From Hyphomicrobiales bacterium (GTDB taxonomy: Bacteria; Pseudomonadota; Alphaproteobacteria; Rhizobiales; Rhizobiaceae): DNA of 64,000 bases. Both the position numbers and the translations under genes were made by a program. The notes beneath the pieces are model-generated. The model searched no databases, was not told the origin of the DNA, and saw only the letters and a program-made list of their open reading frames with translations. The stretch is taken from positions 5,882 through 69,881 of the forward strand of contig JAAEOH010000065.1 of NCBI GenBank assembly GCA_024244645.1, read 5' to 3'. This document shows, one piece after another, positions 1 through 64,000 of this stretch (position 1 is its first letter; each line of letters opens with the position of its first letter).

Positions 1-119
1 GTGGCTGCGCTTGGTGTCACCAGACCGGCAGACAACAGCAATGTTGTCCCCGCGGCTCCTGCCAGCGCCAACGGCACCACTGCAACCGTTGTCACCAATT
101 TCGTTTTATATCTCGCCAT
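1..119 (-). CDS. 5' part of a probably secreted protein (runs off the window)
   Basis: ATG at 119 after GGAG RBS; MARYKTKLVTTVAVVPLALAGAAGTTLLLSAGLV reads as a signal peptide. Confidence 0.55.
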   Translation of the reverse strand, partial: MARYKTKLVTTVAVVPLALAGAAGTTLLLSAGLVTPSAA

Positions 120-362
120 TGGTATCTCCTCCGCCTGACCGGCCAGCGCGCCGGTTGGGTATGTTTCTTGTCCACGAATCAATCTTATGATTTTGCTGGT
201 AACCTGCGTGTCACAATCGCTTGATCACACCGTCAACATTTTGAGAGGTGGACTTTACTTTTTGGGTACAACAATCCCGCCTCGGCAGCCGGCGCTCTCA
301 CGCCGCAGCTGACAAAATCCGTTAGCCGGAAGCGGTATTCGGTCGGGCTGACGCGCTTGTCC

Positions 363-1151
363 CTACCCTTTACGGGCTCGCCGGCGCGCCTTCTTTACTT
401 CGGAGATCTGCCGATCGATATTGATGTCGACGACCGACGTAATCTCGAGTTTTCGGTCTTCATAGACATCCGTGTCGGGATGCTGTTCGCTCCAGGCGGA
501 AAGCGTATCATCGCGCAACTTCAATAGCGCTACCACCTGCGGCCTGAACAACCGCATCAATGCCGAGATCGCCCGGTTGGTCGCCAGACACGGGTAGCTT
601 TGTTCAATGTCGAACCGGTCGACCATGCTGATCACGTCTTCCGAACGGTAGAAAGTCTCACCCGTTACCCATCGGTTTGTCGTGAACATGCCTATGGGCA
701 GACCCGGCTTGTTCATCGATATCGCCACGACGTGAGAAAGCGCATCCTTGCCTGATGGTCGGGACGCTTCTCCTGAATAAGGTGCCGGTTTGACCTTGCG
801 CGGCATGCCGGCAGAGCGAAGGAACGTGTGGAAATGACCGTGTTCCCCGCTTTCCGGACGATGCGCATGATAATAGTACTGCGCATGGGATTCGCTGTCG
901 TAAATGTCGCCCTTCGGGTAGTGCTCCTCCTCATAGAAAGTCCCCTGGTGGGCAAGGCACTGACCGACAAGATTCTGTCCGGACTTATTTAACAGGCGCA
1001 AATTTTCTTTGACCACGTCCCCCGCATTTGCCAGTTGTTCCAGCTCGTCCGATGAGAGCTCTGAAAGGGCGGCAGGCAGATCGAATTTCAGCGACGTACT
1101 GTCCATGAGGTTTAATTTCCGGTTTGGCTTTGGGCGAGGATCGTTCCGCAA
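363..1151 (-). CDS. Conserved hypothetical protein, DUF6969-like
   Basis: His-rich HYPKGD..QYYYHAH..EHGHFHTF and FTTNRWVTGET motifs recalled for this DUF. Confidence 0.6.
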   Translation of the reverse strand: MRNDPRPKPNRKLNLMDSTSLKFDLPAALSELSSDELEQLANAGDVVKENLRLLNKSGQNLVGQCLAHQGTFYEEEHYPKGDIYDSESHAQYYYHAHRPESGEHGHFHTFLRSAGMPRKVKPAPYSGEASRPSGKDALSHVVAISMNKPGLPIGMFTTNRWVTGETFYRSEDVISMVDRFDIEQSYPCLATNRAISALMRLFRPQVVALLKLRDDTLSAWSEQHPDTDVYEDRKLEITSVVDINIDRQISEVKKARRRARKG

Positions 1152-1225
1152 TTAGTCGCTTAGATAGGTGCTGCTTTTCAAGGGGCAAGCAATAACAAGG
1201 TGTTGATCACGTCGGAGCCGGCAGC

Positions 1226-2230
1226 TTATGCAACCAGTTCTTCCTGCAGCTGAACGGCGTCAAAGGCTTCTTCGATGATCTCCTGTCCGGCACCGCGCCG
1301 GCTGGCACCGTTTGACAGGATCTGCCGGTATCTGCGTGCGCCCCGCAGACCGTGGAACAGTCCCACCATGTGCCGCGTCACATGAACAAGCCGCCCGCCT
1401 TCGGCGACATGCCGCTCCGCATGCGCCATCATCGCATCGCGCACATCAAACCAGTCGATCGGATCGGCGGCACAACCGTAATAACGCCTGTCCACATCCG
1501 CCAGCAGTCCGGCATTGCGATACGCAGCGCGGCCAAGCATCGCGCCGTCGGTGTTCTCAAGCAGCTCCGATGCATGATTCAAATCTTCAATACCACCATT
1601 TATACCGATGAATTCATTGGGGTATTTCTGCTTTAACCGAAAGACGCGATCATAGTCGAGCGGCGGGATATCGCGGTTTTCCTTCGGGCTAAGCCCCTGC
1701 AGCCAGGCCTTGCGGGCATGCACCCACAGCGCATCGGTACCGACATCAAAAACCGCTTCGGCCATCGTGTCGAGCGCGACTTCAGGATCCTGATCGTCGA
1801 CACCGAGCCGGCACTTGACGGTCACCGGAACAGGCACCGCCTTTTTCATCGCCCCAACGCAGTTTGCGACCAGCTCCGGTTCACGCATCAGACAGGCGCC
1901 GAAACTGCCCGATTTGACCCGGTCGGAGGGGCAGCCGGCATTCAAATTGATCTCGTCATAGCCCATATCGGCGGCAATGATGGCGGCCTTGACAAGTTTT
2001 TCCGGTTCCGATCCACCAAGCTGGAGCGCCACGGAATGTTCCGCCGGATCAAATCCGATCAGCCGGTTCCGGTCTTCATGGATGACGGCATCCGCGACAA
2101 TCATCTCCGTATAGAGCAGCGCACGCTTCGTCAGAAGTCGGTGGAGAAACCGGCAATGACGATCCGTCCAATCCATCATCGGTGCGACGGCGAATATTTT
2201 TTCTTTATTTTTCAATGATTTATGATACAT
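1226..2230 (-). CDS. dusA: tRNA-dihydrouridine(20/20a) synthase DusA
   Basis: APMMDWTDRHCR, QLGGS, NLNAGCPSDRV, VHARKAWLQGLSPKENR motifs; probable start ATG 2230 (ORF track extends to 2329). Confidence 0.95.
   Translation of the reverse strand: MYHKSLKNKEKIFAVAPMMDWTDRHCRFLHRLLTKRALLYTEMIVADAVIHEDRNRLIGFDPAEHSVALQLGGSEPEKLVKAAIIAADMGYDEINLNAGCPSDRVKSGSFGACLMREPELVANCVGAMKKAVPVPVTVKCRLGVDDQDPEVALDTMAEAVFDVGTDALWVHARKAWLQGLSPKENRDIPPLDYDRVFRLKQKYPNEFIGINGGIEDLNHASELLENTDGAMLGRAAYRNAGLLADVDRRYYGCAADPIDWFDVRDAMMAHAERHVAEGGRLVHVTRHMVGLFHGLRGARRYRQILSNGASRRGAGQEIIEEAFDAVQLQEELVA
2168..2190 (+). repeat. att core inside dusA (CCAATCCATCATCGGTGCGACGG)
   Basis: 22/23 identical to 40249-40271. Confidence 0.9.
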
Positions 2231-2277
2231 TTCAATAAGTTCAAAATCGTGAACGCGTGCACTCAATTGGACGAAAT

Positions 2278-2345
2278 TGCACGCCCTTGTACCCCTTTTG
2301 ATCGCTGTGTGCACGCTATTTGCACGCACAAGGAAGAGTGCACGC
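2278..2345 (+). promoter_or_regulatory. Putative integrase arm-type sites (4x TGCACGC)
   Basis: TGCACGC at 2278, 2310, 2321 and 2339; related pair TGCACGG/CGCACGG at 40193/40204 with the same 11-bp spacing as 2310/2321. Confidence 0.5.
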
Positions 2346-2346
2346 T

Positions 2347-2861
2347 ATGGCCACAATTTTCAAAACGCGCAACGGGTGCTGGCGAGCTCAAGTTCGCCGC
2401 AAAGGCAAATACGTCTCCAGCACGTTCCTACTGAAATCACATGCCAGCGAGTGAGCATTGAAACCGAAAGGCAAATCGACGCCGGATCAGAGCCGGTAAA
2501 GAGTTACAAGGGAGCTCCGAAAACCATCTCTGATCTTGTCGACATTCATATCGATGACCTCAAAGAAGTGGGTAAGCCACTGCGGCGTTCTAAGCGGGCA
2601 GTTCTGGATGCACTAAAGCGCGATATCGATACTGTTCGTATTAAAAACCTGAACCGAGCTGAACTAATCAGATACGGGAAACTCCGCGCCAGACAAGGAG
2701 CCGGCCCTGTAACGTTGTCGGTCGATATGTCGTACTTGCGCACGGTTCTGACTCATGCAGCGGCAGTGCATGGCATCAGGGTTGATACTGAAAGTGTGCG
2801 ACTTGCCCGAACTGCCCTTGCCCGACTTGGTCTCATCGGCCGGACACAAGACCGCATCTGA
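2347..2861 (+). pseudogene. dusA-associated tyrosine integrase, N-terminal remnant
   Basis: ATG 2347 gives MATIFKTRNGCWRAQVRRKGKYVSSTF, then TGA at 2452 and a frameshift into IETERQIDAG..RTVLTHAAAVHG..LARLGLIG; ends before the catalytic domain. Confidence 0.85.
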
Positions 2862-2988
2862 CAAACTCCCGATCATATCAAAAAAGTCTTGCCAAGCAGG
2901 AGCCATCCACACAGGACAAAGCCGCCGCAAATTTCATGCATCTGTTTGGTTTGCGACAATCCGAGCGTGGCCGACAGGCACCATAAGG

Positions 2989-4269
2989 TTATTTCACCGC
3001 GCTCTTCTGACCGTCGGATTCGATGATCGCGACAGCACGCTCGACGCCATCTTCCTTCGCGATGGCGCTTGCCACCTCGTGGGCGCAGAGACGGTAGGAT
3101 TCCGTCCCAACCAATTCAATCAATCCTTCAGCGAATCGTCTCCGATGTAATCGCTTTATAGGTTGGGGTTTCGGGCCGCAGCCCAGTGAGAAGACACGGC
3201 GGCCCCAAAACGGTTGATCGACAGCTAGCGGGCATATCAATGTTGGCAATCCCGCCCGCAGACCGGCCGCCGTGGTGCCTGCCCCACCGTGATGGACAAC
3301 AGCAGATACATGCCTAAAGAGCGCGGCATGGGGAGCGCCTTTTATAACATGGATCGTCTCTGGCACATCGATGTCTGCGACCGCGCCCCAACCGGTGGCG
3401 AGAATGGCTCGCACCCCGGCGCGGCACACGCCATCGACAATGACTTGAGCAAGCGCACTAGGATCGCCGATGGTCATTGAACCGAACCCAATGTAAATCG
3501 GCGGACCACCGTCTTCGAGAAACGCGGACAGAGCCGGGTCGGGAAGCCAATCCTGCCCTTCATCGAGAAACCAATAACCTGTTGTTTGGATGTGCTCCAA
3601 CTCACTTGCGGGATAACCAGGTACGACGGTGGGCGAGACAGCACATAATTGTCCAGCTGGATCGGTTTTGGCCTCGCTCTCAGCTTGGAAAGGCGATAGC
3701 TTGCGCAGCCCCAGCACGTCTTTGCGCCAGCGATTGACGGTTGGCAGGAAAAACAGTCGGGGCAAACGCAGAAGTTTGTAGCTTGCTCGATTGAGCCTTG
3801 AGCCGTAATTACCGGAAAATACGAATAGCGGAAAGGCTGTGGTCGGGAACATGGGAAAGGGGGCGACATGAAAGAGAGCGGCCCCGGTCGCTTCGCCCAC
3901 ATCGGCGGCACCCACGGTTTTCGGATGGTACACGATGACTTGCGCGTCGCGGGCCGTCTTCCAAATCGCGTCAAGTGATCTTCGCGTCAACGGTACGATG
4001 GTTTTCGACCATATCCGCGCCATGGCGAACACATTGCCGCCCAGGACCTTGCGCCCCTCAGGCGACTGAAAGAACGCATGCATATCGACACCGATGGATC
4101 GATAGGCCAAGCCGTGGCCCTCGATCCAGGTTTTGAAATCGTCAGGCGCGCCGACCACGACATCGTGTCCGCGCGCCTTGAGCGATTTGCCCAAGGCGAT
4201 GAAGGGCTGGACATCTCCGCGCGTACCCAAGGTGATGAGTGCTATCCTCACAGGTTGTTCCTGACTCAA
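2989..4269 (-). CDS. GT1/GT28-type glycosyltransferase (sterol/lipid glucosyltransferase-like)
   Basis: GTRGDVQPFIAL N-terminal motif; HHGGAGTTAAGLRAG..DQPFW signature. Confidence 0.9.
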   Translation of the reverse strand: MSQEQPVRIALITLGTRGDVQPFIALGKSLKARGHDVVVGAPDDFKTWIEGHGLAYRSIGVDMHAFFQSPEGRKVLGGNVFAMARIWSKTIVPLTRRSLDAIWKTARDAQVIVYHPKTVGAADVGEATGAALFHVAPFPMFPTTAFPLFVFSGNYGSRLNRASYKLLRLPRLFFLPTVNRWRKDVLGLRKLSPFQAESEAKTDPAGQLCAVSPTVVPGYPASELEHIQTTGYWFLDEGQDWLPDPALSAFLEDGGPPIYIGFGSMTIGDPSALAQVIVDGVCRAGVRAILATGWGAVADIDVPETIHVIKGAPHAALFRHVSAVVHHGGAGTTAAGLRAGLPTLICPLAVDQPFWGRRVFSLGCGPKPQPIKRLHRRRFAEGLIELVGTESYRLCAHEVASAIAKEDGVERAVAIIESDGQKSAVK

Positions 4270-4694
4270 CCATCGTGGTGGCTGATGAGACTAATGAATT
4301 GGCTAATCCATGCCGATACTTTTGCCGGACTGTCATTGGGGCGCAATGATCAGGCTCAAACTCGAGAGTGGTTACAAAATGTCTAAGGGCGGCTGTTTTT
4401 GTGGTCGCTTTTCGTGATTGCGGCAGCGAGCAAGCCATTCAAAATGCGACAAAAGATAAATACCCGCGAAGGGCTCTTTGCGGTCGTTTAACGATATCCG
4501 CATGACTTCCGGCTATTATTTCGCTTCAAACGACCGCAGCGCGGACCAAGCGGACACAAAGGCTGCGGTGTACCTACTCCGATAGCGGACATGCACCAGC
4601 GGTCGCTACTGGAACAGGTTTCTAAGAGCAGTCCTCACGCTTTTGACCCCAAACTGACGTTTGCGTTGCCCGAACACGCATATGTTCCCTTGGG

Positions 4695-4708
4695 TTGACC
4701 TCAATCAA
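4695..4708. promoter_or_regulatory. FNR-like box, apparently orphan
   Basis: TTGAC-CTCA-ATCAA, one mismatch to TTGAT-N4-ATCAA; no obvious -10 at the expected spacing. Confidence 0.3.
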
Positions 4709-4715
4709 AAAAAGG

Positions 4716-4791
4716 GCGGAATTAGAGAACACATTGCGGAATTAGAGAACACATTGCGGAATTAGAGAACACATTGCGGAATTAGAGAACA
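4716..4791 (+). repeat. Tandem repeat, 20-bp unit GCGGAATTAGAGAACACATT x3.8
   Basis: Three perfect units plus a 16-bp partial unit, no spacers. Confidence 0.95.
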
Positions 4792-4954
4792 GAATAGGCT
4801 CGAAGCTGCCGACTATTGCACTGCGGAATTAGTAATGGATTGAACCATGAGATCTTGTCGCTTTCGGACCGGAGCGGACGTTCGTTGGTGACGCGGATAC
4901 TGCATCGCACAATGTAGAAAGCGGCCGTTCGGTCGTCCGAACTGCCCATAACAA

Positions 4955-5806
4955 TTATTGAACACGCTCCGGCGCGGTGCCCCAATCGGGTCCGGAAACG
5001 TTCAGTCCCATAACCTGCTCCAAGAGGGCTGTATATTCCGCAGACCGCACCACATAGGGAAAATGCCCACCATTCAGAAACCGGTAGGCGACGGAAGGTG
5101 ACAGGCGCGCGCGAACAGCCTGCCGCATTTCCATCGGAATAAGCGGGTCGTCATCGGCGTCGATAGTCACGATCCGGGTCGTTGGAAGAATTACCGGCGG
5201 CAATTCCGGTCCGTATTTCAGTGCTGCAAGACGAGCCCGCAACTCGGCCTCGAGAATACGGCCGCCTGCCTCCTGCAACAGCAGTTCGACCAGATCTGCC
5301 TGATCCGGATGGGCCTTTGCCCAGGCGGTAAGACCATTGCCGAAACCGGCGCGAAGATCGGCAATCGGAGCTGACGCCAGATCCAGCGAGTAAGGCGGGT
5401 GCTGGTCGAGGCCGGCGACGGAATGGAGCGTGTTGGCTGCAATCAGATGCGTCACGCGATCGGGTTGGGTAGCGGCAATATATTGCGCCAGATACCCGCC
5501 AAGCGAGGAGCCGAGAACGGCGGCACTTTCAATTCCGAGTCTGTCCAGCAGCGTCACCATGTCCGCGTTCCAGTCGGTCACGCCGCCGCGGGCCGGATAA
5601 CTGACGGCGACGAGACGCAACCGGCCGGACAGCGCGGTGATCTGATTCCAGAAAATATCGCCACGCCCGAGCGTACCGGGTATTAACAGGAGCGCGGGCC
5701 CCTCGCCCACATCAAGTATGCCCCAGTCACGGCCGTTCAGGTCTGTCCGAGCCTCGGGATGGGCATCTGCAAATGCGTTGCGGGCGGCAATCAGTGGATT
5801 GGTCAT
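4955..5806 (-). CDS. Alpha/beta hydrolase
   Basis: GSSLGG nucleophile elbow, DADDDP acid, GGHFPY His. Confidence 0.85.
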   Translation of the reverse strand: MTNPLIAARNAFADAHPEARTDLNGRDWGILDVGEGPALLLIPGTLGRGDIFWNQITALSGRLRLVAVSYPARGGVTDWNADMVTLLDRLGIESAAVLGSSLGGYLAQYIAATQPDRVTHLIAANTLHSVAGLDQHPPYSLDLASAPIADLRAGFGNGLTAWAKAHPDQADLVELLLQEAGGRILEAELRARLAALKYGPELPPVILPTTRIVTIDADDDPLIPMEMRQAVRARLSPSVAYRFLNGGHFPYVVRSAEYTALLEQVMGLNVSGPDWGTAPERVQ

Positions 5807-7254
5807 GCAAAAGGATCCTCAATTGCCGGCCAGTAATCGCTGGCGCGGCGGGTGTAGGGAATATTGGCAAAATCCGGTGTTATGGCGCCTGGCGTCGCCA
5901 CCGGAATCACTTTTGCCGCAATCGGGTTGAATCCTGCCTGGTAGTGGTTGGACGACTTGACGCAGACGATCTTGCGTTTTGACAGATCAATGCCAAGTTT
6001 TTCAAATGCGTCGGGGTGAAAGGTCTGGGTACGGGTATCGTTGATCACGATGTCGACGCCATCGGCTTCAACCCAGACAACTTCGCCCATCGGCGCCGAC
6101 AGTTTGCCGAAGCGCTGACTGATGCCGGAAGCGCATTTGCGGACCGTAACCAACAAATCAAGCGGATCTCCTGACATCGGGCCGCACTTGCCCCCCAGGC
6201 GCAAAGGCAGGGTCGCGCCCTCTCCTGCCTCACGGCAGATGCGCACCGCGACCGGATCCCAGAAAATTCCGGATGCAACCAAGGTCAGTTTACGGTTCAG
6301 TATTTCACGCAACAGGAACGTCGCATCCGATGGCGCACCGCCGCCTGCATTGTCGGACATGTCAGCCAACACTATCGGCCCGCCGGGTTCGGCTTCGGCG
6401 ATGTTGAGGGCTTCGTCTATATCCGCAATGTGGTTATGCAACTCGTGACGAAGCGCATAAAGGTTTTGCCCCAAATCGCGTGCCACGGCCTCCGCCTGCT
6501 CCGCATCGCCGTCGCATATCGCAAGCGCCCGCACGCCGGTACGCGGATGATCGCCCCAGGGAAATCCGTGCGCGATCGACAATGAAAGGATACCGTCGCT
6601 TCCCTCGCGGGCGGTCATCGCATCGACGAATTCGCGCATCGGACCAGCTGGCGTCGGCATGGCGATGATCATGCGGCAGTCGTAATCGCGCATGACCGGT
6701 TTGGTCTGCCCCTCGGCTGCCTCCGCAGCAAGGCGGAACAAATCTTCTGCCCGCTCGGGCACATCCACATGCGGATATTCCTTGAACGCCACAAGCAGCG
6801 AGGCATCGTCCAGCATCGCCTGCGTGAGATGGCAGTGCGGATCCAGAAGACCGCCAATCACCGCTTGCGGGGCGACAGCGCGGCACCGGGTGATCAGATC
6901 GCCTTCGCAATCCTCGTAGCCGTCGGCAATCATCGCGCCATGCAGCGCTAAAAGAATGACATCGACCGGCCCCCCTGCCTGCAGATCTGACAGTATCTCG
7001 TCGCGAAAACCTTCGTAGACCGCGCGCACTGTCGGCCCAGCCGGTTGCGCATGTGCAGAAAGCGATTCCACCACCTGCCAGCCGCGTGCCTGCGCCCGCT
7101 CGCGCCAGATATGCAGCGGTGCCGTCCAATACTGAATCTCATCCGCCGTGGCGTCGCCATAGTGGATCGATCCTTCCTCGAACCCCAGCATGCCGGTTGG
7201 CAGCGGAGAAAATGAATTGGTTTCGGTGCTCAGACCGGCGATGAAGACTTTCAT
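5803..7254 (-). CDS. M81 family metallopeptidase (MlrC-like)
   Basis: STETNSF, LALHGAM, DPHCH, KEYPHVD, DMSDNAGGG, VKSSNHY motifs. Confidence 0.9.
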   Translation of the reverse strand: MKVFIAGLSTETNSFSPLPTGMLGFEEGSIHYGDATADEIQYWTAPLHIWRERAQARGWQVVESLSAHAQPAGPTVRAVYEGFRDEILSDLQAGGPVDVILLALHGAMIADGYEDCEGDLITRCRAVAPQAVIGGLLDPHCHLTQAMLDDASLLVAFKEYPHVDVPERAEDLFRLAAEAAEGQTKPVMRDYDCRMIIAMPTPAGPMREFVDAMTAREGSDGILSLSIAHGFPWGDHPRTGVRALAICDGDAEQAEAVARDLGQNLYALRHELHNHIADIDEALNIAEAEPGGPIVLADMSDNAGGGAPSDATFLLREILNRKLTLVASGIFWDPVAVRICREAGEGATLPLRLGGKCGPMSGDPLDLLVTVRKCASGISQRFGKLSAPMGEVVWVEADGVDIVINDTRTQTFHPDAFEKLGIDLSKRKIVCVKSSNHYQAGFNPIAAKVIPVATPGAITPDFANIPYTRRASDYWPAIEDPFA

Positions 7255-7261
7255 GACATGC

Positions 7262-7801
7262 CTACTGTTCTTGAGGATTGCCCGGCTGGGTCTGATCGGT
7301 AAACTGCATCAGAAGTCCGGACAGCATGTGGATTATAATCAGCACGAATGCGACCGGAACCGCCGCGGTGAACCAGATCATCGGCAGCGCGATCATCTCG
7401 GCCTGACGGTCAAGGCTGCGGCCAAGGAAACCGCGGGCCATGTTCATATTGGCTCCAAAGAGCGAATACCAGATGACCGGAGTGGCAAACAAGACGACAC
7501 CGCCGGCGCGGATCAGGGCCAACAGGTTGCCGATCCGTCCGGTCAAATCCCGCATTTGCGGAAACAGTGTCGGATCGGCCTGCGCGCGGAATGCGCACGA
7601 GGCACCGAGCATCCCGGCCCATACCATGGCGCGCCGGGAGAGTTCCTCTGTCCACACCGGCGGCGCATCCAGGAGATAGCGGGCGATGACCTGCCAGGAG
7701 GCCGACATCGCCATGACCAGCACCGCCGCGACCGCGCACCAAAGCGTGATCCGGTTTAATACTGTGGAAACCCGGTCGAGCGATAAGGCCAGCGCCCGCA
7801 T
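7262..7801 (-). CDS. dctQ: TRAP transporter small permease
   Basis: WQVIARY..WTEELSR..MVW..MLGAS; 4 TM. Confidence 0.9.
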   Translation of the reverse strand: MRALALSLDRVSTVLNRITLWCAVAAVLVMAMSASWQVIARYLLDAPPVWTEELSRRAMVWAGMLGASCAFRAQADPTLFPQMRDLTGRIGNLLALIRAGGVVLFATPVIWYSLFGANMNMARGFLGRSLDRQAEMIALPMIWFTAAVPVAFVLIIIHMLSGLLMQFTDQTQPGNPQEQ

Positions 7802-7805
7802 TTTT

Positions 7806-8783
7806 TCAGTTCCCCTTCGCGGCTTCCCACTCGGCGATCTGCTCAGCTGAGATCAGGCCACTTTCATAGGCCGGGGCGGAAGCGGCACGGAACTCGTCAC
7901 GCGCAGCCTGATCCAGCCGCTCGATTGCCACGCCAGCAGCTTCGAGCTTTTCCAGAACCGCATCCTGAGTGCCCAGCCATTCGCGGTTGGCCTTGGTCGC
8001 GGCAGCTACGGCGGCGTCGACCGTTGCCCGGTCGGCATTACTCAGCCCCTGATACCAGTCTTCGGAAACGATGGTGATCCGAAGCGAGGGTGCGATGGCG
8101 GCTTCCGTGTAGAACTTGATGAAATCGGTGTGTCCGAAGAGCAACGGCACGAAGGCGGGATTTAGATACCCGTCGGCTACGCCGGTTTGCAGTGCGTTGG
8201 GCACTTCCGCCCAGCTGACGATTGTGCCCGCTGCACCCCATGCCTTGTACAGTTCGATCTGGCTTTCGTCGAGCGCGCGCATCCGCAATCCGGCCATGTC
8301 AGCCACTGATTTCACCGGCTTTTTCGTATTGAAGATGCCCGTGGCCTGTCCAACGTTGTTCACCGCAAGCACACGCACGCCGCTCTTGGTGGTCTCAGCG
8401 TTGATTTTCTCGAGCATTCCGCCCTCGAACAGGGCGCGGTCCACCTGGGCTTGATCCTCGAAGAAATAAGGCAGGCGCAATCCGTAGATCAGATTATCCA
8501 GCGAACCGACGATGTTCAGCGGTGACATGGAGACCTCAAGGAGACCCTGACTGACCTGATCGAACAGTTCGTCGTCGCCACCCAAAGCACCGCGCTGGAA
8601 CTCTTCGGCCTCGATGCCGTTTTCGTTGAGATACTTGCTGAATGTATTGGCCCAAACATAGCTGCCAGAGGCTTCGAGGTTCGGCGGGCTGTCTAGCGCG
8701 ATCTTGACCTGCGCCGAAGCAGCGCCCGCGAAAACAAGGCCCGCAGCCACAGCGGCGCTGTATAGAAACCTGAAATGTGTCAT
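7806..8783 (-). CDS. dctP: TRAP transporter substrate-binding protein
   Basis: Signal peptide, GLRMR, WAEVPNALQTGVADG; start ATG 8783 after GGGAGA. Confidence 0.9.
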   Translation of the reverse strand: MTHFRFLYSAAVAAGLVFAGAASAQVKIALDSPPNLEASGSYVWANTFSKYLNENGIEAEEFQRGALGGDDELFDQVSQGLLEVSMSPLNIVGSLDNLIYGLRLPYFFEDQAQVDRALFEGGMLEKINAETTKSGVRVLAVNNVGQATGIFNTKKPVKSVADMAGLRMRALDESQIELYKAWGAAGTIVSWAEVPNALQTGVADGYLNPAFVPLLFGHTDFIKFYTEAAIAPSLRITIVSEDWYQGLSNADRATVDAAVAAATKANREWLGTQDAVLEKLEAAGVAIERLDQAARDEFRAASAPAYESGLISAEQIAEWEAAKGN

Positions 8784-8838
8784 GACGTTTTCTCCCTTTT
8801 TGGATGCGTTGATATTCACTGGGTAATATTTTTGGCGC

Positions 8839-10128
8839 CTAACCCCCGCCGGCCAGACCAAATGCGCGCGGCAGCGCCAGGCTGATGGCCGGCACCTGGA
8901 TCAGCAGAATAAGAACTGCAATCTGCACCAGCACAAATGGCAACACCGCGCGCGCAAGCTTCCAATAATTGACGCCCGTAACCGCAGATACAACCAGCAG
9001 ACAGCCGCCCATCGGTGGCGACACCAGGCCAATGCAGAGATTGAAACACAGGATAATCCCAAGATGGACAGGCTCCACTCCCTGCTCCAGGGCAACCGGC
9101 GCCAGTAACGGCACGAGCAGAGCCAGCGCCACCGGGATATCCAGAACCATGCCCGCCAGCAAAAAGATCACATTCATGACAAGCATATAGCCGGCCGGAC
9201 CGAGCCCCAGAGAGGTGACAGCATCTGAAATCGCCTCAGGCACGCGCTCAAGCGCACCGAGATGACCGAGCGCGGACACCGCGCAGATGATGATGAAGAT
9301 CGAACCCGACAGCATCGCCGTGCGCCGAAGCCCTTCCAGAACCGATGGCCATGTCAGCCCTTCGTAAAGCCATCCGGCTGCCAGCGCTGCGAAGACCGCG
9401 GCAGCGGCAGCCTCCGTCGGTGTCATCCAGCCGAAAACGATGCCGCCGAGAATGATCACCGGCAATGACAGCGCCGGCAGTGATCGCGCCAACGTGCCGA
9501 AAAACGGCGGCATGTCATGTTTTTCGACCCTGGGGTGCCGTTGGCGCCACGCAAAAAATACGTTCAGCACAATCAGTGCCGAAGCCAGCACCAGACCCGG
9601 CACAATACCTGCCAGAAACAGGGCCGTTACAGACGTGCCCATCAGGGCGCCATAAAAAATCAGGATGATGGATGGTGGCACGATCGGCCCGATGATGGAG
9701 GACGCAGCCGTGATCGCGCTGGAATAGGTCAGGCTGTATCCATGCTTGCGCATCTCCGGAACCAGAGTGTTCGACAGCGCGGCGGCATCAGCGACAGCGG
9801 ATCCGGAGATACCGGCAAAAAACACGCTGGTAAGAATGTTCACATGACCCAGACCACCACGCAGTCGTCCGACCAGCGTCATTGACAGATCGATCAGCGC
9901 ACTTGTCACGCCGCCGCGGTTCATCAGTTCACCGGCAAGGATGAACAGCGGCATCGCCATCAACGCGAACACATCGATGCGCGAAAATATCTGCTGCGGC
10001 AGGATCGCCAGGTACCGCGTATTGTCGGTGATCAGAAAGGCAACAACGGCGGCCCCGCCGACAACGTAGGCAATCGCCAAGCCCGAAGCCAGCAGGATAA
10101 CAGCAATTACCGGAAGCAGGACGATCAT
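8839..10128 (-). CDS. dctM: TRAP transporter large permease
   Basis: MAMPLFILAGELM, GISGSAVADAAA, PIVPPS, GLVSPPMG. Confidence 0.95.
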   Translation of the reverse strand: MIVLLPVIAVILLASGLAIAYVVGGAAVVAFLITDNTRYLAILPQQIFSRIDVFALMAMPLFILAGELMNRGGVTSALIDLSMTLVGRLRGGLGHVNILTSVFFAGISGSAVADAAALSNTLVPEMRKHGYSLTYSSAITAASSIIGPIVPPSIILIFYGALMGTSVTALFLAGIVPGLVLASALIVLNVFFAWRQRHPRVEKHDMPPFFGTLARSLPALSLPVIILGGIVFGWMTPTEAAAAAVFAALAAGWLYEGLTWPSVLEGLRRTAMLSGSIFIIICAVSALGHLGALERVPEAISDAVTSLGLGPAGYMLVMNVIFLLAGMVLDIPVALALLVPLLAPVALEQGVEPVHLGIILCFNLCIGLVSPPMGGCLLVVSAVTGVNYWKLARAVLPFVLVQIAVLILLIQVPAISLALPRAFGLAGGG

Positions 10129-11261
10129 GCCGCAAGCCTCTCGCGGCGACTGGACAGGTCTGCCTCGTTCACGCCTTCATCGCGGATGTCTTTCGGGACC
10201 GCCCGGCCGAGCGCCAGAGCGGCCGCCATTCTGGCCAGTGCGGGGGCCGACTGGATGCCATAACCGCCCTGCCCCGCCAGCCAGAAAAATCCCGGTACAT
10301 CGCCATCGAATCCGACAACCGGACATCTGTCCGCCACGAAGCTGCGAAGCCCGGCCCATTTATGATCAATACGGCGCACCTGGAAATCGAACGCGGTTTC
10401 GATCCGGTCAACGCAGATGGCCACGTCCATCTCGTCGGGCTGTGCGTCACAGGGTGGCGACGGCGTTTCGTCGGCCGGAGAAATCAGCAACTTGCCCGCA
10501 TCGGGCTTCATGTAGAACCGCTCCTCGACATCCACCACCATCGGCCAGTGGCGAGTTTCACAATTTTCCGGTGGCGGCACCAGCAGTGCGGTACGGCGCT
10601 TTGGCACAAGCCCGACCGGCGCAACTCCGGCCATCTGTGCAACCACGTCGGCCCATGCCCCCGCCGCATTAACAACCACCGGCCCGCTGAACCGGCTCTG
10701 GCTGGTGTCAACCTGCCAGCATGACCCGTCATGGGTCAACGCGCCAACGCCGGATGCGGTTCGCATCTCGCCACCTGCGGCGCGAAACGTCTTGAGGTAG
10801 TGCTGATGCAATGCTGCGACATCGATGTCCGCTGCACTGTCATCGAGCAGCGCCTTCGCCACATATTCGCGCCTCAGCAGTGGCACCTGTTCCAGCGCGC
10901 CGTCTGCTGCTAACGGCAGTACAGCGTCGCCCAGTTCCTTTTGCAGGCTTGTGAGAGCGCCGGCCTGGTCGGCGCTCGATACGAACATTGCTCCCCTTTT
11001 TCGCAGCAGCGGATGATCCAGATATTCGCTTTGCGGATCGTTGAAAAACGTTTCGGATGCACGCGTCAGTGCTCGGATTGCCGGCGGACCGTAGGCCCGA
11101 GTGAAAAGTGCCGCGGATCGTCCTGTCGTGTGATATCCGGGTTGGCTTTCGGTCTCGACCAGCAGAACGCGCGCCTCGCGGGCGAACTCTGCGGCGGCCG
11201 ACGCACCGGCCATGCCTGCCCCAATCACGATGAAGTCGAAGGCTTCAGCCCGACCTGTCAC
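10125..11261 (-). CDS. FAD-dependent oxidoreductase, DAO/D-arginine dehydrogenase-like
   Basis: IGAGMAGAS, GYHTTGRSAA, WAGLRSF, GQGGYGIQSAP; GTG start at 11261 after GGGGAGGA. Confidence 0.88.
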   Translation of the reverse strand: MTGRAEAFDFIVIGAGMAGASAAAEFAREARVLLVETESQPGYHTTGRSAALFTRAYGPPAIRALTRASETFFNDPQSEYLDHPLLRKRGAMFVSSADQAGALTSLQKELGDAVLPLAADGALEQVPLLRREYVAKALLDDSAADIDVAALHQHYLKTFRAAGGEMRTASGVGALTHDGSCWQVDTSQSRFSGPVVVNAAGAWADVVAQMAGVAPVGLVPKRRTALLVPPPENCETRHWPMVVDVEERFYMKPDAGKLLISPADETPSPPCDAQPDEMDVAICVDRIETAFDFQVRRIDHKWAGLRSFVADRCPVVGFDGDVPGFFWLAGQGGYGIQSAPALARMAAALALGRAVPKDIRDEGVNEADLSSRRERLAA

Positions 11262-11377
11262 GGCGTCCTCCCCGGGATTTGAATTCAAGAACCGTAACAC
11301 CGATTTTCCAATAGGAAAAGTTTTTTCCGATTGGAAAATCCTTGGCGCGGGTCCCAATTGACCCTAAACTGCTGTTC

Positions 11378-11962
11378 ATGACGATGACCAAACCCGAAGA
11401 CAGTCAACGAACCCTGTTTGGCCGCCGCCTGCGCCATCTGCGCCTCGAAAACGGCTGGACGCTGGCCGAGACTGCCGAACGCGCGGGGCTGGCGATCTCT
11501 ACGATTTCCAAGGCAGAGCGCGGGATCATTGCGCTTACCTATGACCGACTGGCCCAGCTGGCCGCCGGTCTGGATGTGGATATGGCAGCATTCTTCGCCG
11601 CTGAAGGCAAGAACTTCACACCCGGCAGTTTTGCCGTGGCGCGCAAGGGCGAATTTCGTCGGCAGGAAACACCAAACTATGTCTACGAAATGCTGTTTCC
11701 CGAACTGTGGCACAAGGCGATGAGCCCAATGATGGGAACGTTAAAAGCACACGACGTGACAGATTTCGAAGAGTTCGTGCGCCATCCCGGACAGGAATTC
11801 CTCGTGGTGATGGAAGGCACCGTTACCGTGCATATCGATGGGCGTGATCCTGTTACGCTGAACAGAGGTGACAGCATCTATTTCGATAGCGCGCTCGGCC
11901 ATCTTTATGCCTCGGACGGTGACAACGATGCGCGCATTCTGGTGGTATGCGCTGCTTCTTAA
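11378..11962 (+). CDS. XRE-family HTH / cupin regulator
   Basis: LRHLRLENGWTLAETA..STISKAERG HTH; HPGQEF..GDSIYFDS..H cupin; divergent from the catabolic operon. Confidence 0.9.
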   Translation: MTMTKPEDSQRTLFGRRLRHLRLENGWTLAETAERAGLAISTISKAERGIIALTYDRLAQLAAGLDVDMAAFFAAEGKNFTPGSFAVARKGEFRRQETPNYVYEMLFPELWHKAMSPMMGTLKAHDVTDFEEFVRHPGQEFLVVMEGTVTVHIDGRDPVTLNRGDSIYFDSALGHLYASDGDNDARILVVCAAS

Positions 11963-12225
11963 ACATTTTTGGCCTTCGACAACATTTTTCGCTCAAAAGG
12001 CATATCGAATGATCGCGCAACTTGGGCTGGTACACATTACCTTTGGGCCAATGGTTGGAGTGTCGCTCTTTGAAACTTGTCCCGGCAGCGTCCCTGCGTG
12101 GACATCCGCTTTCAAGGATGACAAATCCAAACTGTGATGTCTGTAAAATCCGCGTACCCGTTGCATGACATCCACAAAATGAACGCCCCCTCTCCCCCTC
12201 AGACACCCGCATCATTTCGGCTTAA

Positions 12226-12462
12226 CATCTCGATACGCCTCCGACCAGTGAACGGGTAACCGAATACGATCGAGGACACTTCAAACTCTATCTGCAACTG
12301 CTTCGCGCATCTGCGGATAAAGTCGACTGGCGAGAGGTTGTCGCCGCACTGTTCGCGATCGATCCTGATCAGCAGTCACAACGCGCCCGAAAAATTTGTG
12401 ATGAGCAACTCGCGCGAGCGCGGTGGATGACCACCACCGGTTATCGTCAGCTTATTCGATAG
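12226..12462 (+). pseudogene. Start-less remnant of a small island-associated protein (DUF2285-like)
   Basis: Open frame VTEYDRGHFKLYLQLLRASADKVDWREVVAALFAIDP..QLARARWMTTTGYRQLIR*; TAA at 12223, no start codon; absent from the ORF track. Confidence 0.55.
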
Positions 12463-13037
12463 CCGTTCGAATTAGATTGGAAGCAATTGTGTGGTGGCAA
12501 TTCAAACAACGAAGTCAATTCGACTTTGGCTCCTGTTCCTGATGGGCTTCCCTGCCCAAGGCACCATCAATGGCGGGCAGTCAAGGTCGCGCGAAACGCG
12601 CGCCACGATAGTGGGCGCAGCACCTTGACGGGCCGTCATATCGGGCAAGATTGGGAAAGTCACAATCCAAGGGCGACCGGTCAGGATTTCAGTTGCAGAA
12701 AGAGGAAATCCGAATGGCACTGTTTTTTCACAATAAATTCAGCAAAATAGACGACATTTATCGCACCTAGGGTGCGGCTGGTACCAAACAATCCCAGCGA
12801 TATCATTCGGCTCGTTCGACCAGAGTGCCAGTCCTTTTATCTTGCACTCTTAAATGCACCCCCATCCTGTTGACAAACCAACTAGAATCCATCTCTATCC
12901 ATGATTTCCGGTGCTTTAAAAATGTGATCGGACAACCGCCCCAGCCACCCAATTCTGGCGTGATTTGGCATCGATCCGGACGTTTCATGCGTTCCTTCAG
13001 GCCCGGCGCGTCAACCAACCCAAACTGTCGGCCGCCT

Positions 13038-14015
13038 TTACCGTGCCGCACGGTTGCGCGGCACACTGTCGCCTTGCGCCGTATCAATCGGGTTCATCGG
13101 TGGGATGATTGTGTCGTCGGTAACCGTGCGAATCAGCCAGTCCCGTAGCGCCGACACCACCGGCCTTTTGGTGCTGCGTTGCGGTATTGTAAGGCAATAG
13201 GGCTGGCTCTGCGCGAGTGTCATCTCGCAGACTCGAACAAGGTGCCCCGATGCAATGTGCTGGCTAGCAAGAAGGCTTTGACACAGCGCAATGCCCAGCC
13301 CGGACATGGCGAAATTGACAGCCATGACCGAGGAATTCGCGACTATACCCCGAAGGTCGTTGCTTTCCTGCGCAAACTCCTGATTTTCAAGCCAGTTTCT
13401 CCAAACCGGAAAGGTCGCGGCAGCGGGGCCCCAATCGGTGTGGATCAGAGGCGCAGCGGCAATATCCCGTGCAGTATCGAGCGGACCGTATCGCGCCAGA
13501 AACTCAGGCGAACAAACCGGAATGACGGAATCGGTCAAGATTTCTTCTGTCGCGTGAGTCTGATAATGAAACCGGCCGTAGGAAAATCTCAGGTCGATCC
13601 GGTGACGTTCGAAATCAACCGGGTCGTTGTCTTCGCGCAGCGATATGTCGACGGCACCGGCCAAACCGGTGAATTCAGCAATGCGCAATGGCAGCCAGCC
13701 TGTCGCCACCGATGGGGGTGCCGAGATGGTCAGTCGCGACCGTAACGCAGATCCTGAAATACGGCGCGACACGGCCCGCAATTCTTCAAAGGCGGCGCTC
13801 AGTCGCGGTAGGGTTTCCAGCCCGGCCTCGGTCAGGGTGATGCCGCGGTTGATCCGATAGAACAGTTTGTGGCCCACCTGATCCTCAAGCGACCGCACAA
13901 GCTGAGACACTGCTGCAGGTGAGACCGAAAGCTCACGTGCCGCAGCAACAAAACTGCCGAGGCGCGCGGCTGCCTCAAGCGCTTGGAGACCTTTCAGGGA
14001 CGGAATATTGGGCAT
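13038..14015 (-). CDS. LysR-type regulator (GcvA-like)
   Basis: LKGLQALEAAARLGSFVAAARELSVSPAAVSQLVRSLE HTH and substrate-binding domain. Confidence 0.93.
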   Translation of the reverse strand: MPNIPSLKGLQALEAAARLGSFVAAARELSVSPAAVSQLVRSLEDQVGHKLFYRINRGITLTEAGLETLPRLSAAFEELRAVSRRISGSALRSRLTISAPPSVATGWLPLRIAEFTGLAGAVDISLREDNDPVDFERHRIDLRFSYGRFHYQTHATEEILTDSVIPVCSPEFLARYGPLDTARDIAAAPLIHTDWGPAAATFPVWRNWLENQEFAQESNDLRGIVANSSVMAVNFAMSGLGIALCQSLLASQHIASGHLVRVCEMTLAQSQPYCLTIPQRSTKRPVVSALRDWLIRTVTDDTIIPPMNPIDTAQGDSVPRNRAAR

Positions 14016-14134
14016 ATTAACAGTACTGGAAAGGTTTTCTTTCCTTAAGATCAGAAAATGTCGTTTTCTATATTGGTTTTCTTTTGCTACCGCAGCATTG
14101 ATCTATATCAAGCAGCGGTAGGTGATTCTCTTTC

Positions 14135-14644
14135 ATGGACACTCTTTCAGCCCCTCATCCAATACCGGTCCCCGATGGAACGGACACCGAGATTCGCCTC
14201 GAAGTCAATGGCCGGAAACATGTGGTGAATGTGGAGGCCGGCGACAGGCTCTCATCTGTGCTGCGCAGGCAATTGCGCCTGACCGGCGCCAAGGAGGGAT
14301 GTCTGGAGGGCGAGTGCGGTTCCTGTACCGTGCTGGTCGACGACATGCCGGTGAATTCTTGCCTGATGCTGGCCATTCAGGCCGAGGGGCGCAGGATCAC
14401 TACGGTCGAAGGCCTGTCCGGACCCGACGGGGAACTGTCTTCGCTGCAACAGGCTTTTGTCGACTCTGGTGCGATCCAATGCGGCTATTGCACGCCGGGC
14501 ATGGTGATGGCGGCGCAAGGATTGCTGCTGCACAATCCAAATCCGGACGAGCCCGAAATCCGTTATGCGCTGGCCGGTAACCTGTGCCGTTGCACCGGCT
14601 TCCAGACTATTGTCGAAGCAGTCAAGGCCGAGACGGCGCGATGA
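14135..14644 (+). CDS. Xanthine dehydrogenase family 2Fe-2S subunit
   Basis: GAKEGCLEGECGSCTV..SC; QCGYCTPG..GNLCRCTG. Confidence 0.95.
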   Translation: MDTLSAPHPIPVPDGTDTEIRLEVNGRKHVVNVEAGDRLSSVLRRQLRLTGAKEGCLEGECGSCTVLVDDMPVNSCLMLAIQAEGRRITTVEGLSGPDGELSSLQQAFVDSGAIQCGYCTPGMVMAAQGLLLHNPNPDEPEIRYALAGNLCRCTGFQTIVEAVKAETAR

Positions 14645-15531
14645 GGGCCTTGCGCGCACCTGATCTTGAGGCGCTGATCGCATTGATGCGCCGGTCCGAC
14701 GGGCGCATCGATTACCTCGCTGGCGGGACCGACCTGATCATGGCGCGGCAAGACAATTCCTGGGCCGATCTGATCGTGGATATATCGCAGACCGCCGGTC
14801 TCGATGTAATCGACATTTCCGGTGACATGCTGAGGATCGGTGCCGGGGTGACCATGACAACGCTGACCACCCATCCGGTCATCCGGCGGACCGCGCCGAT
14901 GCTTGCCATGGCAGCGCGGCATGTAGGGTCGGTGCAGATTCGCAATCGCGCTACCCTCGGCGGCAATATCGCCAGCGCCATGCCCGCGGCGGACCTGCTG
15001 CCGGTGTTGAAGTGCCATGCAGCAAGGGTTGAGGTTCAACGGCGCACTGGGCGACTGGAAATACTCGAATTCGACGAAGTTGTGCTGGGCCGGGGGCAGA
15101 CCTGTCTTGGCAATGGCGATCTTATCGTCGCGGTGCGCCTGCCGCTGGCACTTGCATCTGGCCGGATTAGCGCCTTTGCCAAGCTAGGTCCACGCGAGGT
15201 TCTCACCATCTCCCGGCTAAACGTCGCCGCGCTGGCCGACTACGATCCGGTAAAGAACCGTCTTTCGCAGATACGGATCGTTGCCGGGGCTCTGGGACCT
15301 GCGCCGCTGCGTCTGAAAACGGTCGAGATAGTGGTTGGAAACCGTACGGTGGACCAAAGCCTTGCCGATGATTTTCTCTTCGCCTTGAGCCAAGCCGTGG
15401 ACCGCACCATTCCGGGGCGCGCCACGCGACCCTATAAACGACGGGCCATCCTTGGTCTGGGGCTTGATCTTTTGCGCGATCTGTTCGTGTACGAATTCGA
15501 CTGCACGGCGCTGCCGGAGCAACGGGTATGA
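14641..15531 (+). CDS. Xanthine dehydrogenase family FAD subunit
   Basis: LAGGTDL, IGAGVT, QIRNRATLGGNI..ADLLP; ATG 14641 overlaps the previous stop. Confidence 0.92.
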   Translation: MRALRAPDLEALIALMRRSDGRIDYLAGGTDLIMARQDNSWADLIVDISQTAGLDVIDISGDMLRIGAGVTMTTLTTHPVIRRTAPMLAMAARHVGSVQIRNRATLGGNIASAMPAADLLPVLKCHAARVEVQRRTGRLEILEFDEVVLGRGQTCLGNGDLIVAVRLPLALASGRISAFAKLGPREVLTISRLNVAALADYDPVKNRLSQIRIVAGALGPAPLRLKTVEIVVGNRTVDQSLADDFLFALSQAVDRTIPGRATRPYKRRAILGLGLDLLRDLFVYEFDCTALPEQRV

Positions 15532-17765
15532 AGCATATCTCTCAGCCACATCCCATCCTTGACGGGGTTGAGAAAGTCAGCGGCAGGCTGGACTATCTGG
15601 ATGACATGCAGATCGGCGGCATGCTGCACACCAAGCTGGTCTTTTCCACTGTACCGCATGGCCGGATTCTGCACCTCGAAACCGAGGCTGCACGACAGGT
15701 CGCCGGCGTTGCGTATATCTTCCATCACGGCAACACCCCCGCCAACACCTATAACAGCACCGTCTGGTATGAGGATCAGGACGAGCCGGAGGATGAGCGC
15801 ATGTTTCCCATGACCGTGCGCCATGTGGGCGATCGCGTGGCTGCCGTGGTCGCGGAGACGCCCGAAGCGGCCCGCAAGGCAGCGGCACTTATCAAGGTTA
15901 CCTATGAAGAACTGCCTGCCTTTTTGACCTGCCACAGCGCTCTGGATCACGATGACAGGCCGAGGCAAGAGGGTGGCATGCATCTGGCCGAGGAATTGCG
16001 GTTCGATTACGGCCGCACTGACGCGGATTTCGCGCAGGCCGAACTGGTCGTCACAAGCACCATCACAACCCCCAGAACGCATCATTGTGCGCTTGAAAAC
16101 CACGCCTGTGTCGCGATGCCTGAAAGCGATGGGCGCATTCTGATCCTGTCGCCCTGTCAGAGCATTTTCTCGGTACAGATGGTGACGGCCCGCGCCCTGG
16201 GTGTTCCGGCGGCGCAGATCCGGGTGATCAAAACCGCCATCGGCGGGTCGTTCGGCGGCAAAGCCGAGCCGGTACTGGACCCGCTTTGCGCCCATTTCGC
16301 CCATGTGCTGCAGCGTCCGGTGGGGATCACCCTTGATCGCACCGAGACCTTTACCGCCACGCGCACCAGATCCGGGGCCACGGGTCGCATTCGCACGGCG
16401 GTGAGCCGCGACGGACGGATCCTGGCCCGTGACACCGATGTGCGGATCGATATCGGCGCCTATCAGACCGGCGGTGGCTTCCTTCCCGGGGCGATGTCGC
16501 AACGGCTCTGCCGCCTCTATGACGTCCCGAGCCAGCGCTATCGTGGCCGGGCGGTATTGACCAATACCGTGCCGAGCGGTGCGTACCGGGGCTATGGCTC
16601 GCCCCAGATTCACGCCATTTCGGAAATCAACATCGACCACACGGCCCGCGCGCTTGGCATGGACCCGGTGGCATTCCGGCTGAAAAACCTGATCGAACCC
16701 GGTGCGTGCGATCCCCTGACCGGCATCCATGTCGGCAACGCCCGCATTCGCAACTGCGTGGAGCAAGGGGCAGAGTGCTTCGACTGGCAGGCCAGGCGGG
16801 TGCCATCGGACCCCAGCGCACGTTTTCGGCGGGGTGTCGGCATGGCATGTGCCACTCATATCAATGGCTGCTATCCCGATTTTCACGAAGCCACCACTGC
16901 CAGGCTGAGCCTGCGCCCGGACGGGCGATTGGATCTGACCTGCGCATTGCACGATCTTGGCTGCGGGTCGAATACCGTACTGGCCCAGATTATTGCCGAG
17001 GTTCTGGATGTCGTCCCAACCGACATCGTGTTCAGCGAGGTCGACAGCGACATCTGTTCCTACGATCTTGGCACCCGCGCAAGCCGCATGACCTATATCG
17101 TGGGCGAGGCGGTTCGGCGCACAACTGAAAAGCTGAAATCGCGCTTGCTGGAAATTGCTTCTCTGGCACTCAACCATGCTGCAGTTGACGTCATTCTAGA
17201 GGGCGGCATGTTCCGCACCTCAGGAGATAGCACGCAGGCAATATCACTGGCCGAATTGTTCCGGTGGGCAGACAGCCACGGCACTGCGTTGGAGGCTATC
17301 GAATCTTACCGCGCAACGGCCAATCCGGGATCATATGCCGCCCATTTCGCCGAGGTTGAAGTGGATGTGCTGACCGGCAGCGTGAAGGTGCTGGACTATC
17401 TGGCTGTGCATGATCTGGGCCGCGCTCTCAATCGCCGGCTTGTTGAAGGCCAGATTCAGGGCGGCGTTCAAATGGGGATCGGCTACGCCCTGCTGGAGGA
17501 TATCAGTATCGATCCGGCAACGGGCGCGATGAAAGGTGACCGTTTCAGCCGCTATCACCTTGTCAACGCGCCACAAATGCCTGCCGTACGCACCCTGCTT
17601 GTCGAAAGAGGCGAGCCCACCGGCCCTTATGGCGCCAAGGCGGTCGGTGAAATCGCCACAATCCCCCCTGCCCCGGCGATTGTGAACGCAGTCAGCCATG
17701 CGCTGAAACGAGAGCTGACAAAGCTGCCGATTACGCAGGATCGCATCGTTGCCTCGATGCGTTGA
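15528..17765 (+). CDS. Xanthine dehydrogenase family molybdopterin subunit
   Basis: GGSFGGK, AYRGYG, DLGCGS, GAKAVGE (catalytic Glu). Confidence 0.95.
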   Translation: MKHISQPHPILDGVEKVSGRLDYLDDMQIGGMLHTKLVFSTVPHGRILHLETEAARQVAGVAYIFHHGNTPANTYNSTVWYEDQDEPEDERMFPMTVRHVGDRVAAVVAETPEAARKAAALIKVTYEELPAFLTCHSALDHDDRPRQEGGMHLAEELRFDYGRTDADFAQAELVVTSTITTPRTHHCALENHACVAMPESDGRILILSPCQSIFSVQMVTARALGVPAAQIRVIKTAIGGSFGGKAEPVLDPLCAHFAHVLQRPVGITLDRTETFTATRTRSGATGRIRTAVSRDGRILARDTDVRIDIGAYQTGGGFLPGAMSQRLCRLYDVPSQRYRGRAVLTNTVPSGAYRGYGSPQIHAISEINIDHTARALGMDPVAFRLKNLIEPGACDPLTGIHVGNARIRNCVEQGAECFDWQARRVPSDPSARFRRGVGMACATHINGCYPDFHEATTARLSLRPDGRLDLTCALHDLGCGSNTVLAQIIAEVLDVVPTDIVFSEVDSDICSYDLGTRASRMTYIVGEAVRRTTEKLKSRLLEIASLALNHAAVDVILEGGMFRTSGDSTQAISLAELFRWADSHGTALEAIESYRATANPGSYAAHFAEVEVDVLTGSVKVLDYLAVHDLGRALNRRLVEGQIQGGVQMGIGYALLEDISIDPATGAMKGDRFSRYHLVNAPQMPAVRTLLVERGEPTGPYGAKAVGEIATIPPAPAIVNAVSHALKRELTKLPITQDRIVASMR

Positions 17766-17798
17766 AAGGTAAGACAACCGCATCTGCGAACCGGTGAC

Positions 17799-18075
17799 GG
17801 CCTTGTCACATCAACACAGGCAAACCAGGCAAGTCGACGCAATCCAGGATTAAGCCGACACAATCTCACACATTTCAGCGATTGCAGAGGTGTGCGTTTG
17901 TTTCGGCAAGATTGTGCCAGAACTCTTCGGGGTCTGGTGTTGGCAGCAATCGCCGGGCCGAATGTCAACCCATCGGCGGATCGTTTCATAGCTGACATCG
18001 ATCCCCCGTTTGGCAAGCATTTCCTCAACGCCCGAAAACTCAATGGAAAACGATAATAGAGCCAGACAGCCCCAT
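17799..18075 (-). mobile_element. IS6-family remnant (frameshifted, internally deleted)
   Basis: AVWLYYRFPLSFR/VEEMLAKRGIDVSYETIRRW/FGPAIAAN pieces joined to a C-terminal stub; end GGCCTTGTCACATCAA at 17799. Confidence 0.8.
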
Positions 18076-18242
18076 AGATTATTGCCGGTGGAAATTGGGG
18101 GCAGGTCAGGCCTTTGGTCCATTGGGATCATGGTCTCAGGGTCGCTTAGCAGAAATGCCGACCCGGATTTCAGGCCGCCAATACGATGGGCTGCAAAGTG
18201 GAATTATTCAATTCGACTTCGGCACTTGAGTGTCCGGTCTTC

Positions 18243-18905
18243 CTATTTGACTTTGGTAAGGGCCTCTTGGATGTTGATGAAATGCCTTATCCGGTCGACT
18301 ATTTCCTCAACCGCCATGGTGGCCATGTTGTAGGGGAAGACCGCCAGTCCCTTGCCGTCAGTGCCAACCAGATAGAACGAGGCCGTGTGGTCCATCCAGT
18401 AATCTCCGTCGTCTTCGCCCCCATTATTGTTCAGCTCTGACCTGTTGTAGTAGACACGAAAACCCTCAGCGGCCTCGGCGATCTGCTGCGGCGTTCCAGT
18501 AAGGCCGATCAACTTGGGATGGAAATAGGCCACATACTCCTTCAACACTTCGGGCGTATCGCGCTCAGGATCAATGGTCACGAAGATCGGCTGCACCCAG
18601 TCGGCTTGTTCACCCAACAAGGCCATTGTCTCGCTCATGGTCTGCAGACTGGTCGGGCACACATCCGGACAATATGTGTAGCCGAAATTGATGAGCATGA
18701 ACTTGCCACGGTAATCCTCGTCGGTGACCATCTTGCCGGTATGATCGGTAAGCGTGAACGGAGCCGCAGGCGGGAACATGGTTATGGGATCGACATTCTC
18801 CGCCTTCCCGATCTGCTCATCGGTGTACAGGAGATAGCCTACGGCTCCGCCGGTGAGGCAGAGGCCCACTATGATGATAAGGATGGCGAAGCGGAATTTT
18901 CTAAT
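18243..18905 (-). CDS. SCO/SenC copper chaperone
   Basis: FGYTYCPDVCP (CxxxC) and MDHT; N-terminal anchor; start is either ATT 18905 or GTG 18869. Confidence 0.92.
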   Translation of the reverse strand: MRKFRFAILIIIVGLCLTGGAVGYLLYTDEQIGKAENVDPITMFPPAAPFTLTDHTGKMVTDEDYRGKFMLINFGYTYCPDVCPTSLQTMSETMALLGEQADWVQPIFVTIDPERDTPEVLKEYVAYFHPKLIGLTGTPQQIAEAAEGFRVYYNRSELNNNGGEDDGDYWMDHTASFYLVGTDGKGLAVFPYNMATMAVEEIVDRIRHFINIQEALTKVK

Positions 18906-18937
18906 CCGTTAATCCTCCCTTTTACCAGCTCTGAGCG

Positions 18938-19465
18938 TTAGAGCAGCTTGTCCAGCTCATATTTCAGGAGCGGCTCGTTGACGGCGCCGGCGTGGATGTA
19001 AGTGATGAAGCCTTTCCGATCGACGAAGAACGTGAAGGGCAGACCGCGAATGCCGTAGTCTTTCTTTATTGTTCCTGTCACATCGAGGCCGGTGGGATAG
19101 GTAATCCCGTATTTTTTCATATATTGCAATGCTTTGGTCTCCGTGTCGTCGACCCCAACACCGACGAACATTACGTTTCTGCCGGCAAACTCCTGATAGA
19201 CCTTTTCAAGATCGCTTACCTCGACCCCGCATGTGGTGCACCAAGAGGCGAAGAAATTGATCACAACGGGATTTCCCTTGTGATCGCTCAGCCGAAAACT
19301 GCCGCCGTTGTCAAACCTCGTCAGTGTGAAATCGGGCGCCAGACTTTTGGCGCCGCCCTCCTCTTCGCGACAACCGTAAACGAGGAGCATAATGCAAAGA
19401 AGAAGGATGAGCCGCTGTAATAATATTCGCGACGGAACCAGCATTGAGTCAATCACCTCTGCCAA
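18938..19465 (-). CDS. TlpA/ResA-like thiol-disulfide oxidoreductase
   Basis: NFFASWCTTC, GLPFTFFVD; lipoprotein-like N-terminus. Confidence 0.9.
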   Translation of the reverse strand: MAEVIDSMLVPSRILLQRLILLLCIMLLVYGCREEEGGAKSLAPDFTLTRFDNGGSFRLSDHKGNPVVINFFASWCTTCGVEVSDLEKVYQEFAGRNVMFVGVGVDDTETKALQYMKKYGITYPTGLDVTGTIKKDYGIRGLPFTFFVDRKGFITYIHAGAVNEPLLKYELDKLL

Positions 19466-19565
19466 TACACCTCGTCAGGTTCTCAGGATGAATTCCACAA
19501 CGATCAGGTCAGAATTCCTCACAAATATCAGCACAATAAACTACCAACACAGATCGCTGCTGTCT

Positions 19566-19579
19566 TTGATATACATCAA
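19566..19579. promoter_or_regulatory. Perfect FNR/FixK/DNR/NnrR-type box
   Basis: TTGAT-ATAC-ATCAA between divergent operons; TAGATT at 19602-19607 fits class II (-41.5) geometry. Confidence 0.8.
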
Positions 19580-19643
19580 GTGCGGCGTCCATGATTCAGG
19601 CTAGATTAAGGCCCGATTGGAGTTTGAATGGACGGTACCGTGC

Positions 19644-20066
19644 ATGAGCTCAATTAATTGCAATTTGCTCGCCGCAATGATTGTGGCAGTTGGAGTGTTC
19701 ACCGTAAACCCGGCGAGCGCTGAGGAGAAATCCGACCCGACAAGTGCCACCGCGTGGAGCGCCGGAAACGTATCCGGGGCCGGCAATTTCATGAGCTACT
19801 GCTTGCCTTGCCATGGTCCAGAGGGAAAAGGTGACGGCGTGCTGTCCGAAAGCCTTGATGTGAAACCCAGGGACCTTTCGAACGCTGGTTTCTTGGCGCC
19901 GAAGCCAGACGAATATCTATTCAAGGTCGTTAAGACTGGTGGCGCCGCAGTGGGCCTGACAGAGAACATGCCTCCCTTCGTGGACCAGTTGAGCGACGAG
20001 GAGATTGTCAACATCGTTGCCTACCTTAGAAAGGAGGTTTGCAAGTGTGAGTTCAAGAAGAACTAG
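19644..20066 (+). CDS. Periplasmic monoheme cytochrome c
   Basis: Signal peptide, CLPCH, distal Met in MPPF. Confidence 0.9.
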   Translation: MSSINCNLLAAMIVAVGVFTVNPASAEEKSDPTSATAWSAGNVSGAGNFMSYCLPCHGPEGKGDGVLSESLDVKPRDLSNAGFLAPKPDEYLFKVVKTGGAAVGLTENMPPFVDQLSDEEIVNIVAYLRKEVCKCEFKKN

Positions 20067-20100
20067 AGCATATGCCTTGATTGCGGACGGTTTTTGGTGA

Positions 20101-20892
20101 ATGTGGAAATTTGCCATGCGATCAAAGGTTGTGATATCCGGGCTTGTCCTGGCCTTACTGATGTTACCTCCATTGCTGGTGGAAGCGCGGGCAGACAACG
20201 GTCTGTCGATCGGCCGGATGCGGGTCATGATATGGCCCGAATACGACGATCCAAGCGTCCTGGTGGTTTATGACGGCCGCTTTACCGACGATTCGAAATT
20301 CCCCACCACCACTGATTTTCTTATCCCCAAAGGTGCGATCATCAACGATGTCTGCAGCCTGACGCCGGGTGGCCAACATATCTGCCAGCTTTACGATATC
20401 AGTGAGGGTGACGACCATGATACGGTGCACCTGTCTCTGCCGTTCTCGAATTTTTACGTCAGCTTTCATCTTGCCCCCGTCGACCTCGAAACCGCGAAAA
20501 GACAATTAAGATACGCAATTAGGGCCAATCATCCGATCGATAATATGGAGGTGGATATCCAGCAGCCTCTGCGTTCGACAGAATTTAGCGTTTCTCCTGC
20601 CGGCGGTGAGGCATCGAAACAAAAAGACTTCTATCACCTCACTTACGCCCTCGAGGACATCGAAAAGGGCGAGGACCGGGTTTTCAAGATCGACTATGTA
20701 AAGGAAACCAGGGAACCGTCGGTCGACGTCAAGTTTGCCTCCATGACCGGCCGCCGAGTCTGGGGCTCACCCTATGCGACCCAACGGAAAGTCAAGACCA
20801 TAGTCTACATCATCTTTGCAACCGGTGTCTTGATGGTATCGGCCGCCGCGCTCTGGATCATGATGGGAAGGCGAAGGAAAGGACCGGCGTGA
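20101..20892 (+). CDS. Exported, C-terminally anchored hypothetical protein
   Basis: Signal peptide, WPEYDDPSVLVVY, CSLTPGGQHIC, C-terminal TM helix. Confidence 0.75.
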   Translation: MWKFAMRSKVVISGLVLALLMLPPLLVEARADNGLSIGRMRVMIWPEYDDPSVLVVYDGRFTDDSKFPTTTDFLIPKGAIINDVCSLTPGGQHICQLYDISEGDDHDTVHLSLPFSNFYVSFHLAPVDLETAKRQLRYAIRANHPIDNMEVDIQQPLRSTEFSVSPAGGEASKQKDFYHLTYALEDIEKGEDRVFKIDYVKETREPSVDVKFASMTGRRVWGSPYATQRKVKTIVYIIFATGVLMVSAAALWIMMGRRRKGPA

Positions 20893-21326
20893 TGGCCGTG
20901 GTCATGGTTGAACCATTCAAGACACGGTACAGCCTTTTCGCGGCGCTGCTACTGACGGTTATGGTTCTTTTGCCCGATCGCGCTTTCGCGCTTACGGTCG
21001 GCGAGGTGGCGAGGGACCTCGCCTGCCCCTGCGAATGCCCGCTGATACTGGAAGACTGCAACATGACCTGTGGTCTCGATTGGAAGGAGGAAATCGGCGA
21101 AATGGTCAAGGCAGGCAAGTCCAAGGAGGAGATCATGACCTACTTCATCGCAACATATGGCGAAGAAGCGCGCCTCACCACACTGCAAAAGATCGATGGC
21201 AAGATTTTCCAGTACACCAGAGGGTTTGACACCACTGATTGGGCGATGTTGTGGACCGGTGTCGCATTCTGGGCGCTCACTATCATGGGTGGCATCTATT
21301 ATGGCGTCAGAAGATATTTCGCCTGA
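20889..21326 (+). CDS. CcmH/NrfF-like cytochrome c maturation protein
   Basis: EVARDLACPCECPLILEDCNMTC..IGEMVKAGKSKEEIMTYFIATYGE; TM helix. Confidence 0.7.
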   Translation: MMAVVMVEPFKTRYSLFAALLLTVMVLLPDRAFALTVGEVARDLACPCECPLILEDCNMTCGLDWKEEIGEMVKAGKSKEEIMTYFIATYGEEARLTTLQKIDGKIFQYTRGFDTTDWAMLWTGVAFWALTIMGGIYYGVRRYFA

Positions 21327-22182
21327 GTTCCCGTCTATAGCGAGACGGCTCTTACTGAGTTTCGCCATATTTGCGCTCATCTTGGGAATGGTCGCGTTTG
21401 TGGCCTTCGTCTACATGATCGAACCCGGCAACCGGCGGCAATATCTGGCGACCTCGGGCAAACTGCTGTTGCACAGATACAATCTTATTGACAAGCTTTC
21501 CGAAGCTGAAACCCGGCAACTTTATCTTTCCACCTGCACCAGGAAGTGCCACAGCAGGGACGTAGTCGAATTGACTCCCCGCACAGCACTGGAATGGGAG
21601 CAGATCGTCGCTCGCATGAAGAAGCAGGCGAAGGCCAACATTACCGGAACCCAGGCCCAGACGATTATCGAATATCTGCAAAGAATGTATCTTTCCAACG
21701 TGCCAACGATCTTGCCTGAGGCGACCATGCGTTTCGTTAAAAAGCATTTGTGGCGGCTGGATTTCGGTGAGAGCGATCTCTATTTCGACATCATCTATCT
21801 GCCCCAGGCGTACCGCCACCTGATGCCGTATTTGGCGTTCAGGAGCAAACCGCGGCACAGCGACGAGGCTTTGTTCATCGTCTACGTCAATACCCACACC
21901 GGCATCCTCCCGCGCTGGAACCTTGCCGACATCGCCACCATCAGGGTTGATGGAGACCGAGCAGCGAATGCCGCTTCCTGGCAGGTCCTTTATGAGGATG
22001 GGCAACAACACCACAAGCAGGGGATTTTGACCTTTCCGGCCGTCGAAGTCAGAGACGGCGAACCGGTCGATTCTCTGGAAATCGTAATCAAGCCACCGGC
22101 CATGCGGGAGCGGATTTTTCACTGGAATCTGCCGGTCCCGGAACACCCGCTGGCGGCCAGTACATCCGAAGAAAGGGGCTAG
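21301..22182 (+). CDS. Membrane-anchored putative cytochrome c (CX3CH) with a C-terminal extra domain
   Basis: TM helix, CTRKCH..WEQIVARM; probable start ATG 21301 (ORF track 21157). Confidence 0.6.
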   Translation: MASEDISPEFPSIARRLLLSFAIFALILGMVAFVAFVYMIEPGNRRQYLATSGKLLLHRYNLIDKLSEAETRQLYLSTCTRKCHSRDVVELTPRTALEWEQIVARMKKQAKANITGTQAQTIIEYLQRMYLSNVPTILPEATMRFVKKHLWRLDFGESDLYFDIIYLPQAYRHLMPYLAFRSKPRHSDEALFIVYVNTHTGILPRWNLADIATIRVDGDRAANAASWQVLYEDGQQHHKQGILTFPAVEVRDGEPVDSLEIVIKPPAMRERIFHWNLPVPEHPLAASTSEERG

Positions 22183-22185
22183 ACC

Positions 22186-22671
22186 GTGAATAAGCGTGCA
22201 CTGATCCGCTTACTTCTCATGCTTTTGTTGCCGTTGGCCCATGGCTGCGATGAAGAGATCAAGAAGGAATTTGCCGCAGACTTCACCCTGCAATTATTCG
22301 ATGGCCGGACATTCACCTTGAGCAAACACAAGGGTGAAGCTGTGGTCGTCAACTTCTTCGCGTCGTGGTGCATTCCATGTAGGGCCGAGGCGTCGGCGCT
22401 GGAGGCGGTCCATAGGGAATATTTCGAAAAGAAGGTGATCTTTCTGGGTATCGCTATCAAGGATACAGACACCGGCGCCCGGGGCTTTGTTAAAAAATAT
22501 GCGCTGAGCTTTCCCACGGGGCTCGATAAGGAACAAAAGCTCGGGCGCATCTTTGGCGTATATGGGCTTCCTACGACCGTCTTCATCGATGCAACTGGCT
22601 TTATCAACTACACCCACTCAGGGGCAGTGACAGGGGAACTGATCAAACATGAATTGGACAAATTACTTTAG
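22186..22671 (+). CDS. TlpA-like thiol-disulfide oxidoreductase
   Basis: NFFASWCIPC, GLPTTVFID; paralog of 18938-19465. Confidence 0.9.
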   Translation: MNKRALIRLLLMLLLPLAHGCDEEIKKEFAADFTLQLFDGRTFTLSKHKGEAVVVNFFASWCIPCRAEASALEAVHREYFEKKVIFLGIAIKDTDTGARGFVKKYALSFPTGLDKEQKLGRIFGVYGLPTTVFIDATGFINYTHSGAVTGELIKHELDKLL

Positions 22672-23170
22672 CTTTCCGGCTGCGGTAGTTTTCCTCACCC
22701 TATTGTTGACGGGGTGTTTGGAGGAAAACACGCTCCCGCTCAAGATTGGTGCAAAGGCTCCGCCCTCAACGTTGACCCTGCTCAACGGCGAGACCAGGGA
22801 AGTTCCGGATGATCTCGGGCAAGCTCAGGTCATCACCTTCATGTCCTCTTGGTGCCCATGTTCGAACCAATCCATTCCGCTCATGAAGGAGGCATTCGAA
22901 CAGTACAACAGCGGGCCGCAAAGCAAGATCGCATTCTTGATGATCGGCTTCCAGAGCCCGCGGAGCAAGTTCGAGGACATCGCCAGCAAGTGGCAGGTTC
23001 CATTTCCTGTGGGGTACGATGATGGCGACAAGATCGCTCGCGCGTACGGTATTACGGCGCCGCCAACAACCGTTTTCATCGATACGGAAGGCAATGTAAT
23101 AAGAGTTTTCTATGGCAATATCAAAGACATAGAGGAGGAATTCCTCCAGTGGGTGGGCGAGCTGTTGTGA
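22649..23170 (+). CDS. TlpA-like lipoprotein
   Basis: LLTGC lipobox, FMSSWCPCS (CxC variant), APPTTVFID. Confidence 0.8.
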   Translation: MNWTNYFSFPAAVVFLTLLLTGCLEENTLPLKIGAKAPPSTLTLLNGETREVPDDLGQAQVITFMSSWCPCSNQSIPLMKEAFEQYNSGPQSKIAFLMIGFQSPRSKFEDIASKWQVPFPVGYDDGDKIARAYGITAPPTTVFIDTEGNVIRVFYGNIKDIEEEFLQWVGELL

Positions 23171-23871
23171 TTGGGAACATCAACGCGGTGGGCAGCGGTT
23201 TTTCGTCCTTCTTTTCGATCTGGCAGGTCTGTATCCTGCAAATCTCGCCCTTTTTCCTAGCCTATGTTGTCGGTCTTTATTTTGCCGCAGATTCGCTGAA
23301 CGCCGAAGTCAGCCTTGGTGGCCGGGTGGTTCTTCCGGCGTTCTGGTTCACCCCTGGATTTGCCGTTGTGTATGCGTTGCTGACCATGACCGGACTGCCG
23401 ATTGGTCGCACGCTCGTTTTCAACCTTGGCACACTCGGGTTCATCGCCGGTACCTATATCCTTCTCGCCAGTCTGTTGATCGTGCTCCCGGGCCGGGTCG
23501 ATGTTGCCGGATTGTTGCGTCGGCCGCTTGCGCTGGCGGTCGTCTCACTGGTGCTTGGCAGCGCTTTTGCCCTCATCTACTCGCCATGCATCACACCCGC
23601 GCTATCGGAAATTATGGGCATGGCCGGCCGGCCCGAAACGGCGGTACGCGGCGGCACACTTGCCTTTTTTTACGCATTTGGCATCTGCTTGGGCCTAACG
23701 GTCACGGGTACCACTCTGGTTTTTCTACTTGCAAGGGTCGGTGTCGTGGAGCGCCATCCCGGGATCATCAAAATCGCCTCCAGTCTTGTCCTCGCCATTC
23801 TTGCCGCGCTCAACCTCAGTGGGACGATGATTTACTATAAAGCATTCTTTCTGGGTTTTCTGGTCGGATGA
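23149..23871 (+). CDS. ccdA: CcdA-type transmembrane electron transporter
   Basis: ISP..C near the N-terminus, YSPCITPAL, multiple TM helices. Confidence 0.75.
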   Translation: MGGRAVVIGNINAVGSGFSSFFSIWQVCILQISPFFLAYVVGLYFAADSLNAEVSLGGRVVLPAFWFTPGFAVVYALLTMTGLPIGRTLVFNLGTLGFIAGTYILLASLLIVLPGRVDVAGLLRRPLALAVVSLVLGSAFALIYSPCITPALSEIMGMAGRPETAVRGGTLAFFYAFGICLGLTVTGTTLVFLLARVGVVERHPGIIKIASSLVLAILAALNLSGTMIYYKAFFLGFLVG

Positions 23872-24083
23872 GCAGGCGCGCGAACAAGCTTCCGCCTGGT
23901 TTCAAAAAACAAGCATTCGGCGTTGTCCTCGCCGTCCTCGGTATCATCGATACCGTTATGAACCTCATAACCGGCATCACGCTGGACGGCTTTTTCCTGT
24001 TTCTGATTGGCGCCGGCATTGTGCTTTTCGTTGTCGGGACCATACAACGGCGAAAGCACCGCTACCAGGCCACCTGCGGATAG
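23868..24083 (+). CDS. Small two-TM hypothetical protein
   Basis: ATGA coupling to ccdA; two hydrophobic helices. Confidence 0.6.
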   Translation: MSRRANKLPPGFKKQAFGVVLAVLGIIDTVMNLITGITLDGFFLFLIGAGIVLFVVGTIQRRKHRYQATCG

Positions 24084-25222
24084 AACCAGTGCTCGACCAT
24101 CCACTGGCTATCGTCCACCAGGGGTGTGGTATTCCGATCCTTGAAGGCCTTCGGAGGTGTACCCATTCGGGCTCCCATTGAGACGTTGTGGCATGAGTTG
24201 CAGCCCAGGGTCGGGGATTCGCGAGTTTCCACGTAAAGCAGGCCGAAGGGCATGGCGGCAACGAAGACGATCACGAAGGAAACCACCACACCGGCCAGCT
24301 TTATCTTACCGTGTTTTCTACCAGGTCGCGACAGGAGGCTGCTATATGGCCAGCTGCCGATTTCGGCGTCCCCCCTCCTTTTATTGCTGCCTCTGAAAAA
24401 GAAGGGCAGCAAGATCAGTATGATCAGCACGGTCAGCGGCAGACCGATACCAAGGAACGCCGCCATGGGGGCTTCGAAACTCATGAAAGGGCGCAGCAAG
24501 AACAGAATATACCATTCAGGTGCCGGTAAATATGTACCCTCGAGCGGCATCGGGATAACGTCTGGATCTTCTGTCGGCATGGGAATGTAAATCGCCAGCG
24601 CGGCGATAGCGACGAAGAAGGGCACACTTATCACGGCGTGCTTTGCAATGTATTTGCCGATACCGGCCTTTCTCTTGCGCAACACCGCAAGGATGTGGAA
24701 GTCGATGAGGATGTAAGTGATCACCGGCAGGATCACCGCGTGGGCGACAAAATTCCGACTAAGCGTAAATGCGTCAATCAGGAACGCTTTCAATACCGGT
24801 CCGGCGAGCGGCACGCTGCCCAGATAGTTGGGCACCATCTCCATGAACCAATAGGCCTTCCATTCCCAGGGCAGGATGAAACCGGTAACCAGCAGAGCCA
24901 AGATTGGCGGTATCAGTAGCCCGCCGGTGAGCCAGGAAATTCTGCACTGATAGTTCAGGAAGTCCTTTCTGAACAGACTTCTTGCGACGTGCACGACAAT
25001 CGCGGCGAAAATAAAAAATGCCAGCCAGCGGTGACTATCCCTAATCCAGGCACCAATGTTTAAGCCGCGATAAAGGCTTTGGACGCTGGCATATGCCTGC
25101 TGCAAATCGGGCTGATAGAACAGGGCCAAAAAAATGCCGGTCAGAAATTGCAGGATGAGCAGAATAACCGCGACACCGCCAAAATAGTGACGCCAGTGAT
25201 AGCGCTCTATTTTTGTTTTCAT
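24062..25222 (-). CDS. Fused cytochrome b (b6 + subunit IV-like) with a C-terminal c-heme
   Basis: Four heme-b His (DSHRW, VHVAR, AHAVILP, DFHIL), PEWY, CNSCH. Confidence 0.85.
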   Translation of the reverse strand: MKTKIERYHWRHYFGGVAVILLILQFLTGIFLALFYQPDLQQAYASVQSLYRGLNIGAWIRDSHRWLAFFIFAAIVVHVARSLFRKDFLNYQCRISWLTGGLLIPPILALLVTGFILPWEWKAYWFMEMVPNYLGSVPLAGPVLKAFLIDAFTLSRNFVAHAVILPVITYILIDFHILAVLRKRKAGIGKYIAKHAVISVPFFVAIAALAIYIPMPTEDPDVIPMPLEGTYLPAPEWYILFLLRPFMSFEAPMAAFLGIGLPLTVLIILILLPFFFRGSNKRRGDAEIGSWPYSSLLSRPGRKHGKIKLAGVVVSFVIVFVAAMPFGLLYVETRESPTLGCNSCHNVSMGARMGTPPKAFKDRNTTPLVDDSQWMVEHWFYPQVAW

Positions 25223-25225
25223 CGA

Positions 25226-26530
25226 TTACTCTCCATCTTTTTGCAGCAACACAAAACCTTCACCCATTTGATCCCCTTCAACGCGATAGAGATGCGCACG
25301 TTTGATCGGTGTTCCGTTTGCTGCCCAGCGACTCACGCCGGTTACCCCTTCGACTTCTTTCAGATTGACCAGAGCATCTCTAACCGTCTGGCTTTGCAGC
25401 GAGTCGGTAGCCTCAAGCGCCCGGGAAAGAAGGCCGAAGGCGTCATAAGCCAGGGCTGTAAATCTGTCGGGAACGGCGTCATTTCTGGCTATTTGCTCCG
25501 CCACGAAATCCTGCACCAGACGTGAGGGGCGATCGGGCGCGAAAGTGGTGTACAGCAAAGTGCCACGCGTAGCTTGCCCGCCCTGCTTGAGGAATTGTTC
25601 ACTGAACAGGTCTTCGCCGCCGATCAGGGGCAGCATGAGACCGTCATCCCTGGCGGCCTGTGCCAGTTGCGCAGCCTCCTGGGCCTCGCCCGTGAAGATG
25701 ATGGCCTGCAACCCCTCCGACCCGGCCTTCAGAGCCGTCACGACCTTGCCAATGTCTGTTTTCCCCGAAAACGTTTCATATGTGTCGGCCTCGACCAGAA
25801 TCTTGCCGCCGTGCCTTGGCACTGCTTTTTTGAACTCCGAAGCGATGCTCAGCGAGTAGTCGTAAGACGATGAGGTGACCAGGGCGAAATTCCTGTAACC
25901 CAGCTCGTTGGCAGCGTAACCGAGCATTTCGTCAATGGCGATTTCGTCAGGCAGGGAAAAGTGAAAGATGTAGCTGCCGCTTCTGCTGATTTTTCGTCTC
26001 GTCCCGATGGATATGAATACAGTTTGCGATTGGCTGGCCAGGTGGGTCGGCACGAATGTCGACCAGCCGGTCGGAGAAGAAAATATCGCCACGACGTTCT
26101 TTTCGATCAGCGCCGAGGCGATATCGGCGGTTTGTCCGGACCCGCCGCTGTTGTCGTGGTGAATGACTTCGATCTTCTGGCCACGCAAACCGCCCTGGGC
26201 ATTAAAATGGTCGGCCGCCATGACAATACCGGCAAGTACGGCCAGACCAAATTTGGCCTCAGCGCCGGTTTCCGGGCCGATCACCCCGACGATCAGCGCC
26301 CGTTCCTTTTCTTTTTCTTTCCTGCGCAATGACTTTGCTGCCGTGCCTTGTGGAGTGGCCTGGGTGGAGGCCAGCCATTCTGGATTGCCGGCCTTTAGCG
26401 GAGGAGGCTCCCCGCTGCGATTGCTCAGGGTCTCGAAGAAGACAACGGCAAAGACACCTGCGATGCCAATCAGGGAAATCAGAACTAGCTTGAAACGCAT
26501 CTGGCGAAACACTGGACCGCTAGCCTCCAT
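25226..26530 (-). CDS. Membrane-anchored branched-chain amino acid-type binding protein (LivK/Peripla_BP_6 fold)
   Basis: VGVIGPETG..GIVMAADHFNAQGGLRGQKIEV; AYDAF; EGVTG. Confidence 0.85.
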   Translation of the reverse strand: MEASGPVFRQMRFKLVLISLIGIAGVFAVVFFETLSNRSGEPPPLKAGNPEWLASTQATPQGTAAKSLRRKEKEKERALIVGVIGPETGAEAKFGLAVLAGIVMAADHFNAQGGLRGQKIEVIHHDNSGGSGQTADIASALIEKNVVAIFSSPTGWSTFVPTHLASQSQTVFISIGTRRKISRSGSYIFHFSLPDEIAIDEMLGYAANELGYRNFALVTSSSYDYSLSIASEFKKAVPRHGGKILVEADTYETFSGKTDIGKVVTALKAGSEGLQAIIFTGEAQEAAQLAQAARDDGLMLPLIGGEDLFSEQFLKQGGQATRGTLLYTTFAPDRPSRLVQDFVAEQIARNDAVPDRFTALAYDAFGLLSRALEATDSLQSQTVRDALVNLKEVEGVTGVSRWAANGTPIKRAHLYRVEGDQMGEGFVLLQKDGE

Positions 26531-27470
26531 CCTTCCACCGGTCCTTGCCGGCGAGGAGGTTCTTGACCAGTTTCTCCTCGAGCAGAATGACGTTTTGAGC
26601 CCGGTTGCTTTTGGCGAAGTAGCCCCGCCGCTTCCTGTCCCTGCTACCGATGCGCAGAACCTGGGCTTCTTTCTTCCCTTTTTCCTCGACGGTTACGGTG
26701 ACGAAGGGAGCTTCCAGGCCGTAACGGGTTAATTCCGCAGGACCTTCATCGATGAATGCCTTCACCGGTGTGTCCTTGATTGCATAAAGGGTCTCCAGCA
26801 CAGAGGCTTGATCGGCCTGCACCTGCTCCGGCTGAAGCATGTCCCAACGGCCGCGCTCGTGCACGATCACCACTTTGTCCCCGGTCCGTCGTGCAATCTC
26901 AATACGGCTCAGTTTGAGCGGATCGTAGGCCAGTGTTGACTTGTCCCGAAGGGCATAGACGCTAGCATCAGCCTCCCTGCGGACATCCGAATGGATGCGG
27001 TAGACCGCCGCCTCGCCCTTGAACTTGCCATAGGTCACATTGAGGGTTGGTCCCTTGTTGCCGAATTGCAGCGTTGTGACGTCATTACCAGTTCTAAAGG
27101 TGATTTCGAGTTCCGGTTCGGCCAACCCCAGTTCCACCAGCTTTGCCGAATCTGGATTGTTGAACAAAACCGCGTCCTTGCGCGATTTGACGATGTTTTT
27201 CAGCATCTTGGCGATGCCCTCGTCGTCGCCTCTTGCCAGCAGGGGTTGGTTCAGCCACCAACCTTCCTCGTTCCTGGTGACGCGCACCCGTATTCCGTTC
27301 TTATCTGTCCTGATCCAGAATTCCGCCACGTCGTCGATCTCGAAAGGTAACAGTTTAAGGTTTGCTTCCGCGATCTGTTCGTGTTCCCCGACCCTGTCTT
27401 CGATCAGCAGAAAGGCGCCAAACAGCCCGGCCAGGGCGATAAACCAAAAAATGGTTTTCTTGAACAGCAT
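26520..27470 (-). CDS. DUF4340-like periplasmic protein
   Basis: N-terminal TM, duplicated W-x-P..YGL..P..TV repeat; follows the GldG-like gene; start ATG 27470. Confidence 0.7.
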   Translation of the reverse strand: MLFKKTIFWFIALAGLFGAFLLIEDRVGEHEQIAEANLKLLPFEIDDVAEFWIRTDKNGIRVRVTRNEEGWWLNQPLLARGDDEGIAKMLKNIVKSRKDAVLFNNPDSAKLVELGLAEPELEITFRTGNDVTTLQFGNKGPTLNVTYGKFKGEAAVYRIHSDVRREADASVYALRDKSTLAYDPLKLSRIEIARRTGDKVVIVHERGRWDMLQPEQVQADQASVLETLYAIKDTPVKAFIDEGPAELTRYGLEAPFVTVTVEEKGKKEAQVLRIGSRDRKRRGYFAKSNRAQNVILLEEKLVKNLLAGKDRWKDGG

Positions 27471-29089
27471 CAAGACCTCCACCTTCGACGTCCGACCACG
27501 CCGACGCCGATCGCCAGAATCAGGGTCGGTGCAAGGATCACACAAAGCCAGAAAACGAAATTGCTTTGCGTATCGGTCAACGTCAGCGGTGTCAGTTCGG
27601 TTGGCTTCTTGCGCACCGAGACCAAGGCTGTCTCCTCGGCCAGCCAGCCGAACAGGTTGAGAAAGAAGTCCTTATTGCCCATCAGGTTGAGATAGGCGTT
27701 ACCGGCGAAGTCTGAATCACCGACCACGATAATTCGGCCCCAGCGGTTGACGCCTTCCTCGAGGTCGGCCTCCGGGGTCGGCATGCCTATTTCGTTCTGA
27801 TCGTTGGTCCTGGTAAGCGGTAGATCTCCGTCGGCCTTGACCTTGATGACGCTGACAGCGGCCAGGTTGATCGGCCCTCGCTGGTCCTCGGCCGGATTGA
27901 ACTCGATCTCCTCTTCGTCAAGCGTGCCTTTGTTCTTTGCCCAACTGCTGGACCCGGTTTTAGCCAGATTGTACTTGCCCTCAGCGGGCTCTTCCTGAAC
28001 TTCGATGGAGCGGGCAACCGGAAAGAAAGTAACGTAACTGAAGTCTCGACCGATCATATGTTTCTGGTTGTATTCCATGACCACCGACGTCAGGTAGTTG
28101 GCGCCAAGCATTTTGCTTTGCTTATCGATGATGATGTCGTTGTTGACCTTGAATCCGTAACCCTGCAGATGTTTGGAAATCTCGGGCGCCAGCAGCGGGT
28201 CGAGCAGAAACAGGACACTGCCGCCGCCGTCGACGTAGCGCCTGATCTTTTCCAGCTCGACCGGCAGGATGTCCTTTTGGGGCCCGGCAATAACAAGAAT
28301 GGCAGCATCTTCTGGCACGCGCTCCTCATTGACGAGCAGGAGTTCGCGAACTTTGTAGGTCTCCTTTTCAATCGCTTCTCTGGCCAATTTGTAGCCCGCC
28401 TTCTGTTCGTCCTGGAGACCCTTTTCACCGTGGCCCTTGAGGAAATATACGGTCTTGACCTCATCGCTTAAGACCTTGAGCAAGGCATTGGTAACCTTTT
28501 CCTCTGACTCGAAACCGACAGCCTCCTGATTGTCACCGGAACGGATCAAGGTCGTCCTATAGGAAGTGACACCGTACTTTGCGGTCTCGATAGGGCGTTT
28601 GTCGGGATCGACGAACCAAAAATTGAACTTCGGGGTGTGGTAGGAATACTCCTTGAGGAGATCGTGCATCGCCTGTCTGGATCTTTCGTCGCTTCTGTAA
28701 AAGGCAACGGCCTCGACACCGTTTTCCAAAGACTTCAAAATCTTCACGGTCTGCTGAGAGAGTGAATATCTACCGGTCTCGGTCAGGTCGACCCGCGCCT
28801 TGTAACGGACCGACATTACGCCGATCAAGCTGATGATGACCACGAATATGGCAATCATCACCGTGACGTTAGCGCCGTGCCTGGTCGACCGTTTGGAGAT
28901 GAAAGCTCCAATTTCAGAGAAATTGACATAGAAGAATATCAGCAGCGACAACAGGCCGCCCCACACCAATGAAAGCGGAATGACGCTGAATTCGCGCGAA
29001 ATGGCGTAAACGACGACTCCGGCGGCGACACTCGCCATGCCGACCAGCCCGAGGATAAAGAGTAATCTCCTGCCTGTCATCACCGCCAC
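27470..29089 (-). CDS. GldG-like ABC auxiliary membrane protein
   Basis: DLTETGRYSLSQQT, VYFLKGHGEK, GRIIVVGDSDF, N- and C-terminal TM helices. Confidence 0.85.
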   Translation of the reverse strand: MAVMTGRRLLFILGLVGMASVAAGVVVYAISREFSVIPLSLVWGGLLSLLIFFYVNFSEIGAFISKRSTRHGANVTVMIAIFVVIISLIGVMSVRYKARVDLTETGRYSLSQQTVKILKSLENGVEAVAFYRSDERSRQAMHDLLKEYSYHTPKFNFWFVDPDKRPIETAKYGVTSYRTTLIRSGDNQEAVGFESEEKVTNALLKVLSDEVKTVYFLKGHGEKGLQDEQKAGYKLAREAIEKETYKVRELLLVNEERVPEDAAILVIAGPQKDILPVELEKIRRYVDGGGSVLFLLDPLLAPEISKHLQGYGFKVNNDIIIDKQSKMLGANYLTSVVMEYNQKHMIGRDFSYVTFFPVARSIEVQEEPAEGKYNLAKTGSSSWAKNKGTLDEEEIEFNPAEDQRGPINLAAVSVIKVKADGDLPLTRTNDQNEIGMPTPEADLEEGVNRWGRIIVVGDSDFAGNAYLNLMGNKDFFLNLFGWLAEETALVSVRKKPTELTPLTLTDTQSNFVFWLCVILAPTLILAIGVGVVGRRRWRS

Positions 29090-29862
29090 CTTTTGGATTC
29101 AAGCGACCGCAGGGTCAGGAACAGGAACAGGACGGTAAAAATGACGAAGTAGATGATGTCTTCGGTATCGACAACGCCCTTGGCCAGGCTTTCGAGATGT
29201 TCGTTGATGGCGAGGTAAGAGATTATCTGGCCGAACGCGGCCGAAACAAACATCGTCGAATAGCTCATCAGCCAGAAGAAGAAGAGGATACTGATCGAAA
29301 GCGAGCCGGCGATAATCTGGTTCTCGGTCAGTGACGAGGTGAAGATGCCCAGTGAAATGAACGCCGCCCCCAACAAAAACAACCCGGCATACCCGGTAAG
29401 AATCGGCACAACTTCCGGCTCCCCCAAATTGATGAGCAGAAGCGGATAACTGATTGTAGAAAGCAGCATCGCTACAAACACCGTATAACAAGCCAGAAAC
29501 TTGCCAATAACGACCTCCGCGTCTCTTACCGGATACGTAAGAAGCAGTTCCATCGTGCCCGACTTCTTTTCATCGGCCAGCAGCTTCATTGTCAACAGTG
29601 GCAGCATCAGCAGCATGACGATACTGATATTTCCGAATAGCGGTCGCACAACGGTTTCGTTGACGTTCAGCAGGTTGTATTGCTTGGCAACCATGGGATT
29701 GGCCTGGGCCTGGAAACTCAGGATCGAAAAGCTTGCCAGTAGGTTGAAAAAGAGATAACCCGTCGCCGCCATAAAGATGGCGATGACCGCGTAGGCGATA
29801 AAAGAGCCAAAATAGGATTTGACGTCTTTCTTGAACACCAGCCCTATGTTCCTCAGATTCAC
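29080..29862 (-). CDS. ABC-2 permease (GldF-like)
   Basis: LTMKLLADEKKSGTMELLLTYP..GKFLA; SSLTENQIIA. Confidence 0.9.
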   Translation of the reverse strand: MNLRNIGLVFKKDVKSYFGSFIAYAVIAIFMAATGYLFFNLLASFSILSFQAQANPMVAKQYNLLNVNETVVRPLFGNISIVMLLMLPLLTMKLLADEKKSGTMELLLTYPVRDAEVVIGKFLACYTVFVAMLLSTISYPLLLINLGEPEVVPILTGYAGLFLLGAAFISLGIFTSSLTENQIIAGSLSISILFFFWLMSYSTMFVSAAFGQIISYLAINEHLESLAKGVVDTEDIIYFVIFTVLFLFLTLRSLESKRWR

Positions 29863-30800
29863 GCGCTGTCCTCTTCCGTCACGAGTTGAATGAAGACATC
29901 CTCCAAACTGGTTTCCACGGCACGCATCTCATTCAGTTGCCAGTTGTTGCTCACGACGACGGGCAGGATGCTTTGTTCGCCATCCGCCCCCCTCGCCATC
30001 TCAACGACAAATTCGTTGCAGCCGTTGGCCGCCGGTGTCGACTCGACTTTTCTTACCCCCTTGATCTCGCCGAGCGCCTTGGCGATCTGATCCAGATCAC
30101 CGGTGATCCGAAGAAAGAGCCTCGACGAGTCGCGCAGGTTGGCGGTCAAGTTGTCAGGCTTGTCCACCACAACCAGCTTGCCTTTGTTGATAATGACCAC
30201 CCGTTCGCACACCATGCTCACTTCGGGCAGGATATGAGTGCTGAGCACGATAGTGCGCTGCCCCGCCAGCTCGGTGATCAATTTGCGAATCTCCTTGATC
30301 TGCCTGGGATCGAGGCCGTTGGTGGGTTCGTCGAGAATAAGGATCTCTGGGTCGTTGACCAACGCTTGCGCCAATCCCACCCGCTGCCTGTAGCCCTTGG
30401 AAAGTTCGCCGATCGGCCGGCCGACAACCGCATCGAGGCCGCAATCGCCCATCGTTCTGGTCACGGTTTGCTTGACCGCCTTACTCTCCACGCCCTTTAC
30501 GCCGGCAACAAAGGCCAGGTAATCGTCGACAACCATGTCCCTGTAAAGAGGCACGCTTTCAGGCAGATAGCCGATCCGTTTGCGGACTTCGAAGGAATTC
30601 TCAAAGCAGTCGTAGCCAGCGACAACGGCCTTTCCAGAAGTGGCAGGAAAGAAACAGGTGAGGATGCGCATGGTGGTGGTTTTTCCAGCGCCGTTGGGGC
30701 CGAGAAACCCGATGGTCTCGCCTTTTTGCGCCGAAAAGGTTATGCCGTCGATGCCAAGATGCGAACCGTAGCTCTTGGTCAGGTTTTCTACTTCGATCAT
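29859..30800 (-). CDS. ABC ATPase (GldA-like)
   Basis: GPNGAGKTT, LSKGYRQR, ILDEPT. Confidence 0.93.
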   Translation of the reverse strand: MIEVENLTKSYGSHLGIDGITFSAQKGETIGFLGPNGAGKTTTMRILTCFFPATSGKAVVAGYDCFENSFEVRKRIGYLPESVPLYRDMVVDDYLAFVAGVKGVESKAVKQTVTRTMGDCGLDAVVGRPIGELSKGYRQRVGLAQALVNDPEILILDEPTNGLDPRQIKEIRKLITELAGQRTIVLSTHILPEVSMVCERVVIINKGKLVVVDKPDNLTANLRDSSRLFLRITGDLDQIAKALGEIKGVRKVESTPAANGCNEFVVEMARGADGEQSILPVVVSNNWQLNEMRAVETSLEDVFIQLVTEEDSA

Positions 30801-31342
30801 GATCGCTTGTCACTCGTTCCGAGATCGTAGCGTCTGTAGGAGCCCGGTGCGCGCGTGTTCTTGAGCGCGTCTTCGATCGGTCTCTGTTCAACCGGCGTCG
30901 CCAGCAGATCGATCAGTGCCTGATCCCTGTTGAGAAGCTTTCGCAGATCTTCTTCCGGCCAATCGCTCTCCCAATTGCCGATCAAAGCGTTCCAGGCTTG
31001 GGTAATGGCAACGATTTCCGCATCGCTGAACTGCCGAAGATTGAGGTCCTTGTTCCGGGCGTTGGTAATTTCCGTATACTTTTTCATAAAGTGCGTCACG
31101 ACAATAAAAGGCGGACCGCAGCGTGAACAGTACTTGAGCATTTTTTCTTCGCTGTGACAGGTCGAGCATCGTTCATAGGCGAGCGCAACCGCCTCGTCCG
31201 GGGTATAGACGATATATCCCAACGCCTTGGCTTCCTTGATGAATTCCCTGCCAACGGGATTGGGAACCAAGAAAATCAAGGCAAGGACGCCCAGAAAGAC
31301 AACAGGCGATGCCGCCGTGATAATCCAGCACTTCCTCATCAC
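30797..31342 (-). CDS. Membrane-anchored cytochrome c
   Basis: N-terminal TM, CSTCH followed by CSRC. Confidence 0.75.
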   Translation of the reverse strand: MMRKCWIITAASPVVFLGVLALIFLVPNPVGREFIKEAKALGYIVYTPDEAVALAYERCSTCHSEEKMLKYCSRCGPPFIVVTHFMKKYTEITNARNKDLNLRQFSDAEIVAITQAWNALIGNWESDWPEEDLRKLLNRDQALIDLLATPVEQRPIEDALKNTRAPGSYRRYDLGTSDKRS

Positions 31343-31485
31343 CTGATACCTTCAGCTTGTACAAAGAGATGGTCAGTCGCGCTGCAGCTTCTGGTTCCCT
31401 TTTTTGCCTGTCGCACTCCAATGGCTGCTGCGAGCATGCACCCTTTCTCCTGCCGAAACTTCCGGCAGCGATCAGTTTCCCGGTT

Positions 31486-32430
31486 TCAAAATCCCTTCTT
31501 GACCTTTGCATCGACTTCTTCAGGCTGCTTGCGCAAGCCGCCTCTAACGTAACCACCGCCCTTAAGCGCGCCTTCGCCACGCCCGGCTAGCGATAATTCG
31601 GTTTCCTCCTGGGCATCGTTGAAGTCGTCACTCTGGTTCGCCGTCAATGCATCAATATCGCCGGCAATCGGTTTGAAAGTCGTTTTCGGGTTCAGATATT
31701 CCTCGACTGTCTTCGGCGGTTTGGTGTCCGCCATCATCCGAATCCAGGCGACGACGTTCCAAATGTCCTGATCCTGCAGCAAATTGCCCCAAGCCGGCAT
31801 CGACGAAGACAGGTAGACTTCTTCACCACCGCCTTTGATCACTGTGAACAGCTGCAGATTAGACTTCTTGTTCATGTAGTCACCGTCGGTCAGGATACGC
31901 GGACGCGGCTCGATCTCCGAAGCGCTCGGCCCATCACCCTGCAAGCCCCAGCCGTGGCAGGCGATGCAATAGACGTAGTACCACTGTTTACCTTCATTGG
32001 GATCCGCACCCGGGACCAAGGTGGTTTTGAACGCCGGGGACCAATTGTTGGTCCATTGGTTGTAGACCGATTCACCCTCAGCCGGTTTTTCGACACGGTC
32101 CCACAATTCGGTTTTGCCGCCCTTACCTCCGTAGCCACTATCGCCCCGCGAGGGGGTGGTACCCTCGGTCCTTTTGCCGACGCCGGTCAAATAGTCGAAA
32201 GGAGCGACGCCATAGGTACTACCGGACACGCCCGAACTCATCAGCTCGGCTTCATCATCATAGGCCGCCGCGGCCGCTTCCAGTTCTGCTTCGGTGCGAA
32301 CCGGGCACACCACTTTGGTGCCGTCATAAAGCCTGCACCTTTCGGTCTCCGCGAACGATCCCGAATATGTCGACGCCGCAATTGCGGCACCCAACGCCAC
32401 CGCCCATTTGATCCTATTTTTTTGCTGCAT
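31486..32430 (-). CDS. Periplasmic monoheme cytochrome c with a long N-terminal extension
   Basis: CIACH, MPAWG; first 29 aa identical to the NosZ-like protein. Confidence 0.88.
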   Translation of the reverse strand: MQQKNRIKWAVALGAAIAASTYSGSFAETERCRLYDGTKVVCPVRTEAELEAAAAAYDDEAELMSSGVSGSTYGVAPFDYLTGVGKRTEGTTPSRGDSGYGGKGGKTELWDRVEKPAEGESVYNQWTNNWSPAFKTTLVPGADPNEGKQWYYVYCIACHGWGLQGDGPSASEIEPRPRILTDGDYMNKKSNLQLFTVIKGGGEEVYLSSSMPAWGNLLQDQDIWNVVAWIRMMADTKPPKTVEEYLNPKTTFKPIAGDIDALTANQSDDFNDAQEETELSLAGRGEGALKGGGYVRGGLRKQPEEVDAKVKKGF

Positions 32431-32672
32431 TCTTTAGTTCTCCCTGTATATCACGATCAGCTTCCAGAATTGGTCAGCTGGCTCGCCGTTTGGCTAATCA
32501 AGGGCAGCGGGATTTGGTGCATGGACGCACTTCCCACTATAGCTAGAACGATTGTCAGCATAATTCTGTTTTCAGCCGAGCAACTTGACTTAAATCAATC
32601 CACGCCTCACGCGTGCTCTCGCGCGACGCTATGTCGCATGGACCACGGTCATCCGCGATACCAACGAGCAGC
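32345..32672 (-). repeat. Direct repeat copy 1 (promoter + RBS + signal-peptide codons)
   Basis: 328 bp, 3 mismatches seen versus 38827-39154. Confidence 0.95.
32585..32598. promoter_or_regulatory. FNR-type box
   Basis: TTGAC-TTAA-ATCAA; TATGCT -10 on the minus strand (32562-32557) at class II spacing. Confidence 0.7.
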
Positions 32673-32764
32673 GCTATAAAGAGTAGGCACGGCAAGACAA
32701 CTTCACGATTTACGTTAGCTTATCGCAGGCCCATTGGACTTCGCGGGTGATCAGGACGCGAGAC

Positions 32765-33781
32765 CTATTTCAGCCACAGCTCCAGAATATCTTCGCCATG
32801 CAGTTTGTTGAGTGTGTTCTGCGAAATATCAGTGAACCAGATGTCGCCATTACAACCTACCGCGATGTCGTTTGGCTCTGTTTTTCCCAGCGCAACCTTT
32901 ACCTCCAGGAGTCTCCTGGAAACCGGGTTCATGGCTCCAAGCTTGCCTACATGGCCTAGCGTAAACAGGACATTTCCAAGCTGATCGATGTCCAATCCCT
33001 CGACGACACCCCGGACGGGGAGAACAAAGCCCTCAAATTGCCGCTTCGAAGGGTTGAACATCATCAATTTGGCGTTTCTGCGGCCGCCAAACCAGATCAG
33101 CCCGTTGCGATCGATAACAATATCCTTGGGCACCAGGAACGGTTCCGGGAAGTCAAACTCCTCGAATTTTCCGCTGAACGAATCGAACGAAGCCAATTTA
33201 TTCCCTTGGGATTCGATGAACCATATGATGCCCTTAGGGCTGACCGCGAGACCTGTCGGTTGGCTGTTGGACGTGGGGATTGGATATTCCAAGAAGCTCT
33301 CGGTCAGGGGATCAAATCTTCCGAGATTGTTGCCGAAGAACTCAGTGAACCAGATAACACCGTTATTATCGCTGCCGATCCGGCGTGGAACGCTGTCGAT
33401 GGTCGGGACTTCATACTCCTTGAAAGATTTGTCGGCCGGATCGAAGCGGCCTAATTGATTGGCGTCCTGCTCGAGGAACCAAACCACACCGGCGCTGTCT
33501 ATGGTGAGGTCGGAGGGGAAGCTCCTGTGAGTCGGGATGCCGTGTTCAGTGAAGGCCTTTTTGTCTGGGTCGAATTTAGTCAGTTGGTTTGCGTTGGCTT
33601 CCAGGACCCAGATAATGCAGTTTGGGCCGATGGTGATCCTGGACGGCAACGCGTTGGGCGTCGGCACCTCATAGGTTTCGACGTTCCAGCCAAGCTCGCT
33701 GGCAGCCCCAAACGTGAAAGCAAGCAGGCTGGCGAGGGCCGCGTGAGCGATAGCTTTGCTCCTCATTGCCCGGTCCGCCAC
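32765..33781 (-). CDS. Exported Vgb (virginiamycin B lyase)-fold beta-propeller
   Basis: Signal peptide; repeated P..I....G.IWF.E...N.LGRFDP....F.EY.IP blades. Confidence 0.85.
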   Translation of the reverse strand: MADRAMRSKAIAHAALASLLAFTFGAASELGWNVETYEVPTPNALPSRITIGPNCIIWVLEANANQLTKFDPDKKAFTEHGIPTHRSFPSDLTIDSAGVVWFLEQDANQLGRFDPADKSFKEYEVPTIDSVPRRIGSDNNGVIWFTEFFGNNLGRFDPLTESFLEYPIPTSNSQPTGLAVSPKGIIWFIESQGNKLASFDSFSGKFEEFDFPEPFLVPKDIVIDRNGLIWFGGRRNAKLMMFNPSKRQFEGFVLPVRGVVEGLDIDQLGNVLFTLGHVGKLGAMNPVSRRLLEVKVALGKTEPNDIAVGCNGDIWFTDISQNTLNKLHGEDILELWLK

Positions 33782-35052
33782 CGCCGGAATATGAACAGTA
33801 CCGCAAAGAGTGATGCGCCGGAGACGATCAGTAGGGCCGCAACGGCGTAGCCTGTGAGAGAAGTCGAATATTCCTCCGGAATAGAGTCTGAAGCGGCGGT
33901 CGTTTTTACATCGACTGTGGCTGCGGCCATGGCTGCTCGTGCCTTGGTCATGGAAAGCACCCCCAACCTTTTTGCCTCGGTGCCGGTTTCAGAAAACCAA
34001 AGGCGATCACGTTTATCGTCGATTGCCATGTCTCCAGGCAGACTGGCATAGGTCGGGATGTCGAATTCCTTGAACTGCGCCGAAGCGGGATCGAAGATGC
34101 CGACTTTGTTGCCCATATACTCCAGAAACCAGATTTCGCCGCTACCACTGGCCGCGATGGCATTAGGAAGGCCTCCGGCGGTCGGAATCAATGCCTCATA
34201 AAACCTTTCCCCTTTGGGATAAAACACGCTGAGACGGTTGGTTCGCAGCTCGACAAACCAGACCCTGCCCGCTCCATCCACGGTCAGCGTTTCCGGATTA
34301 GCAAAGCGTGTTGGAATTTCATATTCGCTGAATGCGGTGCTGGCAGGAACAAACTTGCCGATCTTATTGGCGTTGGCCTCGGCAAACCAGATGGCATCGC
34401 TGCCGTCGATAGCAATCCCCTTGGGATAGCTGTGCAGCGTGGGAATCGGGTATCCTTGCAAACCGGACCCACCTGGCTCGAAGCTGTAGATCTTGTTTTC
34501 TTTAGGAGACAGAAACCAAACCAGCCCCTTTCGGTCGACTACCAGGTCATCCGGCGAAACATTTCCCTGGTTCGCACCGATCTCGCGAACCGCGTCCATA
34601 TCTGCAAGGAGATATCTCTTAAATGAGCCGGTGGCCGGGTCGAACTGACCGAGGAATCCGGTACCATCATCGGAATTGGCCCATCGACGAACACTGAACC
34701 AGACGCTTCCGCCGGGCGCAAGGGTGATGCGTGATGGCCCAACGTTGCCCCAGTCGGAAGGCAGGGGGTGAGCCTCGAACGTCTTTCTCTCGGGGTCGAA
34801 CATGACGATATTCTTCCCGACTTTCTCGGCAAACCAGACGTTTCCGCTGGGGCCCACCGCTATGGAGTGCGGGGAACTGATTGCGTCTGGGACCACGAAT
34901 TCCTGGATCACCGGATCTGTCGTCTGGGCGTCAGCCTGGCCCCCTAACGGCCCTGCGAGCAGTAAAATGCAGAAAAGCAAACCTGCCGCCCAGGGCCCCG
35001 GATCGGTCCGTGCCGCAAAAAAATGCCTCCGAAGGATGCGACAGATTCGCAT
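33763..35052 (-). CDS. Exported Vgb-fold beta-propeller with a C-terminal TM anchor
   Basis: Same blade repeats; signal peptide from ATG 35052; C-terminal hydrophobic helix followed by RRWR. Confidence 0.85.
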   Translation of the reverse strand: MRICRILRRHFFAARTDPGPWAAGLLFCILLLAGPLGGQADAQTTDPVIQEFVVPDAISSPHSIAVGPSGNVWFAEKVGKNIVMFDPERKTFEAHPLPSDWGNVGPSRITLAPGGSVWFSVRRWANSDDGTGFLGQFDPATGSFKRYLLADMDAVREIGANQGNVSPDDLVVDRKGLVWFLSPKENKIYSFEPGGSGLQGYPIPTLHSYPKGIAIDGSDAIWFAEANANKIGKFVPASTAFSEYEIPTRFANPETLTVDGAGRVWFVELRTNRLSVFYPKGERFYEALIPTAGGLPNAIAASGSGEIWFLEYMGNKVGIFDPASAQFKEFDIPTYASLPGDMAIDDKRDRLWFSETGTEAKRLGVLSMTKARAAMAAATVDVKTTAASDSIPEEYSTSLTGYAVAALLIVSGASLFAVLFIFRRWRTGQ

Positions 35053-35057
35053 GGGAT

Positions 35058-35735
35058 CTACCACGTCATCGTCGGTTCGTAGTAATGCCTCAATTGCCAG
35101 TTCGCGTCCTTGTACGATTGCGCTCCATCCGTCGCGCCGGCCCGGTAACCGCCGACGTTGATCTGTAACTGCCGGGATCCCAGATAGTATTCGGCCATAT
35201 CGGCAGGCGGCAACGCCTGCCTTACTCCCATCATCGGGTTGTGGCATGAAGCGCAACCGGTGGTCTTGGCTGGATAGCCAGTGCCGATCACGCTGGCCGT
35301 CATGCTCACCCAAATTGCCAGGGCGCCGATACCCATCAGCAACTTCACTCCAGTCGACAATCTTTTGCCGGCGGTCTTCTTGCGGCCGAAGACAAACGGC
35401 ATAGCGAGCCCCGCCAGAAGAATGCCGACAGGGGCCCAGAAAGTTCCCAGCTGCCGCCATATGGAGGCCTCGCCGGTCAGGTACCAGAACGGCTGGAAGA
35501 CGAAGATAAGGTACCACTCAGGGGCTGGAACATACTCCCCTTCGGTGGGAAGCGGCGGCATGTTGACGTCCGTCGGTACGCGATAAAAATAAGCCAAACC
35601 GATAACCAGGGCGATGGTGATGGTGCTGACGGCTACGGTCTTTAGCGCGTGGCGCGGCCAGAATCGGTGGAATTCCTGCGGATACGGTGGATCGTATTTT
35701 GGATCACGAATGAGGTCCGGTTGCTCGTCGGTCAT
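35058..35735 (-). CDS. Cytochrome b subunit IV (PetD/QcrC-like) fused to a c-heme
   Basis: FWPRH, PAPEWY, CASCH. Confidence 0.85.
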   Translation of the reverse strand: MTDEQPDLIRDPKYDPPYPQEFHRFWPRHALKTVAVSTITIALVIGLAYFYRVPTDVNMPPLPTEGEYVPAPEWYLIFVFQPFWYLTGEASIWRQLGTFWAPVGILLAGLAMPFVFGRKKTAGKRLSTGVKLLMGIGALAIWVSMTASVIGTGYPAKTTGCASCHNPMMGVRQALPPADMAEYYLGSRQLQINVGGYRAGATDGAQSYKDANWQLRHYYEPTMTW

Positions 35736-35756
35736 GCCTTGCTCTCCACACCGTTC

Positions 35757-36389
35757 CTATAATGGTTCGGATATGCCGTGCTTTTTCACCATCTTGAAAT
35801 GGAAACTGAGGAGCACGAATAGTATCAGCGGCAAAATCACGATATGCGTTATGAAGCTCCGGTAGATGGTAAAGGTGTTGAGCACGAAACGTTCCATGTA
35901 CTCGCCGATAAGTGGCCAGGTAGCGACATAGTCGACCCAGATTGCATAGGACCAATAGGCACGCCAGTCCCAGGGCAGGACAATGCCGCTGAGTACAAAC
36001 AGGAAAACCACCAGGAACTGGAGCACGCCGGAAATCCAGTTGAGTTCCCGGGGATTGTGGTACGCCTTGCGATAAAACACAGTGACCAGGTGGGTGAAAA
36101 CCGCGGCCAGTAACAGTGTCGCGCCCCACCTGTGCATGTTCCTGGCCAGCCAGCCGAGTGGGACCTCGTTGCTCATTAGATCGATACTGTTGAGGGCCTC
36201 TTTGGGATCCGGCGTATAGAAGAACAGCATGAAGACGCCAGTGATCACCTGAAGTATGATGATCAGCAGGGAAATGCCACCAAAACAGTAGAAGAAAGAA
36301 TGCGCCGGCACCGCTTGTGCCTTCTTTGCGTCAGTCCATTGCCTGATGCCGGTTCTTGCGTCCAACCAGTCATAGATTTTCGCTATCAT
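35757..36389 (-). CDS. Cytochrome b6-like (PetB/QcrB) subunit
   Basis: FYCFGG (heme ci Cys), NMHRW, THL, THIVILP, SFHF. Confidence 0.9.
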   Translation of the reverse strand: MIAKIYDWLDARTGIRQWTDAKKAQAVPAHSFFYCFGGISLLIIILQVITGVFMLFFYTPDPKEALNSIDLMSNEVPLGWLARNMHRWGATLLLAAVFTHLVTVFYRKAYHNPRELNWISGVLQFLVVFLFVLSGIVLPWDWRAYWSYAIWVDYVATWPLIGEYMERFVLNTFTIYRSFITHIVILPLILFVLLSFHFKMVKKHGISEPL

Positions 36390-36991
36390 TGGCTTTTGGC
36401 TTTACTGTTGCTCCCACCGGAAGCAGTATCCAAGATTTCCAGCTGGTTGGTTTTCGCGATGCTTTCGCGATCCTGATCGTCCGTGTCGCCCCTGAAATCG
36501 AGTTTCCAGGTATTTCTTTCCTGGTCCAGGTTCAGGTGAACCGGGGTGCGCACGGCGTAAATGCCGCCGAAACTGGATGGCATTTTATATTCAATCGTGA
36601 CGATCGCATGTTTGTCCTGGACCCTACTCTCGATGATCTCTGCCTTGAAACCGGGGGGATACCTGTTGACGATCCCGAGGAATAGGGCCTGGTCGGTTCG
36701 CGATTGGTCGCCGCTCGTTAGCTTGTAGGCTTCGTTGATCAACAGGTTACCGCCCCTGATCTTCGCCTCGGAGACATATTCGTAGAATCTCTCAACCACC
36801 GAGACAGCAGTTTCTTCGGGTAGTGGTGTTTCCTGATACCCAAAATTGATAGCAGCGAAGCCGGCACCGGCCAGCAGCAAAGCCGTGAACAAACCAAAAA
36901 AAAGAGCCTTCATGCGCAAATCTTGCAACATCTCTCGTCCGGATTTCCGCACAGTCCAAAATTCCTTGTCCTGCGGCGGTACTGCGCCCAA
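36386..36991 (-). CDS. Membrane-anchored periplasmic hypothetical protein
   Basis: Single TM helix (start may be ATG 36913); no Cys; ATGA-coupled to cytochrome b6. Confidence 0.7.
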   Translation of the reverse strand: MGAVPPQDKEFWTVRKSGREMLQDLRMKALFFGLFTALLLAGAGFAAINFGYQETPLPEETAVSVVERFYEYVSEAKIRGGNLLINEAYKLTSGDQSRTDQALFLGIVNRYPPGFKAEIIESRVQDKHAIVTIEYKMPSSFGGIYAVRTPVHLNLDQERNTWKLDFRGDTDDQDRESIAKTNQLEILDTASGGSNSKAKSQ

Positions 36992-37098
36992 GCCGGGTGC
37001 CGAGCTTGCCGCTGTCGTTTCGTTCTCCGGTGCTGGCCGGTAACGCTTAAGCCTTGCAGCGGTGAAGCGCCCCTACCGGATCTACTAGCCGTGTCGCG

Positions 37099-37120
37099 CC
37101 TCCCGTTTTGCAACGGGAGG
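37099..37120. terminator. Hairpin downstream of the nosZ-like gene
   Basis: CCTCCCGTT-TTGC-AACGGGAGG; no U-tract, so it may be a stabiliser rather than a terminator. Confidence 0.5.
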
Positions 37121-37160
37121 ATGGGACGCAGCAAGCCGTTCACGCGAGATCTCCGGCAGA

Positions 37161-38912
37161 CTAGAGTCCCTTTGCTCGCGGTGCGATCTCAAGCTCGTCG
37201 GGAGAGACAAGACCAGGCAGAGTTTGCGCCTTGTCATACTCGCCCACGGATAGATTCGAGGCCTCGCCCTGAGGATCGTCGACGAAGAACGACCCACGCA
37301 TTTCCAGGTGCAAAGGACCGCAGAAATGCTGGCAAAATATTGCGTACTCGCCTGCGATGTCCGCTACGAACTCGGCTACTGCCGTCACCCCGCGCGGTGC
37401 GTCCAGGTTAGTCCGCAGACCATAGGGCCCGTAAATCACGAAACCCATGGTGACATCCGGATTCTTGGTAATGCCCGCTGCTCGGTCGATGTTGGTAACG
37501 AAGATGCGTACCTTGTCGCCCTTGTTGACGCGGATTTGTCGTGGGATATAGCCGTAACTAAAGGCTTTGACATGGATTTCCTTGACCCCGTCCTTCGTCC
37601 GGATACCTGGCTTCTCGTTGGATTTAGGCAGCAGATAGACCTTGGCCTTGGCTCTATGGGCGGGACGAATGTCGATGGCGGCTTCAGTAATCAGGCCGCC
37701 TTTCTCAGCCTGGCCCATGTTCCAGCGTTTTATCTGTGAGGCGTAGATCGACTTGGCGTTGTGAGGCTCGCCGTCCACCGGGACGATCTTCAGCGTCTTA
37801 CCGTAGGTCGGGCTCTCTTCCCGGGCATCCCACAGTTCGAAGTTAACCGGATAGACCAGGCCGGTCGGATTGAACAGTCCAGTCGAAAATTTGTTCAGCG
37901 AGATAACATAGTCGTTGTTGGCGCTGATCGCGATGTGGCCGGTCCGGTAATGGGTCGGAATCTCATCCACCACCTCGAGTTTCTTCAGATCGATCTTCAC
38001 GTTGGAATCCGAGACGAAGCAACTTTCGTACGCGTATTTGGAAGTCAGGCCTTCCGGGCTATCCTTGCCTGGTTCGTAAGTACCGCCGTCTTTGTCGTAG
38101 ACATCCATCACCGAGTGCAATGGACCGGCGCAGGTTGGGATAACCTTTTTTACCGCCAGTTTTTCGACGTCGATCACGGTCATTGTTGCCGACAGTTTGT
38201 CGCTGACCAGAACCAAGGTGCTCTCGGGAATGACATCGGTGCCGTGTGGGTTCTTGCCGACCGGAATTTCCTTGATGAACTTGAACGGGTTGGTCGAGAA
38301 CACGCCTACCGTGGAGTGGTAATAATTACCTGAAAAGACGTAGCGGCCTTTTTTGTCGACATCAAGGTAATCAGGGGCGCTGGGCGCGGGACCCCAATCG
38401 ATAATTTCGGTCTTGCCGGTGGCAATCTCGGTTTTCGACATCTTGCCGGAATATTCCCCGGTGCCGTAGAGGAACTTACCGGTATCGTCCAGCGCAATGT
38501 GGTGAACACCAAACGGAAACGGCAGTGAAATCAGACGTTCGAGGAAACCGGTCTGCAGGTTGATAACGCCGATTGTATTGGCACCCTTGTCGTTGACGTA
38601 CAGATATTTGCCGTCCGGAGTGAGATTCTTATTGCCGGCGTTGGTGCCGCTGAATACCGGCTCGTGCAGATCGACGCCAACGTCGATGTGACGGTACGTC
38701 CGCAGGCTGGGAAGCCCGATGATTGCAACCCTGCCATCAAGGCCGCCGGCGTTGTACAGTAACATCGGGTCCTTTGTCGGATGATCTGTTGCTTCTACTT
38801 CAACGTTCTGCCAATCAGGTAAATCCGTCTCCGCGAACGATCCCGAATATGTCGACGCCGCAATTGCGGCACCCAACGCCACCGCCCATTTGATCCTATT
38901 TTTTTGCTGCAT
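37161..38912 (-). CDS. nosZ: Divergent nitrous-oxide reductase-like multicopper protein (beta-propeller + cupredoxin), Sec signal
   Basis: AGGLDGRVAIIGLPSLR, DGKYLYVNDK, KNPHG, GPLH, HYRTGH, LNKFS, EPH, CQHFCGPLHLEM; ligand substitutions described in findings, so activity is not established. Confidence 0.85.
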   Translation of the reverse strand: MQQKNRIKWAVALGAAIAASTYSGSFAETDLPDWQNVEVEATDHPTKDPMLLYNAGGLDGRVAIIGLPSLRTYRHIDVGVDLHEPVFSGTNAGNKNLTPDGKYLYVNDKGANTIGVINLQTGFLERLISLPFPFGVHHIALDDTGKFLYGTGEYSGKMSKTEIATGKTEIIDWGPAPSAPDYLDVDKKGRYVFSGNYYHSTVGVFSTNPFKFIKEIPVGKNPHGTDVIPESTLVLVSDKLSATMTVIDVEKLAVKKVIPTCAGPLHSVMDVYDKDGGTYEPGKDSPEGLTSKYAYESCFVSDSNVKIDLKKLEVVDEIPTHYRTGHIAISANNDYVISLNKFSTGLFNPTGLVYPVNFELWDAREESPTYGKTLKIVPVDGEPHNAKSIYASQIKRWNMGQAEKGGLITEAAIDIRPAHRAKAKVYLLPKSNEKPGIRTKDGVKEIHVKAFSYGYIPRQIRVNKGDKVRIFVTNIDRAAGITKNPDVTMGFVIYGPYGLRTNLDAPRGVTAVAEFVADIAGEYAIFCQHFCGPLHLEMRGSFFVDDPQGEASNLSVGEYDKAQTLPGLVSPDELEIAPRAKGL

Positions 38913-39154
38913 TCTTTAGTTCTCCCTGTATATCACGATCAGCTTCCAGAATTGGTCAGCCGGCTCGCCGTTTGGCTAATCAAGGGCAGCGGGATTTGGT
39001 GCATGGACGCACTTCCCACTATAGCTAGAACGATTGTCAGCATAATTCTGTTTTCAGCCGAGCAACTTGACCTAAATCAATCCACGCCTCACGCGTGCTC
39101 TCGCGCGACGCTATGTCGCATGGACCACGGTCATCCGCGATACCAACGGGCAGC
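38827..39154 (-). repeat. Direct repeat copy 2 (promoter + RBS + signal-peptide codons)
   Basis: Matches 32345-32672; ends 24 bp from the IS6 end. Confidence 0.95.
39067..39080. promoter_or_regulatory. FNR-type box upstream of the nosZ-like gene
   Basis: TTGAC-CTAA-ATCAA, same geometry as copy 1. Confidence 0.7.
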
Positions 39155-39177
39155 ATTGACAAGTTAACTCCCTAGAT

Positions 39178-39781
39178 GGTGGTGTCAGACCAATTCGAAC
39201 TGGCCTCAGCCAGGCTGGCATCACTGTCCCCTAAGCCGCGCAGAGACCGCGCCACTCAGTCAGAGCGGCAGTACGGTTCAGCTTGAAATGAATTCGTTTT
39301 GAAAGGCTGCGCTCGAGGTTGAAGTGGTTGTAGACAGAAGAATGGACCGCAGCGAATTTCTGCAAACTTTGCATACTACGATAGCGCTGCATGGCTCGTT
39401 CTCTTCGCCGAAACGGCAGGTGAGAATTCTCGGCCCGGGTGTGCCGCTCACCGTTGATCTTCACGAAAACTTCGTCCGGATGCCACTGCCACTGCGAACA
39501 GCTACGAAGTTGTTGAACCCGCTTCCGACGGATCTGCGACGCGAAGAACGGCCCGAACCTTTTCACCGGAACCGAATGGTTTCGTGGCTGACATCGGTCC
39601 CACGTTCATGAAGTAGATCTTCGACATTTCGCAGCGAAAGTGGAAAACGAACATACATCATCACCCCCAATTGGATAATCTCGGGGCTGGTTTTGAAGTA
39701 TCGAAAGAGTGAGCGTTTTGTCATGGTAGGACGCTACGATACCGCCCTACCCTTCACAACTGAGTTTCCTCTGAAAGAACC
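39178..39781 (-). mobile_element. IS6-family remnant with internal deletion and frameshift
   Basis: MTKRSLFRYFKTSPEII..FPLSLRNVEDLLHERG; WHPDEVFVKINGERH joined to AENSHLPFRRRERAM; imperfect IRs GGTGGTGTCAGA / GGTTCTTTCAGA. Confidence 0.88.
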
Positions 39782-39784
39782 CTT

Positions 39785-40117
39785 ATGCGTGATCTGTGCA
39801 TCAGTGCCGGCATACCGATGACCATCGAGGACACCTGGGGCGGCGATATCACCACAGCCACCATTGCTCATCTCGCACGCTCAACGCCTGAGGAATTCTG
39901 CTTTTCCGCAACCGATTTCAATAGCTATGGAACTGCTAAAATCGCCGAGGGTGCACGGCAACGTGTCTACCGAAAAATGACCGCGCCAGACAGGCCCGGT
40001 TTGGGTATCACCCCTGATTTCGGCATCTTGGGTGATGCTCTACTTGCAATCGAATTACGAGGAGGCGTCGCCTTCGCATTCAAACACTCGCAAACCCGGT
40101 CAGGGCGCTCAGGCTGA
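39785..40117 (+). pseudogene. C-terminal fragment of a mandelate racemase/MLE-family enzyme
   Basis: [28 protein letters not shown]; 5' part cut by IS6. Confidence 0.75.
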
Positions 40118-40248
40118 CGTCATACTGGTGTGCGGCCCAGATGGCGAAAACACGATCAATAGCAATAGCGTGAATCAATTTTGAATCCTTAGTGCACGGA
40201 AATCGCACGGACGTCGCCGTTACCATTTGATTTTACAACAAATTCTTC

Positions 40249-40271
40249 CCAATCCATCATCGGCGCGACGG
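40249..40271 (+). repeat. Second att core (displaced dusA 5' fragment)
   Basis: CCAATCCATCATCGGCGCGACGG; minus strand reads KTLKNNKKMLSVAPMMDW and then diverges from dusA. Confidence 0.9.
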
Positions 40272-40548
40272 AGAGCATTTTCTTGTTGTTTTTCAGTGTT
40301 TTGCTGATCGCTCGTATTGTCAAAACCATAGAAGGAACCTGGCGCGCGCCTCAAGACTTTGCGGCAGACGCATGCGAAACAGTCTCTGGTTGGACCCCGT
40401 TTAACAAACCTGCAACACTCCGAAGTGAGAGTGAAAAGCAAACGCAGATCACCGCTGCCGGGAGGATGACCTCAGGCTGGATCGGCAAATCAAAAAGAGC
40501 CGCATTTCCTCATCACAAGACCAAGGAGGCCGGTACCGTGCAATCCAG

Positions 40549-41421
40549 TCAGGCCGTTTTTTTGGCGCGTTCCGAAATTTCATCCAGCCCATCGGACAGC
40601 GTCGGACGCTCGCTGCTAAAATAGACCCCTATCTGGCGATGATCTGTGACCTGGGCGGCAATCATCGCTGCTGAAAGATCCGATGCATCGTGATCGTCCG
40701 GCAGCGGATGTACACTCATGTCCAGATTCTTATAGGTCATCGATGTCTTGTCGAACGTGACGCATGGCGAAAGCACATGCAGATATGAAAACCCTCGGTG
40801 ATCGATGGCGGCCTTGATCATTTCGGTCAGATGATGCGGTTCACCTGCATAGGCCTGGGCAACCCAGCTTGCGCCGTACGACAGCAGCATCATCAGCGGA
40901 TTCAACGGCTGATCGAAATTGAGATACGGTGTCGTCGTCGTCTTGAAGCCGAGAATCGAAGTCGGTGAAGTTTGCCCCTTGGTCAGGCCGTAAACGCCAT
41001 TGTCGAAAAGGATATAGGTGATATCGACGTTGCGCCGGGCGGCGTGCGGTATATGCCCGCCACCAATGGCAAAAGCATCGCCGTCGCCGCCGACAACCAC
41101 GACTGTCAGGTCTTCGTTGGCTACCTTGATTCCGGTTGCCACCGGCAGCGCTCGCCCGTGCAGCGAGTGAAAGCCATAGGTATTCATGAAAAACGGGAAG
41201 CGCGAGGCGCATCCGATTCCCGATACGCACACCGTATCCTTCTGATCGAGACCAAGCTCCGTCATGGCCTTGCCGACACCTTCGGAAATCGAGAAGTAAC
41301 CGCATCCCGGACACCATGTCGGCAGTGTGCCGGAGCGGTATTCCAGCTTTCCGCTTCTCTCCACTTCCTCCAGTTTGTCTTCCAGGTAGACAGGTGCGCT
41401 AATGTTCATCATGGCTTGCAT
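40549..41421 (-). CDS. korB: 2-oxoacid:ferredoxin oxidoreductase beta subunit
   Basis: WCPGCG, SGIGC, GGDGD TPP motif, NGVYGLTKGQ, SPCVTF. Confidence 0.9.
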   Translation of the reverse strand: MQAMMNISAPVYLEDKLEEVERSGKLEYRSGTLPTWCPGCGYFSISEGVGKAMTELGLDQKDTVCVSGIGCASRFPFFMNTYGFHSLHGRALPVATGIKVANEDLTVVVVGGDGDAFAIGGGHIPHAARRNVDITYILFDNGVYGLTKGQTSPTSILGFKTTTTPYLNFDQPLNPLMMLLSYGASWVAQAYAGEPHHLTEMIKAAIDHRGFSYLHVLSPCVTFDKTSMTYKNLDMSVHPLPDDHDASDLSAAMIAAQVTDHRQIGVYFSSERPTLSDGLDEISERAKKTA

Positions 41422-41433
41422 CCCGTTTGACCG

Positions 41434-43242
41434 CTATTCGGCGGCAATTTTTCCACTGTGACCGACGAGCTGGCGGATTTGGTCGAGAATCTCGCCCACG
41501 CTCATCGGTGTTCCTCTCACCCGGTTCAGCCTGTGGACCGGGCGGCCTGTCGCTCCGGTCACCAGCGAGGCGAACTGGGCTTCATAATTGAGTTCGGGTA
41601 CAAGCACTTCGTTGCAGTCGTCCAGGAAGGCTTTTACGGGCCCGACCGGCAGCGGCGACAGCATGACGACTTTCATGGCCGAGCAACGAATACCCTCCTT
41701 GCGGGCCTCGATCATAGCTTCCAGAATCTCGCCAAACGTTGATCCCCAGCCAAGAACACCGACATCGACCACCCCCTTGTCTCCGAAGCGCTTCGAGATG
41801 GTGACGCCGGGGTGCTTGAGTGCCGGCAGCAGCTTTTGATGGCGCTTGACGCTCATGGCCTCGTGTATGCGCGGTTGATCGCTCGGCCGTCCACGCTCAT
41901 CATGCTCCAGCCCTGTAACGGTGTGCATGCGCCCCGTCTCGCCCGGGATCGCGCGTGGGCTGACACCGTCGCTGGTGAGCTTGTAGCGGTTGTATTCGGC
42001 CGGGCTCGCATTTTTTCGCGGCGTCTTCGAGCAATTTTCCGCGAACGGATTTTTCGACGGCAGTTGCACGGCTTCGTAGCGGTTGGAGAGATAAAGATCG
42101 AGTAGAACGATAACGGGCGTCTGGAAAGCCTCCGCCATCTCGAACGCCTTACCAGCGCATTTGTAGCAGCCTTCCACATTGGTGGGTGCCAGGACGATGC
42201 GTTGGCCGTCACCCGCAACACCGAATACGGCCAGATTGAGATCCGACTGCTCGGTTTTTGTCGGCATGCCGGTGCTCGGTCCCCCACGCTGGGAAACAAA
42301 TGCCACCGCAGGCACCTCGGCCATAGCGCCGAGCCCCATCATTTCCGTCATCAGAGCAAGACCGGGACCGGAGGTGGCCGTGGCTGCCCTCGCGCCTGTA
42401 TAGCCGGCGCCAATGGTTGCCGCGATGGCCGAAATCTCATCTTCGGTCTGCAACAGGCGGCCGCTGTGTTTTGGCATTTCGCGCGCCAGCATTTCCATGA
42501 TCGTGGTGGCCGGCGTGATGGGATAGCCGAAGAATGCGTCAATGCCCGCATCCAGGCACCCCCGGACCACGGCGGCGTTGCCACTCATCATAACAAGATC
42601 GGTCTGTTTGCCTTTACCGCCGGAGGCACCGATGCGGTCGAAATGCAGACGAAAGGTGTCCACGCCGGTCTGAAAACCCGCATCGAACGCAGCGCCAACC
42701 GAATCTGCCAATTCTTTGGATTTGCCCGCGAATTTGCCGCTGATCACCTCATGGAAGACCTCGGCCGGCATGTCATACAGGCCGGCAAGATAGCCGACCG
42801 CAACGATGTTGCGCGATCGTGCGCTGCTGGTGATACGTTCGGAAATTTCGCGAAACGCCACGCCATAGGGCAGATGTGCCGGTGAGAGATGCGATGAAAC
42901 ATGCGCACCTTCGCCTACCGTGGAAACCGGCGTGTCCTCATAGATCACTGTGCCGAACTTGCAGACCTCCGAGACATGCGGAATGGCATGGCTGTCATTG
43001 AGCGAGATCAGGCAATCGGATTCCGATTTCAGCGAATAGACCTGTTCGGATGTAATCCGCGCCCGCGCGATACATTTGCCGAAACCGCGAATTTCCGGCG
43101 GGTATACGTCAAACGCGATCACATTATAGCCGGCTTTGGCCATGGCCTGTTTGAGAATGTCGCCTGCCGCGATGGTACCGTCGCCCGCCGAACCGCAAAT
43201 GGCTATCTGGATATCAGTTCTTTGTTTGGCCGTTCTTGCCAT
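41434..43242 (-). CDS. korA: 2-oxoacid:ferredoxin oxidoreductase alpha subunit (gamma-fused)
   Basis: GSAGDG, GYPITPAT, EDEISA, TSGPGLALM, QRGGPSTGMPTKTEQSD; start ATG 43242. Confidence 0.92.
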   Translation of the reverse strand: MARTAKQRTDIQIAICGSAGDGTIAAGDILKQAMAKAGYNVIAFDVYPPEIRGFGKCIARARITSEQVYSLKSESDCLISLNDSHAIPHVSEVCKFGTVIYEDTPVSTVGEGAHVSSHLSPAHLPYGVAFREISERITSSARSRNIVAVGYLAGLYDMPAEVFHEVISGKFAGKSKELADSVGAAFDAGFQTGVDTFRLHFDRIGASGGKGKQTDLVMMSGNAAVVRGCLDAGIDAFFGYPITPATTIMEMLAREMPKHSGRLLQTEDEISAIAATIGAGYTGARAATATSGPGLALMTEMMGLGAMAEVPAVAFVSQRGGPSTGMPTKTEQSDLNLAVFGVAGDGQRIVLAPTNVEGCYKCAGKAFEMAEAFQTPVIVLLDLYLSNRYEAVQLPSKNPFAENCSKTPRKNASPAEYNRYKLTSDGVSPRAIPGETGRMHTVTGLEHDERGRPSDQPRIHEAMSVKRHQKLLPALKHPGVTISKRFGDKGVVDVGVLGWGSTFGEILEAMIEARKEGIRCSAMKVVMLSPLPVGPVKAFLDDCNEVLVPELNYEAQFASLVTGATGRPVHRLNRVRGTPMSVGEILDQIRQLVGHSGKIAAE

Positions 43243-43267
43243 TTCGCGTGCCTTCAGATTTGTCTTT

Positions 43268-44308
43268 CTAGCCGTATTGCCAAAATGGGGAATCGATCTC
43301 GCCACTCTTGGTCGTGACCAGCTTCTCATTTTGAACTGTGTCGATCGATTCATCCGCTCCCGTCATATTGAACGCAGCGATCCTGCCCATCTTTTTGACG
43401 TTCTTCCAGCCGTAGTAGAACCGGTACTGGTTTTCCTCGGGTGACCAGATCTGGCAAACGTCGCCCGCTGCCCAGATATTCTTGTCCGTCGATCGCAATT
43501 GCGGGTTGACCAGAACGCCGCGTTCGATGTCGACGCCTGCACCGGCCATGAACGCCAGTGACGGCATCAGGCCGCAAAACGACAGGATAACATCGGCGTC
43601 GATGACCTCGTTATTGTCGAGGATGATGCGCCGGTCAGGCCTGTTGCGGTCGCCGCGTTGGATCGACGTAATGGCAACATCGGTCCTCACACATATGCCC
43701 ATATCCTGCAATACAGCGACGAATTTTTGCCGTTGCTCAGCTTCAACGCGATGCGGCCAGAACAAATGATCCTCACCGATCACCGTTACCTTGTAGCCGT
43801 TTCTGACCAGCGAGCGGGCCAGATCAAGGCCGATCATGTCACCGCCGAGCATGACCATGTGACCGCGCCTCGGCAGAGCGTCACACACGGATTTGGCTTC
43901 CTCATAAGTTCCGAATTTGGCAATCAGATTTTTGAATTGATTGAGGCTTTCAGGGATATATCTGCCCCCTCCGCTGGCAATCAGAAGCTTGCTATATGAC
44001 AATGGTTCACGGTGGTGCAGCATCAGTAGTTTGTTGGTCGGGTCGACATGACTGACCCATGTATTGCGACGGACGGAGATTTTCTGTTCGTCGTAATACT
44101 CAGGCGGGTGAAGCAGGAAGTCGCGCCAGTCTGCCGACGAGCTGAAGATTTTGGGCAGTTCGTAGCGGTTGATCGACAGCAGCTTGCCGGCGCTCACCAT
44201 TGTGATGCGGCTGTCACTGTCACGCTGGCGAAGATGTCGGGCCGCCTCGCTGCCGGCGACGCCGTTTCCGATTACCACGTAATGTTCAGTATTTGCCATT
44301 GTCATCAC
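43268..44308 (-). CDS. FAD-dependent pyridine nucleotide-disulfide oxidoreductase-like protein
   Basis: VIGNGVAG, IASGG, WAAGDV; degenerate second Rossmann motif GGDMIGLD. Confidence 0.85.
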   Translation of the reverse strand: MMTMANTEHYVVIGNGVAGSEAARHLRQRDSDSRITMVSAGKLLSINRYELPKIFSSSADWRDFLLHPPEYYDEQKISVRRNTWVSHVDPTNKLLMLHHREPLSYSKLLIASGGGRYIPESLNQFKNLIAKFGTYEEAKSVCDALPRRGHMVMLGGDMIGLDLARSLVRNGYKVTVIGEDHLFWPHRVEAEQRQKFVAVLQDMGICVRTDVAITSIQRGDRNRPDRRIILDNNEVIDADVILSFCGLMPSLAFMAGAGVDIERGVLVNPQLRSTDKNIWAAGDVCQIWSPEENQYRFYYGWKNVKKMGRIAAFNMTGADESIDTVQNEKLVTTKSGEIDSPFWQYG

Positions 44309-44326
44309 GCCGGTTGCCCGTTCCCG

Positions 44327-46171
44327 TCAGATATCCTGGTAGAACATTTCGTTCTTGGTGATCGAAATGCATTTGGTCGGGCAAACCATGTAACAGGCTC
44401 CGCATCGTATACACTGATTGTTGTCGATCCATATGGCCCCGACGTGATCCCATTCGCTGGATTCTTGCAGATCGCCGTATGTACCGTCTCCCTTAATCTC
44501 AACGCCCTCGACCAATTTGATGCAGTCACGCGGGGCCACTTCAATGCAGGCACGGCAGTAGATGCAGTTATCCACATCGATGCTGTAGCGGTGGTAACAC
44601 AGGTAGCATCGTTTGGCTTCCTCGTAAGCCGTGTCGAGCTCCATTCCCTGCTCCACCTCTTCGGTAAGGCCCGTGAAGCGATTTCTGACATCCTCAGTGG
44701 GCATTTCCTGCCGCGGAATGAAATCGAAAGCCCGTTCGCGCAGGGGCTCTTCCACGGGTTCGATTTTAACCACGAGTTTGCGCCGCTCGCGACCCATCAG
44801 CCAGGTGTCTATGTCAATGGCGATGCGCCGGCCGTGACCCACCGCCTCGATCACGGTCGTCGGGCCGTACACGAAATCGCCGGCAGCAAATACGCCTTCT
44901 TTCGACGTCATACCGTTGTCGCCGATCGCCACGCTGCCCCAGCGGTCCAGCTCCAGTTCCAAATCCACATAGTCATTGACCGTTCGCTGGCCGATCGCGA
45001 CCAGAAGTGTGTCGCACTCTTCTTCAAATTCCGAACCGTCGATGGCAATGGCGGCGCGGCGGCCGTTGTCCCGCCAGCCGCCAAGCCGGTTCTGCACGAA
45101 CCTGACCCCCTTGAATTTGCCATCCTCATCGGTCAACAACGCCGATGGTGTGCGCAGGCCCCGGATCACTACGCCCTCACGTTTGGCCTCAAAGATCTCG
45201 TCCTTTCCGACCGGGATGTACTCCTCGGTGGTGCGCAGATGAATTGTAACTTCCTCGGCCCCGAGCCGCTTGGCCACGCGGGCACAATCGAGAGCGGTAA
45301 ATCCAGCGCCGACGACGAAGACCCGCTTGCCGACTTTCTTGGTTTCACCGCGGTGCAGTTCGACAAGAAAATCCAGCCCGTATTCGACATTGTCCAGAAG
45401 ACGAACCGGATCCTTCTCGCTGTTATCGAGATCCTGCAGCGGCAATGGTGTCGCCTCCATCGAGCCCGTTGCCAGGAGGACAGCGTCATATTCCTTGTGC
45501 AGGTCTGACAGCCGCACCTGTCCCTCGCCGATGCCGACCTCGGTCCCGATGCGCTGTTCGACCCCCAGGCGCATTGCGTTCTGCAGCTCCACGTCAAGAA
45601 TTTCCCGCGGCAGCCGAAACTCCGGAATTCCGTAGTTGAGCATGCCGCCCGGACGTTCCTCGCGATCGAAGATGGTGACGTTGTGGCCGAGGGTGGAAAG
45701 GTCGTGTGCAGCCGCCACGCCGGCCGGACCTGCTCCGACGACGGCGATACGCTTGCCGGTTGGCGTAAACAGGCTTTCATTGATGCGATGACCGGAGGAT
45801 TTGAAATCGCCTGCGAGCCGTTTGAGGTGGCAAATCGCAACGGGCTCCCCGTTGCCGGGCCAACCGTGCCGGCACTTGGCCTCGCACGGGCGCGAACAAA
45901 TCCGTCCCAAAGTACCCGGCAAAACATTCGCCATCCGGTTCAACTCATACGAACGGCCGAAGCGCTGTTCGGTGATCATGCGGATATAAGCCGGAATGTT
46001 GGTGAGCGCCGGGCAGGCAGACTGGCAGGGGACGTTTTCCTCGACCCAGCCTATGTCACGCGGGTCAGTTGAATAACGAACCGGCGTTACGACCCTTTTT
46101 CCGTACGATTGAGGGTCGGAGAAATCCTCGTCCTCCCTCAGATAGATCTTGCGACTTTCCTGCGGGTTCAT
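44327..46171 (-). CDS. GltD/NfnB/DsrL-like iron-sulfur flavoprotein
   Basis: CQSACP..GRICSRPCEAKC, VGAGPAG, GMLNYGIPEFRL, EAKRCYLC, C-terminal ferredoxin CIRCGACYMVCP. Confidence 0.9.
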   Translation of the reverse strand: MNPQESRKIYLREDEDFSDPQSYGKRVVTPVRYSTDPRDIGWVEENVPCQSACPALTNIPAYIRMITEQRFGRSYELNRMANVLPGTLGRICSRPCEAKCRHGWPGNGEPVAICHLKRLAGDFKSSGHRINESLFTPTGKRIAVVGAGPAGVAAAHDLSTLGHNVTIFDREERPGGMLNYGIPEFRLPREILDVELQNAMRLGVEQRIGTEVGIGEGQVRLSDLHKEYDAVLLATGSMEATPLPLQDLDNSEKDPVRLLDNVEYGLDFLVELHRGETKKVGKRVFVVGAGFTALDCARVAKRLGAEEVTIHLRTTEEYIPVGKDEIFEAKREGVVIRGLRTPSALLTDEDGKFKGVRFVQNRLGGWRDNGRRAAIAIDGSEFEEECDTLLVAIGQRTVNDYVDLELELDRWGSVAIGDNGMTSKEGVFAAGDFVYGPTTVIEAVGHGRRIAIDIDTWLMGRERRKLVVKIEPVEEPLRERAFDFIPRQEMPTEDVRNRFTGLTEEVEQGMELDTAYEEAKRCYLCYHRYSIDVDNCIYCRACIEVAPRDCIKLVEGVEIKGDGTYGDLQESSEWDHVGAIWIDNNQCIRCGACYMVCPTKCISITKNEMFYQDI

Positions 46172-46473
46172 GTCAGGCGCATCCCAATAATTCCTTTTGA
46201 GTCTACGATGCGCCTAAAATCCAGCGGAGGCAATGGCTTGTGCGCAAAACCACAGTGGCACGAATGCAGCATGAATGTGACCGGTCCACGGATAGCGCAA
46301 TAAAGCCGGGGTCCGGACCTGGAGAGCACGGGTTCGCAGAACACGCTCGTTGACCGCCGACCACCTCATTGTGACCTTCGACAAACTGCGCGATCAGATC
46401 CGCAGACATGAAGAGATCGTTGTCTGGGGCAATTGAATTGGCCCGCAATGCCGAAACAGGCTCCCGGGCTTCC

Positions 46474-46610
46474 CTATTTCTTGTCCTTATTATCGCCCTT
46501 TTCAGCGCGTTCGTCCTTGACCTGCTTCAGGCCGTCGCCGATCGACAGGCCCAGCTCATCGCCGAGCGTCTTGAGCGCCGGCAACTGCACGGCCATGCCG
46601 AGAATGGAAA
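46474..46610 (-). pseudogene. C-terminal fragment resembling an SPFH/flotillin-family protein
   Basis: GMAVQLPALKTLGDELGLSIGDGLKQV..* with no upstream body. Confidence 0.35.
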
Positions 46611-46621
46611 CAAGAGCCTGA

Positions 46622-46870
46622 TTGACCGGTGTCAGCCCCGTTCCGGTCGAGCCGCCACTTTGTCCCAGAATTGGGAGTTTATGGGAGATGTCCCGCGAGT
46701 ACCGACATATCTACACACTGGCGGTTCCGATACGCAACCGTCGTGGCCGCTGTATCGCCGCGCTGAACATATGCGGTCACAGTTCGCAAACGTCCCTGGA
46801 AAACCTCAAATCGAAGCACCTTGGGGATGCATTGGACGTCGTGCGCAAGCTGGAAAGTGCAATTCCGTAA
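46622..46870 (+). pseudogene. IclR effector-domain fragment
   Basis: TLAVPIRNRRGRCIAALNI; no HTH. Confidence 0.55.
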
Positions 46871-46905
46871 GGAAGGGCAAATTGTCCTTTCTTGACCACT
46901 TGCCG

Positions 46906-48372
46906 CTAGCACAGCCCCTTCATTGCGGCCCCGGCACCATTTTCAAACAGCGCGCGCAGATTGCTCAGGACAGCGGCACGGAATGGCCGGTCGGCTGTAA
47001 GATCTTCGCCAAATATTGTCTGAAGATCGAGAACGCTGTTCCCGAAGGCATCGATATCCGGAAGCGTTTCGCCTGCAATCGCCGCTAGAGACCCGGCCAT
47101 CGGATCTTCAATGGAATAGTCGCTGCCATCTGGCCGCGATCCGCTCAAATGCCTGATCCATGCCGCGACGGCGAGCGTTAGCCTGTCATGCGGCGCGCCC
47201 GCCGTCTTTCGATCTCGAATGGTGCCGAGAAGCCGCTGCGGAATTTTCTGCGACCCGTCCATGGCGATCTGCAACGTCTTGTGTTTCAGCGCCGTATTGG
47301 AAAATCGTTCGAGCAGCGACTTCACATAGTCATTAAGATCAGCGCCAGGCACATCGACGGTCGGCATGATCTCGATGCGCATCATCGCGTCAAGATATGC
47401 GGCAAGGACGGGATCTGAAACGGCATCAGCAACTGTTTCATGACCGGCCGCAACGCCGAGATAGGCGAGCGCCGAGTGGCTTCCGTTGAGGAGTCGCAGC
47501 TTCATGATCTCATACGGTTCGACATTGTCGGCCATGATCACGCCGACCTGCTCCAGCGGTGGGCGACCCGCCGCAAACCGGTCCTCGACCACCCACTGAC
47601 TGAAAGGCTCAGTGACCACCGGCCAGGCATCTTCGTAACCGGTCAGTGCCGATATATCCGCGCGGTCCTCATCAGTGGTGCCAGGAACAATGCGGTCAAC
47701 CATCGTGCACGGAAATGCAATGTTCTGCTCAATCCAGTCGGCAAGGCCAGGATCAACCATCGCGGCAAACTGCGAGACGACGTTCGCCAGCGTGGTGCCA
47801 TTGGCCGGCAAATTATCGCAGCTGACAATCGAAATCGGCGGCAAATCCCGTTTGCGGCGCTGCGCCAGCGCCGCCACAAGCAGGCCGGGAACGGAGCGCG
47901 CGCCCTTTATTGCCTCCAGATCCGCTCTGATATCGCCATGCTCGGGATCCAGGTCGCCCGTCGCCGGATTGCGGCAATAGGCTTTCTCCGTGACCGTCAG
48001 CGTCACGATACGGGTATCGTCGGCGGCGATCGCGGCGATCACCGGTTCATTGTCGGGCGGCGCGTACAATATACCGGCTACGGAACCGATGATCCGCGTG
48101 CGGACGTCGTTGTCGTGTCGGACTGCGAGCGTATAGAGGAAATCCTGCGGGGCCAGCGCATCATGTGTATCGCCGCGCCGCAGGCTGGCGCCTGCAATCG
48201 CCCAGTTCGGATCGATCGCCAGACAATCGTCCAGATAGACGGCCTGGTGTGCCCGGTGAAATGCACCGATCCCGAGATGAACGATTGCCGGCCTGACACG
48301 TGCCTGGTCATAGGCCGGCCGAATTGCCGGACCTTCATAGTCTTCGAGTATTTGTTTGGACAGACGGCTCAA
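46906..48372 (-). CDS. uxuB: D-mannonate oxidoreductase (mannitol dehydrogenase family)
   Basis: HLGIGAFHRAHQA, TLTVTEK, SCDNLP, MVDRIVP, KLRLLNGSH, MDGSQK. Confidence 0.9.
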   Translation of the reverse strand: MSRLSKQILEDYEGPAIRPAYDQARVRPAIVHLGIGAFHRAHQAVYLDDCLAIDPNWAIAGASLRRGDTHDALAPQDFLYTLAVRHDNDVRTRIIGSVAGILYAPPDNEPVIAAIAADDTRIVTLTVTEKAYCRNPATGDLDPEHGDIRADLEAIKGARSVPGLLVAALAQRRKRDLPPISIVSCDNLPANGTTLANVVSQFAAMVDPGLADWIEQNIAFPCTMVDRIVPGTTDEDRADISALTGYEDAWPVVTEPFSQWVVEDRFAAGRPPLEQVGVIMADNVEPYEIMKLRLLNGSHSALAYLGVAAGHETVADAVSDPVLAAYLDAMMRIEIMPTVDVPGADLNDYVKSLLERFSNTALKHKTLQIAMDGSQKIPQRLLGTIRDRKTAGAPHDRLTLAVAAWIRHLSGSRPDGSDYSIEDPMAGSLAAIAGETLPDIDAFGNSVLDLQTIFGEDLTADRPFRAAVLSNLRALFENGAGAAMKGLC

Positions 48373-48404
48373 CTACAATCTCCTTTACCGCGTCGGCGGC
48401 GATG

Positions 48405-49820
48405 TCAGCCGAAACGGTATGCCTTTTTCGCCAGCGCGTATGCAAGGTCACGGGCGATCTCGTGCGCCTCGTCTTCACGCAGCCGATGATCGCACACCCG
48501 TTCGGCGAGAAATGCGCAATCGATGCGCCGGGCCATGTCGTGACGCGCGGGAATGGACGGGAACGCACGCGTGTCGTCGTTAAAGCCTACTGTGTTGTAA
48601 AAACCCGCCGTTTCGGTTGTCATTTCTCGAAACCGCTTCATGCCGTCTGGACTGTCGAAAAACCACCAGGCCGGCCCGAGCTTCAGGACGGGATAGGCAC
48701 CGGCAAGCGGCGCAAGTTCGCGCCCGTATGCGGTTTCATCCAGTGTGAAGACAATCAGCGTCAAACGCTGGTCCATGCCGACCGCGTTGAGCAATGGCCT
48801 GAGCGCCTCGACATAGTCTGTGCGGCGCGGAATATCAAAGCCCTTGTCGCGCCCGAACCTTGCATGCACAGCCTTGTTGTGATTGCGCATGGAACCGGGA
48901 TGGATCTGCATGACCATGCCGTCTTCGATGCTCATCTTGGCCATCTCGGTCAGAAATTGCGCACGAAACAGCTCGTGTTCGCCGGCATCGGCCTTTCCCG
49001 AAAGCACACTGTCGAAGAGCGCCTCGCATTCGTTTCGCGAAAGATCGGCGGTCCTCGCACTGGCAAAACCGTGATCGGTCGCGGTCGCCCCGTGCGACCG
49101 AAAAAAGGCGCGGCGCGCGCGATGCGCCTCCAGATAGCCCTCCCAGCGTTCAACATCGCAACCGGTGATCTGACCGAGCGTTTCAAGATCCCGCCGGAAA
49201 TCCGCATGATCGGGATCAGCGACGGTATCCGGCCGATATGTCGTGACTACCCGTCCCGACCAGTCGCTGTCGGCAATCTCGCCGTGATGAATAAGATCGT
49301 CGATCGCGCTCTCGGTCGTCGCCAGAACCTCAATGTTGAAACGGTCATAAAGCGCCCGCGGACGATAGTCCTCATGCCCAAGGCAGTCGCTGATCTGCCG
49401 GTAATAGGCGCTGGCAGTGTCCGGACCCAACGGTTCTTGCAGATCGAACAGCGTCTCGAATGTGTGGTCGAGCCAAAGCCGTGTCGGCGTGCCGGCAAAC
49501 AGATGATAATTGTCGGCAAAGCACTGCCACACGGCTTCCCCGTCAAACGCGACTGAGGCGCTTTCAGGCATCGGCACACCCATTTCTTCAAGCGTAATCC
49601 CCTGGCTGACCAGCATGCGCAGTACATAATGATCCGGAACAACCAACAGCGTGGCCGGGTCGGAAAACCGGTCATTTGCGGCAAACCATTGCGGATCGGT
49701 GTGTCCGTGCGGGCTGACAATCGGCAGGTCCTTCACACCGTCATAGAGCGCACGCGCTACATTCCGAACTGTCTTGTCGGGCGGAAAAAAGCGGTCGGGA
49801 TGGTTGAGTCCTCTGGTCAT
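48405..49820 (-). CDS. uxaC: Glucuronate isomerase
   Basis: SPHGHTDP, DHYVLRML, MQIHPG, LGPAWWFFD, GFNDDTRAF. Confidence 0.95.
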   Translation of the reverse strand: MTRGLNHPDRFFPPDKTVRNVARALYDGVKDLPIVSPHGHTDPQWFAANDRFSDPATLLVVPDHYVLRMLVSQGITLEEMGVPMPESASVAFDGEAVWQCFADNYHLFAGTPTRLWLDHTFETLFDLQEPLGPDTASAYYRQISDCLGHEDYRPRALYDRFNIEVLATTESAIDDLIHHGEIADSDWSGRVVTTYRPDTVADPDHADFRRDLETLGQITGCDVERWEGYLEAHRARRAFFRSHGATATDHGFASARTADLSRNECEALFDSVLSGKADAGEHELFRAQFLTEMAKMSIEDGMVMQIHPGSMRNHNKAVHARFGRDKGFDIPRRTDYVEALRPLLNAVGMDQRLTLIVFTLDETAYGRELAPLAGAYPVLKLGPAWWFFDSPDGMKRFREMTTETAGFYNTVGFNDDTRAFPSIPARHDMARRIDCAFLAERVCDHRLREDEAHEIARDLAYALAKKAYRFG

Positions 49821-50902
49821 TGCGCTTGCCCCGATCCCGGCGTCCAGTCGCTGCAGATCGGCAGCGCACGGTCGAGCGGCAGCGCCATGCGATCACCGGT
49901 CCGCGCCGCCTGATAGATGGCAGCAACGAGTTCGATCGAGCGGACACCATCGTCGACTGTGACCATCTCCGCCTCCCCGCCGTCGAGATGTTTCGAAATC
50001 TCCAGGAACTGCCCGGCATACCCGCCAGGTCGATCGATGATCTGGCTGTCGATCTCGATGAGCGCCGCGTCGATTGCGCCCTGGTTTTCCGGGTCACGCC
50101 CCGCAAACCGCCACGCATCGGCACCCGGCGCATAGGGATTGCGCCCGCTTTCCGCCGTCAGCGCACTGAAGACAAGACGAAGGCGCGACGTATCGCCCGC
50201 CCCGCCAAGCGTCACTGAAGATGTAACCAGTCCGCCGGACTCCGTATTCATGGAAATGGCCGCGCAATCCTCCAATTCGACCGCGTTAACCCTTGTGTCG
50301 AGCAACGCTGTAACCTGCGTCACCGGCCCGAAAAACAGCGTCACCAGGTCGTGGATGTGAATGGCATGACCAAGCACTGCACCGCCACGTTCACTCTCCC
50401 AGCGCCCGCGCCAGGCAACCGAATAGTAACCGGCACCGCGGTTCCAGTGGGTTTCAAGCGTCGCAACCAGCGGCGTGCCCGCAAGTCCTCGCTGTTGCAG
50501 GCCGGCAAGCTGATAAATCCCGTGGCCATAGCGATACTGGAAGATTGGCGCGAACAGGCAGCTGGCCGCATCTGCCGCCTTCCGCAGTTCATCGGCTTCC
50601 AAAACGCTGCCGGCCAGTGGCTTCTCGCAGATCACGTGTTTGCCGGCGGCAAACGCTTTCAACGCGACAGGTCCATGCAGATGCGGCGGCAGACAGATAT
50701 CGATAATGTCTATGTTGGGATCATCAATAACCACATCGATATCGGCGACTGCCTTGCATCCTGATGCAGTGGCCGCCAGATTCTGCGCTTTGGCCGTATC
50801 TGTGTCGCAGACCGCCTTAACCTCGTAAATGTCCCTGAGGGCAAGGAACCCATCCATATGCTGGGTGCCGATCCCGGCGCCGAGGATTGCGACCGTGCGC
50901 AT
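49817..50902 (-). CDS. Gfo/Idh/MocA oxidoreductase
   Basis: GAGIG, CEKP, HAIHIHD; start ATG 50902. Confidence 0.9.
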   Translation of the reverse strand: MRTVAILGAGIGTQHMDGFLALRDIYEVKAVCDTDTAKAQNLAATASGCKAVADIDVVIDDPNIDIIDICLPPHLHGPVALKAFAAGKHVICEKPLAGSVLEADELRKAADAASCLFAPIFQYRYGHGIYQLAGLQQRGLAGTPLVATLETHWNRGAGYYSVAWRGRWESERGGAVLGHAIHIHDLVTLFFGPVTQVTALLDTRVNAVELEDCAAISMNTESGGLVTSSVTLGGAGDTSRLRLVFSALTAESGRNPYAPGADAWRFAGRDPENQGAIDAALIEIDSQIIDRPGGYAGQFLEISKHLDGGEAEMVTVDDGVRSIELVAAIYQAARTGDRMALPLDRALPICSDWTPGSGQAQ

Positions 50903-51930
50903 CAGCCGGATGCTCCAAGGTGACCAAGCCGCGCAGCCGCGTTTTGTGCCTTGATTGCAACTTCCATCACCTTGAAGCAATGGTCCTGTGACATGGCGGT
51001 CTCCGTGCGGTCGCGGATGTCGGCGGCGAGATTTTCAAAATAGCGCAGCGGCGCTGACGACGCGTCGATATATTCGCAGCGCGATCCGTTGACAAGATAA
51101 AGGTGGTCGGTGCCTGGCCGTCCGGCGATATCGACATATTTGCGCAGTTCGATATAGCCTTCAGTGCCGAGAATGGTCAGCCGGCCGTCGCCCCAGGTGG
51201 GAAGGCCGTCCGGTGTATACCAGTCGACACGGATATAGCCCTGCCCGGTGTCGCCGCGCAGCACGATTTCACCGAAATCCTCGAAGCCCGGATTGTCCGG
51301 ATTGGCAAAATTACCGACACTTGACGAAACGATCTCGGCATCCTTGGAGCCGGTAAAAAACAGGAACTGGTCAACCTGGTGCGAGGCAATGTCACACAAT
51401 ATTCCGCCAAACTGATCGGGCTCGAAAAACCAGTCGGGCCGCATTGCGCGATTGAGCCGGTGCGGACCCAGCCCGACGGTCTGCACGACCTGGCCGATTG
51501 CGCCCTGTTCTACAAGTTCCGCAGCCTTCGACACGGCGGGAACTTCATACCGTTCGGAAAAATCGATCGACCAGATCCGGCCCGTCTCGGCCACGGTCTT
51601 TCTGATGTCCTCGAGCTGAGTCATCGTGGTACAGCCCGGTTTATCGGTCATCACATCCTTGCCGGTCCGCATCGCCTCGATTGCCCGGTCTGCGCGGCGC
51701 GCCGGAATATCAGCGATCAGCACGAGGTCGATCTCCGGATCGTCGATCAGCACCTGCCGGTCGGCAACCCTTTCGACATCCGGAAAACGCTCGACAAAAC
51801 CGGCCACCGGCTGCGGGTCGCCCTCGGTCCACCAGCCCTTGCATGTGCAGCCGAGCGCCAGCATGCCCTCCAGCTGCCCGTAAATATGGCGATGATCGAC
51901 ACCAATGACCGCAACTTTCAAATCAAACAT
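50902..51930 (-). CDS. Gfo/Idh/MocA oxidoreductase
   Basis: IGVDHRHI, TDKPG, DIASHQVD. Confidence 0.88.
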   Translation of the reverse strand: MFDLKVAVIGVDHRHIYGQLEGMLALGCTCKGWWTEGDPQPVAGFVERFPDVERVADRQVLIDDPEIDLVLIADIPARRADRAIEAMRTGKDVMTDKPGCTTMTQLEDIRKTVAETGRIWSIDFSERYEVPAVSKAAELVEQGAIGQVVQTVGLGPHRLNRAMRPDWFFEPDQFGGILCDIASHQVDQFLFFTGSKDAEIVSSSVGNFANPDNPGFEDFGEIVLRGDTGQGYIRVDWYTPDGLPTWGDGRLTILGTEGYIELRKYVDIAGRPGTDHLYLVNGSRCEYIDASSAPLRYFENLAADIRDRTETAMSQDHCFKVMEVAIKAQNAAARLGHLGASG

Positions 51931-51949
51931 GGATACCCTTCAGCCCTGG

Positions 51950-52981
51950 TTAGTTGTTGAGTTTTACGCCGCGGCGCGTGCGCGAAGACTCGATCAGTGC
52001 CTCGATCAGGCGATGCACCTGAAGCGCCTCGCGGCCCGATGCGATCGGCCGGCGCCCGGCTTTGACGGCTTCGACAAACGCACAGATGAGATCGCGATGC
52101 CAGTCATGGGGAAAGGCCATCGGGTCTGCACCGCCCCCCGTGCCAGCCGGCTCGCCGACCGTTTCCGTTTGGCCGTCGCGCCACGCTATCGTCAATGTGC
52201 CGGACTGCAGATGCGCGCTTGCCTTTTCGCAATCGATTGTGATCGATTCAGCACTTCCTGGAAAGGATGCTGTTGTCGCCATCACCGCCCCGGACGCACC
52301 GTTTTCAAAGCGCAGCCCGCCGGCGACAAAATCTTCGGATTCCATTTTATGAAACGGTGTCGTTGCCGCGACCGCCTGAACTTCGGATACAGGGCCAGCA
52401 ATGCTGAGCATGAGATCAAGCGTATGGATCGCCTGGCTGATCAACACGCCGCCGCCGTCACGGGCATAGGTGCCGCGGCCCGGCTCGTCATAATAGGATT
52501 GCTCGCGCCACCAGGGAACGCTGACCCGGACAAGTCCGATAGCGCCCAGCGTGCCGCTTTCGACGCGGTCCTTCAGGGCCATTGAAGCCTCGCGGAAACG
52601 ATGCTGGAAGACAGTTCCAAGCTGGACATTGCTATCCGCGCAGATTGCGACGATTTCCTCAGCCGCGTCGGCGGTTCGTTCCAGCGGCTTTTCTGTCAGA
52701 ATGTGCTTTCCAGCTTCCGCGAACCGCCGCACCAGAGCCACCCGCTCATTGGGCGGTGTGATGATGATGACGGCATCCAGGTCGGTATCATCAGCTAGCG
52801 CATCGATGGATACAGCCGAGGGAAAACCGAAACGTTTTGCAAACACGGAGCGCTTATGCGCATCGCGGGAAAATACGCCACGCACTGTCAACGATCCGGC
52901 AAGATCCTGCAGTGCTTTGGCATGAGGCGTCGCCGCCATGCCGGTACCGACGACGCCGATACCGAATGTGCCGTTGCTCAT
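51950..52981 (-). CDS. Gfo/Idh/MocA oxidoreductase
   Basis: VGTGM, TEKPL, QAIHTLD. Confidence 0.9.
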   Translation of the reverse strand: MSNGTFGIGVVGTGMAATPHAKALQDLAGSLTVRGVFSRDAHKRSVFAKRFGFPSAVSIDALADDTDLDAVIIITPPNERVALVRRFAEAGKHILTEKPLERTADAAEEIVAICADSNVQLGTVFQHRFREASMALKDRVESGTLGAIGLVRVSVPWWREQSYYDEPGRGTYARDGGGVLISQAIHTLDLMLSIAGPVSEVQAVAATTPFHKMESEDFVAGGLRFENGASGAVMATTASFPGSAESITIDCEKASAHLQSGTLTIAWRDGQTETVGEPAGTGGGADPMAFPHDWHRDLICAFVEAVKAGRRPIASGREALQVHRLIEALIESSRTRRGVKLNN

Positions 52982-54066
52982 TGCCCGACCCCGTTCGCGA
53001 TCACCTGTCCCGATGAATCGAACAGATGCATGGAGCTGCGGTTGAAGCGCAGATTAATCTGCTGACCCCGTTCGACGGGCAATTGGCCGAGTTGGTGGAC
53101 CGTCATTTGCGGCATGCCCTCCGGGGTGCAGTAAAGGTAGGTTTCACCGCCGAGCTGCTCCGACAGATCAACGGTTGCAACAATGTCGCCATCGCCGTCG
53201 CTGACGATCTCGATGTGTTCGGGACGGCCGCCGAAGGTCACATTCTGCCCTGCGGCAAGGCCGTCCACGGCTGGAAGGGAAATGCGCTGCAGACCGGCGA
53301 CGAGATCAATTCCGCCATTCGCCTGTTCGGTGGTTGCTTCCACTAGGTTCATGCGCGGCGAGCCGATAAATCCGGCAACAAAAGTGTTCTGCGGATGATT
53401 GTAGAGATCGAGCGGCGCGCCGACCTGTTCAATGCGGCCTGAATTGAGGACGACGATCGTATTGGCAAGGGTCATCGCCTCAACCTGATCGTGGGTCACA
53501 TAGATCATCGTGCCGCCGAGCTTTGCGTGCAGCGCCGCCAGTTCCTTGCGCATTGTCACACGCAATTCGGCGTCAAGATTGGAGAGCGGCTCATCGAACA
53601 GAAAGGCTTTTGGATCGCGGACAATGGCCCGCCCGATTGCAACGCGTTGGCGCTGCCCTCCGGAAAGAGCCCTAGGCCGGCGCTTGAGATACGGCGTGAT
53701 CTGCAGCATCGCCGCCGCGTCATTGACGCGCTGCTCTATTTCCTCCCGCGGCATTTTGGAGTTTTCAAGCCCGAAGGCCATGTTCTTGTACACGCTCATA
53801 TGCGGGTAGAGCGCATAGGACTGGAACACCATCGCAAGACCGCGCTCCGATGCAGGTTCCGAATTGACCACATCACCGTCGATAACCACGTCACCGGAGG
53901 TCACGCCCTCAAGGCCGGCGATGATCCGCAGCAGGGTCGATTTTCCGCATCCGGACGGTCCGACAAAAACGACGAATTTGCCACTTTCAATGTTGAGATC
54001 GACGCCGTGAATGACCTCGACCGGACCGTAGGCCTTGCGCACGTCCTTGAGAACAATTTCAGTCAC
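52978..54066 (-). CDS. Carbohydrate ABC ATPase (MalK/UgpC type)
   Basis: GPSGCGKST, LSGGQRQRVA, DEPLSNLD. Confidence 0.95.
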   Translation of the reverse strand: MTEIVLKDVRKAYGPVEVIHGVDLNIESGKFVVFVGPSGCGKSTLLRIIAGLEGVTSGDVVIDGDVVNSEPASERGLAMVFQSYALYPHMSVYKNMAFGLENSKMPREEIEQRVNDAAAMLQITPYLKRRPRALSGGQRQRVAIGRAIVRDPKAFLFDEPLSNLDAELRVTMRKELAALHAKLGGTMIYVTHDQVEAMTLANTIVVLNSGRIEQVGAPLDLYNHPQNTFVAGFIGSPRMNLVEATTEQANGGIDLVAGLQRISLPAVDGLAAGQNVTFGGRPEHIEIVSDGDGDIVATVDLSEQLGGETYLYCTPEGMPQMTVHQLGQLPVERGQQINLRFNRSSMHLFDSSGQVIANGVGQ

Positions 54067-54087
54067 TCTTGTGCCTTTCCATCCCCA

Positions 54088-55104
54088 CTAGCGGCTTCGC
54101 GCCATTGCCGCCTGGCGCGGGTCGGCCCGCTGCAGGCGCAAGGGCGGCAGCCCGCGCAGGATCTGTTTCACGTCGTCGAGCATCATATCGCGGATGCGTG
54201 CATAGGACGCTTCCATGCCACCCGCCAGGTGCGCCGAATATAGAATGTTGTCCGCTCCGCGCACCGGATCGTGTGCCGCCACAGGCTCTTGCGGAAACAC
54301 GTCTATCGCCGAGCAAAACTGTCCGGAAGACGCCAAGTCGACAAACGCGCTGAAATCCACCACTTCGGCGCGCGAGGCGAGGATCACACTGGCATCCTGC
54401 CCGATCAGCTCCAGCTTTGATCTGTCCAGAAACCCTTCGTTCTCGCTGGTCACACCAGCGAGGATAAACAGGAACCGGCTTTCGGAGAGAACCGCTTCCA
54501 GGCTCGCGGGCCTCACGTTCTTGGTCTGGAGATAGCGATCGGACAGCCACGGATCATGCACCATGATACGGCGCGTGAAGGGCCGCAACAGAGGCACAAG
54601 CGCCCGGCCGAGATTGCCGAAACCAATCAATCCCGCGGGCGCATCATAAAGGCTGTAGGCGCTGCCGTTGCCGGCAATGCCGTAATGTTCTTCACCGGTT
54701 CTAAACAAGGCATCCGCCGCCGGAAGACCACGAGACAACGCGATCGCCTGACCAATGCAATATTCCGCGACAGCCGGCGCCATGGCCGGTGCGACGGACA
54801 GAACGTGGATGCCGCGTCGTTGCGCCGCGGCATAGTCGATGTTCGGCTCCCAGTTTGCCTTCACATTGATGATTGCCTTCAGCTTTTGCGCCTGTTCGAG
54901 CCGCTCCTTCGGCATCGACGTCTGACCGATGATGATCTCCACATCTTCCAACAGGCTCTCGACCAGATCATCGGGTGCACGGGAGCCGAAATGGGTGACC
55001 ACCCGCGCCTCTTGCTCAAGCGCCCCGGCGACGTCCGGGGTATAAACCATCGCTTCGGTTCTCGGATGCGGATCGAACAGAATGAGCGGCTTTTCCGGGG
55101 TCAT
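54088..55104 (-). CDS. D-2-hydroxyacid dehydrogenase family protein
   Basis: GFGNLG, ASRAEVV, DVFPQEP, SAHLAG; start ATG 55104. Confidence 0.88.
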   Translation of the reverse strand: MTPEKPLILFDPHPRTEAMVYTPDVAGALEQEARVVTHFGSRAPDDLVESLLEDVEIIIGQTSMPKERLEQAQKLKAIINVKANWEPNIDYAAAQRRGIHVLSVAPAMAPAVAEYCIGQAIALSRGLPAADALFRTGEEHYGIAGNGSAYSLYDAPAGLIGFGNLGRALVPLLRPFTRRIMVHDPWLSDRYLQTKNVRPASLEAVLSESRFLFILAGVTSENEGFLDRSKLELIGQDASVILASRAEVVDFSAFVDLASSGQFCSAIDVFPQEPVAAHDPVRGADNILYSAHLAGGMEASYARIRDMMLDDVKQILRGLPPLRLQRADPRQAAMARSR

Positions 55105-56186
55105 TTCATCCCCGTCGAGGCAATGCCCGTTGTGATGAAGCGCTGCAGGAAGGCAAAGACCAGGGCCACCGGAATAAGTGTGACAACGGTCATTGCAAGC
55201 ACGTAGTGCCATTGCACATCGAGTTCACCCTGGAATGCGTTGAGACCGATCTGCAATGTGTAGACTTCACTGCGATTGAGCACCACGAGCGGCCATAAAA
55301 AGTCATTCCATCGCCACATGACCGAAAAGATCGCCAGCACCGCGATGGCCGGCAATGAAAGGGGCAGCACGATACGCCAGTAGATCGCCCATTCACTTGC
55401 CTTGTCCATGCGCGCCGCCTCGATGAGATCGCGCGGCAATGTCAGCATATATTGGCGAAGCAGAAAAACACCAGTGGGTGTCGCCGCGCCCGGCAGGATC
55501 ACCGCCCACAGCGTATTGACCATGTTGAGCTGTGTGACCACGAGATAGGCCGGCACCAGAATGATGGTGATCGGGATCATCAAGGTGCCGATCACGAACA
55601 GCATGACGGCATTGCGGCCTTTGAATTCGTATATGGCCAGGCCGAAGGCCGCCATCGAGTTGATCAGCAGCGTAACGATCGTCGCGACCACGGTCACGAT
55701 GACGGAATTGTTAAGGTAATTCAGGAAATTGAACCGTTCGAGCGGTTTGGTGTAGTTCTCCCACGCGACGCGAAACTCGCGGATGGGTTCGCGGCTGGCG
55801 ATCGGTACCTTTATGCTTGTTTCCGGATCAGCGGGATCGACCATCTGGGCAATGATGCCGATGCGGCGAACCTGCGCCAGTTCACGAACGCTCCCGTCCT
55901 CCATCGTCACCTTGTAGAGCGGCAACGGTTTTTCGTAACCATCGACCTGAATCTCGATCTGGCCGAGCGGCAACAGTGTCGGCGGGAATTCCTGAAGACC
56001 CGCCGGCGTCTTGAAGGAAGACAGCGCCAGCCAAAGCACCGGCCCGAACATCAGGCAAACGCCAAGCGTCAGATAGACATAGGTGAAAATATCGGTCCAG
56101 TGCCAGGACGCGCCGCCGCGTCGCGCTGTCAGCATACCACCGATGCCACGGCCGGAGACTGTTTGGGTGTCTGCCATATCAGCCAT
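55101..56186 (-). CDS. Carbohydrate ABC permease
   Basis: LIEAARMDKAS EAA motif, WNDFLWP. Confidence 0.93.
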   Translation of the reverse strand: MADMADTQTVSGRGIGGMLTARRGGASWHWTDIFTYVYLTLGVCLMFGPVLWLALSSFKTPAGLQEFPPTLLPLGQIEIQVDGYEKPLPLYKVTMEDGSVRELAQVRRIGIIAQMVDPADPETSIKVPIASREPIREFRVAWENYTKPLERFNFLNYLNNSVIVTVVATIVTLLINSMAAFGLAIYEFKGRNAVMLFVIGTLMIPITIILVPAYLVVTQLNMVNTLWAVILPGAATPTGVFLLRQYMLTLPRDLIEAARMDKASEWAIYWRIVLPLSLPAIAVLAIFSVMWRWNDFLWPLVVLNRSEVYTLQIGLNAFQGELDVQWHYVLAMTVVTLIPVALVFAFLQRFITTGIASTGMK

Positions 56187-57210
56187 CCTCCTTGCGCCGC
56201 GAGGCGGCCAACTGGACCAGCGTCAGGACGAAGAGCACAACACCGAGAACCACGGAAGCCGCTGCCGCCAGTCCGAAATTCTGAACCTGATTGGCAAATC
56301 CGGTCGTGTAGATGTACTGAACGATGAACTGCGTGGCCGTGCCCGGTCCGCCGCCAGTCAGGACAAAAACCTCATCAAAAATCTGCACCGCCTTGATGAG
56401 TGCAAGCACCACCACCACCAGGAGATTTGGCCACAGCAGCGGCAGGGTTATGCGCCAGAAGACACGCTCGCGGCGTGTACCGTCCATCTCCGCCGCCTCG
56501 TAGAGATCGGGCGGGATCGCCTGCAGGCCGGCCAGCAGGATCAGCGTATAGAAGCCCATATGGGCCCAGATCGAGACGAAGATAGCCCAGAACATCGACC
56601 ACGTCGGATCGACGAAGAACAGGATGCGGTCGAGACCAATCGAGGTCAGACCCGCATTGAGCACTCCGTCGCGCAGCAGGATCCATTTCCAGATCAGCGC
56701 GACGACGACGGGCGACAGGAGAACCGGAAAAAAGAACGCCGCGCGGAAGAAGCCGCGTCCGCGGATTTCGCGGTTGAGGATCAGCGCAGTCACCAGCGAG
56801 AACAACACCATGAAGGCGACCTGGAAGAAGACGAAGACAACCGTGTTGTAGATGCCGCGCCAGAAGCGATCCTCCCGGCAGCTCTGCGGATCGAGATAAC
56901 TGCCGCAATCCGCGAGATAGGAATATTGCTCGCCGCCCACATAGGGGCGTTCGGACAAGAAAAGCTCATCACCGCCAGTGACAGAAAATGCAAAATTGAT
57001 GATCAGCGGCACGATTACGAAAATGCCGAAAAAAGCAAGGTTCGGCAGCAGGAAGATGTAAGGCATGCGGCCGATGCCGAGCAGGCGCTGAAGCGCTCTG
57101 AACGGCGTATCGAGCAGTCCGAACAGGACACGCACCGGCCAGGCTGCAACGGCATTGAGCCGGTCCCCCAGACTGAGATCATCCGAATGTACTGGTGTTT
57201 CGTGCGCCAT
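56179..57210 (-). CDS. Carbohydrate ABC permease
   Basis: GLQAIPPDLYEAAEMDG, TGGGPG. Confidence 0.93.
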   Translation of the reverse strand: MAHETPVHSDDLSLGDRLNAVAAWPVRVLFGLLDTPFRALQRLLGIGRMPYIFLLPNLAFFGIFVIVPLIINFAFSVTGGDELFLSERPYVGGEQYSYLADCGSYLDPQSCREDRFWRGIYNTVVFVFFQVAFMVLFSLVTALILNREIRGRGFFRAAFFFPVLLSPVVVALIWKWILLRDGVLNAGLTSIGLDRILFFVDPTWSMFWAIFVSIWAHMGFYTLILLAGLQAIPPDLYEAAEMDGTRRERVFWRITLPLLWPNLLVVVVLALIKAVQIFDEVFVLTGGGPGTATQFIVQYIYTTGFANQVQNFGLAAAASVVLGVVLFVLTLVQLAASRRKEDG

Positions 57211-57244
57211 GGAAATCGATCAGACGACAGAGTTTAATTTGTCT

Positions 57245-57274
57245 CTCCGGGCGCAAGGGAGACCACGCCCGGAG
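57245..57274. terminator. Stem-loop between the binding-protein and permease genes
   Basis: CTCCGGGCG...CGCCCGGAG. Confidence 0.5.
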
Positions 57275-57303
57275 TGCTGCCATTGATCACGTATGAAGCG
57301 TGA

Positions 57304-58590
57304 TCAGTCGCCGCGTTTCTTTTCGGCAATCTGCTGCTCGATGTCCTGCGTCATGCGGTCATAGGCCTCATCCAGCGTCAATTCGCCGACGATCGCCTCG
57401 CCGAGCCGCGAGATCAGCGCGTTGAACATCACCCGGTTGTAGACGTAGCCCTGCAGATCGAAGGCGGTGGGTGAAATGCCCGGAACAGCCGCGGCAAAGG
57501 TCTCAAGCGCATGCTTGGCGCGCGGATCGTCCGTCTGGAATTCCACACCGTTTGCCGCCAGCCCAAGGTGACCTGGAATGAACAGTGTCTTGCCATAGAA
57601 CTCGTTGAGGACCTCTTCGCTTGAAAGATAGTCCATCAGCTTGCCGACTTCCTCCGGATGCTCCGATGTCTTCAGCGCAACGAGCGCAGCACCACCGGGC
57701 ATGCCGGTACAGGCAGCCGGACCACATGGCGCGGGCACTGCCCACCAGTCGAAGGCATCGCCGATCTTGTCGGCGAACTGCGGGATCTGCCACGAGCCGC
57801 TCATATACATGGCGACGTTGGCGTTGGCGAAGTCCTCATTGGCGCCGAGATATTGCGAGCCGGAAACCGAGCCCCAGAGTTCCTTCGGCATCGTGCCGTC
57901 CTGGTGCCAGTCGTAAAGCTTGCCGGCCATCGCTTTCAGCCCGTCATCAACCAGCGCCGGATCGCCATTGGCGTCGAACATTTTGGCGCCCATGGAAATG
58001 GCAGGACCCGAAACCCGGTGACCGGAACGGTCCCAGGCCATGGGAATCGGGATATCCAGTTTAGTGGATACTTCCCGCACGGCTTTTGCCCAGTCGTCCC
58101 ATGTTGCGCCCTCGCCCGGCAATGCCACGCCGGCCTGCTCGAACAGTGTTTTGTTGACATAGGGACCGGTGACCGTGAGCTGCGTCATGAAGCCGGATAT
58201 GCCCTTGTCATCACCGGAACCGCGCAGCCATTTCAGGAACGGGCCAAAATTGGTTTCCCAATAGGCCGGATCGGAAATGTGCGGCGTCAGGTCCATATAA
58301 TGCTCGGACAGACCGCCGAGGTCGGTCACACGGGCAAGGTCCGGGCCTTCGCCCGCGGCAAGCTGCACCGGAAGGCTTTCAAGGATTGCCTTGTAGGGCA
58401 CCACGTCGAGCGTGACCTTGACGTCGGGATTTGCCGCTTCGTAGCGATCGAGGATCCCGCGCATGACTTCGCCCTCATTGCCGTCATTGTACCAGGTTAT
58501 CCGCAATTCGGTCTCGGCCAATGCACTGCCAGCCATCATTCCGATGGCAGCGGCACCAAGAACCAGCACTCTGCAAAGTCTGTTTTTCAT
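57304..58590 (-). CDS. Carbohydrate ABC substrate-binding protein
   Basis: Signal peptide, AGEGPDL, TWDDW, AMYMSGSWQ. Confidence 0.92.
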   Translation of the reverse strand: MKNRLCRVLVLGAAAIGMMAGSALAETELRITWYNDGNEGEVMRGILDRYEAANPDVKVTLDVVPYKAILESLPVQLAAGEGPDLARVTDLGGLSEHYMDLTPHISDPAYWETNFGPFLKWLRGSGDDKGISGFMTQLTVTGPYVNKTLFEQAGVALPGEGATWDDWAKAVREVSTKLDIPIPMAWDRSGHRVSGPAISMGAKMFDANGDPALVDDGLKAMAGKLYDWHQDGTMPKELWGSVSGSQYLGANEDFANANVAMYMSGSWQIPQFADKIGDAFDWWAVPAPCGPAACTGMPGGAALVALKTSEHPEEVGKLMDYLSSEEVLNEFYGKTLFIPGHLGLAANGVEFQTDDPRAKHALETFAAAVPGISPTAFDLQGYVYNRVMFNALISRLGEAIVGELTLDEAYDRMTQDIEQQIAEKKRGD

Positions 58591-58608
58591 GATGTATTCC
58601 TCCCGTTT

Positions 58609-58626
58609 GCTACTTGTATACTAGTA
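58609..58626 (+). promoter_or_regulatory. GntR/FadR-type operator
   Basis: GCTACTTGTATACTAGTA, identical in reverse complement at 60654-60671. Confidence 0.75.
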
Positions 58627-58666
58627 CACATAGTTTATTGTAGCAAGGCGCATAAGGCCCTGCTGA

Positions 58667-59371
58667 TCAGCCCTTCAAACCTGTCTGGACATTCTCGAGC
58701 GCCGAATTGATGTGATCGCGCATCACCGCTGCCGCACCACTGGCATCGCCGTTGCGAATGCAATCCAGGAGGCGAACGTGATCCTCGAAAGCACGAAGCG
58801 ACCGGCCGGATATCGACGACATGAGACGCAGGCGCTGGCGGTCGATATGAGCCTTGATCGATTGCACCATCTGCCAGGCATGCGGAACATCGGCCATTTG
58901 CGCCAGCAATTGGTGAAATTCCTCGTCATACCGAAAGAATGTCCTGTAATCGTCGCGCTTGGCGGCGACTTCCTGCGCGGCAAGGATGGGTGCCAGGGCC
59001 GCCTCGTCGATGCCCCGCTCGGCGAGCCTGCGGGCAATGGCCGCTTCAATTGCGGCACGTATGAAAATCGCTTCTCGCACCCGCGCCTCGTTTTGTGGGG
59101 CGACGACCGACCCGACCTGCGGTTTGACGATAATCAACCCATCGCCTGCGAGATCCTGGATGGCAGCACGCAGCGGCGTGCGGCTGACGTCGCATATTCT
59201 GGCGACTTCCGTCTCGCTCAGTGCCGTGCCCGGTGGGAAACGGTTGTCGATAATGCGGGTGCGCAGCTCCCGGTAGATTTGCGGAGCGATCGAGCGCGAC
59301 CGGTCGATGGCGACACCCTCAAGCGCCGCATGCATGTCAAAGGCCGCGGCCTCAGGCGTCAGACGCGGCAT
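58667..59371 (-). CDS. GntR (FadR/FCD) regulator
   Basis: PPGTALSE..VSRTPLRAAI HTH; DEEFH..EDH FCD domain. Confidence 0.92.
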   Translation of the reverse strand: MPRLTPEAAAFDMHAALEGVAIDRSRSIAPQIYRELRTRIIDNRFPPGTALSETEVARICDVSRTPLRAAIQDLAGDGLIIVKPQVGSVVAPQNEARVREAIFIRAAIEAAIARRLAERGIDEAALAPILAAQEVAAKRDDYRTFFRYDEEFHQLLAQMADVPHAWQMVQSIKAHIDRQRLRLMSSISGRSLRAFEDHVRLLDCIRNGDASGAAAVMRDHINSALENVQTGLKG

Positions 59372-60629
59372 GACGCATCTCCTGTGGTGCGGCCCCGCCG
59401 GCGTGTTCGCCCAGCGCGGCCTGTTGCCGGGTTTGAGTAGTCAGCGCATGCATGACGCCACGCAACTCGGCAAGGCCCTTCAGGCGGCCGATCGCCGGAT
59501 ATCCCGGCTGCGCTCCGCGCTGAAGATCGCTCAAAATGTCCTGACCGTGATCGGGACGCATCGGAATTTCATGGTCCGCACACCCTTCCTCCCTGCGTCG
59601 GCTCTCCTCGGCAAGCAGGGCGGAAAGCACCGCCACCATGTCCGTGTCGCCCTCAAGGTGCTCATCCTCAAAAAAAGAACACTGCACGCCCTCGGTCTGG
59701 CGCGTCACGTTGCGCAAATGTACAAAGTGGATGCGCGGGGCAAACTCCGTGACCATGGCAGGGATGTCGTTGTCGGGCCTCGCACCGAGAGATCCCGTGC
59801 AAAGGGTCAGGCCGGCCGACGGGCTGTCCACGGCAGATAATACAGTACAGAAATCCTCTGACGTGGACATCGTCCTCGGCAGCCCCAGAAGCGGGAACGG
59901 CGGATCGTCCGGATGACAGCACATGCGTATATTCAGCTGCTCCGCATACGGCACCACCTCAGACAGAAAATCGATATGGTTTTGCCGCATGCGCGTCGCG
60001 TCGATGTGCTGGTAGTCGGAAAGTTTTTCACGCAGCGTCGCAATGGTCCAGTGCTCGGCGGCCCCCGGCAGCCCGGCGACAATGTTGGACGTCAGACGCC
60101 CTATTTGCGCATCGCTCATGGCATCGGCGCGCTTATTCGCCTCGTCCTGAACGTGCTTCGGGTAATCATCCAGCGCCGATGGACGGGCAAGAACGTGGAT
60201 ATCAAATGCCGCAAAGTCATAAATATCGAAACGCATGGACGTGCCGCCATGCTGCATCGGCGCAGCAAGGTCCGTTCGCGTCCAGTCCAGCACCGGCATA
60301 AAGTTGTAGCAGACCGTTTCTATTTTGGATCTTGCAATGTGGGTGAGGCTTTTCTTGTATCGCTCGATGTCGCCGCGCCAATCGGCGGACTGGGTCTTGA
60401 TCGCTTCGGAAACCGGCAGGCTTTCAACCACATCCCAGCGTAATCCGCTGGGTGATCCGTCAGGCAGAACGGAAACTTCCGCCTGACGCTGTACTATTTC
60501 TTCGATTGGCCATTCGTCGCCCGTGGGAATATGATGCAGCGCCGTCACGATCGCTTCAGCGCCGGCCTGACGCGCATCGGCAACCGTCACCTTGTCGACC
60601 GGCCCGAACCAGCGCCACGTTTGTCTCAT
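59352..60629 (-). CDS. uxuA: Mannonate dehydratase
   Basis: MRQTWRWFGP, CYNFMPVLDWTRTD, HPDDPP, HFVHLRNV, RPDHG, GRLKGLAELRG. Confidence 0.95.
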   Translation of the reverse strand: MRQTWRWFGPVDKVTVADARQAGAEAIVTALHHIPTGDEWPIEEIVQRQAEVSVLPDGSPSGLRWDVVESLPVSEAIKTQSADWRGDIERYKKSLTHIARSKIETVCYNFMPVLDWTRTDLAAPMQHGGTSMRFDIYDFAAFDIHVLARPSALDDYPKHVQDEANKRADAMSDAQIGRLTSNIVAGLPGAAEHWTIATLREKLSDYQHIDATRMRQNHIDFLSEVVPYAEQLNIRMCCHPDDPPFPLLGLPRTMSTSEDFCTVLSAVDSPSAGLTLCTGSLGARPDNDIPAMVTEFAPRIHFVHLRNVTRQTEGVQCSFFEDEHLEGDTDMVAVLSALLAEESRRREEGCADHEIPMRPDHGQDILSDLQRGAQPGYPAIGRLKGLAELRGVMHALTTQTRQQAALGEHAGGAAPQEMRHAASDA

Positions 60630-60653
60630 TTCATTCTCCTGCTGCCATATATA

Positions 60654-60671
60654 TACTAGTATACAAGTAGC
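60654..60671 (-). promoter_or_regulatory. GntR/FadR-type operator
   Basis: Second identical 18-mer, between uxuA and the divergent hydrolase. Confidence 0.75.
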
Positions 60672-60701
60672 GCAGCAACCCCTGCCTGACAGCACGAAAG
60701 G

Positions 60702-61643
60702 ATGAAAACGGGGCCAATGAGCAGATTTCACCGCAGGGATTTGTGGCTGAAACTAGGCTATCGCGATGGTCCGTCTCCTGGAAAAGGAGGCAGCGTTCAG
60801 GACGTGTGCACCGAACCGGAGTGCGTGATCGAAGAACTCGAAATTAACACCAACTCGGGCATCGTGCCGGCGACGCTTCTGCGTCCCGAAAACAATGCCG
60901 TTCGCCATCCTGCGATGCTGTACTGCCATGCCCATGGAGACCGTTACGACATCGGAAGGAGCGAACTGCTAGACGGGCGCCCTGCCCTTCATTCGCCCCA
61001 TGGCCGGCTCCTGGCCTCACGCGGTTTTGTCGTGCTGTGTGCCGATATGCCCGGATTTGGCAGCCGCCAACACGAAGGCAGTGAACCTGCCCTGGCGAAG
61101 GCTGCGTTGTGGAATGGCGGCACGCTGATGGGGCAGATGCTGTCCAATCTTCGGGCGGCGGTTGATTACCTTGCGGCACGCGAAGATGTGGATGCCGAAC
61201 GCATTGCAACGCTCGGTTTGTCGATGGGCGCAACCCATGCTTACTGGCTTGCGGCACTCGACGAGCGCATATCAGCCGCGGCCCATCTTTGTGCCTTTGC
61301 CAATATGCGCCCGCTCATCGAATCCGGTGCACATGATCTCCACGGACCCTATATGACCGTGCCAGGGCTCTTGGAGGAACACGACATGGCCGATATCGCC
61401 GCGATGATCGCACCGCGCCCGCAACTCGTCGCCTATGGCGTCCTCGATCCGCTGACACCGCCAGAAGCGGTCGATCCCGCAATTGCCACGCTGCGTCAGG
61501 CATACGAGCGAACGAACGCTTCTGAAAACCTGACGGTCATACGATCGGAGTTAACAGGTCACGTCGAGACAGAAGATATGCGCGAGGCGGTGCTGCGGTT
61601 TTTCGAATGCACAATCCAGAACAATTCCGAAACCGGGTCTTGA
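60702..61643 (+). CDS. Dienelactone hydrolase/esterase-family alpha/beta hydrolase
   Basis: CHAHG, GLSMGA nucleophile elbow, DPL, GHVE. Confidence 0.8.
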   Translation: MKTGPMSRFHRRDLWLKLGYRDGPSPGKGGSVQDVCTEPECVIEELEINTNSGIVPATLLRPENNAVRHPAMLYCHAHGDRYDIGRSELLDGRPALHSPHGRLLASRGFVVLCADMPGFGSRQHEGSEPALAKAALWNGGTLMGQMLSNLRAAVDYLAAREDVDAERIATLGLSMGATHAYWLAALDERISAAAHLCAFANMRPLIESGAHDLHGPYMTVPGLLEEHDMADIAAMIAPRPQLVAYGVLDPLTPPEAVDPAIATLRQAYERTNASENLTVIRSELTGHVETEDMREAVLRFFECTIQNNSETGS

Positions 61644-61748
61644 TCCGTCAACAGGGCCATCGGCCATAGTTGGTTTCCAATCTGCCGGCCCGGGAGTTTT
61701 GGCAGAAAAGGTGGGGTCTTTGTCATTGATGCCAAAATTACTTCCGCT

Positions 61749-62697
61749 ATGCTTTTCGTGGAGGAGAAAATTGGTATCGAAACAAAACTGGTTCTGATGG
61801 TCGCGTTTGATGGCGCGAGCGCCCTCGACATCGTCGGCCCGGTCACCACGTCGCCGGGCGGGCTGGTCATCATGAGCGAGCCGTTGGAAAGTTTCAGCGA
61901 CACAAAGATAGATTCGCTGATGGTGTCCGGCGGTCTGGACGTGGCGTCTGCCAGACAGGACGGAACACTGATCGACTGGATTGCCCAAAATGCCCCAGGG
62001 CACGAAGAACAGCATCCGTATGCACCGGTGCGTTTCTGCTCGCCGAGGCGGGACTGCTGGACGGTAAATCGGCGACCACCCATTGGTATTGGGCCGACGA
62101 GTTTGCCGCCTCCTTCCCCGAAGTAAAGACCGAGCCTGACGCCATCTTCCTCAAGGATGGCGACATCTATACGTCGGCCGGGATCACCACCGGCATGGAT
62201 ATGGCACTGGCACTCGTCGAGGAGGATCACGGCCGGGAAGTCGCACTCGACATTGCAAGAAACTGGGTGATGTTTCTCAAGCGCACCGGGGGCCAGTCGC
62301 AGTTCAGTTCGTACTTGCCGAGACAGCAAAGCGGCAATCGCTCGATAACCGAGTTGCAAAACTGGATGATGGACAATCTGGGCGAAGATTTGTGCGTCGA
62401 GCGCTGGCCGAGCGCATGTGCATGAGCAGCCGCAACTTCGCCCGCCTGTTCGTCTCCGAAGTCGGCATCTCGCCTGGCAGGTATGTTGAAGAGCTCCGGC
62501 TTCACGCTGCCAAAAAACATCTCGAAAGCACGTCGATACCGATCGACGCGATCACCGAGGCCAGCGGCTTTGGCAATGCCGAGCGAATGCGCCGCACCTT
62601 CGTTCGCCGGCTTAAGGTCAATCCGCAGCAGTTCCGCAGCCGCTTCCAACGATCGGCCGGCGATTATCCGCCGCCTCTTACAGATACGCTGCAATAG
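61749..62697 (+). pseudogene. GlxA-family AraC regulator, multiply frameshifted
   Basis: ALDIVGP; SVCTGAFLLAEAGLLDGKSATTHW; TSAGITTGMDMAL; RTGGQSQFS; AraC HTH spread over three frames. Confidence 0.88.
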
Positions 62698-62761
62698 CGA
62701 AGGCGGTCGACAGGCGGCCGCCGCAATTCAAAACATCGTTCAACCTCGAAAGGAGCTTAAG

Positions 62762-63438
62762 ATGAGTAAGCTGAAGGTGGGAATCTATCTGTTTCCCCAC
62801 ATGACCATGATGGACGCATACGCGCCCTTGCAGATGTTCTCGTTTGTCGATGCTTTCGAGACATTCACCTTTGCCAAGACCGACGAAGCCTTCCCATCTG
62901 ATGCCGGCGCACTGATGACGCCCCAATACGGCTTCGACGACTGCCCCGAAATCGACGTGCTCGTCATGCCGGGCGGCGGCAACACGCTTGCGCAGATGAA
63001 GGATCCCGAGGTCATCGATTTTATCCGCGAGGCCGGCGAGAAGGCCCGCTACGTCACGTCGGTGTGCACCGGCACGCTGATCCTGGCGGAAGCCGGACTG
63101 CTCGACGGTTATGAAGCCGCGACCCACTGGGCTTACCGCGACGTTCTGGAATCCTAAGACAAGGTCACGCTCGCCGACAAACGCGTGGCGATTGACCGCA
63201 ACAGGATCACCGGTGGCGGCATTACCGCCGGTCTCGACTTCGCGCTGACGGTCATCGCCGAACTCACGATGAGCCGACCGCCCATGTCATGCAGCTTCTG
63301 TTCGAATACCGGCCCCAGCCGCCGTTCAATTCAGGCGGTCCGGAAACCGCTCCGCCGGAAGTCGTTGACGCGGTGCGCGGCAAGGTCGGCGAAATCGCCG
63401 CAGATCTGCACAGCTATGCAAATGAGAGGAGAGCGTGA
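62762..63438 (+). pseudogene. DJ-1/PfpI family (isonitrile hydratase-like), premature stop plus frameshift
   Basis: SVCTGTL..ATHWA, in-frame TAA at 63155, then DRNRITGGGITAGLDF; frameshift into QLLFEYRPQPPFNSGGPE. Confidence 0.85.
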
Positions 63439-63439
63439 C

Positions 63440-63835
63440 ATGACAAATGCACGGGCCAGATCAGCCATTGATCAAAACAACACCACAATGATGGTGGCTT
63501 TCTTCGCCGGTGACCTCGAAGCGTTGGGCGCACTCTATACGGACGATGCACGCTTCATGCTGCCTAATTCAGTACCGGCAACCGGCAGATCGCAGATCAA
63601 GGCCGCCTTCGACGGCATGATCACCGCCGGATTGAAGGGACTTGAACTGCAAACCGACGAACTTGTCTCGAATGAAGATACAATCGTCGAAATGGGCAGT
63701 TATACGCTTCGGGCCGACGGCAATGCCGAGGCCGATAAAGGCAGCTACATAGTGTTGTGGACGTCCCGGAATGGCCAATGGCTGATCGACCGCGACATCG
63801 TCTGCAGCAGCGTGGCGCCGGACCCACAGCAATAG
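63440..63835 (+). CDS. SnoaL/DUF4440 NTF2-fold protein
   Basis: GDLEALGALYTDDA..GRSQI..GSYIVLW..W.IDRD. Confidence 0.85.
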   Translation: MTNARARSAIDQNNTTMMVAFFAGDLEALGALYTDDARFMLPNSVPATGRSQIKAAFDGMITAGLKGLELQTDELVSNEDTIVEMGSYTLRADGNAEADKGSYIVLWTSRNGQWLIDRDIVCSSVAPDPQQ

Positions 63836-63854
63836 GACGGAATTAACAGTCCGA

Positions 63855-63880
63855 CGGCATCCCGACCATTCGGGATGCCG
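63855..63880 (+). terminator. Hairpin after the DUF4440 gene
   Basis: CGGCATCCCGA-CCAT-TCGGGATGCCG, perfect 11-bp stem. Confidence 0.6.
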
Positions 63881-64000
63881 CAATCGCAGCAATCAGTCTT
63901 TGAAATTTTGACGTATCAAAGCCTTGCGCGTGGTGCTGCACATACTGCGCCATGTGAAATTGACCCGGCTTGGAGATCAGGCCCCAATCGACGGAATTGT

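Follow-up and report, generated by a model that had tools for sequence, protein, structure and literature searches.

The window analyzed in this study is a 64,000-nt stretch of contig JAAEOH010000065.1 from a Hyphomicrobiales bacterium, and the source genome is a MAG of 436 contigs and 6.29 Mb. On its minus strand lies a gene cluster that includes L-nosZ and a cytochrome c gene, and the 5' parts of these two genes are repeated. The genes, the repeats, and the block between them are as follows.

37161–38912, minus strand: L-nosZ, predicted clade III lactonase-type nitrous-oxide reductase, 583 aa (NF052460.1)
31486–32430, minus strand: cytochrome c (class I), 314 aa, one CIACH haem site, probable recipient of the repeated module (PF13442, PF00034)
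38827–39154, minus strand: repeat copy B (Z copy), 328 nt with 3 mismatches to copy A, holding the putative promoter region, 5' leader, ribosome site, and signal-peptide codons of L-nosZ
32345–32672, minus strand: repeat copy A (C copy), the same module before the cytochrome c gene (repeat comparison and ORF positions)
32673–38826, minus strand: block between the repeats, with mature L-nosZ, a 201-aa protein, a cytochrome b6-like protein, a subunit IV-like protein with CxxCH, and two Vgb-lyase-fold propellers
39231–39566, minus strand: remnant of an IS6/IS240-family transposase, upstream of copy B (PF13610, E = 1.9e-7)

The 583-aa protein scored 803.6 bits against NF052460.1 (NCBIfam equivalog, cut-off 700), with model positions 1–480 of 480 covered; canonical NosZ models, whose cut-off is 625, gave 171 and 121 bits. 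The CuA ligand motif C-x3-C-x3-H-x2-M is present in the translation as CQHFCGPLHLEM, in a C-terminal cupredoxin domain for which the Cupredoxin_1 match was weak. The four ligands (C527, C531, H535, and M538) are invariant across 16 L-NosZ homologs. The protein is thus predicted to be a clade III lactonase-type L-NosZ that reduces N2O. Same-genus genomes held no L-NosZ orthologs and carried only canonical NosZ of approximately 30% identity; relatives useful for comparison were drawn from other databases. Synteny with the same-genus genome G005 ends at window position 40540. The IS6-family remnant ends 77 nt upstream of copy B, and its broken N-terminal part probably reaches approximately 39724.

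Clade III N2O reductases were first recognised in 2025. Their lactonase-type nosZ clusters were described by He et al. (2025, Nature 646:152, as cited in PMC13477213). Clade III MAGs lack canonical nosR/D/L and have cytochrome and ABC-transporter genes nearby (PMC13477213). The present cluster is alike, with an L-NosZ above the cut-off, no canonical nosR/D/L, and cytochrome and ABC-transporter genes close by. The cytochrome c gene is located five genes downstream of L-nosZ, and its ortholog adjoins or lies near L-nosZ in most proteobacterial clusters. No duplicated promoter-leader module was mentioned in the clade III literature searched, a body of work that did not include He et al. (2025).

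The direct repeats of 328 nt given in the preliminary description were confirmed, with an offset of 6482 nt and three mismatches (32479/38961, 32590/39072, and 32667/39149). Identity falls off directly beyond either end. Exact repeats in the window reach 134 nt, compared with 15–17 nt in shuffled windows. A search of the whole 6.29-Mb genome returned these two copies and no others. Copy A starts 93 nt past the stop codon of the second propeller gene.

The module contents also agreed with that description. In both copies, an FNR-type box and a -10-like hexamer are followed by a ribosome site and 29 identical codons, and the mature proteins behind them are unrelated. Read on the minus strand, the order in each copy is TTGATTTA(A/G)GTCAA, TATGCT, GGGAGA, ATG, and the 29 codons, located as follows.

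39067–39080, minus strand: putative FNR/CRP-type box TTGATTTAGGTCAA, copy B (pattern TTGAY-N4-RTCAA)
32585–32598, minus strand: putative FNR/CRP-type box TTGATTTAAGTCAA, copy A (pattern TTGAY-N4-RTCAA)
39039–39044, minus strand: -10-like hexamer TATGCT, copy B, 22 nt after the box (sequence reading)
32557–32562, minus strand: -10-like hexamer TATGCT, copy A, 22 nt after the box (sequence reading)
38921–38926, minus strand: Shine-Dalgarno GGGAGA, copy B, 8 nt before the ATG (sequence reading)
32439–32444, minus strand: Shine-Dalgarno GGGAGA, copy A, 8 nt before the ATG (sequence reading)
38826–38912, minus strand: 29 signal-peptide codons (Sec-type) on L-NosZ, MQQKNRIKWAVALGAAIAASTYSGSFA/ET, the slash marking the predicted cleavage site (translation, read by eye)
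32344–32430, minus strand: the identical 29 signal-peptide codons on cytochrome c (translation, read by eye)

The pattern TTGAY-N4-RTCAA occurs six times in the window (0.29 expected), and TTGATTTA(A/G)GTCAA fits the TTGAT-N4-ATCAA consensus at 9 of 10 positions. The position of TATGCT is compatible with a box centred near -41.5 relative to the putative transcription start. That start would give each copy a 5' leader RNA of approximately 120 nt. A generic sigma-70 scan found no full -35/-10 promoter in either copy, which is expected for an activator-dependent promoter. In denitrifiers, the promoters of canonical nos genes are FNR/DNR/NnrR-dependent. The putative promoter described here resembles them in its TTGAT-N4-ATCAA-type box, in what may be a class II distance to a weak putative -10, and in its position upstream of an N2O reductase gene; it differs in that the box-bearing promoter, as read from the sequence, occurs twice within one cluster. 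Among the proteins of the genome, at least four are strong HTH_Crp_2 members of the CRP/FNR family (231–280 aa), any of which is a candidate for the cognate regulator.

No Rfam match was obtained in 31000–41000 at E ≤ 1, so the leader represents no known riboswitch or sRNA. RNAalifold on 16 module copies yielded no conserved leader structure beyond one 5-bp hairpin of -1.96 kcal/mol, which is too weak. Between the second propeller gene and copy A, the terminator scan gave nothing convincing; its sole match was a weak hairpin of 5 bp that immediately precedes the box in both copies.

The 29 codons specify MQQKNRIKWAVALGAAIAASTYSGSFAET in both copies. By inspection, the leader MQQKNRIK-WAVALGAAIAAS-TYSGSFA/ET comprises a basic n-region, a hydrophobic h-region, and a small-x-small cleavage site, and neither a twin-arginine motif nor a lipobox was seen in it. 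The shared leader is therefore predicted to be a Sec (type I) signal peptide, with probable cleavage before ET.

The preliminary description regarded the duplication as recent. Taken as a first-time event in which the cytochrome c copy was made in this lineage only, that view has in its favour that the two copies are 99% identical and that the window alone shows nothing contrary. It was not borne out when relatives were compared. Six other genomes, whose L-NosZ is 90–94% identical to that of the window, have the module in these two places as well, and in every one of them the similarity stops on its 3' side at the signal-peptide cleavage site. Their within-genome copies are 77–92% identical: L101, 92% over 383 nt; L020, 83% over 385 nt; L019, 82% over 381 nt; L104, 81% over 371 nt; L017, 77% over 344 nt; and L018, 77% over 298 nt. 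Orthologs with diverged but similar leaders had been named beforehand as evidence against the preliminary description. The six relatives show such leaders in part, and the claim of recency falls with them while that of module capture stands. Later transfer of the cluster to the relatives would be needed to save a recent origin, and the mature L-nosZ coding DNA, only 82–91% identical between these genomes, argues otherwise. In the rearranged relative L106, the h/c part of the shared leader is still present on the cytochrome c, which also speaks against a lineage-specific copy. We therefore regard a first-time recent duplication as quite unlikely. The permuted gene order of L106 was also considered as the product of a simple repeat-by-repeat crossover, and it cannot be so derived.

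In the module tree, copies cluster by genome, with the pairs of the window, L017, and L101 supported at 100/99–100. A tree constrained by position, with all cytochrome c copies together, was 597 log-likelihood units worse (p-AU 1.3e-52). The cytochrome c copies of L020 and L104, a sister pair, cluster by position (support 100/99). This position-wise orthology, a further point against a recent origin, implies that both copies were already present in the ancestor of that pair, and hence that conversion was episodic rather than that duplication was repeated. In the alignment, both copies of a genome carry the same lineage-specific indels. Module orthologs are 45–64% identical to those of the window, whereas the two window copies are 99% identical to each other. 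The near-identity of the window copies, given the grouping by genome, is best read as recent gene conversion between old copies. These comparisons indicate that the duplication is an old one, made before the seven genomes diverged, that gene conversion has been episodic, and that the 99% identity in this genome reflects a very recent conversion. At deeper nodes, repeated re-copying would be formally inseparable from gene conversion, from which it scarcely differs in mechanism.

Purifying selection on two independently evolving copies, with no exchange of sequence, would also keep parts of the module alike. The box, the GATATAC-GGGGAGAA-ATG segment, and the AALG part of the leader are indeed conserved in all genomes. 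However, such selection cannot account for indels and substitutions common to the copies of one genome while orthologs are 45–64% identical, nor for 99% identity over 328 nt, and it is contradicted by the by-genome grouping (p-AU 1.3e-52). We give this explanation almost no credence. The FNR/CRP-type box is kept in 12 of the 14 module copies of the clade, and only a degenerate form is seen in the two L101 copies and the cytochrome c copy of L017; it thus seems dispensable in some genomes. In L019, L020, and L104, the best -10-like hexamer lies approximately 5 nt nearer the box than in the window copies.

A near-identical repeat of 328 nt is difficult for short reads, and in a MAG of 436 contigs the assembler could have made one copy or the segment order around the repeat. 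An alternative graph path, with flank, repeat, and cytochrome c joined and a separate 6.5-kb circle, is formally possible. Against such an artefact, in each of GCA_024449835.1 and GCA_024449665.1 one contig with L-nosZ and one with the cytochrome c gene both start at the same base. In both assemblies, the contig starts lie 141 nt inside the repeat and the first 141 nt are identical, which is how a de Bruijn assembler with k=141 would treat a true repeat. One contig of 6444 nt starts in copy B and ends in copy A. The two assemblies may share the study of the window genome, and their independence is partial. The same order is found in the six relatives, whose copies have diverged enough to assemble unambiguously, and an artefact would not yield correct in-frame fusions to two different conserved mature proteins. 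An assembly artefact is thus very improbable. At site 38961/32479, one assembly has A/A, another has G/G, and the window has G/A; the pattern is suggestive of exchange between the copies, but a shared k-mer node cannot phase these alleles.

Another possibility is that a small mobile or cassette-like element (a MITE, IS fragment, or integron-type cassette) carries the promoter and leader by chance. The IS6-family transposase remnant 77 nt upstream of copy B and the IS240-type ORFs upstream of L-nosZ in the relative L100 are compatible with this. However, there are two copies only in 6.29 Mb, terminal inverted repeats or flanking duplications were not found at the repeat ends, the module gave no Rfam match, and it is confined to two conserved sites across the clade. 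A metagenome scan with the exact leader, which covered JGI metagenome contigs, found it unmatched elsewhere. A mobile element is an extremely improbable source of the repeats.

The proposal that one gene captured the module of the other was upheld, and comparison of homologous clusters points to L-nosZ as the donor. In about 20 more distant clusters, L-nosZ is preceded by an FNR-type box (TTGA-N6-TCAA). Outgroup cytochrome c genes in the same gene order start 33–70 nt after the second propeller gene and have no box. The outgroup L-NosZ leaders have the consensus MQxKxK, like the shared leader, and the outgroup cytochrome c leaders are of the MKNxKLK type. Because the outgroups keep the box before L-nosZ and their cytochrome c genes closely follow the preceding gene, the sequence comparison supports L-nosZ as the donor and the cytochrome c gene as the recipient.

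We consider it likely that an old L-nosZ 5' module was copied before the cytochrome c gene and then repeatedly homogenised by gene conversion. The module would comprise the FNR/CRP-type activator box, the weak -10, the leader of approximately 120 nt, the ribosome-binding site, and the Sec signal peptide as far as the point of cleavage. A copy would have been set in frame before the mature part of the cytochrome c in the common ancestor of a Rhodospirillaceae-like clade. This insertion would have displaced the gene's own signal peptide and provided the gene with its own L-nosZ-type promoter. The direct copies, approximately 6.5 kb apart, would since have been homogenised recurrently by non-reciprocal homologous recombination, with the 3' limit of the conversion tract at the point where the mature proteins turn unrelated. 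The last conversion in this genome would be very recent, as the 3 differences in 328 nt suggest. The reductase and the cytochrome, its likely electron donor, may thus share one oxygen- or NO-sensing regulator, one initiation region, and one Sec route. The repeats could reasonably be expected to allow RecA-mediated deletion or amplification of the 6.5-kb block. It is more doubtful, and on balance unlikely, that module identity is itself selected, as a stoichiometry lock in which conversion keeps transcription, initiation, and export matched, and/or that the repeats act as a reversible deletion/amplification switch for the 6.5-kb block. If there were such a switch, subpopulations with and without N2O respiration would be expected.

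The mechanism is ordinary and the gene cluster is what is interesting; as a case of gene conversion it is tidy, and precedents exist. RecA-dependent gene conversion drives concerted evolution of tufA/tufB, of rRNA operons, and of the 5' regions of babA/babB in Helicobacter pylori. There too, copies within a genome are closer than orthologs and exchange is limited to the homologous tract. In those systems, whole homologous genes or homologous parts are exchanged, whereas here only a non-coding and signal-peptide module is shared and the mature products are unrelated. A second parallel is found in Borrelia, in which the leader peptide is reportedly also common to genes of the UHB family. OspE paralogs have promoter sequences (UHB) that resemble those of other cp32 surface proteins, OspF among them (PMC7002432). 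The cp32 OspE/OspF-related and Erp proteins of Borrelia burgdorferi are alike in that dissimilar exported proteins have a near-identical promoter region, and recombination spreads and homogenises the shared part. They differ in having many copies on multiple prophage plasmids and in being surface lipoproteins tied to host interaction. In the present case, two copies lie 6.5 kb apart in one respiratory cluster and serve an enzyme and its probable redox partner, and the predicted signal is Sec type I rather than that of a lipoprotein.

The electron donors and regulation of clade III N2O reductases are questions to which this module gives testable pointers. It marks the 314-aa cytochrome c as the probable partner whose expression would be tied to that of L-NosZ, and it points to an FNR/CRP-family regulator as the putative switch. 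The module further illustrates, cleanly and in nature, how concerted evolution can act on a regulatory-plus-export unit rather than on a gene, with copy identity from 77% to 99% across genomes. A near-identical repeat of this kind breaks short-read assemblies at L-nosZ; it can fragment the cluster in metagenomes and part the reductase from its neighbours in MAG-based surveys. A metagenome scan with a degenerate pattern returned two loci, namely L110, a short contig without the cytochrome c gene, and L111, which matches L019 exactly in its module regions.

The window carries two direct repeats, at 32345-32672 (copy A, before a cytochrome c gene) and 38827-39154 (copy B, before L-nosZ, the gene of the clade III lactonase-type nitrous-oxide reductase L-NosZ). 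As the preliminary description had stated, each is 328 nt long, the offset is 6482 nt, and the copies differ at three sites, namely 32479/38961, 32590/39072, and 32667/39149. Outside both repeat ends, similarity between the copies is lost immediately. Exact repeats in the window reach 134 nt (15-17 nt after shuffling), and the 328-nt repeat occurs in two copies and no others in the whole genome (6.29 Mb, 436 contigs). The FNR-type box, -10-like hexamer, ribosome site, and first 29 codons reported for each copy were all found on reading the sequence.

Elements of the module, in both copies
Minus strand, ~75 nt long, ahead of the box: upstream part of the module
Minus strand: box TTGATTTA(A/G)GTCAA
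Minus strand, 22 nt beyond the box: TATGCT
Minus strand, ~120 nt: leader
Minus strand, 8 nt upstream of the ATG: GGGAGA
Minus strand: 29 identical codons, encoding MQQKNRIKWAVALGAAIAASTYSGSFAET

The 3' end of the repeat falls in codon 29, where a predicted Sec-type signal peptide would be cut; as we read it, it has a basic n-region, an Ala-rich core, an SFA site, and no twin arginine. Two hairpin-forming leader segments recur in the clade: GYGCGTCCATGCRC (32510-32523 / 38992-39005) and AAGTCAGC...GCTGRCTT, directly before the ribosome site (32465-32495 / 38947-38977). No structure is claimed for them because the consensus fold of the leader is weak (5 bp, -1.96 kcal/mol).

Genes of the cluster and its upstream flank
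37161-38912, minus strand, downstream of copy B: L-nosZ
Between the two genes, minus strand: 201-aa protein, cytochrome b6-like protein, subunit IV-like protein with CxxCH, two Vgb-lyase-fold propellers
31486-32430, minus strand, downstream of copy A: class I cytochrome c, 314 aa
Downstream: 181-aa CxxCH protein, then a GldA/F/G-like ABC system
39231-39566, probably to ~39724, directly upstream of copy B: IS6/IS240-family transposase remnant
39785-40117, plus strand, directly upstream of copy B: C-terminal fragment of an enolase-superfamily gene

L-NosZ was assigned to clade III by NF052460.1 (803.6 bits, NCBIfam cut-off 700); both canonical NosZ models scored far under their cut-offs on it, and the CuA motif CQHFCGPLHLEM is present. 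The class I cytochrome c is unrelated to it, in agreement with the earlier statement on the two mature proteins. The gene content agrees with that of clade III clusters, which are without canonical nos accessory genes and have cytochrome and transporter genes close by (PMC13477213). The cytochrome c ortholog directly adjoins L-nosZ in Gallionella/Zetaproteobacteria-type clusters and lies close by in most other proteobacterial ones, a position that fits a redox-partner role without proving it. The mature N-terminus of this cytochrome, (E)(K/R)RC-x9-10-CP (here ERCRLYDGTKVVCP, 32300-32343), is kept in nearly all orthologs; its Cys pair lies directly past the cleavage site and well ahead of the CIACH haem site.

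The evidence that the two-copy repeat is not an assembly artefact is indirect but good. In GCA_024449835.1 and GCA_024449665.1, the exact L-NosZ contig and the exact cytochrome c contig both begin 55 nt upstream of the ATG, 141 nt inside the repeat, with their first 141 nt identical, and one 6444-nt contig starts in copy B and finishes in copy A. Contigs break in this way when a de Bruijn assembler with k=141 meets a genuine repeat in two contexts. Both assemblies may share their study of origin with the window's genome, which makes their independence partial. The segment order is, moreover, identical in six relatives, whose copies have diverged enough for unambiguous assembly. At site 38961/32479 (coding strand), the window has G in the L-nosZ copy and A in the cytochrome c copy, both GCA_024449835.1 contigs have A, and both GCA_024449665.1 contigs have G, which may be a population-level trace of ongoing conversion or a shared k-mer node effect.

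An L-NosZ search yielded many relatives, and 80 loci (numbered with L) with flanks were compared. For each, the 400 nt upstream of mature L-NosZ was locally aligned with the 400 nt upstream of mature cytochrome c.

Identity between the two module copies within a genome
This genome: 99%, 331 nt aligned
L101: 92%, 383 nt aligned
L020: 83%, 385 nt aligned
L019: 82%, 381 nt aligned
L104: 81%, 371 nt aligned
L017: 77%, 344 nt aligned
L018: 77%, 298 nt aligned

All other loci, those of identical gene order among them, were at background for a second module copy (score ≤28 versus ≥146 in the seven genomes). The two-copy genomes are those with L-NosZ 90-94% identical to the window's and, where records give a lineage, are Rhodospirillaceae or Alphaproteobacteria MAGs; the signal-peptide cleavage site marks the end of similarity in 7/7. 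The duplication had been called recent. This did not hold, as orthologs in six relatives carry the module at both sites, diverged to 77-92%, and L020 and L104 group by position; the capture is old and the copies were recently re-homogenised.

In the module alignment, lineage-specific substitutions and indels are common to both copies of a genome. Within a genome, the copies are 74-99% identical; orthologous copies of this genome and the others reach 45-64%, and mature L-nosZ coding DNA among these genomes 82-91%. In the ML tree, the copies of this genome, L017, and L101 pair as sisters by genome (support 100/99-100), and the best tree uniting all cytochrome c copies is worse by 597 log-likelihood units (p-AU 1.3e-52). 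The exception is L020/L104 (L-nosZ DNA 93% identical), whose cytochrome c copies group by position (100/99); therefore, both copies predate the split of their common ancestor, with no exchange since. An old duplication with gene conversion in episodes leaves this signature, and duplication repeated in each genome does not; the 0.9% copy divergence in the window marks the most recent conversion event seen. The conversion mechanism would be RecA-dependent exchange between the direct repeats, which lie 6.5 kb apart, and through the same repeats the block could also be deleted or duplicated in tandem, as the preliminary description had proposed.

The donor was sought among outgroups. In seven that share the gene order (L022, L025, L026, L029, L030, L031, and L069), the spacer from the second propeller gene to cytochrome c is only 33-70 nt and no box precedes cytochrome c; the clade has 337-851 nt there. 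In ~20 outgroup loci, a TTGA-N6-TCAA box occurs ≤400 nt ahead of the L-nosZ mature start; among the outgroups, cytochrome c is preceded by one in L041 only. The L-NosZ leader consensus (16 diverse homologs) starts MQxKxK, resembling the shared leader, and outgroup cytochrome c leaders start MKNxKLK. The spacers, boxes, and leader starts therefore identify L-nosZ as the donor and the cytochrome c gene as the recipient, which lost its own signal peptide; the proposed capture of one gene's expression and export module by the other is thus upheld. In L041, a Sedimenticola MAG locus (19290-20240), the cytochrome c ortholog lies 2.7 kb from the rest of the cluster and has its own TTGACGCAGGTCAA box 251 nt from the mature start, a distance as in the window's clade. 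Its upstream region has no similarity to that of L041 L-nosZ, and this box may represent an independent answer to a shared regulatory demand.

Of the 10 consensus positions of the FNR/CRP family, the module's box agrees with 9, and 12/14 module copies of the clade retain it; at least four strong regulators of the CRP/FNR family are encoded in the genome. TATGCT would set the box centre near -41.5, a class II geometry, with the transcription start placed from sequence; a generic promoter scan of both copies found no promoter. The cytochrome c gene lies five genes downstream of L-nosZ, and the module would supply it with a second regulated start point together with the translation-initiation region and Sec route of L-NosZ; thus, production of the cytochrome would coincide in time and place with that of the reductase. 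Six TTGAY-N4-RTCAA boxes were found in the window against 0.29 expected, which suggests a local FNR-type regulon; the four outside the repeat lie at 4695, 14098, 19566, and 59124.

From korB onward, the flank (40540-46239) shares 88% DNA identity with G005, a same-genus genome, and the match ends at 40540. L-NosZ was found in 0/16 same-genus genomes and canonical-NosZ-like matches in 13/16; this genome has no canonical NosZ, its best TIGR04244 match being L-NosZ itself (98 bits). Between korB and the L-nosZ module, a gap of 1.4 kb is taken up by the transposase remnant and enolase-superfamily fragment, and IS240-type ORFs also lie upstream of L-nosZ in the relative L100. The synteny stop, the NosZ distribution, and the IS remnants therefore indicate that the L-nosZ cluster is very probably acquired DNA, and one N2O reductase type may have replaced the other in this genome.

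The Borrelia upstream homology box, whose genes also share a leader peptide, is the closest described parallel. It is likewise a promoter region common to dissimilar exported proteins (PMC7002432). The module is unmentioned in the searchable clade III nosZ literature, a scope outside which the founding paper lies. The process behind the near-identical copies is ordinary concerted evolution, of the sort established for tuf genes and rRNA operons. The event is of a known kind, and its usefulness is raised by the cluster in which the module sits.

Another locus, L106 (2117-11027; L-NosZ 90% identical), has the permuted order propeller1-propeller2-cytochrome c-L-nosZ-175aa-cyt b-subunit IV-180aa-ABC, with a gap of only 44 nt, without an FNR-type box, between cytochrome c and L-nosZ. 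One repeat-by-repeat crossover does not account for this permutation. Over 55 nt (84%), the L106 cytochrome c retains the shared leader's h/c part; therefore, the cluster derives from the two-module layout. The module's 5' edge, ~150 nt ahead of the FNR-type box, is the perfect palindrome TCTGCGATGTTTTGTCGCAGA (CTGCGA-N7-TCGCAG) in both copies of L019 (~9700 and ~16310), L020, L104, and L101. In the window, the cytochrome c copy retains only CCTGCGAT at this site; the hairpin of the L-nosZ copy is another one, CTGGC-TGAG-GCCAG. The palindrome may be a second operator or the terminator of the preceding gene.

Follow-up and report, generated by a model that had tools for sequence, protein, structure and literature searches.

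A third type of nitrous oxide reductase, the clade III lactonase-type NosZ (L-NosZ), reportedly goes back to the work of He et al. in Nature in 2025. The sole named and curated member of the family that we checked, the enzyme of Sporomusa acidovorans, has a histidine at the position of the first CuA ligand (His-type). Clade III gene clusters are described as lacking nosDFYL and nosR and as containing b-type cytochromes and ABC transporter components (PMC13685413). The canonical CuA motif is Hx34Cx3Cx3Hx2M, and in oxidases CuA always has the upstream histidine (PMC6189053). In NosZ, this histidine (H583/H579) is a flipping ligand of CuA1, and its OUT position leaves a Cys2Met coordination (PMC11573801). 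The H583 position has been proposed as the gate of proton-coupled electron transfer in Pseudomonas stutzeri NosZ. To our knowledge, two histidines are present in each native CuA built on the canonical scaffold. Here we describe an L-NosZ from a Hyphomicrobiales bacterium in which a methionine is found at the position of the first of them (Met-type).

Identification of the L-nosZ gene and fold prediction

The gene is located at positions 37161..38912 of the minus strand in the window (the whole stretch of 64,000 nucleotides that was analysed), and its intact open reading frame encodes a protein of 583 aa. The translation scored 803.6 bits against the NCBIfam model NF052460 (a curated equivalog with a cut-off of 700; model positions 1-480), while the scores against the models for clade I (Tat) and clade II (Sec) NosZ, TIGR04244 (121.5 bits) and TIGR04246 (171.5 bits), were both far below the cut-offs of 625. 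For comparison, the S. acidovorans enzyme reached 914.5 bits with NF052460, and the Nitrospinota Met-types about 600 bits. The motif filter of the original study, in the form in which the MiDAS preprint relays it, comprises a length of 400-900 aa and the motifs CX2FCX3HXEM, DXHH/GXHH, PHG, GPLH and EPH; in terms of this relayed version, the 583-aa protein contains CQHFCGPLHLEM at 527, GVHH at 135, PHG at 222, GPLH at 263 and EPH at 382. In the phylogenetic tree, L-NosZ (Met-type and His-type together) was split from six canonical NosZ representatives with an SH-aLRT support of 100. The protein is, as judged from its sequence, a clade III lactonase-type N2O reductase, for which the reduction of N2O is predicted; family membership, the NosZ fold, the intact seven-histidine CuZ set and the intact Cx3Cx3Hx2M loop are, taken together, near certain. 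This family has already been published, and membership in it had been overlooked in the sequence-only reading of this DNA. The genome contains no second NosZ homologue, and its L-nosZ was probably acquired horizontally.

Residues 1-27, MQQKNRIKWAVALGAAIAASTYSGSFA, encoded at 38832..38912 on the minus strand, form a putative Sec-type signal peptide without a twin-arginine motif, and export by Sec is predicted. In the AlphaFold2 model, the N-terminal helix (residues 2-18) is followed by a low-confidence linker. The model as a whole, which was built with a 71-sequence alignment, had a pLDDT of 89.3 and a pTM of 0.88, whereas a shallow alignment of 14 sequences yielded a pLDDT of only 52.8. The best 50 fold matches in the PDB found with Foldseek were all NosZ (probability 1.00, E-values of ~1e-30 to 1e-29, ~20% identity); the TM-score against the PDB NosZ structures was only ~0.5 because the orientation of the domains differs. 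The two CuA loops were the regions modeled with the lowest confidence (pLDDT 62-64). The conserved C-terminal tail, specific for the Met-type clade (residues 546-583 and the stop codon, 37161..37277, minus strand), was modeled at a pLDDT of ~96; beyond M538 the tail comprises 40-51 aa in the Met-type proteins, as opposed to ~8 aa in the His-type.

Gene neighborhood and regulation

A motif match revealed an FNR/DNR-type box, TTGACCTAAATCAA (39067..39080), ~155 nt 5' of the start codon; eight such boxes were observed in the window, where 0.21 would be expected by chance. Because of this upstream box, L-nosZ is probably expressed under low oxygen. The conserved downstream gene (36386..36991, minus strand) encodes a membrane-anchored protein of ~175-201 aa. 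It had no match in Pfam or NCBIfam, and in 37 of 82 loci, among them those of Nitrospinota, Nitrospiria and Desulfuromonadales, a homologue lay immediately 3' of L-nosZ. It is followed by a split cytochrome b module (35058..36389, minus strand; PF00033, 2.7e-36), which is conserved beside Met-type L-nosZ and consists of two genes on the minus strand, one at 35757-36389 for a b6-like subunit and one at 35058-35735 for a subunit IV-like protein; the latter carries a CxxCH haem c motif, read as CASCH in the translation. The remaining co-oriented cluster (26520..35052, minus strand) encodes two Vgb-lyase-like beta-propellers, a cytochrome c, a 181-aa ORF, an ABC ATPase, an ABC-2 permease, a GldG-like auxiliary protein and a DUF4340 protein.

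As described for clade III clusters, nosDFYL and nosR are absent here, and there are cytochrome b modules and a cytochrome c as well as an ABC ATPase with a permease. The His-type cluster examined (L088), however, includes genes for a Rieske protein and for a transporter of the MacB/FtsX type, whereas the present cluster contains no Rieske gene, two Vgb-like propellers and an ABC-2 system of the GldA/F/G-like type. Since the accessory and electron-transfer genes differ between the two, a different electron donor for Met-type L-NosZ is plausible.

Residues of the CuA and CuZ sites

The sequence-only reading had placed a methionine, M489, within DVTMGF and had assigned C527, C531, H535 and M538 to the CuA loop; these residue numbers and their codons agreed with the translation, which contains TKNPDVTMGFVIYG and FCQHFCGPLHLEMRG. 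On the minus strand, the ATG codon of M489 lies at 37446..37448 (read as 37448-37446), and the loop C527-Q-H529-F-C531-G-P-L-H535-L-E-M538 (Cx3Cx3Hx2M) at 37299..37334, with the codons of C527 at 37334-37332, H529 at 37328-37326, C531 at 37322-37320, H535 at 37310-37308 and M538 at 37301-37299. In HMMER alignments to solved NosZ structures, M489 was paired with the histidine of DLTHGF in Paracoccus denitrificans NosZ (1FWX) and with residue 583 of the P. stutzeri enzyme, i.e. the first, 'gating' CuA histidine; H583F and H583W were among the best matches, and the H583 variants in the best 50 PDB matches had A, D, E, N, F, Y or W at this position, none of them being H583M. MAFFT gave the same assignment, and the 19 residues that run from TN.D to GF aligned to His-type L-NosZ with no gap. 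The spacing between the Met or His at the ligand position and the first cysteine was fixed in each group (37, 36 and 34 residues), and the motif of the present site is Mx37Cx3Cx3Hx2M. Accordingly, the canonical N-terminal histidine is absent from this L-NosZ, with methionine in its column, and the two bridging cysteines, the second histidine and the axial methionine of the loop are present; C527, C531, H535 and M538 were invariant in all 247 sequences aligned.

The sequence-only reading had also suggested that H529 might substitute for the missing ligand. Of the 224 Met-type sequences, 14 have T and 4 have Q in place of this residue, a variability that rules it out as a substitute; its counterpart in the alignment is W620 of P. 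stutzeri NosZ, which is a backbone-carbonyl ligand. H447 is replaced by R or Q in 34 sequences, which leaves H535 as the sole invariant histidine of the cupredoxin domain. Outside this domain, H75 (222/224) and H199 (223/224) are characteristic of the Met-type proteins, with L and R/K, respectively, at these positions in His-type L-NosZ, and C298 is likewise invariant and specific for the Met-type clade.

The CuZ-type site comprises seven histidines, H83, H137, H138, H223, H266, H326 and H384 (37761..38666, minus strand), in the motifs DLHE, GVHH, NPHG, GPLH, TGH and EPH. Each was found in at least 221 of 224 Met-type and in 14 of 14 His-type L-NosZ sequences, and they align to H129, H178, H326, H382, H433 and H494 of P. 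stutzeri NosZ. A different reaction, proposed earlier from the altered CuA site, is therefore not favored, because all seven CuZ histidines are conserved.

Distribution and polarity of the methionine

Methionine was found at position 489 in all 120 homologues with at least 67% identity and, among complete loci with identities as low as 53%, in 75/75. In the alignment of 247 sequences, all 224 members of the clade had M and all 23 others had H, whereas positions 488 and 491, which flank M489, were variable. The earlier proposal of a natural, conserved Met-for-His exchange at the first CuA ligand was borne out by this distribution, and the alignment of homologues that had been suggested as a check revealed neither a close homologue with His nor another histidine in the ligand column. 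The methionine is thus, on the evidence of the alignments, a trait of a large L-NosZ sub-clade and not of this gene alone. The Met clade was monophyletic, with a single branch supported by an SH-aLRT of 100 and one H-to-M change on the tree, and spans several classes of Pseudomonadota as well as Nitrospirota and Nitrospinota. Histidine is kept in every other lineage examined, namely canonical NosZ, divergent lactonase-type relatives and His-type L-NosZ, whose branch includes the curated S. acidovorans enzyme. From this pattern, it is near certain that histidine is the ancestral and methionine the derived state.

From the collections searched, we retrieved 224 sequence clusters of Met-type and 14 of His-type L-NosZ. 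According to the titles of their records, the Met-type sequences come mainly from metagenome-assembled genomes of marine oxygen-deficient zones, groundwater and sediment. Adaptation to acid, with methionine as a residue that cannot be protonated, was considered as a cause of the exchange and set aside in view of these sources. The literature on acid tolerance relates to other enzymes. The Met ligand variant is not described in the literature on clade III NosZ that was searched, a search that did not extend to the original Nature paper.

Proposed ligation of the CuA site

We consider it probable, if by no means assured, that the protein is a Sec-exported Met-type L-NosZ in which histidine was replaced by methionine once and whose CuA-type centre is ligated by M489. 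The position and the invariance of M489 suggest that the CuA-type centre is most likely functional and has Cys2-His-Met2 as its ligands. The first CuA histidine was swapped once for methionine on the stem of the sub-clade, and the methionine has stayed invariant since; the binuclear electron-entry centre would still be assembled. The thioether of M489 would be a ligand of CuA1, whose coordination would then be all-sulfur (two bridging Cys thiolates, M489 and M538), and CuA2 would retain H535 together with the residue-529 carbonyl. Such a ligand set would be expected to stabilize Cu(I) and so to raise the midpoint potential, and the protonatable IN/OUT histidine switch would be lost. The site may suit the clade's own electron delivery, which would proceed via a split cytochrome b/c lacking a Rieske protein and a soluble cytochrome c. 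Variants of P. stutzeri H583 with other residues were reportedly impaired in the work of Zhang et al. in JACS in 2021, so a simple swap may need compensating changes.

Among the alternatives, the one that fares best is that M489 is not a ligand at all. In this case CuA1 would be three-coordinate (C527, C531 and M538), with M489 as a hydrophobic plug, and the site would be permanently 'ungated'. A packing role is also compatible with the invariance of M489, and loss of the equivalent histidine is tolerated in CuA azurin. In addition, the OUT state observed in low-dose M. nauticus structures and in those of P. stutzeri has a trigonal-planar Cys2Met CuA1, and the site is intact (PMC11573801). However, packing rarely requires identity in 224/224 sequences that are 53-100% identical and vary at positions 488 and 491; one would expect to see Leu, Ile or Phe there now and then. 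The residue found exactly at the ligand position is, moreover, methionine, which is a good ligand of Cu(I)/Cu(1.5). We therefore regard a non-ligand M489 as unlikely, but as an alternative to be taken seriously.

Another possibility is that CuA1 is completed by a histidine from beyond the cupredoxin domain, with the propeller residues H75 and H199, perhaps those of the partner subunit, as candidates, so that the site would still be Cys2His2Met. Both residues are invariant in the Met-type clade only, and would thus have arisen on the same branch as the H-to-M change. We know of no CuA site with a ligand from another domain, and the side chain of M489 already fills the ligand position. Although in the NosZ dimer CuA does lie opposite the propeller of its partner (PMC13685413), this arrangement appears improbable.

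Similarly doubtful is a reading of the Met-type proteins as something other than N2O reductases, acting on another substrate or being non-catalytic or degenerating copper proteins. This would be in line with the altered electron-entry site, with the scores of the Nitrospinota members (~600 bits, below the NF052460 cut-off), with accessory genes unlike those of the His-type cluster and with one relative (P0122) lacking the CuA cysteines; no assay of a Met-type protein was found in the literature checked. On the other hand, all seven histidines of CuZ are invariant in at least five phyla, as is the Cx3Cx3Hx2M loop, a sign that each of the two copper sites is under strong purifying selection. The fold of NosZ is kept, and the gene has respiratory cytochrome neighbors and an FNR box. 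Surveys also class the Nitrospinota, Nitrospirota and Pseudomonadota lineages as clade III nosZ (PMC13477213).

Finally, a sequencing error, which the sequence-only reading had already held to be unlikely, an assembly error and an inactivating mutation private to this genome can all be dismissed, given that CAY and ATG differ at all three codon positions, that the reading frame is intact and that the same methionine occurs in 224 independent sequences from many assemblies and in the 120/120 and 75/75 homologue sets.

Met-type clusters are the large majority of the L-NosZ clusters retrievable from the collections searched here, whereas the sole curated enzyme that was checked is of the His-type; surveys of clade III nosZ thus mostly count a form whose electron-entry site is unlike that of the tested enzyme, and a widespread environmental N2O-consuming enzyme may use an unstudied copper site. 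We tentatively suggest, as a reading that may well prove wrong, that most of the environmental clade III nosZ diversity encodes a native purple-copper centre of an uncharacterized kind, in which one copper is coordinated by sulfur only (Cys2Met2). The lineages covered by such a reading are alpha-, gamma- and zetaproteobacteria, Magnetococcales, Gallionellales, Nitrospirota, Nitrospinota and deltaproteobacterial lineages. If true, a site with natural Cys2-His-Met2 ligation would be a new reference for the tuning of potential and valence delocalization by ligands, and a natural test of the histidine-gating model based on H583 of P. stutzeri NosZ.

Comparison with known systems

The closest known form, L-NosZ of the His-type branch, for example that of S. 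acidovorans (WP_093792193.1 / UniRef100_P0DXY8), matches the same model, NF052460, and shares ~44% identity with the protein studied here. It likewise combines a lactonase-like seven-bladed propeller with a cupredoxin domain, is exported by the Sec-type route and has the same GXHH/PHG/GPLH/EPH CuZ histidines and the same CxxFCGPLHLEM loop; in the His-type, too, b-type cytochromes and an ABC transporter replace nosDFYL/nosR. The two differ at the upstream ligand, where ...NDPAPVHGF with the canonical histidine stands against ...KNPDVTMGF.

Clade I NosZ of P. stutzeri (PDB 3SBP; H583 variants 7AQ2-7AQ9) has the same two-domain fold at ~20% identity, but is exported by Tat, whereas Sec export is predicted for L-NosZ. 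Its H583, which flips between IN and OUT, corresponds to M489, its D576 to D476, and its S550, to which the OUT histidine is hydrogen-bonded, to A450. The HH pair of canonical CuZ is H83-E84 here, and the 'missing' histidine is supplied beside H137. The cupredoxin domain (residues 441-544) also matched the CuA domain of Thermus thermophilus ba3 oxidase (PDB 2CUA) with an E-value of ~3e-5; oxidase CuA has the same Cx3Cx3Hx2M loop and the same upstream ligand position, which is occupied by methionine in L-NosZ.

A precedent for CuA-type centres outside the canonical motif is PmoD (Fisher et al., Nat Commun 2018), whose native CuA-like site has non-canonical ligands and lacks the N-terminal histidine (PMC6189053). 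That site, however, is formed between two monomers by an unrelated Cys/Met/His cluster without the Cx3Cx3Hx2M loop (PMC6189053), whereas L-NosZ keeps the canonical scaffold with one ligand exchanged.

The protein and its family

Translation of the minus-strand ORF at 37161-38912 gave a protein of 583 residues (P0001) with a Sec-type leader; the protein includes TNIDRAAGITKNPDVTMGFVIYG and FCQHFCGPLHLEMRG. The residue numbers and coordinates of the sequence-only reading proved exact: M489 is encoded by ATG at 37448-37446 and M538 by 37301-37299. Apart from M489, the site of CuA, the electron-entry copper centre, is intact.

The protein matched the NCBIfam model NF052460, 'clade III lactonase-type nitrous-oxide reductase (L-NosZ)', with 803.6 bits across the whole 480 positions (curated cut-off 700); the NosZ models for clades I and II gave 121.5 and 171.5 bits, below their cut-offs of 625. 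Pfam detected lactonase/YNCE propeller repeats, a NosZ propeller repeat and a cupredoxin domain. Every element of the motif filter of the discovery paper, as quoted in a citing preprint (CX2FCX3HXEM, GXHH, PHG, GPLH, EPH, 400-900 aa), was present. An AlphaFold2 model based on a 71-sequence alignment had a pLDDT of 89.3 and a pTM of 0.88, and its 50 best PDB matches were all nitrous-oxide reductases (E ~1e-30, ~20% identity). The protein is a member of an already known, recently published family, the clade III L-NosZ, reportedly that of He et al. (Nature 2025;646:152).

The alignment showed all seven histidines of CuZ, the catalytic copper site, to be invariant (H83, H137, H138, H223, H266, H326 and H384). 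The two consecutive canonical CuZ histidines (H129/H130 in P. stutzeri) correspond to H83-E84 (38664-38666), and an additional histidine, H138, directly follows H137, the equivalent of H178 (H137-H138, 38499-38504). This GXHH arrangement is common to both L-NosZ branches, which carry methionine (Met-type) or histidine (His-type) at the first CuA ligand position.

Position, conservation and origin of the methionine

HMMER comparison with solved NosZ chains placed NPDVTMGF of the query opposite DDLTHGF of P. denitrificans (1FWX) and EDVS(H583)GF of P. stutzeri, whose H583F and H583W variants were the top matches. BLASTP paired TNIDRAAGITKNPDVTMGF of the query with TNTDKKTAMTNDPAPMHGF of a His-type L-NosZ free of gaps, and in a MAFFT alignment of 247 sequences M and H shared one column. 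Each group keeps a constant distance from this position to the first cysteine, namely 37 residues for the Met-type, 36 for His-type L-NosZ and 34 for canonical NosZ, the last in agreement with the textbook CuA motif Hx34Cx3Cx3Hx2M (PMC6189053).

The motif D[VI]TMG was found in 120/120 homologues of at least 67% identity and, at identities down to 53%, in every one of 75 complete loci taken from species-representative genomes, whose record titles place them in Rhodospirillaceae, Gammaproteobacteria, Magnetococcales, Zetaproteobacteria, Gallionellales, Nitrospirota, Nitrospinota and deltaproteobacterial lineages. The more distant lactonase-type relatives that exhaustive profile searching of 1.84 billion representatives added (P0123, P0127, P0129, P0131 and P0143) all carry histidine, and so do canonical NosZ representatives. 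Across the 247-sequence alignment, methionine occurred in 224/224 members of one clade and histidine in 23/23 sequences elsewhere. With canonical NosZ as the root of a maximum-likelihood tree, the Met-type sequences fell into a single branch (SH-aLRT 100, stem length 1.0) and one change accounted for the trait, indicating that histidine is ancestral and methionine derived and fixed. The natural replacement proposed from the sequence alone was thus borne out as a change that is not private; the exchange of His for Met at the CuA ligand position is genuine, ancient and clade-defining.

CuA was lost in two close relatives from the representative search. In P0122 (450 aa; NPRFSGPLATEM) both cysteines and the histidine are replaced. 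The L-NosZ-like P0121 (1139 aa, 596 bits) is considerably extended at its C-terminus and does not contain the Cx3Cx3Hx2M loop.

We found no description of the Met-for-His ligand in the accessible literature, although the Nature paper of He et al. may show it. The discovery-paper filter, in its quoted form, leaves out the upstream CuA ligand, which is compatible with the His/Met split having gone unremarked. The split affects the interpretation of environmental clade III nosZ counts.

Possible ligation of CuA

In canonical NosZ, CuA1 is bound by two cysteines, a methionine and a histidine (H583 in P. stutzeri, H579 in M. nauticus), the last of which flips between an IN form and an OUT form hydrogen-bonded to S550 (PMC11573801); the Met-type CuA bears on the open mechanistic question of this histidine gating. 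With everything else in the site intact and the CuZ histidines invariant, the simplest reading is that the query would be a working NosZ-type enzyme with CuA1 held by two thiolates and the thioethers of M489 and M538. A higher CuA potential is expected in the Met-type, given the preference of thioethers for Cu(I), and the pH-sensitive switch is predicted to be absent.

The main rival is a three-coordinate CuA1 that M489 does not ligate. The H583 variants among the PDB matches to the query model carry A, D, E, N, F, Y or W; H583M is not among the matches listed, so the natural substitution appears to be without structural precedent. It is improbable that a residue from outside the cupredoxin domain, such as H75 or H199, completes CuA. 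H75, H199 and C298 (codons 38690-38688, 38318-38316 and 38021-38019) are invariant in the Met-type clade only (at least 222/224) and date to the branch that carries the His-to-Met change, whereas His-type L-NosZ has L, R/K and L at these positions. H529, earlier suggested as a replacement ligand, did not hold up: of the 224 Met-type sequences, 14 have T and 4 have Q in its place, and it aligns with P. stutzeri W620, which binds CuA2 by its backbone carbonyl and not its side chain. H447 is replaced by R or Q in 34 sequences, leaving H535 as the sole invariant histidine of the domain.

Genome context and gene cluster

L-NosZ is the sole NosZ homologue in the source genome (99% complete), in which neither clade I or II nosZ nor nirK was found, nor any convincing nirS. 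It is possible, from this gene content, that the host is a non-denitrifying N2O consumer. L-NosZ was absent from all 40 related genomes searched, 16 of them of the same genus, which suggests horizontal acquisition.

L-nosZ is the first gene of a co-oriented cluster, which also encodes a conserved anchored protein of ~200 aa next to it, a split cytochrome b6/subunit IV-haem c module that lacks a Rieske protein, two propellers resembling Vgb lyase, a cytochrome c (31486-32430), an ABC-2 system of the GldA/F/G-like kind and a DUF4340 protein. The anchored-protein gene and the cytochrome b module are found downstream of Met-type L-nosZ in other phyla too. Just upstream, on the same strand, lies a 2-oxoacid:ferredoxin oxidoreductase operon (40549-46171), with its alpha/gamma and beta subunits confirmed in Pfam.

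FNR/DNR-type boxes (TTGAYN4ATCAA) are enriched in the window, with 8 observed against 0.21 expected (4695, 14098 and 19566, the latter two on both strands, 32585, 39067 and 59124). Two of them fall in the duplicated stretches upstream of L-nosZ (39067-39080) and of the cytochrome c gene. The duplication is a direct repeat of 300 nt with 99% identity (32342-32641 and 38824-39123, spacing 6482 nt), which spans the upstream region and first codons of both genes, so that promoter, RBS and signal-peptide sequence are common to them.

Comparison with the His-type branch

The His-type branch, made up of 14 clusters at 90% identity, has the motif ...NDPAPVHGF, which was confirmed in its Sporomusa acidovorans member (UniRef100_P0DXY8, a curated accession named 'Nitrous-oxide reductase'). 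NF052460 scored this protein at 914.5 bits, above the query, and Nitrospinota Met-types at ~600 bits, indicating that the curated model is centred on the His-type and, by implication, that the validated enzymes are as well. Met-type proteins continue at the C-terminus in a conserved tail, 40-51 residues long (SNL..G.Y..AQ..PGL...; residues 546-583, 37161-37277, in the query) and modelled with a pLDDT of ~96, whereas His-type proteins end ~8 residues past the CuA methionine.

The gene clusters differ as well. In a His-type cluster from a 'Desulfovibrio sp.' MAG (contig L088, 1278-11343), genes for a Rieske protein, cytochrome b and cytochrome b_C/c lie upstream and a second cytochrome b pair downstream, and the cluster also encodes MacB/FtsX ABC components as well as a BNR-like propeller. 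This gene set agrees with the published description of clade III clusters (PMC13685413). These different accessory sets suggest that the Met-type and His-type branches are likely to use different electron donors and maturation factors.
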